A stretch of DNA of 36,930 nucleotides, taken from positions 15,130 through 52,059 of the forward strand of contig CAYJPP010000001.1 of NCBI GenBank assembly GCA_964372175.1. Reading direction: 5' to 3'. A program made the position numbers and the translations under genes. Under the pieces are notes generated by a model. It saw nothing but the letters and a program-made list of their open reading frames with translations. It was not told the origin of the DNA and did not search any database. Positions 1 to 36,930 of this stretch are shown piece by piece; position 1 is the stretch's first letter, and each line of letters opens with the position of its first letter. Source of the DNA: an uncultured Muribaculaceae bacterium. Its GTDB lineage: Bacteria; Bacillota_I; Bacilli_A; RF39; UBA660.

Positions 1-314
1 ATAATTTTTAACGATTTTAAAACTATAAATACTTTCTTGCTCACCAAAAACAGATTTAACTGTAATTACATCATTATGATCTAAATAAAAATCTTTTTCG
101 ATTGTAACTTCTGCTTCTTCATTAACTTTAACATAATTAATATCTACTGTATAAAAGTCAGGAGCAACTATTAACTCATAGTCTTTAATTTCTGGGTTAA
201 AATCAAAAGAAATACTAGTGTCGGATAAAATAATATCAGTTAAATCAGACTCAGCAGCATGAATAACTGAACCAATGCAAAAAAACAGAAGTATTAAAAA
301 AACAAATTTTTTCA
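1..314 (-). CDS. Secreted protein, 5' fragment only (the gene runs off the window start). It has a signal peptide and one cadherin-like beta-sandwich module.
   Basis: Absent from the ORF track because no stop falls in the window. My reverse-strand translation from ATG 314-312 reads MKKFVFLILLFFCIGSVIHAAESDLTDIILSDTSISFDFNPEIKDYELIVAPDFYTVDINYVKVNEEAEVTIEKDFYLDHNDVITVKSVFGEQESIYSFKIVKNY and stays open to nt 1. An SD-like AAAGGGGTG lies upstream. The module resembles the repeats of the 2,592-aa protein. Confidence 0.6.
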
Positions 315-340
315 TACTACACCCCTTTATTATTAATTTA

Positions 341-369
341 ATTATATCAAATCGAAACATTATTTACAA
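341..369 (-). promoter_or_regulatory. SigA-type promoter for the partial secreted-protein gene
   Basis: The minus strand reads TTGTAA, a 17-nt spacer, then TGaTATAAT (extended -10). It lies about 27 nt upstream of ATG 314. Confidence 0.4.
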
Positions 370-395
370 TGATAATTTAATAAATTGCCCCATAA

Positions 396-418
396 TAAAA
401 AGAGCAATTTTTTTGCTC
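396..418 (-). terminator. Weak rho-independent terminator after the 1,474-aa gene
   Basis: The minus strand reads GAGCA-aaaaaat-TGCTC followed by TTTTTATTAT, directly after the stop at 426. The stem is only 5 bp. Confidence 0.35.
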
Positions 419-425
419 CTAAATA

Positions 426-3400
426 TTACTTTCTTTTTTTACTATATACCACAATTATTAATCCAATCAATACTGTCGTCCCTATAAAAATCCATGCATA
501 ATTATTTTTTTCATCAATTGGCTCAGTAATCACTTCATCTTCTGCCACTTCTACAATTGTATAAGTTGAAAACTTATTTGTTTTAATGGTAATGGTATTG
601 TCATTATCATCTAAGTCGTCTAATACTGAAACCTCTCCATTGTGAACTCTTAATACAACAAATTTCTTCTCATCGCCTCTTAGTTCTTCTGGTATAGTTA
701 AAACTAATTCAATTTCTTCTGATAAATTATTAATATTTGTTACAACACCATCAACTACTTTTTCTAAAGTAATGTTAAGCATTTTTCCAATTATCATATT
801 TTTACCTTTAATAAAATTATTTATAAAATCTAATTCGTCTGTATTATAATTAAATTCGATTTTTAAATTTATTGTTAAATCATCAGATTTTAAATCTTCT
901 AAATCAAATAATTGTTTAAATGATTCTTCATTTACTACTACATCTAAATCAGAATCAAGATTAAAAGTAAAATCTTTTTGATCAGAATTATCAGAATTTT
1001 CTTCTTGACTAGAACTATTATTATCAGGCACTTGTTCTTGATCAGAATCATCAATCTCTTCATCAGTAGTATCTTCTACTACTTTATCTAATGAATTATT
1101 AAAATCAGTTATAGCATTATTTAATTCGATAACCATTGTATCTATATTTTCCTGTGTATAACTACTATTAAGTAGATTATTTGCGTCTTTGTATACACTT
1201 TTTAATAAATTATTAGCTTCTTCTGTTTTATTATTATTACTTAATAATTCGGTAACATTTGATATGACAGTTTCTAATTTACTTATATCCACAGTCGCAT
1301 CTTCATAAAAATTAGCTAAATTACCTGCTATTCCCCCACCATGAGATTCTGTAAATTCTATTTTAATAAATTTAATTTCTTCTATAACATCTATATTAAA
1401 TTCTTTTAATAAGTTATTATTTTCAATATTAGTAAATGTTTGTATTTCTTCATAATGAATTCCATCTAAACTTCCATATAAAGTTAATGCTTTAGGTCTC
1501 CCTGTATTAGTTGGATATGGTAAGAAATCAAATTTAGATAGCTTAATAATATTATTAAATTCATATATAATAAATTGCGGTAATGCATCAACACTGTAAT
1601 AATTATTGTTTATATTACCGTTAATTAAATTATTACCTGTTTTATCTGCATTATAAGGTTTCGAACTATCAACTAAGGTAATATTTTCAATATTAATATA
1701 TTGCTTAGTTACATCATCGCTATTTTTAGTAAAGGTATAAGTATTAGTTTCACTTGCTAAAACAGTTCCATAAGCTTTAGCTCTAACCTCTAAACTAATA
1801 TCTCCTCTAAATCTATTATCACCTATGCTAATCCATTTACTTGAATTAATATCATAGTATTCTAAAATTAATGAAGAGCCTATTAATCTATTTTCTAAAT
1901 CATTTAAATAAACAGAATTCATAACTCCATCGGTAATATCTATAACAAAAATATTTTCTTCTGCATAAGGTAACCCAACTATATGAATTTTAATATCATT
2001 TAAAGAGGTAATACTAGCTAGTTCCACATCACTTAATAAGATATTCATTTCTTCCACTTGTTTCCATGTTAATCCATCATCTAGTGAATAATCCCACACT
2101 ACTTTACTTCCACTAAATTTATCAGCAGATAATCTGATTTCATTAGCGAATTCCCCATCAAAAGAAAATGTAGCTAAATCAGTATCAACTATTCCAAGTA
2201 AATGTTCAGCTTGTTGACGGATCCCTAAGTGCTCTAAATTATCACTTACAGTAACATTTAAATCTCGGTTTAGATTACTGTCTAACATTTTATAATATAT
2301 AGAACTATAAGAAGGAAGGTTTTCTATTCTAGGTAACACTAATTCAAATAAGTGATACATTGGTAAAGGACTAAATTCCAAAGCAGAAGATACTTCTTCT
2401 AATAAAGAGATTAATTCATCATTAGTCTTATTACCATCATTTACATATAACTTAACAAGGTCTAACCAAGCACCATAATCTCTACTATTTATTTTAATTG
2501 TATTTCTTAATATTTCTTCTTGCTTTACTATGTCATCAATAAATGAATTAGTAACTAGTCTATTTAAATAACCTTCCTTATAAACATCGAAATTATTTAA
2601 ATTTTCCTGAGATAAAAATATATAACTAGCATTATATCCAGAAACAGAACTATCGTCTCCCCAAGTAAGAGGCATGCGCACATAAAACTTATCATACATC
2701 GCAGTTGGTCCACCAGAACCAGTTAACCCCCAATTAGAAGCACTATTATATACCCATCCCCAGTACATATTATCTGATACATCATCATAACTAGAATAAA
2801 CATAAGCTAAATGCCCTGGTTGACTAACCGCATTAGCCGGAACACCTGATACGTTCCATATATCTGCACCAGTTTTAGAAATCCCCCAACAAATTCCACC
2901 ACCTTCGAATACTGCCCATAGTTTAGGACTTTCAAAATAAAGAGTATCAATTCCAAATTGAGAAAATTTATATTTACTATCCCACTCACTGAATTTACTC
3001 ATATCAGAAAATTCAGCTTTATAATAACCAAATTTATCCGTATACACCATATAAGTATATGGACTTCTTCTACTATTATCATTATCATAATAACCCGGTT
3101 CATTTAATCCTGCTGCCTCATCTTCTGATTCTATATACCAGTTTAACCATTCAACAGTTTCATCATCTAAATGAGCATTTAATACATAACGCATTTCTTC
3201 AACTTCTAAATTTTCAAACATCAAATTACTAGTCACAAAAACACCAACTGCATTTTGATAACCTAATAAATTATTATTATATAATTTCTTAAATACTTTA
3301 TATCTATCAACAGGATGAGAAACACTCGGATGATCATATGAATCAAATGTCCCAACACTTACCCCATCATTATCAGTATCGTTTTGATGAGCTGTCCAGA

Positions 3401-4850
3401 ATCTTACTGTTATACTATACCCTTTACCAATTGAAAAAAACATTTTTTTATAAATATCACTATACAAATTACCATGAGTTGTCGTTACATTATTAGATAA
3501 ATCTGCTTTAATAACAGAGTCTTTGTATAGCATTAATAAAATATTTAATTCATCTATATACTCGCCATCAGGGCTCCCCCCTAAAGTATAGTAGCTTAAA
3601 TTTTCATAATCCGTCATTAACCAAGTTAAAAATTCATTATTAACTTCACTATAATGAACAAAATCAACTAAATAATTATATCCAATATTATTGACTAGAT
3701 TACGCTGCATTACAAGCATTTTATATTCTTGACTTAATATATTACTGTAACCAGTTTTAATTAACTCATCATACTCATTTATAGTTTTAAGATAAGCAGG
3801 AACTGCTGGAATTCTACTTATATATGAATCTATTATTGAAGCTGATTTTAAAACTGGCAAATTATCAAAACTAGTACTGCTTATATTCCATACTGTCTCA
3901 TCTAATAATAAAGTATTTTTAAAAAATCCATCATTAACATCATTACTAGAAATATCTCTTAACCAATTATAATTCTGTTTTTTAAAAGTATGAGCAGCCC
4001 AATCATATGAGTTTGTTCCTCCGCCATATCCATAACCAATTATTCTGTTAATTTCACTTACATCAACACCATCAGTAGCGTTTAAAACATTATTTAAATA
4101 AATATAATCGCCACTATCAGAGCTACCTAAAATCCCACCTCTTCTAGCAGTACCATTTACTGGTTTAAACAAAGTTTTTAATATGCTATTATTAATATTA
4201 ACAGTGCCTTCATTTTTACCTATAAATCCACCTACATGCCAACCTTTTCCGGTAGTTGTAGTTTCTATATAAACGTTATTAAAAGTAGTGACACCTTTAT
4301 TTAAAGCTATAACCCCACCAACATATTCTTTACCTTCAACATAAGTATTTGTTATAGAACTAGTATTAACTTCGACATTAGTTGTTTTAGCTACAAAACC
4401 ACTCACACCATTACCAGTATTAGATATAATTGAAGAATCGATAACATGCACATTAGTAAAAGTAGTATCAATCGCACTATTAGCTATAATTCCATATGAA
4501 CTATCATTAATAATATTAGCAGATGCTATAATCAAATCACTAATCACACTATTACTAAGTGAGTGAAATAAAGGTCTATTTAAATTTTTTATAGCATACC
4601 CATTACCTTTTATTTCCCCTGTAAAGTCATTCATGTAAGCTGCTTGATTAGTAAAATCATGCCCTAAAAAGTTCAAGTCACTTTGAACATTTATAACAGA
4701 TGCTGTTAAAAGAGCATTTAAAAATTCATCCGCGGTATTTACATCAACAGGCACACTAGAACTATATTCAGTATTACTCGCTTCTATATAATCTCCATTA
4801 ATTCCAAAGACCAAACTTAAAATCACAACAAAAATCGCACTTTTTTTCAT
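426..4850 (-). CDS. Large multidomain surface protein of 1,474 aa. It has a signal peptide, GLUG-type beta-helix repeats, a transglutaminase-like Cys/His core, F5/8 type C (discoidin) and FIVAR-like domains, an acidic linker and a C-terminal TM anchor.
   Basis: I place the start at ATG 4850 (MKKSAIFVVILSLVFG), with GGAGG 5 nt upstream; the track ORF extends a further 17 codons. Motifs seen: FTGEIKGNGYAIKNL, YVGGVIALNKG, HVGGFIGKNEG and RRGGILGSS (GLUG-like); GGGICWG...QPGHLAYVY (Cys/His core); ALPQFIIYEF...ALTLYGSLDGIHYEEI (discoidin-like). The tail ends WIFIGTTVLIGLIIVVYSKKRK. No LPXTG and no HExxH. Confidence 0.85.
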   Translation of the reverse strand: MKKSAIFVVILSLVFGINGDYIEASNTEYSSSVPVDVNTADEFLNALLTASVINVQSDLNFLGHDFTNQAAYMNDFTGEIKGNGYAIKNLNRPLFHSLSNSVISDLIIASANIINDSSYGIIANSAIDTTFTNVHVIDSSIISNTGNGVSGFVAKTTNVEVNTSSITNTYVEGKEYVGGVIALNKGVTTFNNVYIETTTTGKGWHVGGFIGKNEGTVNINNSILKTLFKPVNGTARRGGILGSSDSGDYIYLNNVLNATDGVDVSEINRIIGYGYGGGTNSYDWAAHTFKKQNYNWLRDISSNDVNDGFFKNTLLLDETVWNISSTSFDNLPVLKSASIIDSYISRIPAVPAYLKTINEYDELIKTGYSNILSQEYKMLVMQRNLVNNIGYNYLVDFVHYSEVNNEFLTWLMTDYENLSYYTLGGSPDGEYIDELNILLMLYKDSVIKADLSNNVTTTHGNLYSDIYKKMFFSIGKGYSITVRFWTAHQNDTDNDGVSVGTFDSYDHPSVSHPVDRYKVFKKLYNNNLLGYQNAVGVFVTSNLMFENLEVEEMRYVLNAHLDDETVEWLNWYIESEDEAAGLNEPGYYDNDNSRRSPYTYMVYTDKFGYYKAEFSDMSKFSEWDSKYKFSQFGIDTLYFESPKLWAVFEGGGICWGISKTGADIWNVSGVPANAVSQPGHLAYVYSSYDDVSDNMYWGWVYNSASNWGLTGSGGPTAMYDKFYVRMPLTWGDDSSVSGYNASYIFLSQENLNNFDVYKEGYLNRLVTNSFIDDIVKQEEILRNTIKINSRDYGAWLDLVKLYVNDGNKTNDELISLLEEVSSALEFSPLPMYHLFELVLPRIENLPSYSSIYYKMLDSNLNRDLNVTVSDNLEHLGIRQQAEHLLGIVDTDLATFSFDGEFANEIRLSADKFSGSKVVWDYSLDDGLTWKQVEEMNILLSDVELASITSLNDIKIHIVGLPYAEENIFVIDITDGVMNSVYLNDLENRLIGSSLILEYYDINSSKWISIGDNRFRGDISLEVRAKAYGTVLASETNTYTFTKNSDDVTKQYINIENITLVDSSKPYNADKTGNNLINGNINNNYYSVDALPQFIIYEFNNIIKLSKFDFLPYPTNTGRPKALTLYGSLDGIHYEEIQTFTNIENNNLLKEFNIDVIEEIKFIKIEFTESHGGGIAGNLANFYEDATVDISKLETVISNVTELLSNNNKTEEANNLLKSVYKDANNLLNSSYTQENIDTMVIELNNAITDFNNSLDKVVEDTTDEEIDDSDQEQVPDNNSSSQEENSDNSDQKDFTFNLDSDLDVVVNEESFKQLFDLEDLKSDDLTINLKIEFNYNTDELDFINNFIKGKNMIIGKMLNITLEKVVDGVVTNINNLSEEIELVLTIPEELRGDEKKFVVLRVHNGEVSVLDDLDDNDNTITIKTNKFSTYTIVEVAEDEVITEPIDEKNNYAWIFIGTTVLIGLIIVVYSKKRK

Positions 4851-4891
4851 AAAACCTCCACAGGTTTTCACCTGACATAATATTACTAGGT

Positions 4892-4920
4892 ATCTTATCA
4901 TCCTAAGAACTATAAGTCAA
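4892..4920 (-). promoter_or_regulatory. SigA-type promoter for the 1,474-aa gene
   Basis: The minus strand reads TTGACT, a 17-nt spacer, then TAAGAT, about 40 nt upstream of ATG 4850. Confidence 0.4.
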
Positions 4921-4983
4921 CTATTTCTTTCTCATTTAACTACATAAAAAATACTATTCATAGGACAAAAAAAGTTCATACCC

Positions 4984-6591
4984 TTATTGAATATAAACTT
5001 TTGCTATAGTTCTGTAATAAACTCTATAATTACCAAATGATTTTACCGAATAATCAAGCTGTTCTAATTCTTTTATTATAGCATTATCCCTGTGTATTAC
5101 ATAACCAGCTTCTAAATCAACCACATCAGTCTTATAAATATGTGTAGAAGTTTTTCCCTTTACTACCTCATTACTATAATCATAAGGAGATGTTTTAAGT
5201 AATAAATTAGAATATATAGGGCTTCCCTCAACATAAAATAAATCTTCATCTAACGTATTAGAAAATTCAAGAGCCTCATAAAAATCAGTATAAAATAAAT
5301 CATAATCATTTGCTCTTGTAGTATGGTGTTCAAAATAGAAAATGTTAAAACATACAAAATTAATCACGAATAAGCAGATGATTGGAACAATGATTTGAGA
5401 TTTCAATTTAAACATTTTATAAAGTCCAACAAAAACAAAATAAACAACAGGAAACATTATTGCATTTGCTTTGTTAATATTTGGTTGAACTATAAGTAAC
5501 TGACAAATCAAAACACTTAAAAACCAAATCATCATTAATACGTCTAAACTATATTCTCTTTTAACAATTTTCAATTTTATATTCTTACACACCTCATAAC
5601 AGCCAATTATAAAAAACGGAATAGCCATATAATAAATTGTCCCAAATTCATAAGACGAATTATAAGTAAGTAAATTTCCAAATACAAAACTATTATCAAA
5701 CGTCAATATTGATGGCAATATATATAAATTTAAAAATACATTATCAAATGAAATTTCACTACCTCTATACGAAGTCATCGCTGGTATGGTTATAAAAGAA
5801 TTAATTTCATTAATTATACCAGAATTTACTAGTATCATTAAAATTAATGGGATAGCAAATAAAAATACAGGTATTCCAAAACTTATTAATTTTTTTAAGT
5901 TTATTTTTTTTATATATAGCAAATAACCACATATCATTACTAAATATATAGGAATCACAATAAAAGATAATGCGTAAGTATAAAGCGTTAATCCAAAGAA
6001 AATCCCAGGTAAAATAAATGATTTATTTCCAGTAATACTATGATGTAGTAAAAAAGATGCAATCGTTAGAAATCCAACCATTAAATTACAATCTAATCCA
6101 AATCTTGATTGCATAATAAAATACGGATTAATAGCTAATAAAAATAAAAATAGCAGTGATTTCCGCTTATCTTTTATAAGAAAAAATCCTAGTGTTATTA
6201 AAACTATTTTAAAAATAACACCTGGTATTCTAATTATAAATAAGCTAAATTCAAAAATAGTTACCAATATTGAAACTAAATAACCCATCATAACACTTTG
6301 TCCACCGCCAAAATTTATGAAATAAATAGGATACTTATTTAAATATCTATCAACGCCATCTGTTGATAAGGCTAAGGCATCATAGGCCATACCAGCTTCA
6401 TCAATATGAATTGATGCTGGAACTTCATCCAGTTTGTAAAAAGAGGTAAATATAATTATACCAAATAACAAGCAAACAATAAGTTTATAGTTTTTCATAA
6501 CAAAATTATCGAATTTAAAATTAGATTTTTTAAACTTGAAAAATAATAACATCATAACAACTATAATAGATAAAATATTAAAATACACCAT
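4984..6591 (-). CDS. GT-C fold integral-membrane glycosyltransferase of the PMT_2 / ArnT-like family
   Basis: A polytopic protein of about 535 aa with 12 or more hydrophobic segments. The first loop reads SIHIDEAGMAYDALALS, the acidic DE-type motif typical of PMT/ArnT enzymes. The track start at 6600 is a GTG fused to GGAG. ATG 6591 sits 8 nt after GGAG and is more plausible. Confidence 0.7.
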   Translation of the reverse strand: MVYFNILSIIVVMMLLFFKFKKSNFKFDNFVMKNYKLIVCLLFGIIIFTSFYKLDEVPASIHIDEAGMAYDALALSTDGVDRYLNKYPIYFINFGGGQSVMMGYLVSILVTIFEFSLFIIRIPGVIFKIVLITLGFFLIKDKRKSLLFLFLLAINPYFIMQSRFGLDCNLMVGFLTIASFLLHHSITGNKSFILPGIFFGLTLYTYALSFIVIPIYLVMICGYLLYIKKINLKKLISFGIPVFLFAIPLILMILVNSGIINEINSFITIPAMTSYRGSEISFDNVFLNLYILPSILTFDNSFVFGNLLTYNSSYEFGTIYYMAIPFFIIGCYEVCKNIKLKIVKREYSLDVLMMIWFLSVLICQLLIVQPNINKANAIMFPVVYFVFVGLYKMFKLKSQIIVPIICLFVINFVCFNIFYFEHHTTRANDYDLFYTDFYEALEFSNTLDEDLFYVEGSPIYSNLLLKTSPYDYSNEVVKGKTSTHIYKTDVVDLEAGYVIHRDNAIIKELEQLDYSVKSFGNYRVYYRTIAKVYIQ

Positions 6592-6610
6592 ATACAGCAC
6601 TCCTATATTA

Positions 6611-6619
6611 ATTATATCA
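6611..6619 (-). promoter_or_regulatory. Extended -10 element upstream of the glycosyltransferase gene
   Basis: The minus strand reads TGaTATAAT, 7 nt before the GGAG SD. The -35 region is poor and overlaps the preceding terminator T-tract. Confidence 0.3.
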
Positions 6620-6637
6620 CATGTATTATTAAACCAA

Positions 6638-6660
6638 CAAAAAAGCGAATTTTATTCGCT
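6638..6660 (-). terminator. Rho-independent terminator of the giant gene
   Basis: The minus strand reads AGCGAAT-AAA-ATTCGCT followed by TTTTTTGTTGG. The 7-bp stem encloses the TAA stop at 6652-6654. Confidence 0.6.
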
Positions 6661-9600
6661 CTTAATTATAGTTTTGTCAATTAAATTTAGATCTTCACTA
6701 TTAGTGTAATTATCTTTATTTACATCACCAGCTAGTATGTATCCATCTATAAGTAGTTTAGTTTTGTTAATATGATTACTAAACTCTATTTTATCTAATA
6801 CATTAATTTTAGAATCGCCATTCAAGTCGCCTAATACAATTAGAGTGACTTCATCATAAATAATATCATCTACAACCAACTTAACTTTCATATTAGTACC
6901 TACTATACCAGTATATAAAGCATCATTCTTATATATTTTTATATGTTCACTATTATAAAAATTTTCTATGATTTCTGTGACTGGTATATTTTCTACAATC
7001 ACGTAATCATTATTAATTGTATAAATATCACTTTTTAAAGCTAATGCATCATTATCATTACTAATATTAATCTTATACTCTTGTACTGTATAATTATCAA
7101 CACCTATTACTTCAATTATATAACTATTAGGTAAATTAATATCACCCATTAAATTAACTGTTGCAGCTAAGTCATTAGCAATAGCTGTTATTTCACTTTC
7201 AAGCAACATATTTTTACTACTTGAAACAGCTAGATTATATTCAAACACAGTAGGTTCAAAGTCTATATTGTAGTTTTCTATTTTTAACTCTTTTAATAAT
7301 ACATCTGAAACTTCTTTTGATATATTAAATGTATACTCATTAACACTACCGTCTTCTGCTGTTATTGTAATTAATCTAGTACTTGTTCCATTAAGAATAC
7401 CTACTTGTTCGTGTCCTGTAACAACAGCACTGGTATCTTCAAGTATTACCTCAAATTCCAAAACACTAGCATCGTCTGGTAATATGAGTTCATAAGTTTT
7501 TGTTTCCGGTTCAAAGTTAATATTTCCAAATGAAGGTATAATATTAATAACATTATTATTAGTACTAGCTATTTTATCTACACCTAAATTATAAACATTA
7601 ACTAATCCACTTTCACTTGTTACAGCAACACTTAATTTATTGTTTCCAACTTCTAAATTATAAGATTCTAATCCAACAACAGTTGACTTAGGATCGTCAG
7701 CTACTCCAAATAAAATAACATCTGTAACATCAGGTTCAACTGTAATTTGATAGTCATTTTTATTTTTCACAAATTTAGGATTTAAATCAAATTGTTTATT
7801 TAAATCCCTTATTTGTAAAGAACTTAAATAATTATTATCAGAAATTATCTTATTAACATAAATAAAATATGATCTTTTAATTCCAATTGGCGAGGTAACA
7901 ATAACTTCAATTGTTTTTTCTTTTTCAAAGATTTCAACCGTTCCATCACCACTAACAGTAGCATTTGGATTCATTGTCTCTGTGATTATATCAACCATTG
8001 ATACTTCATTTTCTATATTGATTGTGTATTCTAAAATTTCTGGATTAAACATCGGTTCCATTAAGTGATTAGTAACTTCTAAATTATTCAATAAATTATC
8101 AGTATACATTTTTCTATACACAGTTATTGTATAAGTTTGTTCTGTAACGAAATCAGAAGCTAATACTTTTATTTCAACTGTATTCAATCCTTCTTTGAAT
8201 TCTTCATTACCTATAACTTGTACAAAGCCGTTAGGATCTTCTAACTCATACATCAGATCTAGTGAAGTTGTTTCATTATTAACTTCTATATTATAATCAA
8301 AGATGTTTTTATTGAAATCTGTATCAAAGGGATAATCTGCTGCTTTTAATTCAGTTAACAAAGCTGAATTAAGTTCGTTTCTAGTTATATTAACTTGATA
8401 TGTTTTAACATCACCATTTTCAGCAGTTACTACTACACTTATTTTGTTTTCACCAACAATTAAATCATATTCTCCTACACCTGATACTTTTGCATTACTA
8501 TCACTCGAACTGGCGTATACAAAGGTAGTATCAATCTCATAATCAACAATCAGTTCATAATTTAAAATATCTTTATCGAATACTGGCGTTAAAGGCCCAA
8601 TATCTGTATATAGTTTTTCTAAATCATTATTATTAGAACCTTCTTTTGTTACTATAATAACATATGATTTTGAATTTCCACTTTCACTGGTAACCAATAA
8701 TTGGATTATATTTCTTCCTACTTCCAGTTCGTGAATTCCATTCCCACTTACTACTGCACTTTGTTCTTCTGCAATACCTTCAACCGCAATACTATTAACA
8801 TCATTTAAAACATTCATTGTATAAAATGTTGTCGTTTTGTAAAATACTGGACTGTATTCATAATCCGTTATAATGTCACTTAAATTATTATTATCACTTG
8901 CTTCTTTGGTAACATTGATTTTATATGTTTTAGTTGTGACTAAATCAGGTGCGGTTACTGTAATTTCAATTAAGTTATCTCCTGTTGTTAATACTTCATT
9001 TCCAGTAACTTCATATGTTGACTTTTCTTCTGTCGGTTCAATAATAACAAAGTCTAAATCAGTTTCACTAGTTGTTAAATAGTAATCTGTAACATCTGTT
9101 CTAAAAGATGGATTTAAATTATGTGATTTTATAACAACTGATTTTAATGATGCATCACTACTCAATTTTCTAGTTACAACCACTTGATAATCTAACAAAT
9201 TATTATTTTCATCTAATGCGGTAACTACTAAAACATTTTTACCCTCTTTTAAACTATATGTCCCATTACCTATAATCCTCATACTCTCATCATTCAAAAT
9301 ACCTTCGATAGCTATTTCAGTTATCTCATTTTCAACTGTTACATAATAATCTCTTATTAAACTATCAAATTGTGGTTCTAGAACACCTTCTGATACTGAT
9401 AAATCGAATAAAGTTAAATCGGATAAATGTGGATTTTCTTTGTAAACATTTAAAGTATAGTCTTTTGTGTGAATTAAATCCTCAGCAGTCACTCTTATTA
9501 CAACTTCATTGTAACCTGTTACGAAATTACTGTTTCCAATTACTTCATAAGTAGCATTTTTATCCTCTGGTTCAATGGTAAGAGTTAGTGACTCAACACT

Positions 9601-12600
9601 ATTAGGTACGCGAAGTTGATAATGAATAGTTGTATCTTTAAAAGTTGGATTTAAGGCTGCTTCCTTAGCAAATAAAAAATCCAAATCATCATTTACAGAT
9701 AAATCTCTTATAACATTAACAACATAATCTCTTTCTTCACCACTCTCACTGGTAACTTTAATATTAATATTATTTTCACCAGTTATAAGCGAGTATTTAC
9801 CGTTTCCTGTAACTGTTGCTTTTCTACTTGTTGGAGTAGCTATTATTTCAATTTCATCAACTTCATTTTGAACATTAATTACATAAGTAGAATCATCAAT
9901 TTTACTAACTTCACTATTTTTATTGTTTTCTATTTTTAAAATCGAGTTATCGGTACTGACACCTCTGGTTATTATTAAAGTATAATCTTTTTCAATACCT
10001 GTTTCTGAAACTATTTTAAAATTAATTGTATTTTCTCCTACTTTTAAAGAATAGTTTCCATTCCCTACTACTTTTGAATCATTGTCAACCGGCATTATTT
10101 CTATATCAATAATATCAATGTCATTAGATACATTCATAGTGTATGTAGTTAAAGAATTATCAATAGTTTCATTAATCACACCTTTTGAAGATGTTATGCT
10201 GAATAGTTCGTTATTATCAGATATTTCTTTTGTTATATTTAAAGTATATAATCCAACCGCACCATTTTCAGCAGTAGTTTCAATTAAAATTTTCGTTTCT
10301 GTTTCATTTAAATTATTATTTAATATTTTATAATTAGTTGTCTCTGCTACTGTTGTTGCTGTTATATTTAAATTTGGAAGATGTTTATTAACTGTTAAGT
10401 CATATTCATACACACCACTATTAAATTCAAACGGATAGTTTTCAACAGTTAAAGTTTTTAATCTTGTATCATTATTTTTATCTTTTAAAACATTAATTAT
10501 ATAAACGTTTGATATCCCATTCCCACCAGTAACTGTTATAGTGATTTTAGTGTTTCCAGATTTAATCACATCAGGCTTATCTATTGTAACAACAGAATAT
10601 TCACTTTCTGGGGTTGCTACAATATCTATTGTATTAACATGGCTAGGCAAATTTAATGTATATTCATTAAATGTCTTATCAAACATTGGAGAAAGATTAT
10701 AAGTTTCCTCAGTCTCAAAAATTTCATCATAATTACTAATATTTAAATCCTTTAAAAATACATTAGTATCATTAGCCTTATAAACATATAAGACATAAGT
10801 TCTTTTTGTTCCATCAAATGATGTTACTTTAACAAAAGATACATTCATACCTATTTTTAAGTTCGTATTTCCACTAACTTCCACTGTTGCATTGGAAGCT
10901 TGCGGTGTTGCGATAACATCAAATGAATTATATGCACTATCAATAGTCAGATGATAAGCATGTACATCAGGATTAAAAGTAAAATCTATTACTGGATTAA
11001 CTATATCCAAAGTAGCTAGTTTATTATTACTATTTTGGTCAACTATAAAAGAATAACTGTAAGTACTTTTATTCAGACCGTCCTCGGCGGTTATTTCAAT
11101 TTGAAAGTTATTTATGGTATCTTCCATTGTTACTTGATAGTCTGTTAATGTTATAAATTCATCATTTTGATGTTTTTTCAATACAACTTCTTGATATTTT
11201 TGTGCTTTAACTATATCAAATTCAACATGCATTAAATTTGAAGGAATATTAATAATATAAGAGTTAGTATTTTTATCAAATGTGTAATCACAATATTCTA
11301 TCCCACAAATATATTCATACATTTTATTTATGATAATATCTTCTGGGAAAGGATTACTTGATATTTCTCTTGTTACATTAAATGTATAAGTTCTGATTTG
11401 CCCATTAGAAGCAGTTACTATCAATTCATATACTTGTGATTCAGCAGTAACTTCTTTAAGACCTGTTCCCACAACATATGCTTCATTATCTTTTGTGAGA
11501 GCTTCTATATCTAGTTCAGTTTGATGTTCAGTTAAATGTATATCATACTCTAAAACCCAAGGTTCGAAATCGATTTCAACTGAGCCATCATTCAATATTA
11601 TATTATCTAAGTAATTATTATTATTAGATTCAATGACAGTTATTTTAGCGTATCCGTTCCCACTATGTCCGGTTCCATAAGGATATAAACTACCAGTTGT
11701 ATTAGGCATCTGGCTTCTGCCACCTCGCACGTTACTCCAATGATAAGCATAACCATCAATCATTGATGTATTAGAGAATTTTAATCCAGAATAATGAACA
11801 GAACATCCATTATTTGTAGTTCCGGTCGTACATCCAGCTTTTGGAGCTTGGTTTGTAGCAGATGTTATTGCAACTGATCCTGTGTGACCAGATATGTATG
11901 ATGAACCACCACCGCCAGATCCAACAACAGAAGAGTTATAAGAGCCTCCTCCTCCGCCATAGTAGCCGCCTCCGCCACCGCTTCCATGACTATATTCTGG
12001 CATTCCACCAATCCCAAAACTACCATTTGTTGCACATCTATAACCACAACCTGCATTACCACCTGCTGTTTGTGTTCCACCAGTTGCATTTGCATAGTAA
12101 TTAGACCACGAACGATATTCACGCCCGTTATATCCAACTAATCCACCACCAGGTGAAGCGTTAGAAACTGGATACATCCAGTTAGAAATCCCCGATCCAG
12201 CACCAGCTACCATTATTCTACTACGTAAACTAGTAGCATCGTTCCAGGTTCCACCTACTAATCTAATATCCGTGGCACCGCCACTACCAGCACCATAAGT
12301 CTGTCCATTATAAGGTCGCCCTTCGCCTCCACCGTTATAACCACCGGTTTGATTGTTTGAAACAGTTCCAGATAATTTTCCTTGTCCGCCGACTTGAATA
12401 TATAGAGTTTGGTCTTTGTTAAGAGCAACAGTTCCAGCCGTATAAGCTCCTCTACCACCTAATAAAGAACCGTTATTTCCCCCTTGTGCGCCCCAAAGTT
12501 CTATTTTGTATAAGCTATCATATGGAGCGGTAAAAGTCTGAACACTTCCTGTAAATCCAAAATTAAAAGGATCTATTTTTAAAACTTCTTTATTAATTTT

Positions 12601-14430
12601 TAATTTATAAACACTAGTATCAAGACCTTCTATCGAAGAGGTAATTGTTATAATATCAGTATGTTCAAAGTACTTATTGCCTTCAACTGTTATAATGGCT
12701 TCTTTTAAATACGGCTCGGTTGTTACATCAAGCGCATACAAAAGATTAGAAACATCGAGTGTATAATTAGCTGTCGAGCTACTAAAAGCAAAATCAATAT
12801 TTGGATCACTCAAAGTAATGTTTTTTAATTTTGTGGTTCTTTCTTTTTCAAAATTAAATGTATAGATGTTAGTTCCACTGTTATCTTCTGCAACGACTAG
12901 TATAACAAACATCATACTTTGTTCATCAAATTGAAATATTGTATCTTCAAAACCGTTTATAGTAACTCCTTGATAAGGCATGTTTTTTAATACATCTAAT
13001 TTTATTTCTTCTGTATCATAAGGCATTGTTATGTTATATTCAAATATATTACTATCAAATTCAGAATATAATGTATCATTTATTTTAATCCCATCTAGTA
13101 TGGTGGTGCTGGATGGTTCTCTAATTAGATTAATTTCATAAAGTTGAGTTCTCCCAGTTGAATTTGTAACTGATAACGTATGTTTATGGCTATTAGGTTT
13201 AACACTTATTGTTGTTTGTCCAACTATTTGTTGTCCTGTTGGTGCACTTGCTGTAATTACAGCTTCTTTTACCATAGTGTCTAAATTTAAACTGTAACTA
13301 AATATGCCACCCGTCAAAGATATAGACTCACCATTTACAGTAATTGAATTTAACATCGGATCAATTACTTCTTCTTCATAAGTTATTTTTGCATATCCAT
13401 TTCCACTATGACCCACACCATTAGCATTAAGCCCTCCACTTGTAGTTGGCATTCTCAAATACCCGCCTTTTGTGTTAGTCCATTTATAACCAAAACCGTC
13501 AATCATAACAGTTTCAGTAAAAGTCATACCTGAATAATGAATAGAACAATTATTATTTGTAGTCCCAGTTGTACAACCTGATTTAGGTGCTTGGTTTGTA
13601 GCCGAAGTAATCGCTACTGAACCTGTATGGCCGGAAATATACGATGATCCTCCTGAACCGGAACCAACATGGCCGTGGTTATAAGCACCACCACCACCAC
13701 CGTAGTAGCCTCCTCCACCGCCACTTCCGTGTCCGCTTTCTGCTGCACCGCCAATTCCAAATGTTCCAGAACTCCCACATTTAAGACCACAAGACCTAGT
13801 TCCACCAGCAGTTTGAGTAGCCCCTGTTGCATTAGTTAATGGATCACCACTATGACTAACACTTCTACCAGGATAACCAATTAAACCACCAGCAGGTGCG
13901 GCATTGGAAATAGGCGATTGCCAGTTTGATAACCCCGATCCTGCTCCTGCCACCATAATTCTACTGCGTAAACTAGTTGCATTATTCCACTCACCGCCTA
14001 CTAACCTAACATCAGTTGCGCCGCCACTACCAGCACCATAAGTAGCTCCAGAATATGCTCTTGCTTCTTGCCCGCCATTATACCCAGCAGTAACACTAGC
14101 CGAACCAGCAAGTTTACCTTGGCCGCCAACTTGGATAAATATAGTTTGCCCTTTAATAAGCTCTACAACACCAGCTGTATAAGCTCCTCTACCACCAAGT
14201 AAAGAACCATTATTCCCACCTTGGGCCCCCCAAAGTTCTATCTTGTAAAATCCACTAACTGGCGCTGTAAATGATTGAACATTACCAGTATACCCAAAAT
14301 TATAAATCGTCCCTAAATTGGGCGCAGCTATTTCTTGATTTAAACTAATCTGATAATTAGAATTATCATTTAAAATATTAAAAATTAAAATACTACAAAT
14401 TAAAAGTACGAAGATAGCAAGTTTTTTCAT
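6652..14430 (-). CDS. Giant secreted protein of 2,592 aa. It has a signal peptide, two glycine-rich (ALK/LTK-type, PF12810-like) domains, 20 cadherin-like beta-sandwich modules and a C-terminal dockerin.
   Basis: A single uninterrupted ORF starting MKKLAIFVLLICSILIF, with SD AAGGTG upstream. Domain motifs are given under the repeat features below. No LPXTG motif and no TM anchor. Confidence 0.9.
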   Translation of the reverse strand: MKKLAIFVLLICSILIFNILNDNSNYQISLNQEIAAPNLGTIYNFGYTGNVQSFTAPVSGFYKIELWGAQGGNNGSLLGGRGAYTAGVVELIKGQTIFIQVGGQGKLAGSASVTAGYNGGQEARAYSGATYGAGSGGATDVRLVGGEWNNATSLRSRIMVAGAGSGLSNWQSPISNAAPAGGLIGYPGRSVSHSGDPLTNATGATQTAGGTRSCGLKCGSSGTFGIGGAAESGHGSGGGGGYYGGGGGAYNHGHVGSGSGGSSYISGHTGSVAITSATNQAPKSGCTTGTTNNNCSIHYSGMTFTETVMIDGFGYKWTNTKGGYLRMPTTSGGLNANGVGHSGNGYAKITYEEEVIDPMLNSITVNGESISLTGGIFSYSLNLDTMVKEAVITASAPTGQQIVGQTTISVKPNSHKHTLSVTNSTGRTQLYEINLIREPSSTTILDGIKINDTLYSEFDSNIFEYNITMPYDTEEIKLDVLKNMPYQGVTINGFEDTIFQFDEQSMMFVILVVAEDNSGTNIYTFNFEKERTTKLKNITLSDPNIDFAFSSSTANYTLDVSNLLYALDVTTEPYLKEAIITVEGNKYFEHTDIITITSSIEGLDTSVYKLKINKEVLKIDPFNFGFTGSVQTFTAPYDSLYKIELWGAQGGNNGSLLGGRGAYTAGTVALNKDQTLYIQVGGQGKLSGTVSNNQTGGYNGGGEGRPYNGQTYGAGSGGATDIRLVGGTWNDATSLRSRIMVAGAGSGISNWMYPVSNASPGGGLVGYNGREYRSWSNYYANATGGTQTAGGNAGCGYRCATNGSFGIGGMPEYSHGSGGGGGYYGGGGGSYNSSVVGSGGGGSSYISGHTGSVAITSATNQAPKAGCTTGTTNNGCSVHYSGLKFSNTSMIDGYAYHWSNVRGGRSQMPNTTGSLYPYGTGHSGNGYAKITVIESNNNNYLDNIILNDGSVEIDFEPWVLEYDIHLTEHQTELDIEALTKDNEAYVVGTGLKEVTAESQVYELIVTASNGQIRTYTFNVTREISSNPFPEDIIINKMYEYICGIEYCDYTFDKNTNSYIINIPSNLMHVEFDIVKAQKYQEVVLKKHQNDEFITLTDYQVTMEDTINNFQIEITAEDGLNKSTYSYSFIVDQNSNNKLATLDIVNPVIDFTFNPDVHAYHLTIDSAYNSFDVIATPQASNATVEVSGNTNLKIGMNVSFVKVTSFDGTKRTYVLYVYKANDTNVFLKDLNISNYDEIFETEETYNLSPMFDKTFNEYTLNLPSHVNTIDIVATPESEYSVVTIDKPDVIKSGNTKITITVTGGNGISNVYIINVLKDKNNDTRLKTLTVENYPFEFNSGVYEYDLTVNKHLPNLNITATTVAETTNYKILNNNLNETETKILIETTAENGAVGLYTLNITKEISDNNELFSITSSKGVINETIDNSLTTYTMNVSNDIDIIDIEIMPVDNDSKVVGNGNYSLKVGENTINFKIVSETGIEKDYTLIITRGVSTDNSILKIENNKNSEVSKIDDSTYVINVQNEVDEIEIIATPTSRKATVTGNGKYSLITGENNINIKVTSESGEERDYVVNVIRDLSVNDDLDFLFAKEAALNPTFKDTTIHYQLRVPNSVESLTLTIEPEDKNATYEVIGNSNFVTGYNEVVIRVTAEDLIHTKDYTLNVYKENPHLSDLTLFDLSVSEGVLEPQFDSLIRDYYVTVENEITEIAIEGILNDESMRIIGNGTYSLKEGKNVLVVTALDENNNLLDYQVVVTRKLSSDASLKSVVIKSHNLNPSFRTDVTDYYLTTSETDLDFVIIEPTEEKSTYEVTGNEVLTTGDNLIEITVTAPDLVTTKTYKINVTKEASDNNNLSDIITDYEYSPVFYKTTTFYTMNVLNDVNSIAVEGIAEEQSAVVSGNGIHELEVGRNIIQLLVTSESGNSKSYVIIVTKEGSNNNDLEKLYTDIGPLTPVFDKDILNYELIVDYEIDTTFVYASSSDSNAKVSGVGEYDLIVGENKISVVVTAENGDVKTYQVNITRNELNSALLTELKAADYPFDTDFNKNIFDYNIEVNNETTSLDLMYELEDPNGFVQVIGNEEFKEGLNTVEIKVLASDFVTEQTYTITVYRKMYTDNLLNNLEVTNHLMEPMFNPEILEYTINIENEVSMVDIITETMNPNATVSGDGTVEIFEKEKTIEVIVTSPIGIKRSYFIYVNKIISDNNYLSSLQIRDLNKQFDLNPKFVKNKNDYQITVEPDVTDVILFGVADDPKSTVVGLESYNLEVGNNKLSVAVTSESGLVNVYNLGVDKIASTNNNVINIIPSFGNINFEPETKTYELILPDDASVLEFEVILEDTSAVVTGHEQVGILNGTSTRLITITAEDGSVNEYTFNISKEVSDVLLKELKIENYNIDFEPTVFEYNLAVSSSKNMLLESEITAIANDLAATVNLMGDINLPNSYIIEVIGVDNYTVQEYKINISNDNDALALKSDIYTINNDYVIVENIPVTEIIENFYNSEHIKIYKNDALYTGIVGTNMKVKLVVDDIIYDEVTLIVLGDLNGDSKINVLDKIEFSNHINKTKLLIDGYILAGDVNKDNYTNSEDLNLIDKTIIKSE
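6655..6834 (-). other. Dockerin type I-like module, the last 60 aa of the giant protein
   Basis: There are two F-hand Ca-binding loops with D1-N3-D5-D12 spacing, about 35 aa apart: DLNGDSKINVLD and DVNKDNYTNSED. The preceding context is TLIVLGDLNGD. Confidence 0.65.
7045..11637 (-). repeat. Array of 17 tandem cadherin-like beta-sandwich modules of about 90 aa (protein-level repeats)
   Basis: The recurrent pattern is L..L.v....l.P.F......Y.l.V......i.i.a......a.v.GnG.y.L..GeN.i.i.VtsE.G....Y.i.V.R. Examples are SLKSVVIKSHNLNPSFRTDVTDYYLT...YKINVTKE and DLEKLYTDIGPLTPVFDKDILNYELIV...YQVNITRN. The modules have diverged at the DNA level. Confidence 0.7.
11638..12570 (-). repeat. Glycine-rich domain, copy 2 (aa ~621-931)
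   Basis: Motifs in order: FNFGFTGSVQTFTAP, YKIELWGAQGGNNGSLLGGRGAYTAG, YIQVGGQGK, YGAGSGGATDIRLVGG, SRIMVAGAGSG, HGSGGGGGYYGGGGG, GGSSYISGHTGSVAITSATNQAPK, GNGYAKIT. Confidence 0.7.
12571..13380 (-). repeat. Three cadherin-like modules between the two glycine-rich domains
   Basis: aa ~351-620, for example MLNSITVNGESISL...YEINLIRE, ILDGIKINDTLYSEFDSNIFEYNITM...YTFNFEKE and KLKNITLSDPNIDFAFSSSTANYTLDV...YKLKINKE. Confidence 0.6.
13381..14307 (-). repeat. Glycine-rich domain, copy 1 (aa ~42-350)
   Basis: The motifs are collinear with copy 2: YNFGYTGNVQSFTAP, YKIELWGAQGGNNGSLLGGRGAYTAG, HGSGGGGGYYGGGGG, GNGYAKIT. By eye roughly 70% of residues are identical, while synonymous sites have diverged. 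Confidence 0.7.
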
Positions 14431-14455
14431 AAAACACCTTCTTTATTCTAAACAC

Positions 14456-14484
14456 ATTATAACAAAATCAGTTGCTTTTTACAA
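14456..14484 (-). promoter_or_regulatory. SigA-type promoter of the giant gene
   Basis: The minus strand reads TTGTAA, a 17-nt spacer, then TGtTATAAT (extended -10), about 25 nt upstream of ATG 14430. Confidence 0.5.
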
Positions 14485-14961
14485 TATAAAAGAACAAATT
14501 TATTTGCCCTTAATTGTTACAATAGTCAATAATGCTAAATGCACTTATTTTTTAGTTTAACTTCAAACACTACTATCATACTTTCATACAAATTAAAAAC
14601 CATAAACTATTTTAATTAAATAAATTTATCCAAAATTTCATTTACAAAGACTAGTACACTTCTTATAAATTCTTTCAGTATAATTATTTCACTTAGTTTC
14701 ATGCTCTTTATCATATATATCACAGTTTTTAAATGTCATTGATTTTAAAGTTGAAATAACTTCTAATTTATTAACAGCGATAATGATAACCCTTTTATAT
14801 GGCAATAATTATACAAATGTTAATAAAAATTTTGCAAACAAATAAAATTAATATCTGAGGATTTTGAAAATAAATAAATTTATTAGAGGTAAATATAAAG
14901 GTATGAAAAATACTGTTTTGCATATCAAACTAAATCTGGTTTAAAAGCATTAATTCAAGAC

Positions 14962-14985
14962 AAAAAAAAGAACTAATCAGTTCTT
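14962..14985 (-). terminator. Rho-independent terminator after tyrS
   Basis: The minus strand reads AAGAAC-tgatta-GTTCTT followed by a T8 run. The stem overlaps the tyrS TAA stop. Confidence 0.5.
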
Positions 14986-16204
14986 ATTTAATACCTATAT
15001 AAAACTTCTTTTTACCTTTTCTTATTACTATAACTTTATTATCGATAAAATTTTCATCAGTCAGCACATATTCTAGTTCTGTTATTTTAATATTATTAAC
15101 ACTAATAGCACCACTAGTTATCATTTCGCGAGCCTCACGTTTTGATGAACATACTTGGTTATCAACTAACAAGTCAACCATATTAGTCGTTGTAACATTA
15201 AAGGTTGTAACATCTGTCAAAGATTTAATAATATCATCAGCACTCAACTTAGTAATATCTTCATTAAATAATGATTCACTAATTCTAACCGCTTTTAAAT
15301 ATTCTTCCTCACCATGAACAAAAGTTATTACGGCTTTGGCAAACTCTTTAGCCGCTTCTCTTAATTCTGGTTTTTCTTTAACACTTAGCTCTAGTTTATC
15401 AATTTCTTCTTTTGACAAGAAAGAAAACACCTTCAAATAATGAATAACCATTTCATCATCCGTATTTATTAAGTATTGATACATTTCATAACTACTAGTT
15501 TTATTAATATCTAGCCATAAAGCATTTCCCTCTGATTTCCCAAACTTATTTCCCGCTTTATCTAAAACTAACGGCATAGTAAAGCCGTATGCCTCACCAC
15601 CTGTTTTTTTTCTAATCAAATCGACTCCAGCAGTAATGTTACCCCATTGATCAGAACCTGCAACTTGTAAAGTACAATTCATATTTTCATATAAATATAA
15701 AAAATCAAGTGATTGCATAATCATATACGAAAATTCAGTGTATGTAATCCCTGTATCCAGTCGTCTTCTAATGATATCTTTGTCAAGCATGTAATTAACA
15801 CTAAAATATTTCCCATAATCTCTTAAATAGTCAATGAAGTTAATATCTTTTGACCAGTCATAATTATCAACAATTTGAAATCCAAACAATTTTTCAACTT
15901 GTTTTTTTAATCCAGTAATATTTTTGGTTAATTCTTCTCTTGTAATCATTGTTCTTTCGACAGTTGGTCTAGGATCACCGATCAACCCAGTAGCCCCTCC
16001 TACTAATATAATAGGATTGTGCCCAGCATCTTTTAATCTTTTAGATATTAAAAAACTTGATAGATGCCCTAAATGAAGACTGTCAGCCGTTGGATCAGTC
16101 CCAATATAAAAGGTTAAACCACCTTTATTTAATTTTTCGCCTAGTTCAGGACTAGTAATATCTTTAATTAAACCTCTATATTTTAAATCTTCAAATAATT
16201 TCAT
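14984..16204 (-). CDS. tyrS: Tyrosyl-tRNA synthetase
   Basis: 406 aa. HIGH-type motif SLHLGHL, KMSKS-type motif KFGKS and a C-terminal S4-like domain. SD GGAGG upstream. Confidence 0.9.
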   Translation of the reverse strand: MKLFEDLKYRGLIKDITSPELGEKLNKGGLTFYIGTDPTADSLHLGHLSSFLISKRLKDAGHNPIILVGGATGLIGDPRPTVERTMITREELTKNITGLKKQVEKLFGFQIVDNYDWSKDINFIDYLRDYGKYFSVNYMLDKDIIRRRLDTGITYTEFSYMIMQSLDFLYLYENMNCTLQVAGSDQWGNITAGVDLIRKKTGGEAYGFTMPLVLDKAGNKFGKSEGNALWLDINKTSSYEMYQYLINTDDEMVIHYLKVFSFLSKEEIDKLELSVKEKPELREAAKEFAKAVITFVHGEEEYLKAVRISESLFNEDITKLSADDIIKSLTDVTTFNVTTTNMVDLLVDNQVCSSKREAREMITSGAISVNNIKITELEYVLTDENFIDNKVIVIRKGKKKFYIGIK

Positions 16205-16214
16205 AATTTTCCTC

Positions 16215-16724
16215 CTAATAATTTGTATTTAGTCTATCTTTAACTATAATCAGCTTATTAAAACAACTAATTACTAGTTTTTCATCAGAAATGCCCAAAA
16301 TCTCCTTTATGTGTAATAAGTACATTAATGTGGTGACTAAATTGTCGCCATCAATATCATGAATTAACTGTGAACTTTTATTAAATAATTGAATAAAACT
16401 TTCTATAATATCTGTTTCAAATTCTATTTTTTTCAATTTCATTACATCAATTTTAAAATGTTCAAAAAGGGTCAATACAAGTATAATACAGTCAGAAAGT
16501 TCCTCAATAATCTTTTCATATTCTGGTTTTTTGACAGACCAATATTTAAAACATTTTGTTTCATTTGCAAACTCACCAATTTCAACAAGCAAAGCTAAAC
16601 AAGTCTTTTCAAAGTAGTTATTTTCTGTATTAGAATACTTTTCTTTAAATATTTCTTCTACCTTTTTATTTTCCAAGTATATTTCCTGTATATACCAAAG
16701 TTCATTTTTTGACTTCAAATTCAT
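16215..16724 (-). CDS. Dimeric (all-alpha, MazG-like) dUTPase family protein
   Basis: 169 aa. CLALLVEIGEFANETKCFKYWS...IIEELSDCIILVL matches the dUTPase_2 (PF08761-type) core as I remember it. Confidence 0.55.
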   Translation of the reverse strand: MNLKSKNELWYIQEIYLENKKVEEIFKEKYSNTENNYFEKTCLALLVEIGEFANETKCFKYWSVKKPEYEKIIEELSDCIILVLTLFEHFKIDVMKLKKIEFETDIIESFIQLFNKSSQLIHDIDGDNLVTTLMYLLHIKEILGISDEKLVISCFNKLIIVKDRLNTNY

Positions 16725-16766
16725 TTTATTTCCCTATTATTTCCCGCGTTTGGGTAATATTTCCCA

Positions 16767-17306
16767 TTATTTCCCTAGCTGTTTCCAATACTTTTTATAG
16801 TTTGATTTTTCATCAGCTACATGCACTTCTTCATCAAACACAGCATCATTTTCTTCAATTATTTTAATCATACTGAGATTATTACTCTTACAAGCAAGCA
16901 TTACTTTATCGATAGCTAAATCTTGACATTTTAATAACCCTAGTTTCAAAGTTTCTTTACCATACCCTTTATTTCTCTTACTAGGCCTAATCCCATAACC
17001 AATATGCCCACCATATTTAATTAACTCTTCTGTTAATAAGTTATGCCGTATTGATATATGTCCTATTATGTTTGTTCCTTCCATTATAAAATAAACACTA
17101 GCTGCTACCCTTCCTTGTTTAACAACACCGTTGTGTTCATCTATAACATTATTCAACCATAGTTCATAGTCATATGTTTTAAGAAAACCTGCTAAGGAAC
17201 TTTCTGGATTTGTTTTTTTATATTCTTCAACATAATCTAACCAAGCTTCTTTGTCATCAATCGTTGGGAATTTTAAAGATATATTCATTAGTATCACCAT
17301 CTTCAT
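16767..17306 (-). CDS. GNAT family N-acetyltransferase
   Basis: 179 aa. An acetyl-CoA binding-type motif, IRPSKRNKGYGKETLKLGL. An alternative start is ATG 17288 (MNISLKF). Confidence 0.7.
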   Translation of the reverse strand: MKMVILMNISLKFPTIDDKEAWLDYVEEYKKTNPESSLAGFLKTYDYELWLNNVIDEHNGVVKQGRVAASVYFIMEGTNIIGHISIRHNLLTEELIKYGGHIGYGIRPSKRNKGYGKETLKLGLLKCQDLAIDKVMLACKSNNLSMIKIIEENDAVFDEEVHVADEKSNYKKYWKQLGK

Positions 17307-17344
17307 TATATCATAATTTTATAAATTATAAAATAAAAACCCAA

Positions 17345-17686
17345 TTAATCTTGAGTTTTTATATTTTCGATTATATCTTCTATTTTTTTCCCATATTCAA
17401 TTGACTCATCATAAACGAATTCTAATTCTGGAACATGGTGCATATTAACTCGTTTAACAAGTTCATTTTTAATAAATCCTCTTGCATCTTTTAATGCTTT
17501 TAATGTTGAATCTATTTTATCTGTTTCAAATACTGTTATGTATATTTTTGCATAAGATAAATCAGGCGCTAATTTGCAATCCGTTACGGTTACGAATTTT
17601 ATATCTTTATCTTTTATTTCAAACGTTAAGATATAACTCAATTCTTTTACTATATTACTAGCAATTCTTTCTGTTTTAACACTCAT
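17345..17686 (-). CDS. rbfA: Ribosome-binding factor A
   Basis: MSVKTERIASNIVKELSYILTFEIKDKDIKFVTVTDCKLAPDLSYAKIYITV is typical of RbfA. The track ORF begins 8 codons earlier at 17710; I prefer ATG 17686 by homology of the N-terminus. Confidence 0.85.
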   Translation of the reverse strand: MSVKTERIASNIVKELSYILTFEIKDKDIKFVTVTDCKLAPDLSYAKIYITVFETDKIDSTLKALKDARGFIKNELVKRVNMHHVPELEFVYDESIEYGKKIEDIIENIKTQD

Positions 17687-17745
17687 ATTATCACTCTTTT
17701 CTATAACCATTATACCATAAATATAAATTATTGTATATTATAGAA

Positions 17746-17768
17746 TTAAAAAACATGCGATTGCATGT
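17746..17768 (-). terminator. Rho-independent terminator between infB and rbfA
   Basis: The minus strand reads ACATGC-aatc-GCATGT followed by TTTTTTAATT, 58 nt after the infB stop. Confidence 0.55.
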
Positions 17769-17826
17769 CAGATTGTCGACAAATATTATGATGCATTTTA
17801 AAATTTGATCAAATTAAAGAAGTTAA

Positions 17827-19896
17827 TTACTTAACTTCGATCATTTCATACGCTTCTATTATATCGCCTTCTTTAATATCACTATAATTTTCAATAGTTA
17901 TACCACATTCAAGACCTTTTTTAACTTCTTTAACTGTATCTTTTTCTCTTTGAATAGAATTAATTGAACCATCGTATATAACAATACCATCTCTAATAAT
18001 TCTTGCTTTTGAAGATTTTTTAATAATTCCATCAGTTATATATGAACCGGCAATAATTCCAACTTTTGAAAATTTAAATAGTTGTCTAACTTCTGCTGTT
18101 CCTGTAACTTTTTCTTCAAACACTGGGTCTAATAACCCTTTCATAGCCGCTTCTATTTCTTCAACTATTTTGTAGATAATATTATAACATCTAATATCAA
18201 TGCCTTGTTCTCTAGCGTAATCTTTTATACTTGCAGTTGGCCTAACATTAAATCCTATTACAATAGCGTTTGATGCTTTTGCTAAAACAACATCCGATTC
18301 TTTTATAGCACCTACACCACTTCTAATAATCTTAACTTTGATTCCATCAACTTCTATTTTTTCAACTGAATTTTTAATTGCTTCACAGCTACCATTAACA
18401 TCCGCTTTAATTAAAACGCTTATTTCTTTACTTCCATCACCTATTTTAGCAAATAAATCTTCAAGTGTAACTGCTCCACTTGTATGCTCTTTTAGTTTTG
18501 ATTGATTTTTTCTTTGTTCTCCAATTGATCTTGCTTGTTTTTCTGTTTCGAAAGCCATGAATTTATCACCTGCTTTTGGAACATCATTTAGACCTGTTAT
18601 TTCAACCGGTTGCGATAAATTTGTTTCTGTCAAATCGCGATTATTGTCATTTTTTAAAGTTCTAATTTTCCCAAAAGCTGTTCCTACAACTATTGGATCA
18701 CCTAGACGCAAAGTACCATTTTGAACTAATACAGTTACAATAGGACCTAAATGTTTATCTAATCTTGATTCTATTACAGTTCCAAGCGCATATCTGTTAG
18801 GATTTGCTTTATAACTGTTCATCTCAGCTATTAATAGTATATTTTCTAATAAACCATCTATTCCTGTACCATTAGCAGCTGATATTTCAGATACTAATGT
18901 GTCACCTCCCCATGATTCAGGAGTTAAACCTTTTTCTACTAGTTGAGTTAAGACGCGCTCAACATTAGCTGCTGGTTTATCTATTTTATTTATTGCAACA
19001 ATAATTGGTACACCTGCTGCTTTAGCATGGTCAATTACTTCTTCTGTTTGTGGCATTACGCCATCGTCAGCTGCAACAATAATTATAACTATATCAGTTA
19101 TTGAAGCTCCTCTAGCACGCATTTCAGTAAATGCTGCATGTCCTGGAGTATCGATAAAAGTTATATAATCTTCATTAACTTTCACTTGATAAGCAGATAT
19201 AGCTTGTGTTATTCCACCTGCTTCACCTGATGCGACATTTGCTTTTCTAATATAATCTAGTAAAGTTGTTTTACCGTGATCAACATGTCCCATAATTGTT
19301 ACAACTGGCGCTCTTTTAACCAATTGCTCTTCATTATCAACAACTTCAAATTCTTCAAAATTAGTAACATCTGCTGTTTCTTCTTTTTTTAATTCTTTGT
19401 TATAATCTAAAACTAATATTTCCGCATTTTCAAAAGAAATTGCATTATTAATAGTTGCCATAACTCCTAAACCAAATAGTTTTTTTACTAATTCACTACT
19501 ATTAACACCAAGTTCGATTGCTAATTCACCGATACTCATATTTTCTTTATATAATACAACTTTATCATTTGTTTGTGATGTATTACTAATTAATTTTTCT
19601 TTATTCTTATACATTTGCTTTTTTTGTTTAGCAAATTCTTTTTTAACATTTGTTTTATCTTGTTTTTTTAGTTTTTGTTTTTTAACCGTATCATCAACTT
19701 TAATATTGGTTGTTTCAATTATCTCTTCTACAATTTCATCCATTTCTTCATATGTCGCGCCATCTAGCATAGTTATTGCTTCGTCGTCTAACATATCATT
19801 TTCATTTGTAACATTTATTCCTAATTGTTCACATTTTTTCAATATTTCCGCTGCTGTTTTATTTACATCAATTGCGTAATCTAATACACTCATCAT
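17827..19896 (-). CDS. infB: Translation initiation factor IF-2
   Basis: GTPase motifs [17 protein letters not shown] and NKID. I place the start at ATG 19896 (MMSVLDY), 8 nt after AGGAGG. The track start GTG 19905 overlaps that SD. Confidence 0.95.
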
Positions 19897-19908
19897 ATAA
19901 AACACCTC

Positions 19909-20157
19909 CTATATTTTTTCTAAATCATCAAATAATGAATCATCTACCTCAGTTTCTAACATTTTATTTAATACTTTGTTTTTTTTAGCTTTTTTATACA
20001 CTTCTATATCTTTTTTCAAATATACGCCTCGTCCATTTTGCTTCCCAGTTGTATCGATAAACACTTCGCTTTGATTATTTTTCACTATTCTAATTAATTC
20101 TTGCTTTGGCAATTTTTCTCTTGTTATAACACAAGTTCTTAAAGGGACTTTTTTCAT
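19909..20157 (-). CDS. ylxR: YlxR/RnpM family RNA-binding protein (DUF448)
   Basis: 82 aa. PLRTCVITREKLPKQELIRIV...GRGVYL. It sits in the canonical position between nusA and infB. Confidence 0.85.
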   Translation of the reverse strand: MKKVPLRTCVITREKLPKQELIRIVKNNQSEVFIDTTGKQNGRGVYLKKDIEVYKKAKKNKVLNKMLETEVDDSLFDDLEKI

Positions 20158-21302
20158 TTTATATTAATTCCCATTTCACTTGCTTGTTGTCTACTTTTAA
20201 CATCTATTTTTAATTTAGTTAATCTGGAAGCAAGTTTAACGTTTATTCCTTTTTTCCCAATCGCTAATGAAAGATTGTCGTCATCTGCAATAACTAGTGC
20301 TTCTTTATCATCTGTTACTAAAATTGTTAAATTTTTAGCTGGGCTTAAAGCACTTTCAATAAATTTTTGTTTATCTGTATTGTATTCAACTATATCTATT
20401 TTTTCTTTACTTAGTTCTTTTAATATATTAGCTATACGCATTCCTCGTTCACCTATACATGCACCTATTGCATCTATATTAGATATTTCTGAATAAACAG
20501 CTACTTTCGTTCTAATGCCTGCTTCTCTGGCAACACTATACACTAATACTTTGCCTTCGTTTATTTCTGGAATTTGTAGTTCAAATAATCTTTTTACAAA
20601 ACCATAATGAGTTCTAGATAATAAAATTAATGGACCTTTTGTTGTTGCTTCTACTTTTGTAACATAAACTTTTATATTTGTTCCCATTTTAATTTCTTCA
20701 CCTGGAATAATCTCTGTTTTAGGTAAGATACCTTGTGTTCTTCCTAAGTCTATGTAGTAGTTTCTTACATCTTCCATAGCAACTAAACCTGATAATAATT
20801 CATCTTGTTTGCTTTCAAATTCAGAAATTATAATATTTTTTTCAGCTTCTTTTATTTTTTGAATAACAACTTGTTTAGCAGTTGCAGCTGCAACTCTACC
20901 AAAATCTTTTGGTGTTACTTCTTCTTCGATTGTTTCCCCTACTTCAATACCTGGAACTTCTTTTCTAGCATCTTCTAATGTGATATGGATTCTTTCATCA
21001 TAAATATACGGTTTTTCTATTTCAATAGTAGCGCCTTCTTCTTCTGAATCCTCATCTTCAACAACTAATATAATCGGCTCATATGCTTCTTGCTCTTTAT
21101 CGACAACAACTGTCTTAAAAGAGTAAACATGAATATCATTTTTTTTACGATCAAATTCAATTCTAACATTTGATAAAGATTTATAGTTTTTCTTATAAGC
21201 AGATGTTAACGCTAATTCCATAGCTTGATAAATAGTTTCTTCATCTATTCCTTTTTCTTTTACTAATAAATCTATTGCTTGTTTAAACTTTTTCGTTTCC
21301 AT
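20154..21302 (-). CDS. nusA: Transcription termination/antitermination factor NusA
   Basis: 382 aa with an N-terminal domain, an S1 domain and two KH domains (GERGMRIANI, AIGKKGINVKLASRLT). It overlaps ylxR by 4 nt. Confidence 0.95.
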   Translation of the reverse strand: METKKFKQAIDLLVKEKGIDEETIYQAMELALTSAYKKNYKSLSNVRIEFDRKKNDIHVYSFKTVVVDKEQEAYEPIILVVEDEDSEEEGATIEIEKPYIYDERIHITLEDARKEVPGIEVGETIEEEVTPKDFGRVAAATAKQVVIQKIKEAEKNIIISEFESKQDELLSGLVAMEDVRNYYIDLGRTQGILPKTEIIPGEEIKMGTNIKVYVTKVEATTKGPLILLSRTHYGFVKRLFELQIPEINEGKVLVYSVAREAGIRTKVAVYSEISNIDAIGACIGERGMRIANILKELSKEKIDIVEYNTDKQKFIESALSPAKNLTILVTDDKEALVIADDDNLSLAIGKKGINVKLASRLTKLKIDVKSRQQASEMGINIK

Positions 21303-21550
21303 TATACACTTCCTTTCTCCTTAGAACAAACGTCCAAAATGTAATTATCATCTAATTCTTTAATGTCATCTAGTAATGGGCTAATAATTTTATTTGCTTC
21401 CACACAATCATTAATATTGATAAAACCGTCTTTATCAATAACCACTCTTAAAAAATAATTACTACCTTCTTTTTCATAAGTTACTTCATCTAAAATGTAA
21501 CCTTTTTCTTTGATGTTTGTTTCAATTAAATCTTTGACTTTCTCTAACAT
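21302..21550 (-). CDS. rimP: Ribosome maturation factor RimP, short form of 82 aa (N-terminal domain only)
   Basis: I place the start at ATG 21550 (MLEKVKDLIETNIKEKGYILDEVTYEKEGSNYFLRVVIDKDG), with GGAGG 4 nt upstream. The extra track ORF sequence covers the structured leader. The stop overlaps the nusA ATG (TAATG). Confidence 0.75.
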   Translation of the reverse strand: MLEKVKDLIETNIKEKGYILDEVTYEKEGSNYFLRVVIDKDGFININDCVEANKIISPLLDDIKELDDNYILDVCSKEKGSV

Positions 21551-21560
21551 AAAACCTCCA

Positions 21561-21588
21561 TAATTTAAAGAGTGGGTATTCCCCACTC
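21561..21588 (-). promoter_or_regulatory. Leader hairpin with an interrupted U-tract upstream of rimP-nusA, a candidate attenuator
   Basis: The minus strand reads GAGTGGG-gaata-CCCACTC followed by TTTAAATT. It lies between the extended -10 promoter and the rimP SD. Confidence 0.45.
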
Positions 21589-21602
21589 CTTGTTGCATAT
21601 TA

Positions 21603-21631
21603 ATTATATCATAGTTTTTATCCAATTAGAA
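21603..21631 (-). promoter_or_regulatory. Promoter of the rimP-nusA-ylxR-infB operon
   Basis: The minus strand reads TTCTAA, a 17-nt spacer, then TGaTATAAT. The extended -10 compensates for a weak -35. Confidence 0.4.
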
Positions 21632-21641
21632 CCTTTTTATA

Positions 21642-23867
21642 TTATTTTATTACAAATTTTAATTGGCAATCAATTTCAGTTTCTTTATCATCGATTAATT
21701 TTAGCATTTCTGCAAAGTTATTACGATAAATATGTTTATTAGATAATAATATTTCATGTAATTTGGAAACAATTACATATTCAGTTGTACCTCTATTTAA
21801 TTGTTTTTTTAATTTTAATAATTCTTTACAAAAATTTTCATCTGTTATAACATCAGTTTTAATTGCTGCTACATAATAAATGATTTTTTTTATATAAGAT
21901 AATCTGTCTAATATTTTTTTTAATCGTTCAATAGTAATATTCTTTTCAAAAATTGCAGTAAGTGCTAAATCAGCTTGTTCAGTTAAAATCATCTTTAACT
22001 CTTTTTCTTTTTCTAAATTAATTTCTAGTATATACATTCTAACTAATTGTGAACGAATTGGTCCATTTTCGGTATTTTCGAGAGCTAACTTTTTCGCTTC
22101 TTCAAATTCTTTCAAAGCTCTACATACTGTTATTAACTGTGATTTTATAACTAAATTATGTACATGTTGATATCCTAATTGTTTTGCTATTTTTAAATAT
22201 TCTACTTTTCTTGTACTTGTTATACTTAAACAACTTTTAATTACTTCTGAAGCAGAGTATTCATCAAAGTTATATTTTAATCCATATTCAACAACTCGTT
22301 CATGTTGATTTTCTTCTCTTAAGGCCTTTAAAAATCTATGTTGATGTTTCAACTCATTTGGATATTTTTTTGCTATTTCACTTAGAATTATTGATTCTTT
22401 TATCTCAGAAGTTTCTGCCAGTCCATTTTCTAAAATATACTTTTCTCTTATTTCAATTTCTTCTCGTAGTTCTAAAAATGTGTCACCCACCAATTCTAAA
22501 TTTGCATAATATTTAGCTTTTTTTAAATCACCTTGTAATATATATATTCTAATTAACCGGGCACGAATTGGTTCATATTCGGTATTTTCGAGTGCTAATG
22601 TTTCAGCTTCTTCAAATTCCTTCAAAGCTATACATACTGTTATTAACTGTGATTTTATAGTTAAATTATGTACATGTTGATATCCTAATTGTTTTGCTAT
22701 TTTTAAATATTCTATTTTTCTTTTACTTGTTATACTTAAACAACTTTTAATTACTTCAAAAGCACAGTGTTCATCAAAGTTATATTTTAATCCATATTCA
22801 ACAACTCGTTCATGTTGATTTTCTTCTCTTAAGGCCTTTAAAAATCTATGTTGATGTTTCAACTCATTTGGATATTTTTTTGCTATTTCACTTAGAATTA
22901 TTGATTCTTTTATCTCAGAAGTTTCTGCCAGTCCATTTTCTAAAATATACTTTTCTCTTATTTCAATTTCTTCTCGTAGTTCTAAAAATGTGTCACCCAC
23001 CAATTCTAAATTTGCATAATATTTAGCTTTTTTTAAATCACCTTGTAATATATATATTCTAATTAACTGAGCACGAATTGGTCCATATTCGGTATTTTCG
23101 AGAGCTAACTTTTTCGCTTCTTCAAATTCTTTCAAAGCTATACATACTGTTATTAACTGTGATTTTATAACTAAATTATGCATATATTGATATCCTAGTT
23201 GTTGTGCTATTTTTAAATATTCTATTTTTCTTTTACTTGTTATACTTAAACAGTTTTTAATTATTTCTGAAACAAAATATTCATCAGAAACATACTTCAA
23301 ACCAAATTCAATAGCGCTTTCATATTCCTTTGCTTCTCTTAAAATTCTTAAATAGAAGTATTGCCATTTCATATAAGTTGGATACTTTTTTGCCATTTCA
23401 TAAATATATTCAAGATTATTACTTTCATAAATTTTTTTAAAATTTCCTTGTGACGCATATAGTTCAATTAATTGTGAACGAATAGGTAGATAACATGTAC
23501 TTTCAAGTGCCAATTTTTCTGCTATCTTAATTTCTTTTAATTCTATACACACGGTTATTAATTGTGATTTTATAACTAAATTATGCATATATTGATATCC
23601 TAGTTGTTGTGCGACTTTTAAGTAATATATTCTTTTTTTATTTTCCATCGGTATACTTAAACAAGTTTTAATTGTTTGTGAAATAAAGTATTCATCATCA
23701 GTATATTTTAATCCAAGTTCAATTGCTCTTTCATATTGCTGTTCTTTTCTTAAAATTTTTAAAAAAAGATATTGTACTTCTTTATTATCTGGATATTCTT
23801 CTGCCATTTTGTGAAAATATTTATAATCCTTCCTATCATATGCATTTTTTAAATCTTCTTCTAACAT
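21642..23867 (-). CDS. Helical (TPR-like) repeat protein of 741 aa, function unknown
   Basis: Four internal units, each starting at YP (YPDNKE, YPTYMK, YPNELK, YPNELK). They are followed by a unique C-terminal region of about 120 aa. SD AAGGAG upstream. No signal peptide or TM segment. Confidence 0.8.
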   Translation of the reverse strand: MLEEDLKNAYDRKDYKYFHKMAEEYPDNKEVQYLFLKILRKEQQYERAIELGLKYTDDEYFISQTIKTCLSIPMENKKRIYYLKVAQQLGYQYMHNLVIKSQLITVCIELKEIKIAEKLALESTCYLPIRSQLIELYASQGNFKKIYESNNLEYIYEMAKKYPTYMKWQYFYLRILREAKEYESAIEFGLKYVSDEYFVSEIIKNCLSITSKRKIEYLKIAQQLGYQYMHNLVIKSQLITVCIALKEFEEAKKLALENTEYGPIRAQLIRIYILQGDLKKAKYYANLELVGDTFLELREEIEIREKYILENGLAETSEIKESIILSEIAKKYPNELKHQHRFLKALREENQHERVVEYGLKYNFDEHCAFEVIKSCLSITSKRKIEYLKIAKQLGYQHVHNLTIKSQLITVCIALKEFEEAETLALENTEYEPIRARLIRIYILQGDLKKAKYYANLELVGDTFLELREEIEIREKYILENGLAETSEIKESIILSEIAKKYPNELKHQHRFLKALREENQHERVVEYGLKYNFDEYSASEVIKSCLSITSTRKVEYLKIAKQLGYQHVHNLVIKSQLITVCRALKEFEEAKKLALENTENGPIRSQLVRMYILEINLEKEKELKMILTEQADLALTAIFEKNITIERLKKILDRLSYIKKIIYYVAAIKTDVITDENFCKELLKLKKQLNRGTTEYVIVSKLHEILLSNKHIYRNNFAEMLKLIDDKETEIDCQLKFVIK
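22023..23795 (-). repeat. Intragenic tandem repeat with a 510-bp (170-aa) period in units 2-4. It contains a 298-bp perfect direct repeat.
   Basis: nt 22260-22557 match nt 22770-23067 base for base in my alignment, at an offset of 510. Flanking unit sequence is about 85-95% identical. Unit 1 is shorter and more diverged. Confidence 0.85.
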
Positions 23868-23891
23868 AAGTTTCTCCTTTTTTGATTATTT

Positions 23892-23920
23892 ATTATACTT
23901 AAATATAGTTATGATGTCAA
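23892..23920 (-). promoter_or_regulatory. Perfect consensus SigA promoter of the repeat-protein gene
   Basis: The minus strand reads TTGACA, tcataactatatttaag (17 nt), then TATAAT, about 25 nt upstream of ATG 23867. Confidence 0.6.
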
Positions 23921-23945
23921 ACAAAAACATCAGATGTATTCTGAT
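23918..23945 (-). terminator. Rho-independent terminator after the ferredoxin gene, which ends the ecf-truA-kinase operon
   Basis: The minus strand reads ATCAGA-ataca-TCTGAT followed by GTTTTTGTTT, starting 1 nt after the stop at 23947. Confidence 0.55.
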
Positions 23946-23946
23946 A

Positions 23947-24669
23947 TTATTTTTTTAAATACTGATTTATATTATACCCATCTTTGAATTCAATAAATTT
24001 TGATAATCTAGGGTGGATTGCTTTTTTAGGACAATTATATATACAACTCATACACATCATACATTTCAAACTGAATTTCGGCTTTTTATTAACTTTAATG
24101 TTATTTCTAGGACATGTTTTTTGACATAACCCACAAGATATACAATTATTATTTGCTTTTAGTTCTAACCCAAATAATCTTACCATAAAATTTTCAATTC
24201 CATGTATATGATAAAATATTTTTGATTTAAAAGGAATTTTAACTTTATCATTTTTATTGTTTAAAATACTCTTAGAAATTTTATCAATTTCATTACTTGC
24301 TTGTTTAATTATTTTTCTACCATATTTTATATCAAATTTTTTAACAATTGTTAAAGGCATTGCTATAACTTTATATACCCCTATTTCAATATTGTTCTTT
24401 TTAGCGTATTTTAACACTTTTAATCCGGCTGTTTGATTTACAAAGCTATTATTACACCCTACCATTATTAAGCTAATTTTATTGACATTCCCTATATTTT
24501 CAATTAAATTATTAGGAATTCTAAATGCATGAATAGAACTCATTATAATTAAGTGTTCACAAGGTGTTTTTCTATTATCAATTTGACAATTTAACTTTTC
24601 TTTTAAAATATTAGCTAAATATTTAGTATTTCCAGTCGCACTAAATAATAATATTTGATATTTACTCAT
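23947..24669 (-). CDS. EFR1-type ferredoxin: a flavodoxin-like N-domain fused to a 2x[4Fe-4S] domain
   Basis: 240 aa. ILLFSATGNTKYLA (flavodoxin-like) plus CISCGLCQKTCP and CMMCMSCIYNCP. Confidence 0.75.
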   Translation of the reverse strand: MSKYQILLFSATGNTKYLANILKEKLNCQIDNRKTPCEHLIIMSSIHAFRIPNNLIENIGNVNKISLIMVGCNNSFVNQTAGLKVLKYAKKNNIEIGVYKVIAMPLTIVKKFDIKYGRKIIKQASNEIDKISKSILNNKNDKVKIPFKSKIFYHIHGIENFMVRLFGLELKANNNCISCGLCQKTCPRNNIKVNKKPKFSLKCMMCMSCIYNCPKKAIHPRLSKFIEFKDGYNINQYLKK

Positions 24670-24697
24670 AAACTCCTCGTTTCTAATATTCTATTAA

Positions 24698-25048
24698 TTA
24701 TAGCTTTTTAGTATGTTCTTTTTCTATTTGAGGTAATATTGTTAAGTAAAAATTATCCTGTATATTAAAAATATTTAGACTAATTAAAACATCATATACA
24801 TCCATGTTTTTATATTCTTTTATATAAAGTGGTAATCGCCTTGTAAAGAAATTTGGTAATTGATTAAAAGAAATTACTTCATCATATGTTTTTGTATAAA
24901 AAGGTAATACACAACCGTGTTCTTTTGCGAGTTTTGCTTCTTTAAAATACTTAAACAAATATCCTGTTTCTGTCTTTATTAATTGTCCTATATGAATTGT
25001 TCTGTTTTCTTTATATGAAAGCCATGTTAAGTATATAGTTTCATTCAT
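24698..25048 (-). CDS. HipS-like protein, a stand-alone homologue of HipA N-terminal subdomain 1
   Basis: 116 aa. TIHIGQLIKTETGYLFKYFKEA...LPNFFTRRLP parallels the HipA N-terminus (RVGELTKLANGAHTFKYAPEW...VFNFFDNLLPD). The ATG overlaps the kinase stop (ATGA), and GGAGGG lies 8 nt upstream. Confidence 0.55.
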   Translation of the reverse strand: MNETIYLTWLSYKENRTIHIGQLIKTETGYLFKYFKEAKLAKEHGCVLPFYTKTYDEVISFNQLPNFFTRRLPLYIKEYKNMDVYDVLISLNIFNIQDNFYLTILPQIEKEHTKKL

Positions 25049-26151
25049 ATTGACTTCCCTCCAATTTCAAAATTTTGTTCAAAGTAATTAACCATCCATT
25101 CAGCTCTTCTAAGTACTAATTCCTCGGCAAAAATTAACCTTTCTGTTGGTATTTCATCTACATACGTATTTAGTATCCCAGTAATACTTTCAAGAGTTAT
25201 ATTTTCTTTTATTTTTGACATTATGTCTTTAATTTCGTTTGGATAAAATGTTGTTAAATATTCAATTAATGGTTGATATGTAACTGTAGTAACATCGAAT
25301 TTTTTATATTTTTTTTCAATATTCTTTAATCTTTTGTGATATTCAGAAATACTTAGCATTCTTTTTTCTACTAGTGCTTCTAACTGTTTTTTTTCGGTGT
25401 GGATTTCTGATAATATTTTAGTTATTTGATGATTATCCCATGTTCTTTTTTCTTTATACTGTAAGCTTCTCTCTATCGTTAGTTTACTTGTTATGTGTTT
25501 ATGGATTACAACATTTAACATTTCATCATTAATTTCTAGCGTTCGAAGGCTAATACATTTATCTAATCTCTCATCTCCCATTGACATTCCAAAAGATGTG
25601 CAGCTATCATACAATGGTGAGAATGTATGAGTTCCTGTTTGAAGATCATTTATTATTCCGTAATTAGATGGATTTCTATCTCTATTAGCTATTAGAGCAT
25701 CAAAAACAATCATTTCTAGTGCTTCTTTAATTAACCCATATTTTCCAACAGATTCTAAGAGTAGTGAAACAGTATATAATTGGTGTGTGTCAGGATTTAG
25801 TAACTGCATATTTTTAAAACCTGGATCAATCATCCTAATCAAACTTACACCATCAACCAACTCATAACGTTTAGGTGATGATTCATTATTTAAAAAGTTT
25901 TTTGATATTACACCTTTTTTTCCATTTTTAACACATAAATTATACTCTGCAACTGGAATGTCGAGCAGCTTCCCTACATCTGATGCGATACATTCAGATA
26001 CATCATTATAGACTGAACTCCCATCTTTTCTTATTGTAGCAATTTTAAATAAGTATAACTCATTATCTAAAACAACCCATTCCTTCTTTTGTTTACCTAA
26101 GGCTTCATATAAATAAAATTCGCTTGCATCAATATTTCTTCTCATAATCAC
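25045..26151 (-). CDS. HipA/HipT-like Ser/Thr kinase core lacking N-subdomain 1
   Basis: 368 aa. P-loop-like ALGKQKKEW (compare HipA GAQEK), catalytic FDALIANRDRNPSNYGII (compare GATDGHAKNFSVF) and the Mg-binding SPLYD (compare TPFYD). The start is either GTG 26151, overlapping the truA TGA, or ATG 26145. Confidence 0.7.
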   Translation of the reverse strand: MIMRRNIDASEFYLYEALGKQKKEWVVLDNELYLFKIATIRKDGSSVYNDVSECIASDVGKLLDIPVAEYNLCVKNGKKGVISKNFLNNESSPKRYELVDGVSLIRMIDPGFKNMQLLNPDTHQLYTVSLLLESVGKYGLIKEALEMIVFDALIANRDRNPSNYGIINDLQTGTHTFSPLYDSCTSFGMSMGDERLDKCISLRTLEINDEMLNVVIHKHITSKLTIERSLQYKEKRTWDNHQITKILSEIHTEKKQLEALVEKRMLSISEYHKRLKNIEKKYKKFDVTTVTYQPLIEYLTTFYPNEIKDIMSKIKENITLESITGILNTYVDEIPTERLIFAEELVLRRAEWMVNYFEQNFEIGGKSI

Positions 26152-26885
26152 ATATAGAAAACATTTTTTAAATATAATCCTTCTGGCGGCGCAGTTATTC
26201 CGGCCTTTGTTCTATCTTTTGATTCAATTATATCTAAAACTTCTTCACTCTTTCTTTTACCTTCACCAATCTCAATTAAAGTACCTACCATATTTCTAAC
26301 TTGATACCTTAAAAATCCTGTTCCCAAAAACACTAGTGTTAGTTCATTAACATTTTTTAAATTCCTAATAATATTTGTTTGAACAATTGTTCTGACACAG
26401 TCTTTTTCTTCATCCGTTTTAGCAAATGCTTTAAAATCTTTTGTACCTTCTAATTGTTTTAAGCCTCGTTCAATTTCTATAATATCTAACCTTTTATTGT
26501 GTTGATATATATATTTTCTTTCAATAGGATTATATTCTCCCATATTAATTTTATAAATATACTCCTTAGCTTTTACATTAAATCTAGCATGAAAGTCTTT
26601 ATCAACTTCTTCAACTTCTTTAATATAAATGTCTTTTGGTAATAAACTATTTAAAGATTGTTTTAATTTGTTAATAGGTATTTTTTTTTCTAAATCAAAA
26701 TGTGCTTTTTGATTTAAAGCATGCACACCAGCATCTGTTCTTCCAGATGCATGAATACTTATATCAGTTGTAGTTATTTTTTTTAAAACTGCTTCTATCT
26801 CATTTTGGACTGTTTTACCTTTTAATTGTTTTTGATATCCATTATAAGAAGAACCATCATAACTAAACGTTATTAAGTATCTCAT
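26148..26885 (-). CDS. truA: tRNA pseudouridine(38-40) synthase
   Basis: 245 aa. GRTDAGVHA catalytic motif. ATGA overlap with ecfT. The position after the ecf genes is conserved in Firmicutes. Confidence 0.95.
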   Translation of the reverse strand: MRYLITFSYDGSSYNGYQKQLKGKTVQNEIEAVLKKITTTDISIHASGRTDAGVHALNQKAHFDLEKKIPINKLKQSLNSLLPKDIYIKEVEEVDKDFHARFNVKAKEYIYKINMGEYNPIERKYIYQHNKRLDIIEIERGLKQLEGTKDFKAFAKTDEEKDCVRTIVQTNIIRNLKNVNELTLVFLGTGFLRYQVRNMVGTLIEIGEGKRKSEEVLDIIESKDRTKAGITAPPEGLYLKNVFYM

Positions 26886-27643
26886 ATTAATCCTCTAACT
26901 ATTACAACAACCAAACCAGTATGCAATAAAATTAAAAATGTATCATATAACTTCCATTTGTTTTGTCTAAAATTAACTCTTCTTCTTGATATGTCATATA
27001 ACCTTGATTCCATACTTAAAGCTAGGTTATCTGCTCTTTTAAAAGTTAGTGAAAACATTGGTACTAAAACTGCTTTCATAGCTACTAACTTTCCTTTTAA
27101 ATTAGAGTTTTTATAATCAATACCTCTACTTGCTTGGGTTTTCATTATTCTACTAACTGTATCCATTGTTCCAGGTATAAATCTTAAAGCTAGTGTCATT
27201 GATAACGCTAATTGATTAACGTTTACTCTAATTAGTTTTAAAGGGGCAAAGAATATAGTTAAGCCGTGATTTAATTCACTTGGAGGTGTAGTTAAGGTTA
27301 AAACTGATGAATATAAAACAATATATATCGCTCTTATAACATTAATAGTTATTAATTCTATATTTAAAGTAAATGGTAAATGAATTAAAATAATCGCTAA
27401 TATAAACCATCTAAGTGATAAAATCATTTTTAAATATAACTTAACAGGTATATTAGTAGATAAAATTATTAAAATTAATAAAATTGAAGTTACTAAATTA
27501 AATCTTAATGTATTAGCTAAAAAACAAACAGCAATAAATAAAAATGTACATATTATTTTAGCTAAGGGATTCATCCTGTGAATTAAAGATTTTACTGGAA
27601 AATATCTTCCTATCATTACTTTATTTGACACATCTATACACAT
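26882..27643 (-). CDS. ecfT: Energy-coupling factor transporter transmembrane component EcfT
   Basis: A polytopic membrane protein with the IHRMNPLAKI start motif and ARG-type coupling helices (SRGIDY...). An alternative start is ATG 27616 (MIGRYFP). Confidence 0.85.
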   Translation of the reverse strand: MCIDVSNKVMIGRYFPVKSLIHRMNPLAKIICTFLFIAVCFLANTLRFNLVTSILLILIILSTNIPVKLYLKMILSLRWFILAIILIHLPFTLNIELITINVIRAIYIVLYSSVLTLTTPPSELNHGLTIFFAPLKLIRVNVNQLALSMTLALRFIPGTMDTVSRIMKTQASRGIDYKNSNLKGKLVAMKAVLVPMFSLTFKRADNLALSMESRLYDISRRRVNFRQNKWKLYDTFLILLHTGLVVVIVRGLI

Positions 27644-28469
27644 CCTTCATTAAATCATTAATATCATCTCTATATCCTAGTTTGACGTTTTTTTTCTTTA
27701 ATACTAGTTTTTCAAATTCAATAATTTTTGGTACTTTTAATTCATATTCTTCTAATTTATCTGATGTAAATACATCATATTTAGATCCTGTTAAAACTAT
27801 TTCACCTTTATGCATAACAACCACATTGTCACTTATTTTATGAATTAAGTCAGAATCATGACTAACTATAATAATTGTTTTATTGTATCTTGTTTTTAGT
27901 AATCTTATTATTTTAACTAAATTTTCTTTATTTTTATTATCTAGTCCCACTGTTGGTTCATCCAAAATAATGATTTTAGGGTTAGAAGCTAATATAGAAG
28001 CGATAGCTACCCTTCTCATTTCACCTGAACTTAGTAAAAATGGGTTTCGTTCTAAATAACTTTCATCTAATCCTACCATTTGTAAGGCATCATTAACATG
28101 TTTATCAATACTTTCTTTACTTTTGTTAAAAAAATTTAATCCAAATTCTATTTCTTTTTTAACTGTTTTAGCGAAAAATTGTTCTTCTGGAAATTGAAAT
28201 ACACAACCTATCTTATGCCTTAATAAATTAATATTATCTATTTTTCTTCTTCTACTTATTACTTTACTACCTATTTCTATTTTCCCTTTGCTAGGAAGTA
28301 ATAATATACTCATTAATTCTATCATAGTTGTTTTACCTGAACCTGATTTACCAATAACTCCATGAATTTTATTTTCTTCAAAAGTAGTTGATATATTTTT
28401 TAATGCAACATTAGATAAAGGTGTATCTTCGTTATAAACAAATGAAACGTTTGTAAATTTTACTTCCAT
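27621..28469 (-). CDS. ecfA2: ECF transporter ATPase EcfA2
   Basis: Walker A GKSGSGKTT, signature LSSGEMRRV and Walker B IIILDEPT. Confidence 0.9.
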   Translation of the reverse strand: MEVKFTNVSFVYNEDTPLSNVALKNISTTFEENKIHGVIGKSGSGKTTMIELMSILLLPSKGKIEIGSKVISRRRKIDNINLLRHKIGCVFQFPEEQFFAKTVKKEIEFGLNFFNKSKESIDKHVNDALQMVGLDESYLERNPFLLSSGEMRRVAIASILASNPKIIILDEPTVGLDNKNKENLVKIIRLLKTRYNKTIIIVSHDSDLIHKISDNVVVMHKGEIVLTGSKYDVFTSDKLEEYELKVPKIIEFEKLVLKKKNVKLGYRDDINDLMKDVYRCVK

Positions 28470-29266
28470 AATATATCCACCATCTTTTCCATATCATATA
28501 CATATTCATCTAATAAATTATAAAACATTAATCTAGTTGATAGTTCAATCATAAAAGGTAAATCAAAACCTAAATCTTTTATAATTTTTTCTTGTTTATA
28601 AACCTCTTCTTTTTTATCATTTAAAACAACTTTACCTTCATCTAATACAACTATATTATCACTTATTGTAGTTTCTTCAATATCATGAGTAACTAATATA
28701 ATTGACATACCTTGTTTCTTTAAGTCTTGTATCATATTATATATCTTGTTTTTATTACCAGGGTCAATCATAGCAATAGCTTCATCTAGCACTAATAATT
28801 TGGGCTCATGCACAAGTGCACTAGCAAAAGCTACTAATTGTTTTTGACCACCTGATAATTCATGAGGATTCTTTTCTAAAATATCTTCAATCCCTATATA
28901 TCTAGCTGTATCTATTATTTTTTGTTTTATAACAGATTTTTTATAATTTAAATTTTCCAAAGTAAAAGCAATATCATCCATAACCGTTTCAGCTACAAAT
29001 TGATTATCAGGATTTTCAAATACAACCCCAATTTCTTTTCTAATATTTTTTACTGTTTCTCTTTTTAAATAATTACCATTAATTTTAATAGAACCATTAA
29101 ACCTTAGTAAACCCATTAATAATTTCATTAAAGTTGATTTACCTGCTCCATTTAAACCAATAATAGCTGTTACTTCACCTTTTTTGATATTTAAATTAAA
29201 ATCATCAAATATTTGTTTATTTCTATATTTAAATTTTAAGTTACTTATTTCTACTATATTTTCCAT
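28460..29266 (-). CDS. ecfA1: ECF transporter ATPase EcfA1
   Basis: Walker A GLNGAGKST, signature LSGGQKQ and Walker B LLVLDEA. Confidence 0.9.
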   Translation of the reverse strand: MENIVEISNLKFKYRNKQIFDDFNLNIKKGEVTAIIGLNGAGKSTLMKLLMGLLRFNGSIKINGNYLKRETVKNIRKEIGVVFENPDNQFVAETVMDDIAFTLENLNYKKSVIKQKIIDTARYIGIEDILEKNPHELSGGQKQLVAFASALVHEPKLLVLDEAIAMIDPGNKNKIYNMIQDLKKQGMSIILVTHDIEETTISDNIVVLDEGKVVLNDKKEEVYKQEKIIKDLGFDLPFMIELSTRLMFYNLLDEYVYDMEKMVDILWK

Positions 29267-29281
29267 ATAACCACCAATTTT

Positions 29282-29310
29282 ATTATAAACTAAAAAACAA
29301 CTGAAATCAA
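29282..29310 (-). promoter_or_regulatory. Promoter of the ecfA1 operon
   Basis: The minus strand reads TTGATT, a 17-nt spacer, then TATAAT, followed by aaaattGGTGGttatATG. The -35 lies inside a weak hairpin (AAAACAA-n10-TTGTTTT) that may terminate the pilin operon. Confidence 0.4.
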
Positions 29311-29374
29311 TTGTTTTTATATTATTATAAGGTTTTGTTTTTTTCAGTAGACCTTATACATTTCTTAATTTTTG

Positions 29375-31030
29375 TTATCCCTGTGAAACCCAAACCACAG
29401 AACGACTGGAACTTGATGGAAATGCTATTCCAGTATCCCCACCAAAAGAAAATATGCCAGCATTTAATCCTGTGACAGAACTATTTGAAAATCCACTTCG
29501 AATGAACCAAGAATAAAGCGAATCTGGAAAAATAGCAGCAGCGCCATCCCATGTGGAAAGGCCATTACCGGTAGGCATCATTTCCTTTGTCCCATCACCT
29601 AATAATCCTCTTGTATAGTCTGTTGACTCAAATGGAAGTATATAACTATCATAATATTTTCCATCTGGCAAACTTGTAAAACCACTTGACGACATTGTTC
29701 CATTCCCTACCGCCATCATATACTCAAATCTTCCTCCTGACATATCATATATTCCCGTTACATTATGAGTTGTACTTGCTTTTACTCCTAAGTCTGTATT
29801 CCACCTGTTAGTTGCTGGACATGTTCCACTTACTGCGCCATCGTTACCTCCACATCCTGTTACTATATCCCAAGTACTTGAATTGGAATAATAATTATTA
29901 TTTTTTACTTTAATAGTTTCTGTTGCTTCATTTGATGCCTTACACAGATCCCCTGGCCCAGTTTTACATATTCCATAATTTGAATGAGCTAGATATAGTA
30001 TTGCTCCCCATTCCATGTTTTTTATCATATGAACATCTACATTATCATCTAATCCATTTTGATTATTCATACTACTTATTTGAGTATTTAAACTTAATAC
30101 ATTTAAATTATTTAATGAGTTTATATTTGGCACTATTTTATTACCTGTTCCCTGTTCAAACTTTCCTACCCATATTCCATCTAATTCTACTGATGTTCCA
30201 TTTTCCTCGTAATAAAAGGCGGGATGAGTTATATATTGTCCAGCAACATCTCCTGGCGCACTTGTTAATGCTATTTCTCGTCCTGTTATTGAGTCTTTTG
30301 ACTCGAATACCACATCTATTGTTATTTTCGTATTTGATTCAAACACTTTATATTTATACCTCGGTATATATACATACATCTGAACTATATTTGTCATATC
30401 GATTGTTGTTCCTGGCGTGACATCTGTTCCATCTAATACTGTTACTGCATTAGCCCACTCACTATTTGCATAGTTATACCATTCATCGCTAGTGTTTGCT
30501 ACTGTTACTATTCCTGATGCTGATGCATCATTTTCATTATATGATATTTTTACTGGAACCATACCTGCTCCTAATACTACTTTCCCGCCTTCTAATGTAT
30601 CTTCTACATATTCTTCTTCTACTGGTGGAGTCCCTCCTAATGTACATGTACTTACATCAACATTATATGTCGGTGTTATAACGTCATCATTTAATCCTTT
30701 TCTATAACACGTACCATCTATATATACAGCAAAATCTATTTCGCCTGCTTTGGTTATTGTAATTTCCCCTATTGGTGGCTTTTCTCCTGTTGTATCTATC
30801 TCACCATATATATCGTCTCCCTTGATAAATTTATCATTGAATTCTCCGGTTAATTGACTTGTTGTATATAAATTTTCCGCACCACTTAATAATAAATATG
30901 CTTGTGAAAGATTAGCTGATCTTTCTGCTTCATCTATAACATCTAAAATTATTGGTGTCGCTATTAGTGCTACTATTGCTAGTATTATAATAACTGCTAA
31001 TAGTTCTATTAATGTAAATGCTTTTTTCAT
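29375..31030 (-). CDS. Large type IV pilin-like protein of 551 aa, with a prepilin N-terminus and a C-terminal domain of about 500 aa (FGE-sulfatase / C-type-lectin-like motifs)
   Basis: MKKA|FTLIELLAVIIILAIVALIATP is a class III signal with Glu at +5 and Ala at -1. Later motifs are SEWANAVTV...MYVYIPRYKYKV, IKNMEWGAILYLAHSNYG, GIYDMSGGRFEYM and SWFIRSG...GIFSF. Confidence 0.75.
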   Translation of the reverse strand: MKKAFTLIELLAVIIILAIVALIATPIILDVIDEAERSANLSQAYLLLSGAENLYTTSQLTGEFNDKFIKGDDIYGEIDTTGEKPPIGEITITKAGEIDFAVYIDGTCYRKGLNDDVITPTYNVDVSTCTLGGTPPVEEEYVEDTLEGGKVVLGAGMVPVKISYNENDASASGIVTVANTSDEWYNYANSEWANAVTVLDGTDVTPGTTIDMTNIVQMYVYIPRYKYKVFESNTKITIDVVFESKDSITGREIALTSAPGDVAGQYITHPAFYYEENGTSVELDGIWVGKFEQGTGNKIVPNINSLNNLNVLSLNTQISSMNNQNGLDDNVDVHMIKNMEWGAILYLAHSNYGICKTGPGDLCKASNEATETIKVKNNNYYSNSSTWDIVTGCGGNDGAVSGTCPATNRWNTDLGVKASTTHNVTGIYDMSGGRFEYMMAVGNGTMSSSGFTSLPDGKYYDSYILPFESTDYTRGLLGDGTKEMMPTGNGLSTWDGAAAIFPDSLYSWFIRSGFSNSSVTGLNAGIFSFGGDTGIAFPSSSSRSVVWVSQG

Positions 31031-31042
31031 AAAACTTCTCCT

Positions 31043-31444
31043 TTATGGTGTTGGTAATTTGTCTTTAAATCCTTGCGAGTCACAGTCTACTACTTCTGAA
31101 TCAACCGCACAACGTGCTGTTTCCGAATTATCAACTTTGCACTCATTTAATAAGACATGCCTATCTGTTAAATATACATCATTACATATTACTTCATCAC
31201 CTGATGATGTTACATTTTCATTTAACCAAGTTTGGGTTAAAGTTGAAGGTGGTTCTTTTCCTTCCACAACTCTATAATTATCAATTCCTGTTTGAACTGA
31301 CCTAGCGTATCCTTCTATACTTTGAAGTTCACCTTTTGTTCTTGATTCATCAATTACTCCGATTAATGTTGGGGCTGCAATTACAACTATAATCGCTAAT
31401 ATTATTATAACTGCTAATAATTCTACTAATGTAAATCCTTTCAT
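31043..31444 (-). CDS. Type IV pilin / pseudopilin-like protein of 133 aa
   Basis: MKG|FTLVELLAVIIILAIIVVIAAP is a canonical prepilin cleavage/methylation motif. There are four Cys in the C-terminal half. SD GGAGG upstream. Confidence 0.85.
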   Translation of the reverse strand: MKGFTLVELLAVIIILAIIVVIAAPTLIGVIDESRTKGELQSIEGYARSVQTGIDNYRVVEGKEPPSTLTQTWLNENVTSSGDEVICNDVYLTDRHVLLNECKVDNSETARCAVDSEVVDCDSQGFKDKLPTP

Positions 31445-31453
31445 AATTCCTCC

Positions 31454-32092
31454 TTAAAATTGTCCATTCATAAATAAAAACACCATTAACCCTGCTACTA
31501 CTAATATAACTAAAACAAGTATTCCTATTAAAACTTTTGTTGCTGTATCACCTTTTATTTTAAGTGGTTGATCTTCATAATCTTCTTGTTTTATACCTAA
31601 ACTAGCTGTATAAAACGATTTATCAACATCAACATGTTCTGTTTTTGATTGTTCATGTACATTATTAGGTAGATTTGTTTCTGTTTTTAAATCATCTAAT
31701 AAACCATCATCATTTAAACTTTCTATTATTGATTCTATATCAACCGAACCGTCTGGTATTTCTGTATTTTTAGTCATATCATATTTAGATGTATCTGGTT
31801 TTTCTGTCCTTGCTTTTACTAAAACATCATTTATATCATAGTTTTTTTCTTCTAATATTTCTATTTCTTCTATAACAGGTTGTTTAACTGTTTTATTTTC
31901 TTGTTTATTTATTAATTCTCTTATTTTTTCTAAGTTTATAGTTTTATCTTGCTTTATGTCAATTATCCCTTCAACACTGGAATAATCATTATTATCATAA
32001 ATTTCTCTATATAAGTTCTTATTTTTATCTGTTCTTTTATTTGTATCTTCTTCGTTATAATATCGTTCCATTCGACTTTTCACATTTATCAA
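31454..32092 (-). CDS. Acidic tail-anchored membrane protein, function unknown; first gene of the pilin operon
   Basis: About 210 aa. A single C-terminal TM segment (VLIGILVLVILVVAGLMVFLF). The track start TTG 32092 abuts GAGG. GTG 32083, 9 nt after GAGG, is more likely. Confidence 0.55.
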   Translation of the reverse strand: MINVKSRMERYYNEEDTNKRTDKNKNLYREIYDNNDYSSVEGIIDIKQDKTINLEKIRELINKQENKTVKQPVIEEIEILEEKNYDINDVLVKARTEKPDTSKYDMTKNTEIPDGSVDIESIIESLNDDGLLDDLKTETNLPNNVHEQSKTEHVDVDKSFYTASLGIKQEDYEDQPLKIKGDTATKVLIGILVLVILVVAGLMVFLFMNGQF

Positions 32093-32118
32093 CCTCTATT
32101 ATAATAATATCATACTAT

Positions 32119-32148
32119 AAAAAAAAAATAAAGGTTTATAGTCTTTAT
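32119..32148 (-). terminator. Weak rho-independent terminator after asnS
   Basis: The minus strand reads ATAAAG-n9-CTTTAT followed by a T run of about 9. The stem is AT-rich. Confidence 0.4.
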
Positions 32149-32149
32149 T

Positions 32150-33523
32150 TTAAAATTCACAGCTATTTGGTGTGCGAGGATAAGGAATCACATCTCTTAT
32201 ATTATCGATCCCTGTTACATACATTAAAAATCTTTCAAATCCCATCCCAAAGCCTGAATGAACACATGTTCCAAATTTCCTTAAATTTAAATACCATGTT
32301 AGATCATCTTCTGGTACATTCATTTCATTCATTCTTGTTTTTAGTTTATCATAATCTGCTTCTCTTTCAGAGCCACCCATTAATTCACCAACTCCTGGTA
32401 TTTCTAAGTCAACTGCCGCAACTGTTTTATTATCAGCATTTAACTTCATATAAAATGCTTTAATGTCTTTTGGCCAGTTATATATAAATACTGGTCCTTT
32501 AAAATATTCAGTAATATATTTTTCATGTTCTTTGGCTATATCTTGACCTTGTTTAGGCTCAAATTCAAATTTAACATCAGCTTTTAGTAAAATATTTATT
32601 ACTTCTTCATGAGTTATCCTTGTAAATTTACTAGTAACTAATTTATTTAATTTATCTAATAATCCTTTTTCAACAAATTGATCTAGAAATTCCATTTCAT
32701 CTGTTGCTTTATCCAAAACATACTTAACGATGTATTTAAGCATATCTTCCATTATATCCATGTTTTCTTCTAAATTACAAAACGCTATTTCAGGTTCAAT
32801 CATCCAAAATTCAGCGGCATGTGTTTTAGTATTAGAATTTTCAGCTCTAAATGTTGGTCCAAAGGTATATGCTTTTCTAAATGCTGTTGCGAATGTTTCA
32901 GCTTCTAATTGCCCTGTTACAGTTAAACCTGTTTTTTTACCAAAGAAATCATCTTCATAATTATATTTACCTGTTTTAGCTATTTTTTCTTTATCTAAAA
33001 CTGATACATTAAACATTTCTCCTGCTCCCTCACCGTCATTAGCGGTAATTAATGGGGCATGGCAATAAACATAGTTATTAGTTTGAAAATATTCATGAAT
33101 GGCCATTGAGGCGATACTTCTAACTTTAAATACTGCACTAAACAGTTTAGTTCTTGGCCTTAAATATGCTTCACTTCTTAGAAATTCTCTTGTATGTCTT
33201 TTAGGTTGAATTGGGTAATCATCTGGACAATCACCTAATAACTCAATATCAGTAGCTAAGATTTCATAATCTTGACCTTCACCAATTGATTTTTGTAACA
33301 CACCCGTCACTTTTATTGAAGAGCCTATTTTAAACTTTAATATATCTTCAAATTTTGTTAGTTTATCAGTATATACAATTTGAACACTTTTAAATATTGT
33401 CCCATCATAAAAATCAATAAAAGCAAATTCTTTTTGTTTTCTATGGTTTCTAATCCAACCTTCTACTATTACTTCTTTATCTAAATAATTAGTAATATCA
33501 TTAAACAATTTTATTAATTCCAT
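32150..33523 (-). CDS. asnS: Asparaginyl-tRNA synthetase
   Basis: 457 aa. Class II motifs, FRAENSNTKTHAAEFWMIEPE and the C-terminal PRTPNSCEF. Confidence 0.9.
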   Translation of the reverse strand: MELIKLFNDITNYLDKEVIVEGWIRNHRKQKEFAFIDFYDGTIFKSVQIVYTDKLTKFEDILKFKIGSSIKVTGVLQKSIGEGQDYEILATDIELLGDCPDDYPIQPKRHTREFLRSEAYLRPRTKLFSAVFKVRSIASMAIHEYFQTNNYVYCHAPLITANDGEGAGEMFNVSVLDKEKIAKTGKYNYEDDFFGKKTGLTVTGQLEAETFATAFRKAYTFGPTFRAENSNTKTHAAEFWMIEPEIAFCNLEENMDIMEDMLKYIVKYVLDKATDEMEFLDQFVEKGLLDKLNKLVTSKFTRITHEEVINILLKADVKFEFEPKQGQDIAKEHEKYITEYFKGPVFIYNWPKDIKAFYMKLNADNKTVAAVDLEIPGVGELMGGSEREADYDKLKTRMNEMNVPEDDLTWYLNLRKFGTCVHSGFGMGFERFLMYVTGIDNIRDVIPYPRTPNSCEF

Positions 33524-33525
33524 TT

Positions 33526-33711
33526 TTAGTGCTCCTTCTTTAAGGCATTATATACAAACATATATATAATTAAACCTACTATAAATATTCCAATCCATAA
33601 AAAGGGATTTCTAGTGTTAGATAAAAAGAAATCTCCAAGACTTTCATACTGTCCAAAATAATTTTCAATTGATCTAATTAAATTACTAAACCACTCCATT
33701 ATAAATTCCAT
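33526..33711 (-). CDS. Small membrane protein of 61 aa, unknown function
   Basis: One TM segment (FLWIGIFIVGLIIYMFVY). SD GGAGG upstream. It is wedged between pcrA and asnS with 8-nt and 2-nt gaps. Confidence 0.5.
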   Translation of the reverse strand: MEFIMEWFSNLIRSIENYFGQYESLGDFFLSNTRNPFLWIGIFIVGLIIYMFVYNALKKEH

Positions 33712-33719
33712 AAGTCCTC

Positions 33720-35738
33720 CTATATTTTTTTAATATTTTTATGTCCTTTTATTAATTTTTTTATACCGTGTTTATTTTCAAAGGCAACTGTTAACATATC
33801 CTCATCTATCCCAACAATTATACCTATGCCATATAAATCAAAAGATATCTTCTCACCTAGCTGGTATTCAACTGATTCATCAATTTTTGAATTAGTGTTT
33901 TTGATTACATTGAAATAACATGAGTCAATTTCTTTTATAAATCTACTTTCCGGATTATAAGATCTATTTCCGTATATTAATCTAGAACTAGTATTAAGTA
34001 ACCATAATCTTTTTTTAGCTCGCGTCATTGCTACATACATTAATCTTCTTTCTTCTTCTAATTGTTCATAATCACTAAATGAATTAAAATGCGGAAATAT
34101 CCCTTCTTCTAATCCAACTATGAAAACAAAATCAAATTCTAAACCTTTTGATAAATGAATAGTCATTAATGTAACTAAGTTATCTGTTTGGTTATGATTT
34201 TCTAAATCAGTTAATAAACTAACTTCGTTCAAAAAATCTTCTAGGGTAATTATACCATAATTTTCTTGAAATTGGTAACAAATAGACTTAAATTCATCTA
34301 AATTTTCAATTCTAGATTCATCTTCTAGTTCTTTTTTTAATCCCGTTTTTTCTATTATGTCATCTACTAATTGAGTTAACAATATATTATCTTTTTCTAA
34401 GATAAAATTATCAATTATCTTTTTAAATTCTAATTCTTTCCCACTATCTATCGCATCATATAACGAACAATTTAAATTATTAGCTTTTTCTTTTAATTTA
34501 TCGATAGTTGTTTTACCTATTTTTCGTTTAGGTGTATTTATAACCCTGATTAAACTAGTATCATCATCTTTATTATATATGAGTTTTAAATATGCTAAGA
34601 TATCTTTTATTTCTTTTCTTGAATAAAAGTTAGTTGAACCGATTAGTTTATAAGGAATGCTACCTATTAGAAATTGTTCTTCAAAAGTTCGTGATTGTGC
34701 ATTAGTTCTATATAAGATAACCATTTGTTTATAATCATACCCTTCATCAACTAATTCATTTATTTTATTAACAATATATAATGCTTCTTCTTTCTCATCT
34801 TGAACTTTACTATATACTATTTTATTACCTTCTTCATTATCTGTCCACAGGCTTTTCTCTTTTTTATTTTTATTATATTTAATAACACTATTTGAGGCAT
34901 CAATAATAGTTTTAGTTGATCGATAATTTTGTTCTAGTAAAATAGTTTTACAACCTTTATAATCTTTTTCAAAATTTAAAATATTTCTATAATTAGACCC
35001 TCGCCATGAATATATTGATTGGCTGTCATCTCCAACGACGCAAATATTTTGATACTTAGCACTTATTAATTTAGCTAATAAATATTGAGCTTCATTAGTA
35101 TCTTGGTATTCGTCTATTAATATATATTTATATAACTCTTGATAATATTTTAATATTTCAGGAAACCTTTTAAATAACGTAATAGGTAGCATTAATAAAT
35201 CATCGAAGTCAACATTGTTTGTAAGTTCTAATTTGGCTTGGTATTTACCATATACAAAATGTACATCCTCTTCAATTTTATTTGTTACAAAATTTTCATA
35301 TTGAATAACATCAATTAATGCATTCTTATTATTACTTATAATATTTTTAGCTAGTTTAGGTTCCACATCTAAATTATAATCTTTTATAATTCCTTTTATT
35401 ATATTATTAGATTCATCTGCATCTAATATTGTAAAACTTTTAGAATATCCTAATTTATCAGCATGTGTTTTTAATATTTTTAAGCCAAAAGAGTGAAAAG
35501 TAGATATTTGAATTTTTTTAGCTTCTTCATATATTAAATCAAATATTCTTTCTTTCATTTCCTTAGCTGCTTTATTAGTAAATGTAATAGCTAGTATATT
35601 TTGAGGTTCAACACCTTTTTTTATTAGATTAGCTACTCTTTCTGTTAATACTTTCGTCTTACCAGAACCAGCACCAGCTAAAACTAGTAATGGACCTTCT
35701 AATGTTTCAACGGCTTTTTTTTGTTCTTTGTTCAACAT
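33720..35738 (-). CDS. pcrA: ATP-dependent DNA helicase, UvrD/PcrA family
   Basis: 672 aa. Motif I GAGSGKT, motif II IDEYQDTN, and downstream SF1 motifs (TIHLSKGLEFD, YVAMTRAK). Confidence 0.85.
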   Translation of the reverse strand: MLNKEQKKAVETLEGPLLVLAGAGSGKTKVLTERVANLIKKGVEPQNILAITFTNKAAKEMKERIFDLIYEEAKKIQISTFHSFGLKILKTHADKLGYSKSFTILDADESNNIIKGIIKDYNLDVEPKLAKNIISNNKNALIDVIQYENFVTNKIEEDVHFVYGKYQAKLELTNNVDFDDLLMLPITLFKRFPEILKYYQELYKYILIDEYQDTNEAQYLLAKLISAKYQNICVVGDDSQSIYSWRGSNYRNILNFEKDYKGCKTILLEQNYRSTKTIIDASNSVIKYNKNKKEKSLWTDNEEGNKIVYSKVQDEKEEALYIVNKINELVDEGYDYKQMVILYRTNAQSRTFEEQFLIGSIPYKLIGSTNFYSRKEIKDILAYLKLIYNKDDDTSLIRVINTPKRKIGKTTIDKLKEKANNLNCSLYDAIDSGKELEFKKIIDNFILEKDNILLTQLVDDIIEKTGLKKELEDESRIENLDEFKSICYQFQENYGIITLEDFLNEVSLLTDLENHNQTDNLVTLMTIHLSKGLEFDFVFIVGLEEGIFPHFNSFSDYEQLEEERRLMYVAMTRAKKRLWLLNTSSRLIYGNRSYNPESRFIKEIDSCYFNVIKNTNSKIDESVEYQLGEKISFDLYGIGIIVGIDEDMLTVAFENKHGIKKLIKGHKNIKKI

Positions 35739-35763
35739 ATATACCTCCTAATGAAAAAAGAGT

Positions 35764-36279
35764 TTACTCTTCTTCTTTTGTCAACTCTTTTAATTTTTCG
35801 ATTATTTTGTCTTTACCTTCATAACTTTCAATAATGTTACCATCTTTTACTTTAATTAAAGTATCGCCACTAAATTTTAATGCATTTAAATCATTAACTA
35901 TATTAGAAGTTTCACTTATATACTTAGTATTAAACGGATTATTCAAGTTAGAATAGTAAACTCTTAGAGCATCAGTTTTCCCAATATAAACACCCATATA
36001 ACTAGAATAAATAGCTGATATATTTTCATCACTAGTTGTTAATACAACATAATACTCGCCTGCAACTCTATTAAAGATAGTAGATGTTAATATATTATCA
36101 TATTGAATAGTTGCTGGTGTTTTTTCAACTTCTTGTTCTTCTTCTATGGTTAAAAATATTGTTACTCCATAAAATACAGCAAAAACTACTGTTATTATAA
36201 TTACTAATTTAATTAATTTTGATACTTCATCGTTTGAAGTAATTATGCTTTTTGTTGTTTTCATCTTAATCACCAACAT
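35764..36279 (-). CDS. N-terminally membrane-anchored protein, unknown function
   Basis: 171 aa. One TM segment (LVIIITVVFAVFYGVTIFL) followed by a soluble domain of about 120 aa. Confidence 0.5.
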   Translation of the reverse strand: MLVIKMKTTKSIITSNDEVSKLIKLVIIITVVFAVFYGVTIFLTIEEEQEVEKTPATIQYDNILTSTIFNRVAGEYYVVLTTSDENISAIYSSYMGVYIGKTDALRVYYSNLNNPFNTKYISETSNIVNDLNALKFSGDTLIKVKDGNIIESYEGKDKIIEKLKELTKEEE

Positions 36280-36415
36280 AATTATATCATATATATTTTT
36301 ATAAATAAATTATTTTATTAATATTTTGTAATTATTTTGTATTAATGCAATAATAAAGATGTTTGTATAAATCATTGGTTCCTAAATTTCAGAATATCTA
36401 GTTATATTAATAAAC

Positions 36416-36930
36416 TTATTTCATTTCTTTTAATTTAGCAATTGATTTTTCATAAAATTTATCTAATATATAATTTATAGTTTTATATTCGGTTTCCTTT
36501 AAAGTCGAATTAGTTGTTTCAAATAACTTGACTTCATAACAATATTCATCAAGCATGTTTATAGAATTCTTTAATGACTGATTATATTCATTAACATTTT
36601 CTTCGCTTAAAAAGCTCCTTTTTTCTAATGATAAATTTGATTCGTAATCTCTTTTCATAACTGTAAAAGAATCACAGTGTGTGGCTACTACCAAATCTAT
36701 TTTTTCTTTAATTATGGGGATGTATTTTTTATAATAACTTTCGACTTCTTGTTTAGTTATACCGTTTTTTAGTTGCAATCTATCAATCCATATACATCTA
36801 TCAAACAATGATCGGTCTATAATAATTAAGTCATAGTTTTCTTTTAAAGCTTCTTCTAATTGGTTATTTACATATTTAGGAATTTCGGTATTAACAACGT
36901 TTTTATATTCTTTTTCCAATAGTTTTTTTA
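36416..36930 (-). CDS. Hypothetical protein, 3' part only (possibly a P-loop kinase-like fold). The frame stays open to the window end.
   Basis: The track start at 36919 is a TTG, and the frame continues without a stop to nt 36930. LIIIDRSLFDRCIWIDRL resembles nucleoside/nucleotide kinase-like proteins, but no Walker A falls in the window. Confidence 0.4.
   Translation of the reverse strand, partial: KKLLEKEYKNVVNTEIPKYVNNQLEEALKENYDLIIIDRSLFDRCIWIDRLQLKNGITKQEVESYYKKYIPIIKEKIDLVVATHCDSFTVMKRDYESNLSLEKRSFLSEENVNEYNQSLKNSINMLDEYCYEVKLFETTNSTLKETEYKTINYILDKFYEKSIAKLKEMK

Follow-up and report, generated by a model that had tools for sequence, protein, structure and literature searches.

The window analysed here, a 36,930-nt stretch of contig CAYJPP010000001.1 from an uncultured Muribaculaceae bacterium (RF39; UBA660), carries on its minus strand the gene for a giant secreted protein, the features of which are listed in Table 1. 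The initial annotation left the strand unspecified. Its neighbours are housekeeping genes, one membrane protein and another surface protein, with a 1,491-aa surface protein carrying an F5/8 type C lectin-like domain located downstream.

Table 1. Features of the giant gene and its product (window positions)
Feature	Residues (aa)	Position	Strand	Basis
Terminator-like hairpin + T-run		6641..6663	-	stop codon within its loop
CDS, ATG start	2,592 aa + stop codon	6652..14430	-	collinear full-length relatives
Type I dockerin	2533-2588	6667..6834	-	Ca-binding loops D2535-D2546, D2569-D2580
Small beta-rich module	about 2476-2532	6835..7005	-	model strands at residues 97-153; family-wide conservation
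Cadherin-like modules 4-20 (stalk)	951-2458	7057..11580	-	self-HMM, 17 modules, domain E 6e-14 to 2e-26; Pfam
Glycine-rich domain 2 (PF12810)	616-933	11632..12585	-	Pfam; 69% identical to domain 1
Cadherin-like beta-sandwich modules 1-3	369-614	12589..13326	-	self-HMM, domain E 4e-16 to 2e-17; Pfam
Glycine-rich domain 1 (PF12810)	36-352	13375..14325	-	Pfam, profile, AF2 model (pLDDT 95.9, pTM 0.94); Foldseek
N-terminal signal segment	1-35	14326..14430	-	MKK, then 14-17-residue hydrophobic core; compared with relatives' cleavage sites
Ribosome-binding site AAGAAGGTG		14435..14443	-	4 nt before ATG, read directly
Promoter-like site: TTGTAA, 17-nt spacer, TG-extended TATAAT		14456..14484	-	10/12 score, upstream TG; support positional only

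The single open reading frame of 7.8 kb described in the initial annotation was recovered, and an uninterrupted frame at ~27% G+C is far longer than chance would give. The contig is metagenome-assembled, internal repeats and a duplicated glycine-rich domain (GRD) could in principle misguide an assembler, and phages often carry GRD genes. It is nevertheless extremely improbable that the frame is chimeric through misassembly, or a remnant (degenerate or derived from a prophage) rather than a functional cellular gene: the frame is unbroken despite the AT-rich DNA, no tandem DNA repeats were found within the gene, and the internal repeats have diverged (none exceeds 77% DNA identity, the two GRD copies being 73-77% identical). 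Three relatives from independent assemblies (P0153, P0169, P0133) align collinearly with the giant over 98-99% of length, phage genes are absent from the window, and the start, ribosome-binding site and terminator are all intact. The 2,592-aa secreted protein is a real gene product, as first observed.

The promoter and terminator assigned to the gene earlier were both seen by direct reading. The promoter-like site lies within a 553-bp gap, downstream of a second hairpin and T-run directly after tyrS; its support is positional, and the promoter scan overall was not above chance (62 sites observed vs 69 expected). The protein starts with the n-region and h-region of the annotated Sec signal peptide (MKK-LAIFVLLICSILIF), though the cleavage site is unclear. 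No convincing AxA-type site follows the hydrophobic core, and at the candidate site IAA|P the +1 residue is proline, a residue that signal peptidase I does not tolerate there. Most listed relatives have a clear ..VKA/VNA/VYA cleavage site immediately ahead of the GRD, and the window protein is probably cleaved at its N-terminus.

Domains of the giant and its family

All three Pfam assignments of the initial annotation are correct: PF12810 (ALK_LTK_GRD) is present twice (280.6 bits; cut-off 24.5), PF12733 (Cadherin-like) reaches 281 bits in 14 stretches, and PF00404 (Dockerin_1) scores 28.7 bits in the whole protein and 31.4 in a C-terminal fragment (cut-off 22.9). A self-HMM, built iteratively from the giant's own repeats, detected exactly 20 modules (3 + 17), the number counted before, which recur about every 88 aa, and every hallmark motif string quoted for the GRDs was found in the protein.

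A structure model of the C-terminus (last module, beta-rich module and dockerin; pLDDT 91.2) showed the last cadherin-like module as a beta-sandwich. The small beta-rich module has the family consensus ..YVIG.EP.T....F..NF.N...L..Y.. and precedes the dockerin. The C-terminal type I dockerin is genuine, because it passes the Pfam cut-off, contains both 12-residue Ca loops with Asp residues invariant or nearly invariant among 25-43 relatives, and forms a three-helix model that fits the type I dockerin of C. thermocellum (2ccl_B; TMt 0.89, rmsd 2.0 A); against 8x39 the rmsd was 1.9 A.

Glycine makes up 24% of GRD1, and in its model (pLDDT 95.9) 67% of the residues fall outside helices and strands; both values point towards a possible polyglycine-II geometry. 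Conserved Gly-rich strands are interleaved with eight variable, indel-prone segments, in which the differences between GRD1 and GRD2 are located. A profile of 100 GRD sequences matched human ALK, LTK and C. elegans SCD-2 with E-values near 1e-10, and at this profile level the relationship of the bacterial GRD to ALK/LTK is real. The structural comparison with ALK/LTK was borne out in part: the 21 best Foldseek matches of the GRD1 model in the PDB were all ALK/LTK GRDs (probability 1.0), but global superposition on ALK was poor (TM 0.31-0.42, rmsd 10-15 A). Gut-phage GRD proteins (A0A8S5SE10, A0A8S5QTR7, A0A8S5URB1) gave the best structural matches (TMq 0.64-0.65, 29-31% identity), and are structurally closer to the GRD model than ALK. 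Literature searches yielded no paper describing what the PF12810 domain does in bacteria, in agreement with the initial annotation, and the phage families in PHROGs that match the window GRD (5811/1589/7388; E 1e-37 to 1e-31) are annotated 'unknown function'.

The giant had been introduced as having an architecture known from no described protein. This needs correcting: PF12810, PF12733 and PF00404 occur together, in 2.6-4.5 kaa, in 51 further clusters of the best 120 matches. The giant adds to a large family that is as yet uncharacterised, and its architecture is not unique. The clusters sharing it come from uncultured gut Bacilli/"Tenericutes" MAGs, and the cultured Globicatella sulfidifaciens has a 4,338-aa protein with the same parts, its C-terminal dockerin being assigned from sequence only. 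The GRD is present in at least 6,638 clusters, with up to 9-11 matches per protein. A paralogue of the giant lies on the same contig, and several paralogues occur in family genomes, some in tandem.

Glycine-rich domains at the far end of filaments

The GRD directly follows the signal peptide in most listed family members. Among the 120 nearest single-GRD proteins, 13 have KGFTL[IV]E type IV pilin N-termini with the GRD as their C-terminal globular part. Such fusions from Mycoplasmatota, Bacilli and Saccharibacteria MAGs (P0018-P0020, P0038, P0094) display on a filament a homologous GRD, 44-49% identical to the window GRD over at least 94% of the domain. They are proteins of 430-460 aa with a prepilin N-terminus and one GRD, whereas the giant combines a Sec-type N-terminus with two GRDs, a stalk of modules and a dockerin.

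A GRD is also encoded in at least 204 viral stretches from IMG/VR, which represent at least 80 distinct loci. The GRD gene of C. difficile phage phiCD481-1 (PF12810, 151.9 bits) is the last of the tail genes, immediately preceded by the one for the tail-collar fibre, with the holin and amidase genes lying downstream of it; in the one viral locus inspected (L088), the neighbours of the GRD gene are a holin gene and virion structural genes. In three independent settings, namely the family giants, pilins and phage tails, the GRD occupies the far end of a filament. The solved phage fibres Pam3 gp24 and S16 gp38 are receptor binders with TNF-like and glycine-rich tips, in which conserved glycine motifs bear variable tips, and Pam3 gp24 resembles the ALK homologue 7LIR (PMC9608196). 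With their conserved Gly-rich strands and variable segments, the window GRDs follow the same pattern as these solved tips; the Foldseek match between the solved Pam3 fibre and the GRD1 model was marginal (E 0.29).

The phage GRD proteins (the C. difficile phage 'glycine rich family protein' and the gut-phage proteins named above) thus belong to the same domain family, and they and the solved tips carry the domain at the fibre's far end, with glycine motifs alternating with variable loops as in the giant. In contrast to them, the giant is cellular, about ten times larger and attached by a dockerin, where phages use a baseplate or fibre adaptor, and it shows no evident trimerisation element.

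Cohesin partners encoded by relatives

No cohesin-like sequence was detected anywhere within the 36.9-kb window; this and the housekeeping-type neighbours count against a cohesin-tethered protein. Related loci revealed candidate partners. At L083, two genes for proteins of about 280 aa come after three tandem family genes; one product is composed of a cohesin and a dockerin (Pfam Cohesin 27.3 bits; cut-off 24.1), and the other, 40% identical to it, has a Pfam dockerin only. L082, L084 and L246 have a common gene order of GRD giant, dockerin-ended scaffold and transmembrane scaffold. Their second gene encodes a signal, a cohesin-like domain, 14 to 17 cadherin-like modules and a dockerin, the third a signal, a cohesin-like domain, 3 to 4 modules, a transmembrane helix and a cytoplasmic tail. 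Searched against the PDB, profiles of the N-terminal domains of these scaffolds matched cohesins almost exclusively (best E 8.6e-4, 3.6e-3), and 7 of 8 database homologues have a precomputed PF00963; individual E-values for the relatives' cohesins are weak, with one protein only above the Pfam cut-off. Judged by these sequences, cohesin partners linked to the GRD-giant family appear to exist in the clade, and the window organism probably has a matching cohesin.

These loci bear on the orientation of the giant. An uncleaved N-terminal signal anchor would place GRD1 next to the membrane and leave the dockerin as free distal end, ready to capture secreted proteins, other cells or further partners that bear a cohesin. 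The missing AxA-type site and the proline at +1 would suit such an inverted topology, as would the small secreted cohesin-dockerin adaptors of relatives. We consider it improbable, given the canonical cleavable signal right before the GRD in most listed relatives and the membrane-anchored cohesin scaffolds encoded beside family genes, which place the anchor on the cohesin side.

Polysaccharide degradation is the best-known role of cohesin-dockerin systems, and the giant could be part of a glycan-harvesting scaffold resembling a cellulosome or amylosome, its cadherin-like modules holding dietary or host polysaccharide as carbohydrate-binding modules and its GRDs being accessory or enzymatic. 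The Pfam description of PF12733, which we take to suggest carbohydrate binding, and the lectin-like domain of the downstream surface protein point in this direction. However, no catalytic domain (glycoside hydrolase, lyase or other) was found in the giant and no enzyme domain in the dockerin- or cohesin-bearing neighbours at the four related loci; the 20 near-regular modules resemble a stalk, and the GRD has no known catalytic relatives. There is little probability of such a role.

Proposed function and comparison with known systems

By a slight balance of probability, we favour the giant as a secreted surface fibre that is tethered by a cohesin and probably acts as an adhesin with the GRDs as binding heads. 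After Sec export, the dockerin would plug into a cohesin on one of the cell's own scaffolds, either an adaptor or a membrane-anchored one. All 20 cadherin-like beta-sandwich modules (17 + 3) would form an extended stalk of ~80-100 nm, estimated from about 4-4.5 nm per module, with both GRDs as rigid recognition heads at or near the free N-terminal end. There, the conserved glycine scaffold would present variable loops for binding a surface ligand, which might be the envelope of another microbe or a glycan from host or diet; by analogy, the GRDs may be ligand-binding. The 'major surface fibre' of the initial annotation is in this sense plausible, although we infer it with the cohesin partner absent within the window.

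The second GRD is internal rather than terminal, which counts against this reading.

A protein so large and repetitive that lacks a catalytic domain might alternatively be a component of a structural coat or matrix, acting passively as a spacer, a sheath or the scaffold of a biofilm, with the GRDs as rigid caps or self-association modules and no outside ligand. Several paralogues per genome, some in tandem, would suit an abundant structural layer, no ligand is known for the GRD, and polyglycine-II bundles are chiefly rigid scaffolds (PMC13243192). Against this, pilin tips and the phage tail-fibre position are recognition sites and not structural layers, a conserved scaffold with variable loops is better suited to diversifying recognition than to lattice contact, and the relatives' hierarchical cohesin scaffolds make a long tether, not a two-dimensional layer. 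We therefore regard a coat as unlikely, though worth keeping in mind.

The proposed tethered adhesin can be compared with three further known systems. The ectodomains of ALK/LTK (TNF-like and glycine-rich region; PDB 7LRZ, 7N00, 7NX1, 7LIR) have PF12810 in common with the giant; in both, beta-strands at either end flank long glycine-rich stretches without helix or strand, and identity over full-length alignments is 15-19%. Unlike them, the giant is devoid of an EGF-like domain, transmembrane helix and kinase, its GRD is duplicated and carried on a 20-module stalk with a dockerin, and an ALKAL-type cytokine partner is not expected.

As in cellulosomes (C. thermocellum), the dockerin folds into three helices and contains two Ca loops, and the relatives likewise encode cohesin + dockerin adaptors and membrane-anchored cohesin scaffolds, corresponding to adaptor and anchoring scaffoldins; their location beside family genes follows the hierarchical logic of the cellulosome. 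Differently from cellulosomes, the observed components include no enzyme and a giant fibre without catalytic function makes up the cargo, the relatives' anchors use a C-terminal transmembrane helix and no SLH domains or sortase motifs, and the host belongs to a small-genome gut Bacilli lineage, not to the cellulolytic clostridia.

Giant repetitive adhesins, either LPXTG-anchored in Gram-positive bacteria or of the RTX type (SiiE, LapA, MpIBP), consist of a stalk and a binding head. The giant has the same layout of an export signal, distal binding domain(s), a run of Ig-/cadherin-like beta-sandwiches and a cell-attachment element at the opposite end. In contrast to these adhesins, it lacks an LPXTG sortase signal, a T1SS signal and RTX repeats, its attachment via the dockerin would be non-covalent, and its head is the GRD, which to our knowledge has not been described before as an adhesin domain in bacteria.

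Domain anatomy and genomic setting of the window protein

Pfam searches placed all three families named in the initial annotation above their cut-offs in the 2,592-aa product of the minus-strand ORF 6652..14430, the window protein. The ALK/LTK-type glycine-rich domain (GRD; PF12810 ALK_LTK_GRD) scored 280.6 bits over two stretches (GRD1 and GRD2; cut-off 24.5), the Cadherin-like domain (PF12733) 281.1 bits over 14 stretches, and the C-terminal Dockerin_1 (PF00404) 28.7 bits in the whole protein and 31.4 bits in a C-terminal fragment (cut-off 22.9). No NCBIfam model matched the protein. A self-HMM, refined iteratively from the repeats within the protein, revealed exactly 20 cadherin-like modules with a period of ~88 aa, in the same split of 3 and 17 as counted before. 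Linkers between modules read ..S.DN.L.. in the protein sequence.

The ORF had been taken for a genuine gene, and this view stands. At 7.8 kb the open frame is longer than chance would allow in DNA of ~27% G+C; no tandem DNA repeats were found, and collinear relatives in independent assemblies span 98-99% of the protein length. An artefactual ORF is unlikely. The window contains no phage genes. We considered both an assembly artefact and a prophage remnant as origins of the window gene, found them highly improbable and rejected them.

Direct reading of the flanks showed a hairpin with a T-run 3' of tyrS, a promoter-like site of the window gene (TTGTAA, 17 nt, then a TG-extended TATAAT), a strong ribosome-binding site (AAGAAGGTG) and a hairpin with a T-run overlying the stop codon. 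The gene had been credited with its own promoter and terminator; the TATAAT site and the hairpin with its T-run are indeed present, but the promoter is called on position only, because a promoter scan of the window returned 62 sites against 69 expected and is overall not above chance. The 553-bp gap upstream of the gene (14431-14983) is very AT-rich and contains neither an ORF nor an Rfam match. Rfam gave no match in the whole window, hence none to a T-box leader ahead of tyrS or of the other tRNA synthetase gene. The upstream neighbours are tyrS, dUTPase, a GNAT, rbfA, infB, nusA and rimP, and more distant genes of the window encode TruA, ECF transporter subunits, a class II aminoacyl-tRNA synthetase and a UvrD-type helicase.

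The N-terminus of the window protein (MKKLAIFVLLICSILIF) combines a charged start with a hydrophobic core and lacks a good cleavage site; ..VKA, VNA or VYA immediately precedes the GRD in most listed relatives. An inverted topology, in which the signal anchor stays uncleaved, is to our judgement improbable.

Several other ORFs of the window were inspected (Table). The 538-aa membrane protein gave no Pfam match even at E<=1, and its assignment by eye as a GT-C glycosyltransferase was dropped on account of this blank result; its true start is probably the ATG at 6591, since the listed GTG abuts the ribosome-binding site. The 1,491-aa protein is a second large surface protein, oriented as the window gene. 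Both downstream genes were rejected as parts of the system because neither recurs beside relatives. A 116-aa ORF without a Pfam match overlaps the 3' end of the HipA_C-like kinase ORF, downstream of it, and the two may form a toxin-antitoxin-like pair. In the 741-aa ORF no single Pfam stretch passes the threshold alone, which makes for an odd composite signal.

Table. Positions of features in the window protein, the window and loci of relatives
Feature	Position	Strand	Remarks
GRD1	aa 36-352	-	
GRD2	aa 616-933	-	
Cadherin-like modules, first 3	aa 369-614		between GRDs; self-HMM
Cadherin-like modules, other 17	aa 951-2458		after second GRD; self-HMM
Variable segments of GRD1	38-44, 70-79, 89-97, 133-142, 152-166, 177-185, 195-199, 214-221		
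Ca-binding loop 1 (12-residue)	D2535-D2546		DLNGDSKINVLD
Ca-binding loop 2 (12-residue)	D2569-D2580		DVNKDNYTNSED
1,491-aa secreted surface protein	426-4901	-	Peptidase_M26_N-like region, F5/8 type C (discoidin), acidic low-complexity stretch, C-terminal transmembrane anchor
538-aa polytopic membrane protein	4984-6600	-	directly downstream of window gene; own TATAAT and AGGAG
741-aa ORF	21642-23867	-	whole-protein Pfam matches TPR_19, NAMPT_N, RelA_SpoT
HipA_C-like kinase ORF, 368 aa	24698-26151 including partner	-	Pfam
Pilin-like ORF, 551 aa	29375-31030	-	N-terminal sequence
Pilin-like ORF, 133 aa	31043-31444	-	N-terminal sequence
L083 (mouse-gut-type Bacilli MAG)	1-28280		three tandem GRD-cadherin-like-dockerin genes: 2,998, 2,969 and 2,759 aa
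Conserved adaptor and anchor cluster	L082 19191-27904; L084 20417-27171; L246 16785-24703		downstream of GRD giants

The glycine-rich domain in receptors, phages and pilins

An AlphaFold2 model of GRD1, based on a 100-sequence alignment, reached a pLDDT of 95.9 and a pTM of 0.94 and displayed long glycine-rich stretches flanked by beta-strands at both ends. At this mean pLDDT 67% of the residues are neither helix nor strand; glycine makes up 24%, with runs such as GSGGGGGYYGGGGG. The modelled coil content and 24% glycine would be compatible with, though not proof of, polyglycine-II segments. The GRD of ALK is a lattice of 14 polyglycine-II helices (PMC13243192). Conserved glycine strands in the GRD are interleaved with eight variable, indel-prone segments, and the differences between GRD1 and GRD2 (69% identity at the protein and 73-77% at the DNA level) lie mainly within them.

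A single-sequence phmmer search of the PDB with GRD1 found no matches, and a profile was needed. A profile of 100 bacterial GRDs matched C. elegans SCD-2, human ALK and LTK with E-values of 1.2e-10 to 1.1e-8. The best 21 Foldseek matches of the GRD1 model in the PDB were all ALK/LTK GRDs (probability 1.0, E 3e-7 to 2e-5), but full-length alignments with these gave a TM of only 0.31-0.42 and an rmsd of 10-15 Å. The domain had been described as ALK/LTK-type. Profile and Foldseek matches agree with this, at a poor global superposition; the relationship of bacterial GRDs to ALK/LTK is real but distant. ALK/LTK receptor tyrosine kinases possess an EGF-like domain, a transmembrane helix and a cytoplasmic kinase, none of which Pfam detected in the window protein, whose GRDs are followed instead by cadherin-like modules and a dockerin. 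In UniProt-derived tables some GRD proteins of bacteria and phages are automatically named 'receptor protein-tyrosine kinase' although the kinase domain is absent, a mislabel propagated from the ALK-derived Pfam family.

Viral predicted structures resemble the GRD1 model much more than ALK/LTK does (Foldseek). Three gut-phage proteins aligned with a TMq of 0.64-0.65 at 29-31% identity (E ~1e-16), followed by proteins of Caulobacter phages, cyanophages and giant viruses. That phage proteins come closer to the GRD than ALK does is relevant to the question of how the ligand-binding domain of ALK/LTK arose in evolution. GRD1 also matched PHROGs 5811, 1589 and 7388 (E 1e-37 to 1e-31), all three of 'unknown function'. 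In the C. difficile phage phiCD481-1 the last tail gene encodes a 'glycine rich family protein' (PF12810, 151.9 bits); the order is tail-collar fibre gene, GRD gene, three small ORFs, then holin and amidase genes. A tblastn search of GenBank phages with GRD1 returned nothing at E<=1e-5, probably owing to low-complexity masking; weak N-terminal matches at E<=1 were later confirmed by Pfam. GRD relatives occur in at least 204 IMG/VR stretches, which represent at least 80 distinct loci. At L088, the sole locus inspected there, the GRD gene has virion structural genes on one side and a holin gene on the other.

Published phage fibres offer a precedent for function. The gp24 fibre of cyanophage Pam3 has a TNF-like plus glycine-rich tip like the ALK homologue 7LIR; host recognition has been proposed to occur via its distal end, which is variable while the glycine stem beneath is conserved, and gp38 of S16 is a polyglycine-rich adhesin (PMC9608196; PMC13243192). 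The GRD of the window protein shares this pattern of phage fibre tips, with conserved glycine parts and variable segments. Phage tail-fibre GRD proteins are encoded in a tail or virion module, whereas the window gene lies amid housekeeping genes with phage genes absent.

A type IV pilin N-terminus (KGFTL[IV]E) is present in 13 of the 120 nearest single-GRD proteins of cellular genomes. The GRD reaches the C-terminal end in 94 of the 120 and so forms the globular head, and further proteins of 800-2,200 aa with pilin-like N-termini also have it mostly at the C-terminal end. These fusions differ from the window protein by their prepilin leader: a pattern search for [GA]-F-T-L-[IV]-E found no match in its N-terminus. 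Two other ORFs of the window start with Gram-positive Com/type IV pilin N-termini (MKKAFTLIELLAVIIILAIV.. and MKGFTLVELLAVIIILAII..). Both lack a GRD and any Pfam match at E<=1e-5; exactly such N-termini are GRD fusion partners in other genomes.

The GRD occurs in three filament-tip settings, namely phage fibre, pilin and dockerin-tethered stalk, which yields the testable family-wide hypothesis of a function in recognition or adhesion. GRD proteins from gut metagenomes and phage genomes group into thousands of clusters, and nothing we found assigns them a function.

Dockerin, cohesins of relatives and spread of the family

In a separate model of the C-terminal tail (aa 2380-2592, pLDDT 91.2) the last beta-sandwich module is followed by a second, small beta-rich module and then by the dockerin with three helices. 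The last cadherin-like module is all-beta in the model, with weak Foldseek matches to tandem Ig or cadherin structures. The predicted dockerin superimposes on 2ccl_B, a type I dockerin of C. thermocellum, with a TMt of 0.89 and an rmsd of 2.0 Å (Foldseek probability 1.0) and on 8x39 with an rmsd of 1.9 Å at 31% identity. Its duplicated loop D-x-[ND]-x-D-...-D has Asp positions that are invariant or nearly so across 25-43 relatives. With the HMM score above the cut-off, both Ca-binding loops and the predicted three-helix fold, the dockerin proposed in the initial annotation is confirmed.

HMMs from three cohesin alignments (A2, A3 and A4) revealed no cohesin in the six-frame translation of the 36.9-kb window (all E>0.1). 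Cohesins were found beside family genes in other genomes. At L083 two secreted proteins of ~280 aa, 40% identical to each other, are encoded 3' of the tandem family genes; one has a cohesin (Pfam, 27.3 bits; cut-off 24.1) and a dockerin, the second a Pfam dockerin only. Further cadherin-like proteins follow; only one of them is complete, and this protein of 1,982 aa has a dockerin. A profile of this cohesin-dockerin adaptor detected only two near-identical loci in species-representative genomes.

Three further loci (L082, L084 and L246) share a gene order. A conserved small membrane protein (~140 aa) precedes the GRD giant. The adaptor encoded next has 1,600-1,850 aa and consists of a signal, a cohesin-like domain, 14-17 cadherin-like modules and a dockerin. 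After it come one or two membrane anchors of ~510-790 aa, in which a signal and a cohesin-like domain are followed by 3-4 modules, a transmembrane helix and a cytoplasmic tail. The cytoplasmic tail of the anchors is conserved (..YDPYD..V.TK.E..DAI..). Among PDB structures, profiles of the two classes of N-terminal domain, from adaptor and anchor, matched almost only cohesins (best E-values of 8.6e-4 and 3.6e-3), and PF00963 is precomputed for seven of eight database homologues of the anchor domain. Comparison of the two cohesin-like domain classes by hhalign was weak (probability 12-32%), and our cohesin calls for these classes use instead the PDB profile matches and precomputed Pfam labels. 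Gene context and cohesin-like domains of relatives suggest that cohesins and dockerins of the clade form a hierarchical system without enzymes, leading from membrane anchor via adaptor to GRD giant. The scaffolds of relatives point to cohesin-dockerin pairs serving surface fibres, not enzyme complexes, in uncultured small-genome gut Bacilli of poorly known lifestyle.

The architecture had been considered unusual. Among the best 120 matches to the full protein, however, 51 other clusters carry PF12810, PF12733 and PF00404 (2,600-4,500 aa), and several more have dockerin-like C-termini outside the precomputed Pfam list. With an architecture this common, the window protein is less unusual than first proposed. 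Listed members usually show the layout signal peptide-GRD-cadherin-like modules-conserved beta-rich module-dockerin, frequently with extra GRDs and Big_2 domains; some, including the database protein P0153, have a few cadherin-like modules ahead of the first GRD. A 4,338-aa member from cultured Globicatella sulfidifaciens (P0192) is annotated as 'cadherin-like beta sandwich domain-containing protein'. A paralogue truncated at its N-terminus (P0123), 52% identical to the window protein and with the same dockerin tail, is very probably encoded on the same contig: that of the window protein measures 52,059 bp, and P0123 is recorded with a longest contig of this length.

The GRD alone gave more than 3,371 word-index matches, and an exhaustive search of cluster representatives found 6,638 at E<=1e-3, 3,104 at E<=1e-10 and 825 at E<=1e-30. 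Among these proteins are some of more than 7,000 aa, with up to 9-11 GRD matches. Genomes with close GRDs, often in multiple copies, are mainly uncultured Bacilli, Tenericutes or Mycoplasmatota MAGs, besides Patescibacteria, Saccharibacteria, Microgenomates and a few Clostridiales. Species-representative genomes contained no close relatives of the full window protein, and exact-sequence searches with it and with its two closest paralogues (P0123 and P0122) found no entry. The window's IF-2 is at most 77% identical to IF-2 of uncultured gut 'Bacilli'/'Tenericutes' MAGs and Firmicutes bacterium CAG:884, a lineage we take to be RF39-type small-genome gut Bacilli. Several third-party MAGs titled 'uncultured Muribaculaceae bacterium' (L022, L047, L051, L068, L168-L175) encode an IF-2 63-69% identical to that of the Bacilli-type window and are also rich in GRD genes; their Muribaculaceae label looks wrong.

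The family is large and already in databases, but the literature searched contained no characterisation of it. Among its members the window protein is an ordinary one, with the value of a clean, complete example. Above routine stand the link between phage, pilin and fibre and the linked enzyme-free cohesin system of relatives.

Proposed mode of action and comparison with known systems

Beyond the demonstrated anatomy, modelled folds, family layout and linked cohesins of relatives, we infer a cohesin in this genome, N-terminal cleavage and ligand binding by the window protein. The balance leans slightly towards a cohesin-tethered stalk fibre with GRD recognition heads. Sec would export the protein, the dockerin would dock onto a cell-borne cohesin scaffold, the 20 modules would form a stalk of ~80-100 nm (estimated from ~4-4.5 nm per module) and the GRDs would act as recognition heads. 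The same modules and domains might instead build a passive structural coat, which we regard as rather unlikely. A glycan-harvesting scaffold has a slim chance, weakened because no catalytic domain turned up in the components examined.

A wider proposal extends the tethered fibre with recognition heads to all three settings, and we offer it as speculation with the odds clearly against it. The GRD would be a cell-surface recognition module common to phage tail fibres, type IV pilins and dockerin-tethered giants, the last forming enzyme-free cellulosome-like fibres. Hosts of the pilin forms may be small-genome or epibiotic lineages (Saccharibacteria, other Patescibacteria, Mycoplasmatota). In RF39-like gut Bacilli the chain of membrane cohesin anchor, adaptor and GRD giant would extend well over 100 nm, and such fibres would serve as cellular tail fibres that hold on to host surfaces or to partner bacteria. 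In animals, the ligand-binding domain of ALK/LTK would descend from this prokaryotic and viral recognition module.

The window protein belongs to PF12810, PF12733 and PF00404; it is neither a receptor of the ALK type nor a pilin, and neither a phage gene product nor an LPXTG adhesin. LPXTG adhesins end in a C-terminal sortase signal, whereas the LPXTG motif, hydrophobic helix and positive tail are missing here and the C-terminus is a dockerin ending ..IDKTIIKSE. Closest in mode of action are giant stalk-and-head adhesins, from which the window protein differs by its dockerin tether and its phage-fibre-like head.

What the first reader, a model, noticed from the sequence alone, without database searches (positions are those of the whole stretch)
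21642..23920. A 741-aa helical-repeat protein is built from 510-bp tandem units with a 298-bp perfect repeat and a textbook consensus promoter
The protein consists of four YP-initiated units (aa 25-161, 162-331, 332-501 and 502-~615) and a unique C-terminal region of about 120 aa. Units 2-4 have an exact 170-aa (510-bp) period. nt 22260-22557 are base-for-base identical to 22770-23067, while the surrounding unit sequence has scattered substitutions. The perfect block straddles unit boundaries, which is the signature of recent unequal crossing-over or gene conversion, so copy number may vary between strains or cells. The gene lies between the ecf-truA operon terminator and the rimP-nusA promoter. 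Its promoter is TTGACA-17-TATAAT exactly, and its SD is AAGGAG, which implies high expression. There is no signal peptide. The sequence resembles TPR/Sel1-type helical hairpins, but I cannot assign a family or function.
Basis: seen in the sequence. Interest (0 to 1): 0.65.

Follow-up and report, generated by a model that had tools for sequence, protein, structure and literature searches.

The report
Recently quadruplicated helical-repeat protein gene
An uncultured gut bacterium carries an uncharacterised, fast-evolving helical-repeat protein gene whose 170-residue module was copied to four tandem units very recently; the repeat is real, but the function is still only inferred.

Summary
A 741-aa ORF lies on the minus strand (21642-23867). 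It has three 510-bp-phased units plus an older first unit. A 298-bp block (22260-22557 = 22770-23067) is base-perfect. The promoter is the only exact TTGACA-17-TATAAT in the window, and the SD is AAGGAG.

The protein is predicted all-alpha, a TPR-like solenoid, but its basic hairpin is 30 residues, not 34 or 35. It has no signal peptide or TM segment.

It belongs to a small unnamed family: 18 relatives among 1.84 billion representatives, and the one that carries a name is called hypothetical. Most relatives carry an N-terminal HTH. One relative is fused to, or sits directly after, a sigma-70 gene. Near-identical alleles of relatives differ by exactly 30 or 60 aa.

The nearest sequenced relative has a one-unit, 352-aa orthologue at the same truA-X-rimP position. 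That orthologue keeps the consensus promoter but is only 35% identical, while flanking proteins are 73-86% identical.

So the gene is a fast-evolving protein that expanded recently by tandem duplication and gene conversion. It most likely acts as a partner-binding module, possibly linked to transcription.

Neither the unit number nor expression could be checked, because no reads were available.

The parts
21642..23867 (-). CDS of the 741-aa helical-repeat protein (stop TAA at 21642-21644)
   Evidence: Only ORF in the window that matches the family's 30-aa repeat HMM.
23892..23920 (-). Sigma-70-type promoter, TTGACA-17-TATAAT (12 of 12)
   Evidence: Both hexamers and the spacing are conserved upstream of the L001 orthologue.
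23874..23879 (-). Shine-Dalgarno AAGGAG, 6 nt before the ATG
   Evidence: read from the sequence
23918..23948 (-). Terminator-like hairpin (9-bp stem at 23926-23948) plus T-tract. It ends the upstream EFR1-ferredoxin transcription unit and abuts the -35.
   Evidence: -8 kcal/mol, z -2.9. An analogous hairpin follows truA in L001.
23445..23867 (-). Unit 1 (aa 1-141). It is the oldest copy and lacks the 20-aa linker helix.
   Evidence: 60% identical to unit 2
22935..23444 (-). Unit 2 (aa 142-311, 510 nt)
22425..22934 (-). Unit 3 (aa 312-481, 510 nt). Mosaic: head identical to unit 4, tail identical to unit 2.
22008..22424 (-). Unit 4 (aa 482-620). It loses homology to the other units after about 135 residues.
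21645..22007 (-). Non-repeated C-terminal helical module (aa 621-741)
   Evidence: Shared with the L001 orthologue. Model pLDDT 82.7, no PDB fold match.
22770..23067 (.). Perfect 298-bp block, copy A (aa 267-366, unit 2/3 junction)
22260..22557 (.). Perfect 298-bp block, copy B (aa 437-536, unit 3/4 junction)

Best explanation
This is a real, promoter-equipped gene for a soluble cytoplasmic alpha-solenoid protein.

Building block: a 30-residue helix-turn-helix hairpin. The family consensus is IQSQLITIYMKQGKYEEAEEIAKKFPNNEP, and the window has I[KR]SQLI..[CY]. Four to five hairpins plus a 20-residue linker helix form a module of about 170 residues.

History: after the split from the nearest sequenced relative (one module, 352 aa), the module was duplicated in tandem. 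It went first to two copies, then to four. RecA-type unequal crossing-over or gene conversion between the 510-bp units has kept them similar. The latest event left a 298-bp stretch with no differences. These steps are shown by the sequence.

Function (inferred): the solenoid binds a protein or peptide partner, and the duplication multiplies binding sites. Most relatives tether the same repeat array to an N-terminal HTH, or to a sigma-70 factor by fusion or adjacency. The partner is therefore most likely part of transcription control. The window protein has no DNA-binding domain, so it would act in trans as a stand-alone binding or regulatory module. Fast divergence and repeat turnover suggest that the binding specificity is changing.
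For: Repeat and mosaic structure.

Coding is maintained: a 741-codon ORF in a 28% GC genome, TAA stop, and TGA used as a stop elsewhere in the window. dN/dS between units is 0.36-0.7.

One-unit orthologue in the same truA-X-rimP position: L001/P0004. The window units are 51-87% identical to each other but only 24-28% identical to the L001 unit.

Promoter: its hexamers are conserved between the two species, and it is the only perfect match in the window.

Fold: all-alpha hairpins with a 30-residue start-to-start spacing. Foldseek hits are exclusively TPR/HAT/PPR solenoids. TPR_19 is passed by a single unit.

Family specificity: only 18 hits at E<=1e-3 among 1.84 billion representatives, and all carry the same 30-aa motif.

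Transcription link in relatives: HTH_Tnp_1 or HTH_23 lies at the N-terminus in roughly 40 of 58 P0001 relatives. Full sigma-70 regions 1.2-4 are fused to the array in P0060, P0063 and P0087. A sigma-70 gene sits directly upstream of P0078 in a syntenic locus.

Fast evolution: 35% identity to the orthologue, against 86% (NusA), 85% (YlxR), 83% (TruA) and 72.5% (RimP).

Repeat-number polymorphism in relatives.
Against: No transcript, protein or read data exist for this gene.

The functional inference comes from relatives that share only the repeat array, at about 31% identity. The window protein and its orthologue lack any HTH.

Homology of the C-terminal module to the wider family is unproven. 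hhalign gives probability 39% and E 3e-4. The family HMM does not score the window C-terminus above shuffles. BLASTP against P0005 is not significant.

Gene neighbourhoods of relatives are not conserved.

dN/dS of about 0.6 between units is also compatible with relaxed constraint.

Sigma-70 adjacency or fusion was seen in one lineage only.
Confidence: 0.6

Rival explanations
1. The unit count, and possibly the mosaic unit 3, is an assembly product. The 298-bp perfect block makes a loop in a short-read graph (block + unit-3 middle) that can be traversed any number of times. The true gene may therefore have 3, 4 or more units, or the population may be mixed.
For: The perfect block is longer than typical reads and k-mers. 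According to the protein collection, the source contig is a 52-kb NCBI contig, which is typical of a MAG. The gene was not found in any other assembly or run. A paper on high-internal-conservation repeats states that long reads are needed to reconstruct such domains (PMC13449251).
Against: Units 2, 3 and 4 each carry private substitutions in their middles, so at least three 510-bp-phased units exist in some genome. The reading frame is intact throughout. The loop itself (block - unit-3 middle - block) must exist in a real molecule.
Confidence: 0.2
2. It is a modular nucleic-acid-binding repeat protein of the PPR/PUF kind. It would act on RNA of the neighbouring transcription and translation operon (rimP-nusA-ylxR-infB-rbfA).
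For: Relatives sum to above-threshold scores on PPR profiles (PF01535, TIGR00756). The hairpin has a conserved polar Q-S-Q motif. The gene, its orthologue and some relatives sit next to translation genes such as infC-rpmI-rplT and rsgA. Most relatives have a mildly basic pI.
Against: The window protein has no PPR hit at E<=0.1. No single PPR stretch is significant in any relative. The period is 30, not 35. The window protein is nearly neutral (pI 8.0, net charge +4 over 741 aa). Related genomes keep the rimP leader without this gene. Adjacency to translation genes is expected by chance in small genomes.
Confidence: 0.1
3. It has no specific function. It would be a lineage-restricted ORF under relaxed constraint, whose repeats expand and contract neutrally by recombination.
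For: Only 35% identity to the orthologue, against 73-86% for its neighbours. dN/dS between units is 0.6-0.7 overall. The gene is absent from this locus in about 60 related genomes.
Against: A 2.2-kb open frame is maintained in an AT-rich genome. A perfect promoter and SD are conserved across species. The predicted fold is confident. The motif-bearing half of the units has dN/dS 0.36.
Confidence: 0.08
4. It is a surface-exposed or secreted variable antigen whose repeat number changes for immune or phage evasion.
For: Tandem, recently homogenised repeats and fast divergence.
Against: No signal peptide, lipobox, TM segment or wall anchor: the N-terminus is charged and the maximum hydropathy is 1.1. 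Relatives carry cytoplasmic HTH or sigma domains.
Confidence: 0.02

Closest known systems
TPR-clan helical-repeat proteins (Pfam TPR_19, PF14559; structural neighbours CTR9, Ski3, IFT-A TPR subunits, Naa15, APC/C subunits)
   Same: Stacked antiparallel helix hairpins form a solenoid. The profile match is above the curated cut-off even for one unit. All top Foldseek hits are of this class.
   Different: The hairpin period is 30 residues, not 34. The conserved residues are the polar I-x-S-Q-L motif rather than the TPR W4/G8/Y11/A20/P32 pattern (the TPR pattern is from my own knowledge). The hairpins are organised into a 170-residue higher-order unit. TM-scores are only 0.2-0.3.
Unnamed family of 'IQSQLITIY' 30-residue-repeat proteins from uncultured gut Bacilli/Mycoplasmatota-like MAGs (P0001, P0002, P0003, P0006, P0010 and others; the single source name on record is 'hypothetical protein')
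   Same: Same 30-residue hairpin and motif. These are the only proteins found by an exhaustive HMMER search. They also change repeat number between near-identical alleles.
   Different: Most relatives have an N-terminal HTH or a sigma-70 link, which the window protein lacks. In the window only the last two hairpins of each unit keep the motif. Duplication acted on whole 170-aa modules rather than single hairpins. C-terminal module homology is unproven.
RRNPP/AimR-type HTH-TPR signal receptors
   Same: The HTH-bearing relatives share the general plan of an N-terminal DNA-binding domain followed by a helical-repeat ligand-binding domain.
   Different: The HTH in relatives is of the IS3-transposase, HTH_23 or sigma-region-4 type, not the XRE type (own knowledge). 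No small peptide gene lies next to the window gene. The window protein has no HTH. The family's repeats are far more regular.
High-internal-conservation (HIC) repeat domains of fungal NLRs (PMC13449251)
   Same: Near-identical tandem superstructure-forming repeats. Length polymorphism. Unequal crossing-over or gene conversion proposed as the homogenising mechanism. Fast evolution. Long reads needed for correct assembly.
   Different: No NACHT or NB-ARC ATPase and no death effector domain. The gene is bacterial. The repeat unit is 170 aa rather than 33-42 aa. No evidence of an immune role (no PADLOC hit).
Clathrin heavy-chain repeat (CHCR, PF00637)
   Same: A super-unit of about 145 residues built from helical hairpins of about 30 residues (own knowledge). 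Relatives P0001, P0003 and P0006 score above the PF00637 cut-off.
   Different: The window protein has no PF00637 hit at E<=0.1. Nothing indicates common descent or a coat function. This is probably convergence of short hairpins.

Membership tests
TPR clan (PF14559 TPR_19) | Profile match above Pfam's gathering score | tested here: met
   Whole protein 55.6 bits and unit 2 alone 29.6 bits, against a cut-off of 25. Units 1 and 3 alone score 21-23 bits.
TPR clan (PF14559 TPR_19) | 34-residue repeat period | tested here: not met
   The period is 30 residues in relatives and in the motif-bearing hairpins of the window protein. Helix starts in the model are at 97/127, 232/262 and 166/196.
TPR clan (PF14559 TPR_19) | Antiparallel helix hairpins stacked into a solenoid | tested here: met
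   By prediction only: AF2 pLDDT 79 with 80-95 in the repeats, and Foldseek top hits are all TPR/HAT/PPR solenoids.
Sel1-like repeats | Match to a Sel1 profile and a 36-44-residue period | tested here: not met
   No Sel1 family among the Pfam hits at E<=0.1. The period is 30.
PPR (PF01535/TIGR00756) | 35-residue repeats with individually significant profile matches | tested here: not met
   The window protein has no PPR hit. Relatives reach the cut-off only by summed scores, with 0 significant stretches.
RRNPP/AimR HTH-TPR receptors | N-terminal HTH DNA-binding domain | tested here: not met
   No HTH family hit in the window protein or in P0004. The protein starts directly with a hairpin.
RRNPP/AimR HTH-TPR receptors | Adjacent small gene for a secreted signalling peptide | tested here: not met
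   The 90-nt interval before rimP holds only the rimP promoter, a leader hairpin and the SD.
Unnamed IQSQL 30-residue-repeat family (P0001-like) | Arrays of 30-residue hairpins with the I-[QKR]-S-Q-L-I..Y motif | tested here: met
   A repeat HMM built from relatives hits the window protein 13 times. The best single hits score 22-26 bits. phmmer E is 3.7e-30 to P0001 in 1.84 billion proteins.
Unnamed IQSQL 30-residue-repeat family (P0001-like) | Shared C-terminal helical module (..AIYEKLG..F-D-x-x-x-W..) | tested here: inconclusive
   The alignment is collinear and hhalign gives E 3e-4, but probability is only 39%. The HMM scores the window C-terminus at -0.4 bits, below shuffles. The P0004 C-terminus scores 9.9 bits. 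BLASTP against P0005 is not significant.
Unnamed IQSQL 30-residue-repeat family (P0001-like) | N-terminal HTH, or a sigma-70 link (present in most members) | tested here: not met
   Absent from the window protein and from its orthologue P0004. Also absent from some relatives (P0001, P0006).
Known anti-phage defence proteins (PADLOC) | Match to a defence-system profile | tested here: not met
   Only a 15.9-bit hit with no significant stretch.

The most novel reading that the evidence does not exclude
The window protein and its relatives could be an undescribed bacterial class of rapidly diversifying intracellular recognition modules. These would be 30-residue helical-hairpin arrays of high internal conservation whose number and sequence are reshuffled by recombination. 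They are usually wired to transcription through an HTH or a sigma-70 factor. The window gene would be a stand-alone, module-quadruplicated form that acts in trans, for example as a multivalent modulator or decoy for a sigma or transcription factor, or for a foreign (phage) protein.
Probability: 0.15. Interest if true: 0.7.

Novelty: new variant of a known kind. Interest (0 to 1): 0.42.

Why it matters
The gene is a clear bacterial example of very recent protein growth by duplication of whole modules, with gene conversion caught in progress. It lies in a reduced-genome gut lineage where gene gain is rare.

It also points to an unannotated 30-residue helical-repeat family. That family is repeatedly joined to DNA-binding or sigma-factor domains, and its alleles differ in repeat number. 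If the repeats set binding specificity, the family would be a compact system for studying how regulators or sensors change targets.

There is a practical point too. Loci of this kind are easily mis-assembled. This one was also hidden from protein searches, because its 90%-identity cluster is represented by an unrelated 43-aa fragment.

Tried and rejected
Protein searches:
- Two word-indexed protein searches (single protein, then an 18-sequence alignment) returned nothing. The exact look-up explains the first result. The protein is in the collection, but its 90% cluster is represented by an unrelated 43-aa fragment, P0020.

Searches for close relatives, all empty:
- GTDB species genomes.
- JGI metagenomes with the protein, and then with a C-terminal alignment.
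- IMG/VR (the alignment was too diverged to search with).
- GenBank phages by tblastn.

Reads and source contig:
- Sequencing-run look-ups for the repeat and for the nusA-infB region listed no runs.
- The exact-protein contig look-up found no record. Copy number and expression therefore could not be tested.

Rejected hits:
- Pfam hits to RelA_SpoT (35 bits) and NAMPT_N (36 bits) on the whole protein are repeat-sum artefacts. On single units they fall to 15-18 bits, below the cut-offs, and the predicted fold is all-alpha.

Other negatives:
- NCBIfam gave no family.
- PDB sequence search gave only E of about 0.16.
- PADLOC gave nothing for this protein.
- Rfam gave nothing in 21300-24100.
- TRF missed the array because the period exceeds 500.
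- Fold search of the C-terminal module found no match (best E 0.83).
- Neighbourhoods of four relatives share no partner gene.
Full report
**1. Observation**

The ORF is on the minus strand (21642-23867). It is 741 aa long, starts with ATG and stops with TAA. 'YP' occurs at aa 25, 162, 332 and 502. The repeat finder reports copies spaced 510, 510 and about 405-411 nt.

The block 22260-22557 equals 22770-23067 at all 298 positions, and it is the longest exact run at offset 510. Outside it, the homologous stretch at that offset differs at 49 of 452 positions. A 298-nt run of identity would then arise with probability of about 1e-15. In protein terms the two copies are aa 267-366 and aa 437-536. 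They span the unit 2/3 and unit 3/4 junctions.

TTGACA-17-TATAAT at 23920-23892 is the only exact match in the window, where 0.04 are expected by chance. AAGGAG lies 6 nt before the ATG. There is no hydrophobic N-terminus or TM segment.

One correction is needed. Between truA (26148-26885) and this gene lie a HipA-like kinase, a HipA-N-like protein and an EFR1-family ferredoxin. A terminator-like hairpin does abut the -35.

**2. Source organism and locus**

The window has 28% GC and uses TGA as a stop codon. Its gene order on the minus strand is: ecfA-ecfA'-ecfT-truA, hipA-like pair, EFR1 ferredoxin, X, rimP-nusA-ylxR-infB-rbfA.

NusA is 86% identical to that of MAG contig CAYJEP010000063 (locus L001). 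It is 75-82% identical to NusA of a set of uncultured gut 'Bacilli/Tenericutes' MAGs, including Candidatus Faecisoma.

**3. Orthologue**

L001 has truA, then a 352-aa protein, then rimP and nusA. That protein (P0004) aligns to one repeat unit plus the C-terminal module of the window protein. Identity is about 35%. The flanking proteins are far closer: NusA 86%, YlxR 85%, TruA 83% and RimP 72.5%.

The window's units are 51-87% identical to one another but only 24-28% identical to the L001 unit. The multiplication, or the homogenisation, therefore post-dates the split of the two lineages. About 60 other related genomes carry different genes upstream of rimP, so X at this locus is lineage-restricted.

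Both promoter hexamers, their 17-nt spacing and the upstream terminator-like hairpin are conserved in L001, while the surrounding DNA has diverged. This is the best available evidence that the promoter is functional.

**4. History of the repeat**

Codon-by-codon comparison shows a mosaic.
- Unit 3 equals unit 4 over its first 55 codons.
- Unit 3 equals unit 2 over its last 45 or so codons.
- Unit 3's middle has private changes, for example EAETLAL against EAKKLAL in units 2 and 4.

The units fall into age layers:
- Unit 1 vs unit 2: 60% aa identity.
- Unit 2 vs unit 3: dS about 0.29.
- Unit 3 vs unit 4: dS about 0.10.
- The perfect block: no differences.

This is what repeated unequal crossing-over or gene conversion between tandem 510-bp units produces. 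dN/dS is 0.36 in the motif-bearing half and 0.6-0.7 overall. The protein is constrained, but not strongly.

One caveat is my inference. In a short-read graph, the block plus the unit-3 middle forms a loop of undetermined multiplicity. Four units is therefore a minimum-traversal answer unless long reads were used.

**5. Fold**

The full-length AlphaFold2 model used an 18-sequence alignment. It has mean pLDDT 79, with 80-95 across the repeats. It is all-alpha, made of helices of about 13 and about 9 residues. Helix starts recur every 30 residues, with one 36-residue hairpin per unit. A 20-residue helix (aa 292-311 and 462-481) links the units.

Foldseek against the PDB returns only long TPR/HAT/PPR solenoids: CTR9, Ski3, IFT-A subunits, Naa15, APC/C subunits and a designed PPR. 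E-values are 1e-9 to 1e-6 and TM-scores are low, at 0.2-0.3.

Pfam TPR_19 is passed by the whole protein and by unit 2 alone. The RelA_SpoT and NAMPT_N hits are repeat-sum artefacts.

The C-terminal 141 residues model confidently as a six-helix module (pLDDT 82.7). They have no PDB counterpart.

**6. Family**

An exhaustive HMMER scan of 1.84 billion representatives gave just 18 hits at E<=1e-3. The best was 3.7e-30 at 31% identity. None of those looked up carries a name in its source.

All 18 contain arrays of a 30-residue hairpin with consensus IQSQLITIYMKQGKYEEAEEIAKKFPNNEP. Positions I1, Q2, S3, Q4, Y9 and A18 are almost invariant. In the window protein the last two hairpins of each unit keep this motif (IKSQLITVC..., IRAQLIRIY...). 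The others are degenerate.

A search seeded with the best relative (P0001) found 58 proteins, and the only one that carries a name is called 'hypothetical protein'.
- About 40 have an N-terminal HTH (HTH_Tnp_1, HTH_23 or HTH_28).
- Three (P0060, P0063, P0087) are fusions of a complete sigma-70 (regions 1.2, 2, 3, 4) to the repeat array and its C-terminal part.
- In a syntenic locus of another MAG, the sigma-70 gene and the repeat gene (P0078) are adjacent and separate.

Other neighbourhoods are not conserved.

Alleles that are at least 98% identical differ by exact multiples of one hairpin. Cluster 3 has 622, 592 and 532 aa. Cluster 7 has 637, 607 and 577 aa. This is repeat-number polymorphism, unless it reflects systematic short-read collapse.

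Homology of the window's C-terminal module to the family's C-terminal module is suggestive only.

**7. Mechanism**

Shown:
- An intact gene with consensus expression signals.
- A predicted cytoplasmic helical solenoid.
- Recent tandem module duplication with gene conversion.
- Much faster divergence than the neighbouring genes.

Inferred:
- The solenoid binds a protein or peptide partner.
- Most relatives tether the same array to DNA-binding or sigma domains. The partner or pathway is therefore probably transcriptional, and the HTH-less window protein would act in trans.
- Multiplying the module multiplies binding sites.

The evolutionary behaviour resembles the 'high internal conservation' repeats of fungal NLR sensors. 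In those, unequal crossing-over is thought to generate new specificities, and long reads are required for correct assembly (PMC13449251).

Rivals, in order of weight:
- A wrong unit count from assembly.
- PPR/PUF-like RNA binding.
- No specific function.
- A surface antigen (least likely).

**8. Verdict**

The protein is a TPR-like, but 30-residue-period, helical-repeat protein of a small uncharacterised family. It is a new variant of a known kind rather than a new kind of system.

Interest is moderate. The module-level expansion, the rapid evolution and the family's recurrent link to HTH and sigma-70 domains are worth a follow-up. Function, expression and copy number remain untested.

Noticed in passing
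window 21553-21612 (-), upstream of rimP; L001 1930-2000 and about 20 other loci: The rimP leader is conserved. It has an extended -10 (TGATATAAT), then a 10-bp hairpin GGAGUGGGG-AAUA-CCCACUCUUU followed by AAAUUAU, then the SD GGAGG (-16.1 kcal/mol, z -3.6). It is almost identical in L001. The GAGTGGG...CCCACTCTTTAAT hairpin recurs upstream of rimP across the clade, with varying loops. There is no Rfam match. It may be a NusA-dependent autoregulatory attenuator, as known for B. subtilis nusA (own knowledge).
   Followed up: partly
window 24698-26151 (-): A HipA-like kinase (368 aa) and a HipA-N-like protein (116 aa) match the PADLOC candidate defence system PDC-M03 (A: 5e-39, B: 5e-8). The pair and the EFR1 ferredoxin (23947-24669) are absent from L001, where truA directly precedes the repeat gene. 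The kinase ORF overlaps the truA stop by 4 nt (26148-26151).
   Followed up: partly
L087 4184-7776; L088 1103-4585; L089 673-4155: A relative of the repeat family is fused to a complete sigma-70 in two metagenome assemblies (1160 aa). In a syntenic MAG locus the sigma-70 gene and the repeat gene are separate and adjacent. There, the C-terminal extension of the sigma (a sigma-region-4-like HTH module) is duplicated at the start of the repeat protein.
   Followed up: partly
protein clusters of P0002 and P0006 (relatives, not in the window): Alleles at least 98% identical differ by internal indels of exactly 30 or 60 aa (one or two hairpins): 622/592/532 aa and 637/607/577 aa. This is either real repeat-number polymorphism or systematic short-read collapse.
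   Followed up: yes
window 21642-23867 (protein P0019): In the public protein collection, the window protein's 90%-identity cluster is represented by an unrelated 43-aa fragment (P0020). Representative-based searches therefore cannot find the protein.
   Followed up: yes
window 426-4901 and 6652-14430 (-): Two giant ORFs. The 2592-aa one has Cadherin-like beta-sandwich domains, ALK/LTK glycine-rich domains and a C-terminal dockerin. The 1491-aa one has an M26 IgA1-protease N-terminal region and an F5/8 type C domain. These are probably surface or adhesion proteins. A 538-aa ORF between them has no Pfam hit.
   Followed up: no
window 21302-21550 (-): RimP here is only about 82 aa (N-terminal domain only). 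The mechanical ORF start (TTG at 21625) is upstream of the real ATG at 21550, which has the SD GGAGG.
   Followed up: no
L001, L002, L004, L015 (record titles): Several MAG records that are closest to the window are titled 'uncultured Muribaculaceae'. Their NusA and gene order group them with Bacilli/Mycoplasmatota-like MAGs, so the taxonomic labels are probably wrong.
   Followed up: no

Follow-up and report, generated by a model that had tools for sequence, protein, structure and literature searches.

A kinase-first gene pair with a HipS-like partner in an ecf-truA operon of an uncultured low-GC Bacilli genome

Introduction

In the stretch of 36,930 nucleotides analysed here (the window), a gene for a HipA-like kinase and a small gene directly downstream of it stand between truA and a ferredoxin gene. 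The locus raises the question of whether such a pair is a toxin-antitoxin or defence module, or a part of the housekeeping operon in which it lies. A sequence-only reading had described it as a split HipA-like system in reverse order, coupled to truA, and had flagged uncertainty as to whether the arrangement was already catalogued. The arrangement is not new. Kinase-first modules without an HTH protein, having either a HipS-only (hipJS) or a HipS-HIRAN (hipIN) partner, were catalogued in 2021 by Gerdes, Baerentsen & Brodersen (mBio, PMC8262856); there, both are putative toxin-antitoxin modules with the HipS-type antitoxin encoded downstream.

The pair is a real two-gene kinase module and most likely serves as a toxin-antitoxin or a phage-defence system. 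The new element is modest: a small separate clade with a kinase longer by about 75 aa than the hipIN kinases, in a layout that is itself known.

The kinase core and its active site

Both open reading frames lie on the minus strand at the positions proposed earlier (Table 1), and the three motifs quoted for the kinase are found: ALGKQKKEW (residues 17-25), ANRDRNPSN (155-163, with the Asp158 codon at 25678-25680) and SPLYD (178-182). The kinase reading frame extends to a GTG at 26151 (25045..26151, minus strand), which would give 368 aa. Since the family members begin with "MR..." in the alignment, the start is likely the ATG at 26145 and not the truA-overlapping GTG. Thus, of the two junctions that had been left open, the abutting one, with the ATG 2 nt past the truA TGA, is the likely one.

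Table 1. Features of the gene pair and its neighbours (window coordinates)
Feature	Position	Strand	Remarks
EFR1-family ferredoxin	23947..24669	-	Downstream neighbour, context only; NCBIfam NF038196, E 3e-32; 28-nt gap; own GAGGAG Shine-Dalgarno sequence
HipS-like protein	24698..25048	-	116 aa; homologue of HipA N-subdomain 1; presumed neutralising partner, by analogy
ATGA overlap of kinase stop and small-ORF start	25045..25048	-	Translational coupling, read from sequence
Shine-Dalgarno GGAGGG of the small ORF	25057..25062	-	Within the kinase 3' end; 8 nt before the ATG
HipA-superfamily Ser/Thr kinase core	25045..26145	-	366 aa from ATG 26145; without HipA N-subdomain 1
Family-specific helical insertion	25282..25488	-	About residues 222-290, borders approximate; long helix 228-262 and helix 268-279 predicted in the model
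Mg-binding motif	25606..25620	-	Residues 178-182, SPLYD, Asp182; P179 and D182 invariant
Catalytic loop	25663..25689	-	Residues 155-163, ANRDRNPSN; catalytic Asp158, Asn163; N156, D158, S162 and N163 invariant
Lys36 codon (YLFK)	26044..26046	-	Putative ATP-binding lysine; invariant; aligns with the conserved Lys of LFK/ILK in hipIN kinases and HipA
Gly-rich (ATP phosphate-binding) loop	26077..26106	-	Residues 16-25, EALGKQKKEW; E16, G19, K23 and W25 invariant
Junction truA TGA - TT - ATG kinase	26143..26150	-	Genes directly adjoining, with neither promoter nor terminator between them
truA (tRNA pseudouridine synthase A)	26148..26885	-	Upstream neighbour, context only; Pfam PseudoU_synth_1, E 1e-40

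The product is a HipA-superfamily kinase core lacking N-subdomain 1, as the sequence-only reading had supposed, and Pfam, PADLOC, PDB and Foldseek comparisons are concordant in this. Its score against Pfam HipA_C (PF07804) exceeds the gathering score by a small margin (31.4 bits against 30.5, E 1.8e-7), and the same match is precomputed for most of its homologues. Eight PDC-M03A models of PADLOC are matched, with an E value of 5.1e-39. The AlphaFold model (pLDDT 90.2) has a predicted HipA-type kinase fold, for which Foldseek returned CtkA (3AKK, E 2.8e-13), HipA (3TPV, E 1.5e-6) and HipT(Lp) (E 3e-4).

An alignment of 26 family members was used to assess the active site. Residues E16, G19, K23, W25, K36, N156, D158, S162, N163, P179 and D182 are invariant in all 26, including the catalytic Asp, whose conservation in orthologues had been named as a point to be checked. 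All four core motifs of the HipA kinase superfamily are found in these sequences: the Gly-rich loop (G19/K23), the lysine (K36), the catalytic residues (D158/N163) and the Mg-binding D182. The catalytic loop aligns with LLGNFDRHNGNW of CtkA and LVGNEDMHLKNF of HipT(Lp), and SPLYD aligns with APIFD and SPAYD of the same two proteins, respectively. The Gly-rich loop has the family consensus EPVGKQPKYW and aligns with SLAGAQPK of HipA. It carries no conserved Ser/Thr in the window kinase family, whereas hipIN kinases have EGSGRSEKIW at this place; the Ser/Thr that serves autophosphorylation control in HipA/HipT is absent from the loop of the window kinase.

The kinase had also been credited with an extra C-terminal region of about 150 aa. 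This is corrected to an insertion of about 75 residues near positions 222-290, which the hipIN-type kinases (~291 aa) do not have. The terminal helices are present in hipIN-type kinases and CtkA as well. In the alignment, gaps cover part of the stretch in the hipIN-type P0069 and a smaller part in the shorter family member P0066. The TM score between CtkA (296 aa in the structural match) and the kinase model is 0.64 on the query and 0.78-0.81 on CtkA.

CtkA has been described as a secreted, host-translocated kinase rather than a toxin. The CtkA of Helicobacter pylori is the best PDB match of the window kinase by both sequence and fold, and some family MAGs are gut or faecal, judged by their names (e.g., Ca. 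Faecisoma merdavium, Hadza). It might be supposed on these grounds that the kinase is exported or released and acts on host or competitor proteins, the small protein being its chaperone or immunity factor. We consider this very unlikely. The kinase begins at beta-strands, and its model predicts neither an N-terminal hydrophobic helix nor a leader; no secretion genes adjoin the pair. Furthermore, both the HipS-like partner and hipIN as the sister group indicate control inside the cell.

The HipS-like partner

The small protein is HipS-like according to five independent lines of evidence. Against Pfam Couple_hipA (PF13657) it scores 18.9 bits (E 2.2e-3), which is below the cutoff of 22.5. PADLOC PDC-M03B is matched with an E value of 4.9e-8 over only the N-terminal ~75-100 of ~240 model positions. 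The profile of the small-protein family has HipS(Lp) (7VKB_B, E 6.8e-3) as its best match in the PDB, and hhalign aligns this family with the HipN N-domain at 97.6% (E 4.7e-12). The fifth line is the predicted structure (pLDDT 82.2), for which Foldseek ranks first 7CZO, the H. influenzae protein HI_0666 under the deposition title "N-terminal domain of HipA toxin", with a probability of 0.99 and TM 0.53/0.57 over 110 columns at an E value of only 0.09; the runners-up have probabilities of at most 0.2. The model thus has the predicted fold of N-subdomain 1. The earlier view of this protein as the missing subdomain is borne out by these results, although the PF13657 check itself remained below the cutoff. 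Support for homology to PF13657 is indirect: the hhalign match to HipN N-domains, and a Couple_hipA score above the Pfam cutoff in 6 of the 10 hipIN-type partners scanned.

All ten of those hipIN-type partners also contain a HIRAN domain. A domain scan gave no HIRAN match in the 116-aa protein, and the partner proteins across the window family are all 112-133 aa long. The family was assembled from relatives' partner loci: a word-indexed search with the small protein returned the query alone, and the profile built from these loci recovered 34 proteins. Arg71 of the FFxxR motif is invariant in the small protein. In a putative register it may take a position similar to that of Trp65 in HipS, opposite Glu16, likewise invariant, in the kinase loop.

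Gene junctions and expression signals

The ATGA overlap and the GGAGGG sequence are both present where they had been placed. The 4-nt overlap of kinase and partner recurs in 11/16 relatives, and the remaining junctions vary between a 10-nt overlap and a 5-nt gap. Ahead of the small ORF, a GAGG/GGAGG-type motif occurs in 17 of the 19 relatives scanned; ahead of the kinase, no such motif was found in 17/19, mostly GGTGA being there. A strong ribosome-binding site of the partner together with a weak one of the kinase favours an excess of the partner. This resembles the logic of toxin-antitoxin systems.

Upstream of the kinase, all 16 relatives examined have an extended -10 element (TGnTAnAAT) with the GGTGA Shine-Dalgarno sequence, and in several of them intrinsic terminators flank the pair. 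The window is different. The terminator scan found no intrinsic terminator within the ecf-truA-pair-ferredoxin operon, and the number of promoter-like sites in it (69) does not exceed that in shuffled sequence (62.6 +/- 8.2). Since the promoter and terminators that make the module autonomous in relatives are missing here, the pair has been taken up into the ecf-truA operon.

Operon setting

The operon order is ecfA1-ecfA2-ecfT-truA-kinase-small gene-EFR1 ferredoxin, in agreement with the order read at first, and is confirmed by ORFs and domain matches. The ORF list likewise confirms that the small gene follows the kinase and that no HTH gene is adjacent. Within the window, no integrase, transposase or defence island was found near the pair. 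Base composition gives no sign of a foreign origin, the GC content of the pair matching that of its surroundings. A gene in the neighbourhood carries 510-nt repeats, which were found by a repeat search and missed by Tandem Repeats Finder.

The position next to truA had suggested a functional coupling to TruA or tRNA modification, for instance a kinase with tRNA-related targets under common regulation with truA. The 2-nt spacing between the truA TGA and the kinase ATG in the window is in keeping with this, as is glyS placed after the pair in one relative. The known HipA/HipT targets are aminoacyl-tRNA synthetases (PMC8262856). The comparative context largely refutes the proposal, which we regard as scarcely credible. 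In none of the 16 relatives with the pair does truA lie within 6 kb of it, none of the 80 related ecfA1-ecfA2-ecfT-truA loci has the pair downstream of truA, and seven MAGs carry the two on different contigs. In the relatives, moreover, the pair is under its own promoter. The truA linkage is seen only in the window genome, so no conserved functional link to truA or tRNA modification can be drawn from it. The EFR1 ferredoxin gene adjoins the pair in no pair-bearing relative either. The slot after truA is variable and holds other accessory genes in relatives, rplM being directly next in only 19/66 of them; in one locus (L098), a SocA/Panacea antitoxin-domain gene occupies the slot downstream of truA.

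Distribution and relatives

The window family forms a small clade, set well apart from others, in MAGs of low-GC uncultured Bacilli/Mycoplasmatota, and is confined to one lineage. Among 1.84 billion proteins, only 7 representatives of the family were found at E<=1e-30. A genome search with the kinase as single query gave no match, and the relatives' loci were recovered with an alignment as query. The pair occurs in 14 species genomes as against 152 with a close truA; among the 14 closest truA-bearing species, it is present in 7. Kinase and small partner stand together in each of the 16 loci examined in relatives, and the pair is also kept by the three members that diverge most (P0060, P0063, P0066). 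At least five upstream neighbours were observed: a ~320-aa signal-peptide protein, mreD, the 3' end of another gene, an 867-aa protein and truA. One relative has the order mreCD-pair-glyS.

In the neighbour-joining tree, the window family is monophyletic and sister to the hipIN kinases. The more distant relatives have the hipIN arrangement, with a kinase of ~291-325 aa followed by a protein of ~229-266 aa. Phage records contain only distant relatives of 26-28% identity. A pair of 126-aa and 366-aa proteins encoded next to ileS (L081) was considered as a HipS-first paralogue and rejected, as it resembles neither the kinase nor the small protein significantly; it looks helical-repeat.

Several of these features would suit a domesticated two-subunit kinase, in which the small protein is an obligatory structural subunit in place of HipA N-subdomain 1, not an antitoxin, and which has a regulatory housekeeping role in these small-genome bacteria, such as the tuning of translation or envelope growth. 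The family is small and keeps to one lineage. Its kinases have diverged to much the same degree as EcfT in the same MAGs (51-53% identity against 51-55%), which would equally fit a domesticated kinase inherited vertically over a long time. The pair is always co-directional in housekeeping arrays (mreCD-pair-glyS, truA-pair), there is no HTH autoregulator or mobile-element gene near it, and in the window it appears from the sequence to be co-transcribed with a constitutive operon. The loop without a Ser/Thr for autophosphorylation agrees with this as well. Against domestication stand the patchy presence of the pair and its movement as a unit with its own promoter, in several genomes with terminators also. 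The nearest homologues, hipIN/PDC-M03, count as candidate toxin-antitoxin or defence systems, and the strong partner and weak kinase ribosome-binding sites speak on the same side. On balance, domestication is an unlikely explanation.

Proposed mechanism and significance

The explanation we favour, and hold to be reasonably probable, is a HipA-superfamily two-gene module with a hipJS-type layout, closest to hipIN/PDC-M03 and working, by analogy, as an inhibited kinase. The first gene would provide a Ser/Thr kinase core without HipA N-subdomain 1. The second gene, ATGA-coupled and with a much stronger ribosome-binding site, would provide the HipS-like product and with it, in trans, the subdomain that the kinase lacks. 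By analogy with HipS of HipBST, this protein may dock by the Gly-rich loop and hold the kinase inactive. If the partner were lost or displaced, for example upon phage infection or when the module itself is lost, the kinase thus freed could phosphorylate an essential component; by analogy, its target may lie in the translation apparatus, and growth arrest would follow. The analysis establishes the genes with their homologies and folds, the conserved active site and the conserved pairing, the varied context and the expression signals in relatives; we infer the binding and inhibition by the small protein, the toxicity of the kinase, its target and the defence or addiction role. To our knowledge, neutralisation by a HipS-type protein has been demonstrated for HipBST only. 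As to the genomic history, the module is an autonomous unit at varied sites in the relatives; in the window it has lost its signals and is fused onto the ecfA1-ecfA2-ecfT-truA operon, at the operon's 3' end.

A combined reading can also be formulated. In it, the pair is domesticated and serves as a constitutive brake on growth or translation, or as an "addiction" device that protects the operon, instead of being a mobile defence cassette that stands by itself, and the clade is a distinct uncatalogued Hip family in which the ~75-aa insertion replaces HIRAN sensing. This is quite unlikely in our estimation.

The novelty is modest, and current understanding is not overturned. The kinase-first HipS-only layout is rare, with only 2 hipJS modules in the 2021 survey (PMC8262856), and it is extended here by a coherent clade from uncultured low-GC Bacilli/Mycoplasmatota. 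The clade offers dozens of sequences in which to study the control of a HipI/CtkA-like kinase by a HipS-type protein where no DNA-binding component takes part. It also provides an example of operon capture, the module being autonomous in relatives and absorbed into a housekeeping operon in the window. This is a caution that the gene neighbourhood in a single genome can be misleading for function.

Comparison with known Hip systems

CtkA (JHP940; 3AKJ/3AKK/3AKL), the closest known structure to the window kinase (E 5e-7 by sequence), is named a proinflammatory kinase in its PDB entry. It has catalytic and Mg-binding motifs in common with the window kinase at an identity of only ~16%; unlike it, CtkA is 325 aa long and without the helical insertion. 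We know of no HipS-like partner reported for CtkA.

Compared with HipBST, the window pair likewise represents a split HipA, with the kinase core and N-subdomain 1 as separate proteins, and the small protein has its best PDB matches in HipS(Lp) of HipBST and H. influenzae HI_0666. In HipBST, HipS neutralises HipT by taking the place of N-subdomain 1, where it locks the Gly-rich loop (PMC10627512). That system has HipS upstream and a HipB HTH gene, whereas the window has the reversed gene order, no HipB, and truA and ferredoxin genes as neighbours, with no HTH ORF. The S-psi-S autophosphorylation motif is also absent, and the window kinase is much closer to CtkA/HipI than to HipT (Foldseek E 3e-13 vs 3e-4).

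The layout of hipJS is the one found in the window: a kinase core without N-subdomain 1, then a HipS-only gene directly downstream, and no HTH or other DNA-binding partner. According to PMC8262856, HipJ kinases form a subclade in main clade XI, are closely related to hipIN kinases, and measure 279-321 aa, mostly with a Ser/Thr by the Gly-rich loop; the window kinase differs in its 366-368 aa and in the lack of a loop Ser/Thr, HipJ being compared here by description only. The same survey groups the hipJS HipS with HipBST HipS and HipA-N, and mentions its Tenericutes kinases only under clade VII hipBA. The window partner matches HipN N-domains (E 5e-8, 4.7e-12) better than HipS/HipA-N (E 2e-3 to 7e-3), in searches that are not directly comparable.

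hipIN corresponds to the PADLOC phage-defence candidate PDC-M03 and consists of the HipI kinase and HipN, a HipS-like-HIRAN protein. The window pair differs from it in a partner without HIRAN (116 aa vs ~229-266 aa) and in a kinase that is longer and lacks the loop serines (GSGRS). Both window proteins nevertheless match PDC-M03A/PDC-M03B, the gene order is equal, and the Glu-x-x-Gly register of the loop is shared. Most hipIN junctions are tight too, nearly all of them lying between a 46-nt overlap and a 14-nt gap.

Kinase and Partner

The sequence-only reading proposed that a HipA-like kinase is split here, that its HipS-like partner is encoded downstream and that HipB is lacking; this core is supported by sequence and fold matches. 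The motifs it named in the kinase (ALGKQKKEW, ANRDRNPSN with Asp158, and SPLYD) are all present. The kinase narrowly passes the Pfam HipA_C cutoff (31.4 against 30.5 bits) and strongly matches PDC-M03A, the PADLOC models of hipIN kinases (E 5e-39). Among solved structures, the kinase-family profile matches CtkA (E 5e-7) and HipT(Lp) of HipBST (E 7e-4), and the alignments take in the catalytic loop and the Mg motif. The AlphaFold model is confident (pLDDT 90.2); its best fold match is CtkA (E 3e-13, TM 0.78-0.81 on CtkA), followed by HipA (E 1.5e-6) and then HipT (E 3e-4). Residues G19, K23, K36, D158, N163 and D182 are invariant in an alignment of 26 homologues; the proposal is therefore not undermined by an unconserved catalytic Asp.

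The small protein matches Pfam Couple_hipA weakly (E 2e-3), but its score of 18.9 bits lies below the cutoff of 22.5. Its HipS-like character is borne out by the PADLOC hipIN partner models, PDC-M03B (E 5e-8), and by a profile search of PDB sequences, in which HipS(Lp) was the sole meaningful match (E 7e-3). Alignment of the family to the N-terminal domain of HipN proteins by hhalign gave 97.6% probability (E 4.7e-12). The clear top fold match of the model (pLDDT 82.2) is 7CZO (prob 0.99, TM 0.53/0.57), the H. influenzae protein HI_0666 under the deposited name "N-terminal domain of HipA toxin". On the sequence and predicted-fold matches of both proteins, the pair is a HipA-type kinase in split form, its partner being HipS-like.

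The two overlapping ORFs were found as described, with an ATGA shared by the kinase stop and the small-ORF start and a GGAGGG Shine-Dalgarno (SD) sequence 8 nt 5' of the small-ORF ATG. Family members open with "MR"; therefore the matching ATG, 2 nt past the truA TGA, is the probable kinase start rather than the GTG overlapping truA.

Coordinates of features in the window and in loci of relatives
Locus	Position	Strand	Feature
Window	25045-26151	minus	Kinase ORF, 368 aa counted from GTG
Window	26145		Probable kinase start (ATG)
Window	25678-25680		Asp158 codon
Window	25057-25062		GGAGGG SD
Window	24698-25048	minus	Small ORF, 116 aa
Window	23892-23920	minus	Sigma-70 consensus promoter, TTGACA-17-TATAAT, 12/12
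Window	21642-23867	minus	741-aa TPR-like protein gene, built of four ~510-nt (170-aa) repeat units
Window	6652-14430	minus	Giant putative surface protein, 2592 aa: four Cadherin-like domains, ALK/LTK glycine-rich domain, C-terminal dockerin
Window	426-4901	minus	Giant putative surface protein, 1491 aa: M26 peptidase N-terminal region, F5/8 type C domain
L081	11454-12928		Overlapping 126-aa and 366-aa genes between divIVA and ileS
L098	1467-2841		truA-rplM slot: 77-aa and 90-aa ORFs, 253-aa SocA/Panacea antitoxin-domain protein (PF13274, E 1.2e-13)
L107	5738-6562		truA-rplM slot: 274-aa ORF of no known identity, 4-nt overlap with truA stop

Family and Distribution

There are 69 kinase homologues in the database, mostly of 366-388 aa and ~50% identical. 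When 1.84 billion representatives were searched exhaustively, only seven kinase matches reached E<=1e-30, the next (5e-21) following after a gap; this is a small family, set clearly apart from others. Among species-representative genomes the pair occurs in 14 MAGs, labelled uncultured Bacilli, Tenericutes, Ca. Faecisoma merdavium or Acholeplasma sp. CAG:878. A partner of 112-133 aa lies directly 3' of the kinase in all 16 loci examined, with the 4-nt overlap of the window in 11, and the three most divergent members also have a downstream partner.

More distant kinase relatives (25-36% identical) are found in Lachnospiraceae, Paenibacillus, Betaproteobacteria and Actinobacteria, where a kinase of ~291-325 aa is followed by a protein of ~229-266 aa. 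HIRAN was present in 10/10 scanned partners and Couple_hipA exceeded the Pfam cutoff in six of the ten; such an organisation is that of hipIN. In a neighbour-joining tree rooted on a HipA, the window family is monophyletic and sister to hipIN-type kinases.

The L081 genes encode proteins without Pfam matches, the larger having a helical-repeat look on inspection; considered as a relative of the kinase pair, they were rejected, neither being significantly similar to it.

Genomic Setting and Expression Signals

The gene order proposed earlier was found on one strand: ecfA1, ecfA2, ecfT and truA upstream of the kinase, and an EFR1-family ferredoxin downstream of the small gene. The pair is joined to truA as TGA-TT-ATG, is separated from the ferredoxin by 28 nt, and has the base composition of its surroundings. 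In the operon interior, neither a promoter nor a terminator is conspicuous. The perfect consensus promoter is located in the gap that separates the ferredoxin from the TPR-repeat gene, and the ecf-truA-kinase-ferredoxin transcription unit probably ends there. In the TPR-like gene, three of the copies of the 300-nt repeat core are 87-100% identical in DNA; weak Pfam matches to RelA_SpoT and NAMPT_N recur with each unit and are probably spurious.

The suggested coupling to truA did not survive comparison. Searching 14 pair-bearing loci by tblastn with the window neighbours found no truA, ecfT or ferredoxin. In relatives the pair sits 3' of a ~320-aa signal-peptide protein, an 867-aa protein, mreD (with glyS after the pair) or the 3' end of a further, unidentified gene. 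Conversely, the pair was in none of 80 related ecfA1-ecfA2-ecfT-truA loci (TruA 63-74% identical), and in seven MAGs pair and truA are on separate contigs. L094 is the nearest relative examined; it has rplM-rpsI after truA, and rplM lies <=600 nt 3' of truA in only 19 of 66 loci. The slot downstream of truA is variable in relatives and holds other accessory genes. For these reasons, the truA linkage is not meaningful.

In each of the 16 relatives, loci L001-L014, L081 and L087, the ~30 nt 5' of the kinase start contain a conserved promoter of the extended -10 type (TGnTAnAAT) together with a GGTGA SD. In several, intrinsic terminators (AAAAAGAGG..CCTCTTTTT) stand on both sides of the unit, the second one directly 3' of the small ORF, in the ~30 nt after it. 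All these signals are absent from the window pair. In relatives the module travels as an autonomous unit with its own expression signals; in the window genome it has been absorbed into the ecf-truA operon. Of 19 relatives scanned, 17 have a strong SD 5' of the partner, and at the kinase a search for a motif of this kind came up empty in 17 of the 19, so that an excess of partner over kinase would be expected.

Possible Function

HipS fills the N-subdomain-1 position and keeps the Gly-rich loop locked, thereby neutralising HipT (PMC10627512). The hipIN genes count as candidates for defence (PMC11706625); for a different system with a HipA-family kinase, a defence function has been validated (PMC13092281). 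By analogy, the pair would most likely be a kinase toxin restrained by its HipS-like partner, in a toxin-antitoxin or abortive-infection-type system; the main rival, a domesticated two-subunit kinase, seems rather unlikely.

Kinase Glu16, three residues before the loop Gly, occupies the position of HipA Ser150 and is conserved in the window family and most hipIN kinases. Arg71 of the partner's FFxxR motif is invariant, and HipN also has F..R. A putative Arg71-Glu16 contact may stand in place of the HipS Trp65 wedge.

Comparison with Known Systems

The reverse gene order without HipB, put forward as unusual, is already known. Gerdes et al. (2021) placed the kinase-first modules hipIN, hipJS and fused hipL in main clade XI (PMC8262856). 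The hipIN partner has HipS-like and HIRAN domains (14 modules); hipJS has a HipS-only partner and no DNA-binding protein (two modules), and HIRAN loss from hipIN was suggested as its origin (PMC8262856). The kinases of the window family fall outside the size range published for hipJS, 279-321 aa (PMC8262856), and in the available part of the survey Tenericutes entries are mentioned solely under clade VII hipBA; the window family was therefore probably not sampled there. Compared with hipIN, its kinase has ~75 further residues, which form a helical insertion at about residues 222-290, and its partner has lost HIRAN. The consensus of its Gly-rich loop reads EPVGKQPKYW, as against EGSGRSEKIW in hipIN, and thus contains no conserved Ser/Thr.
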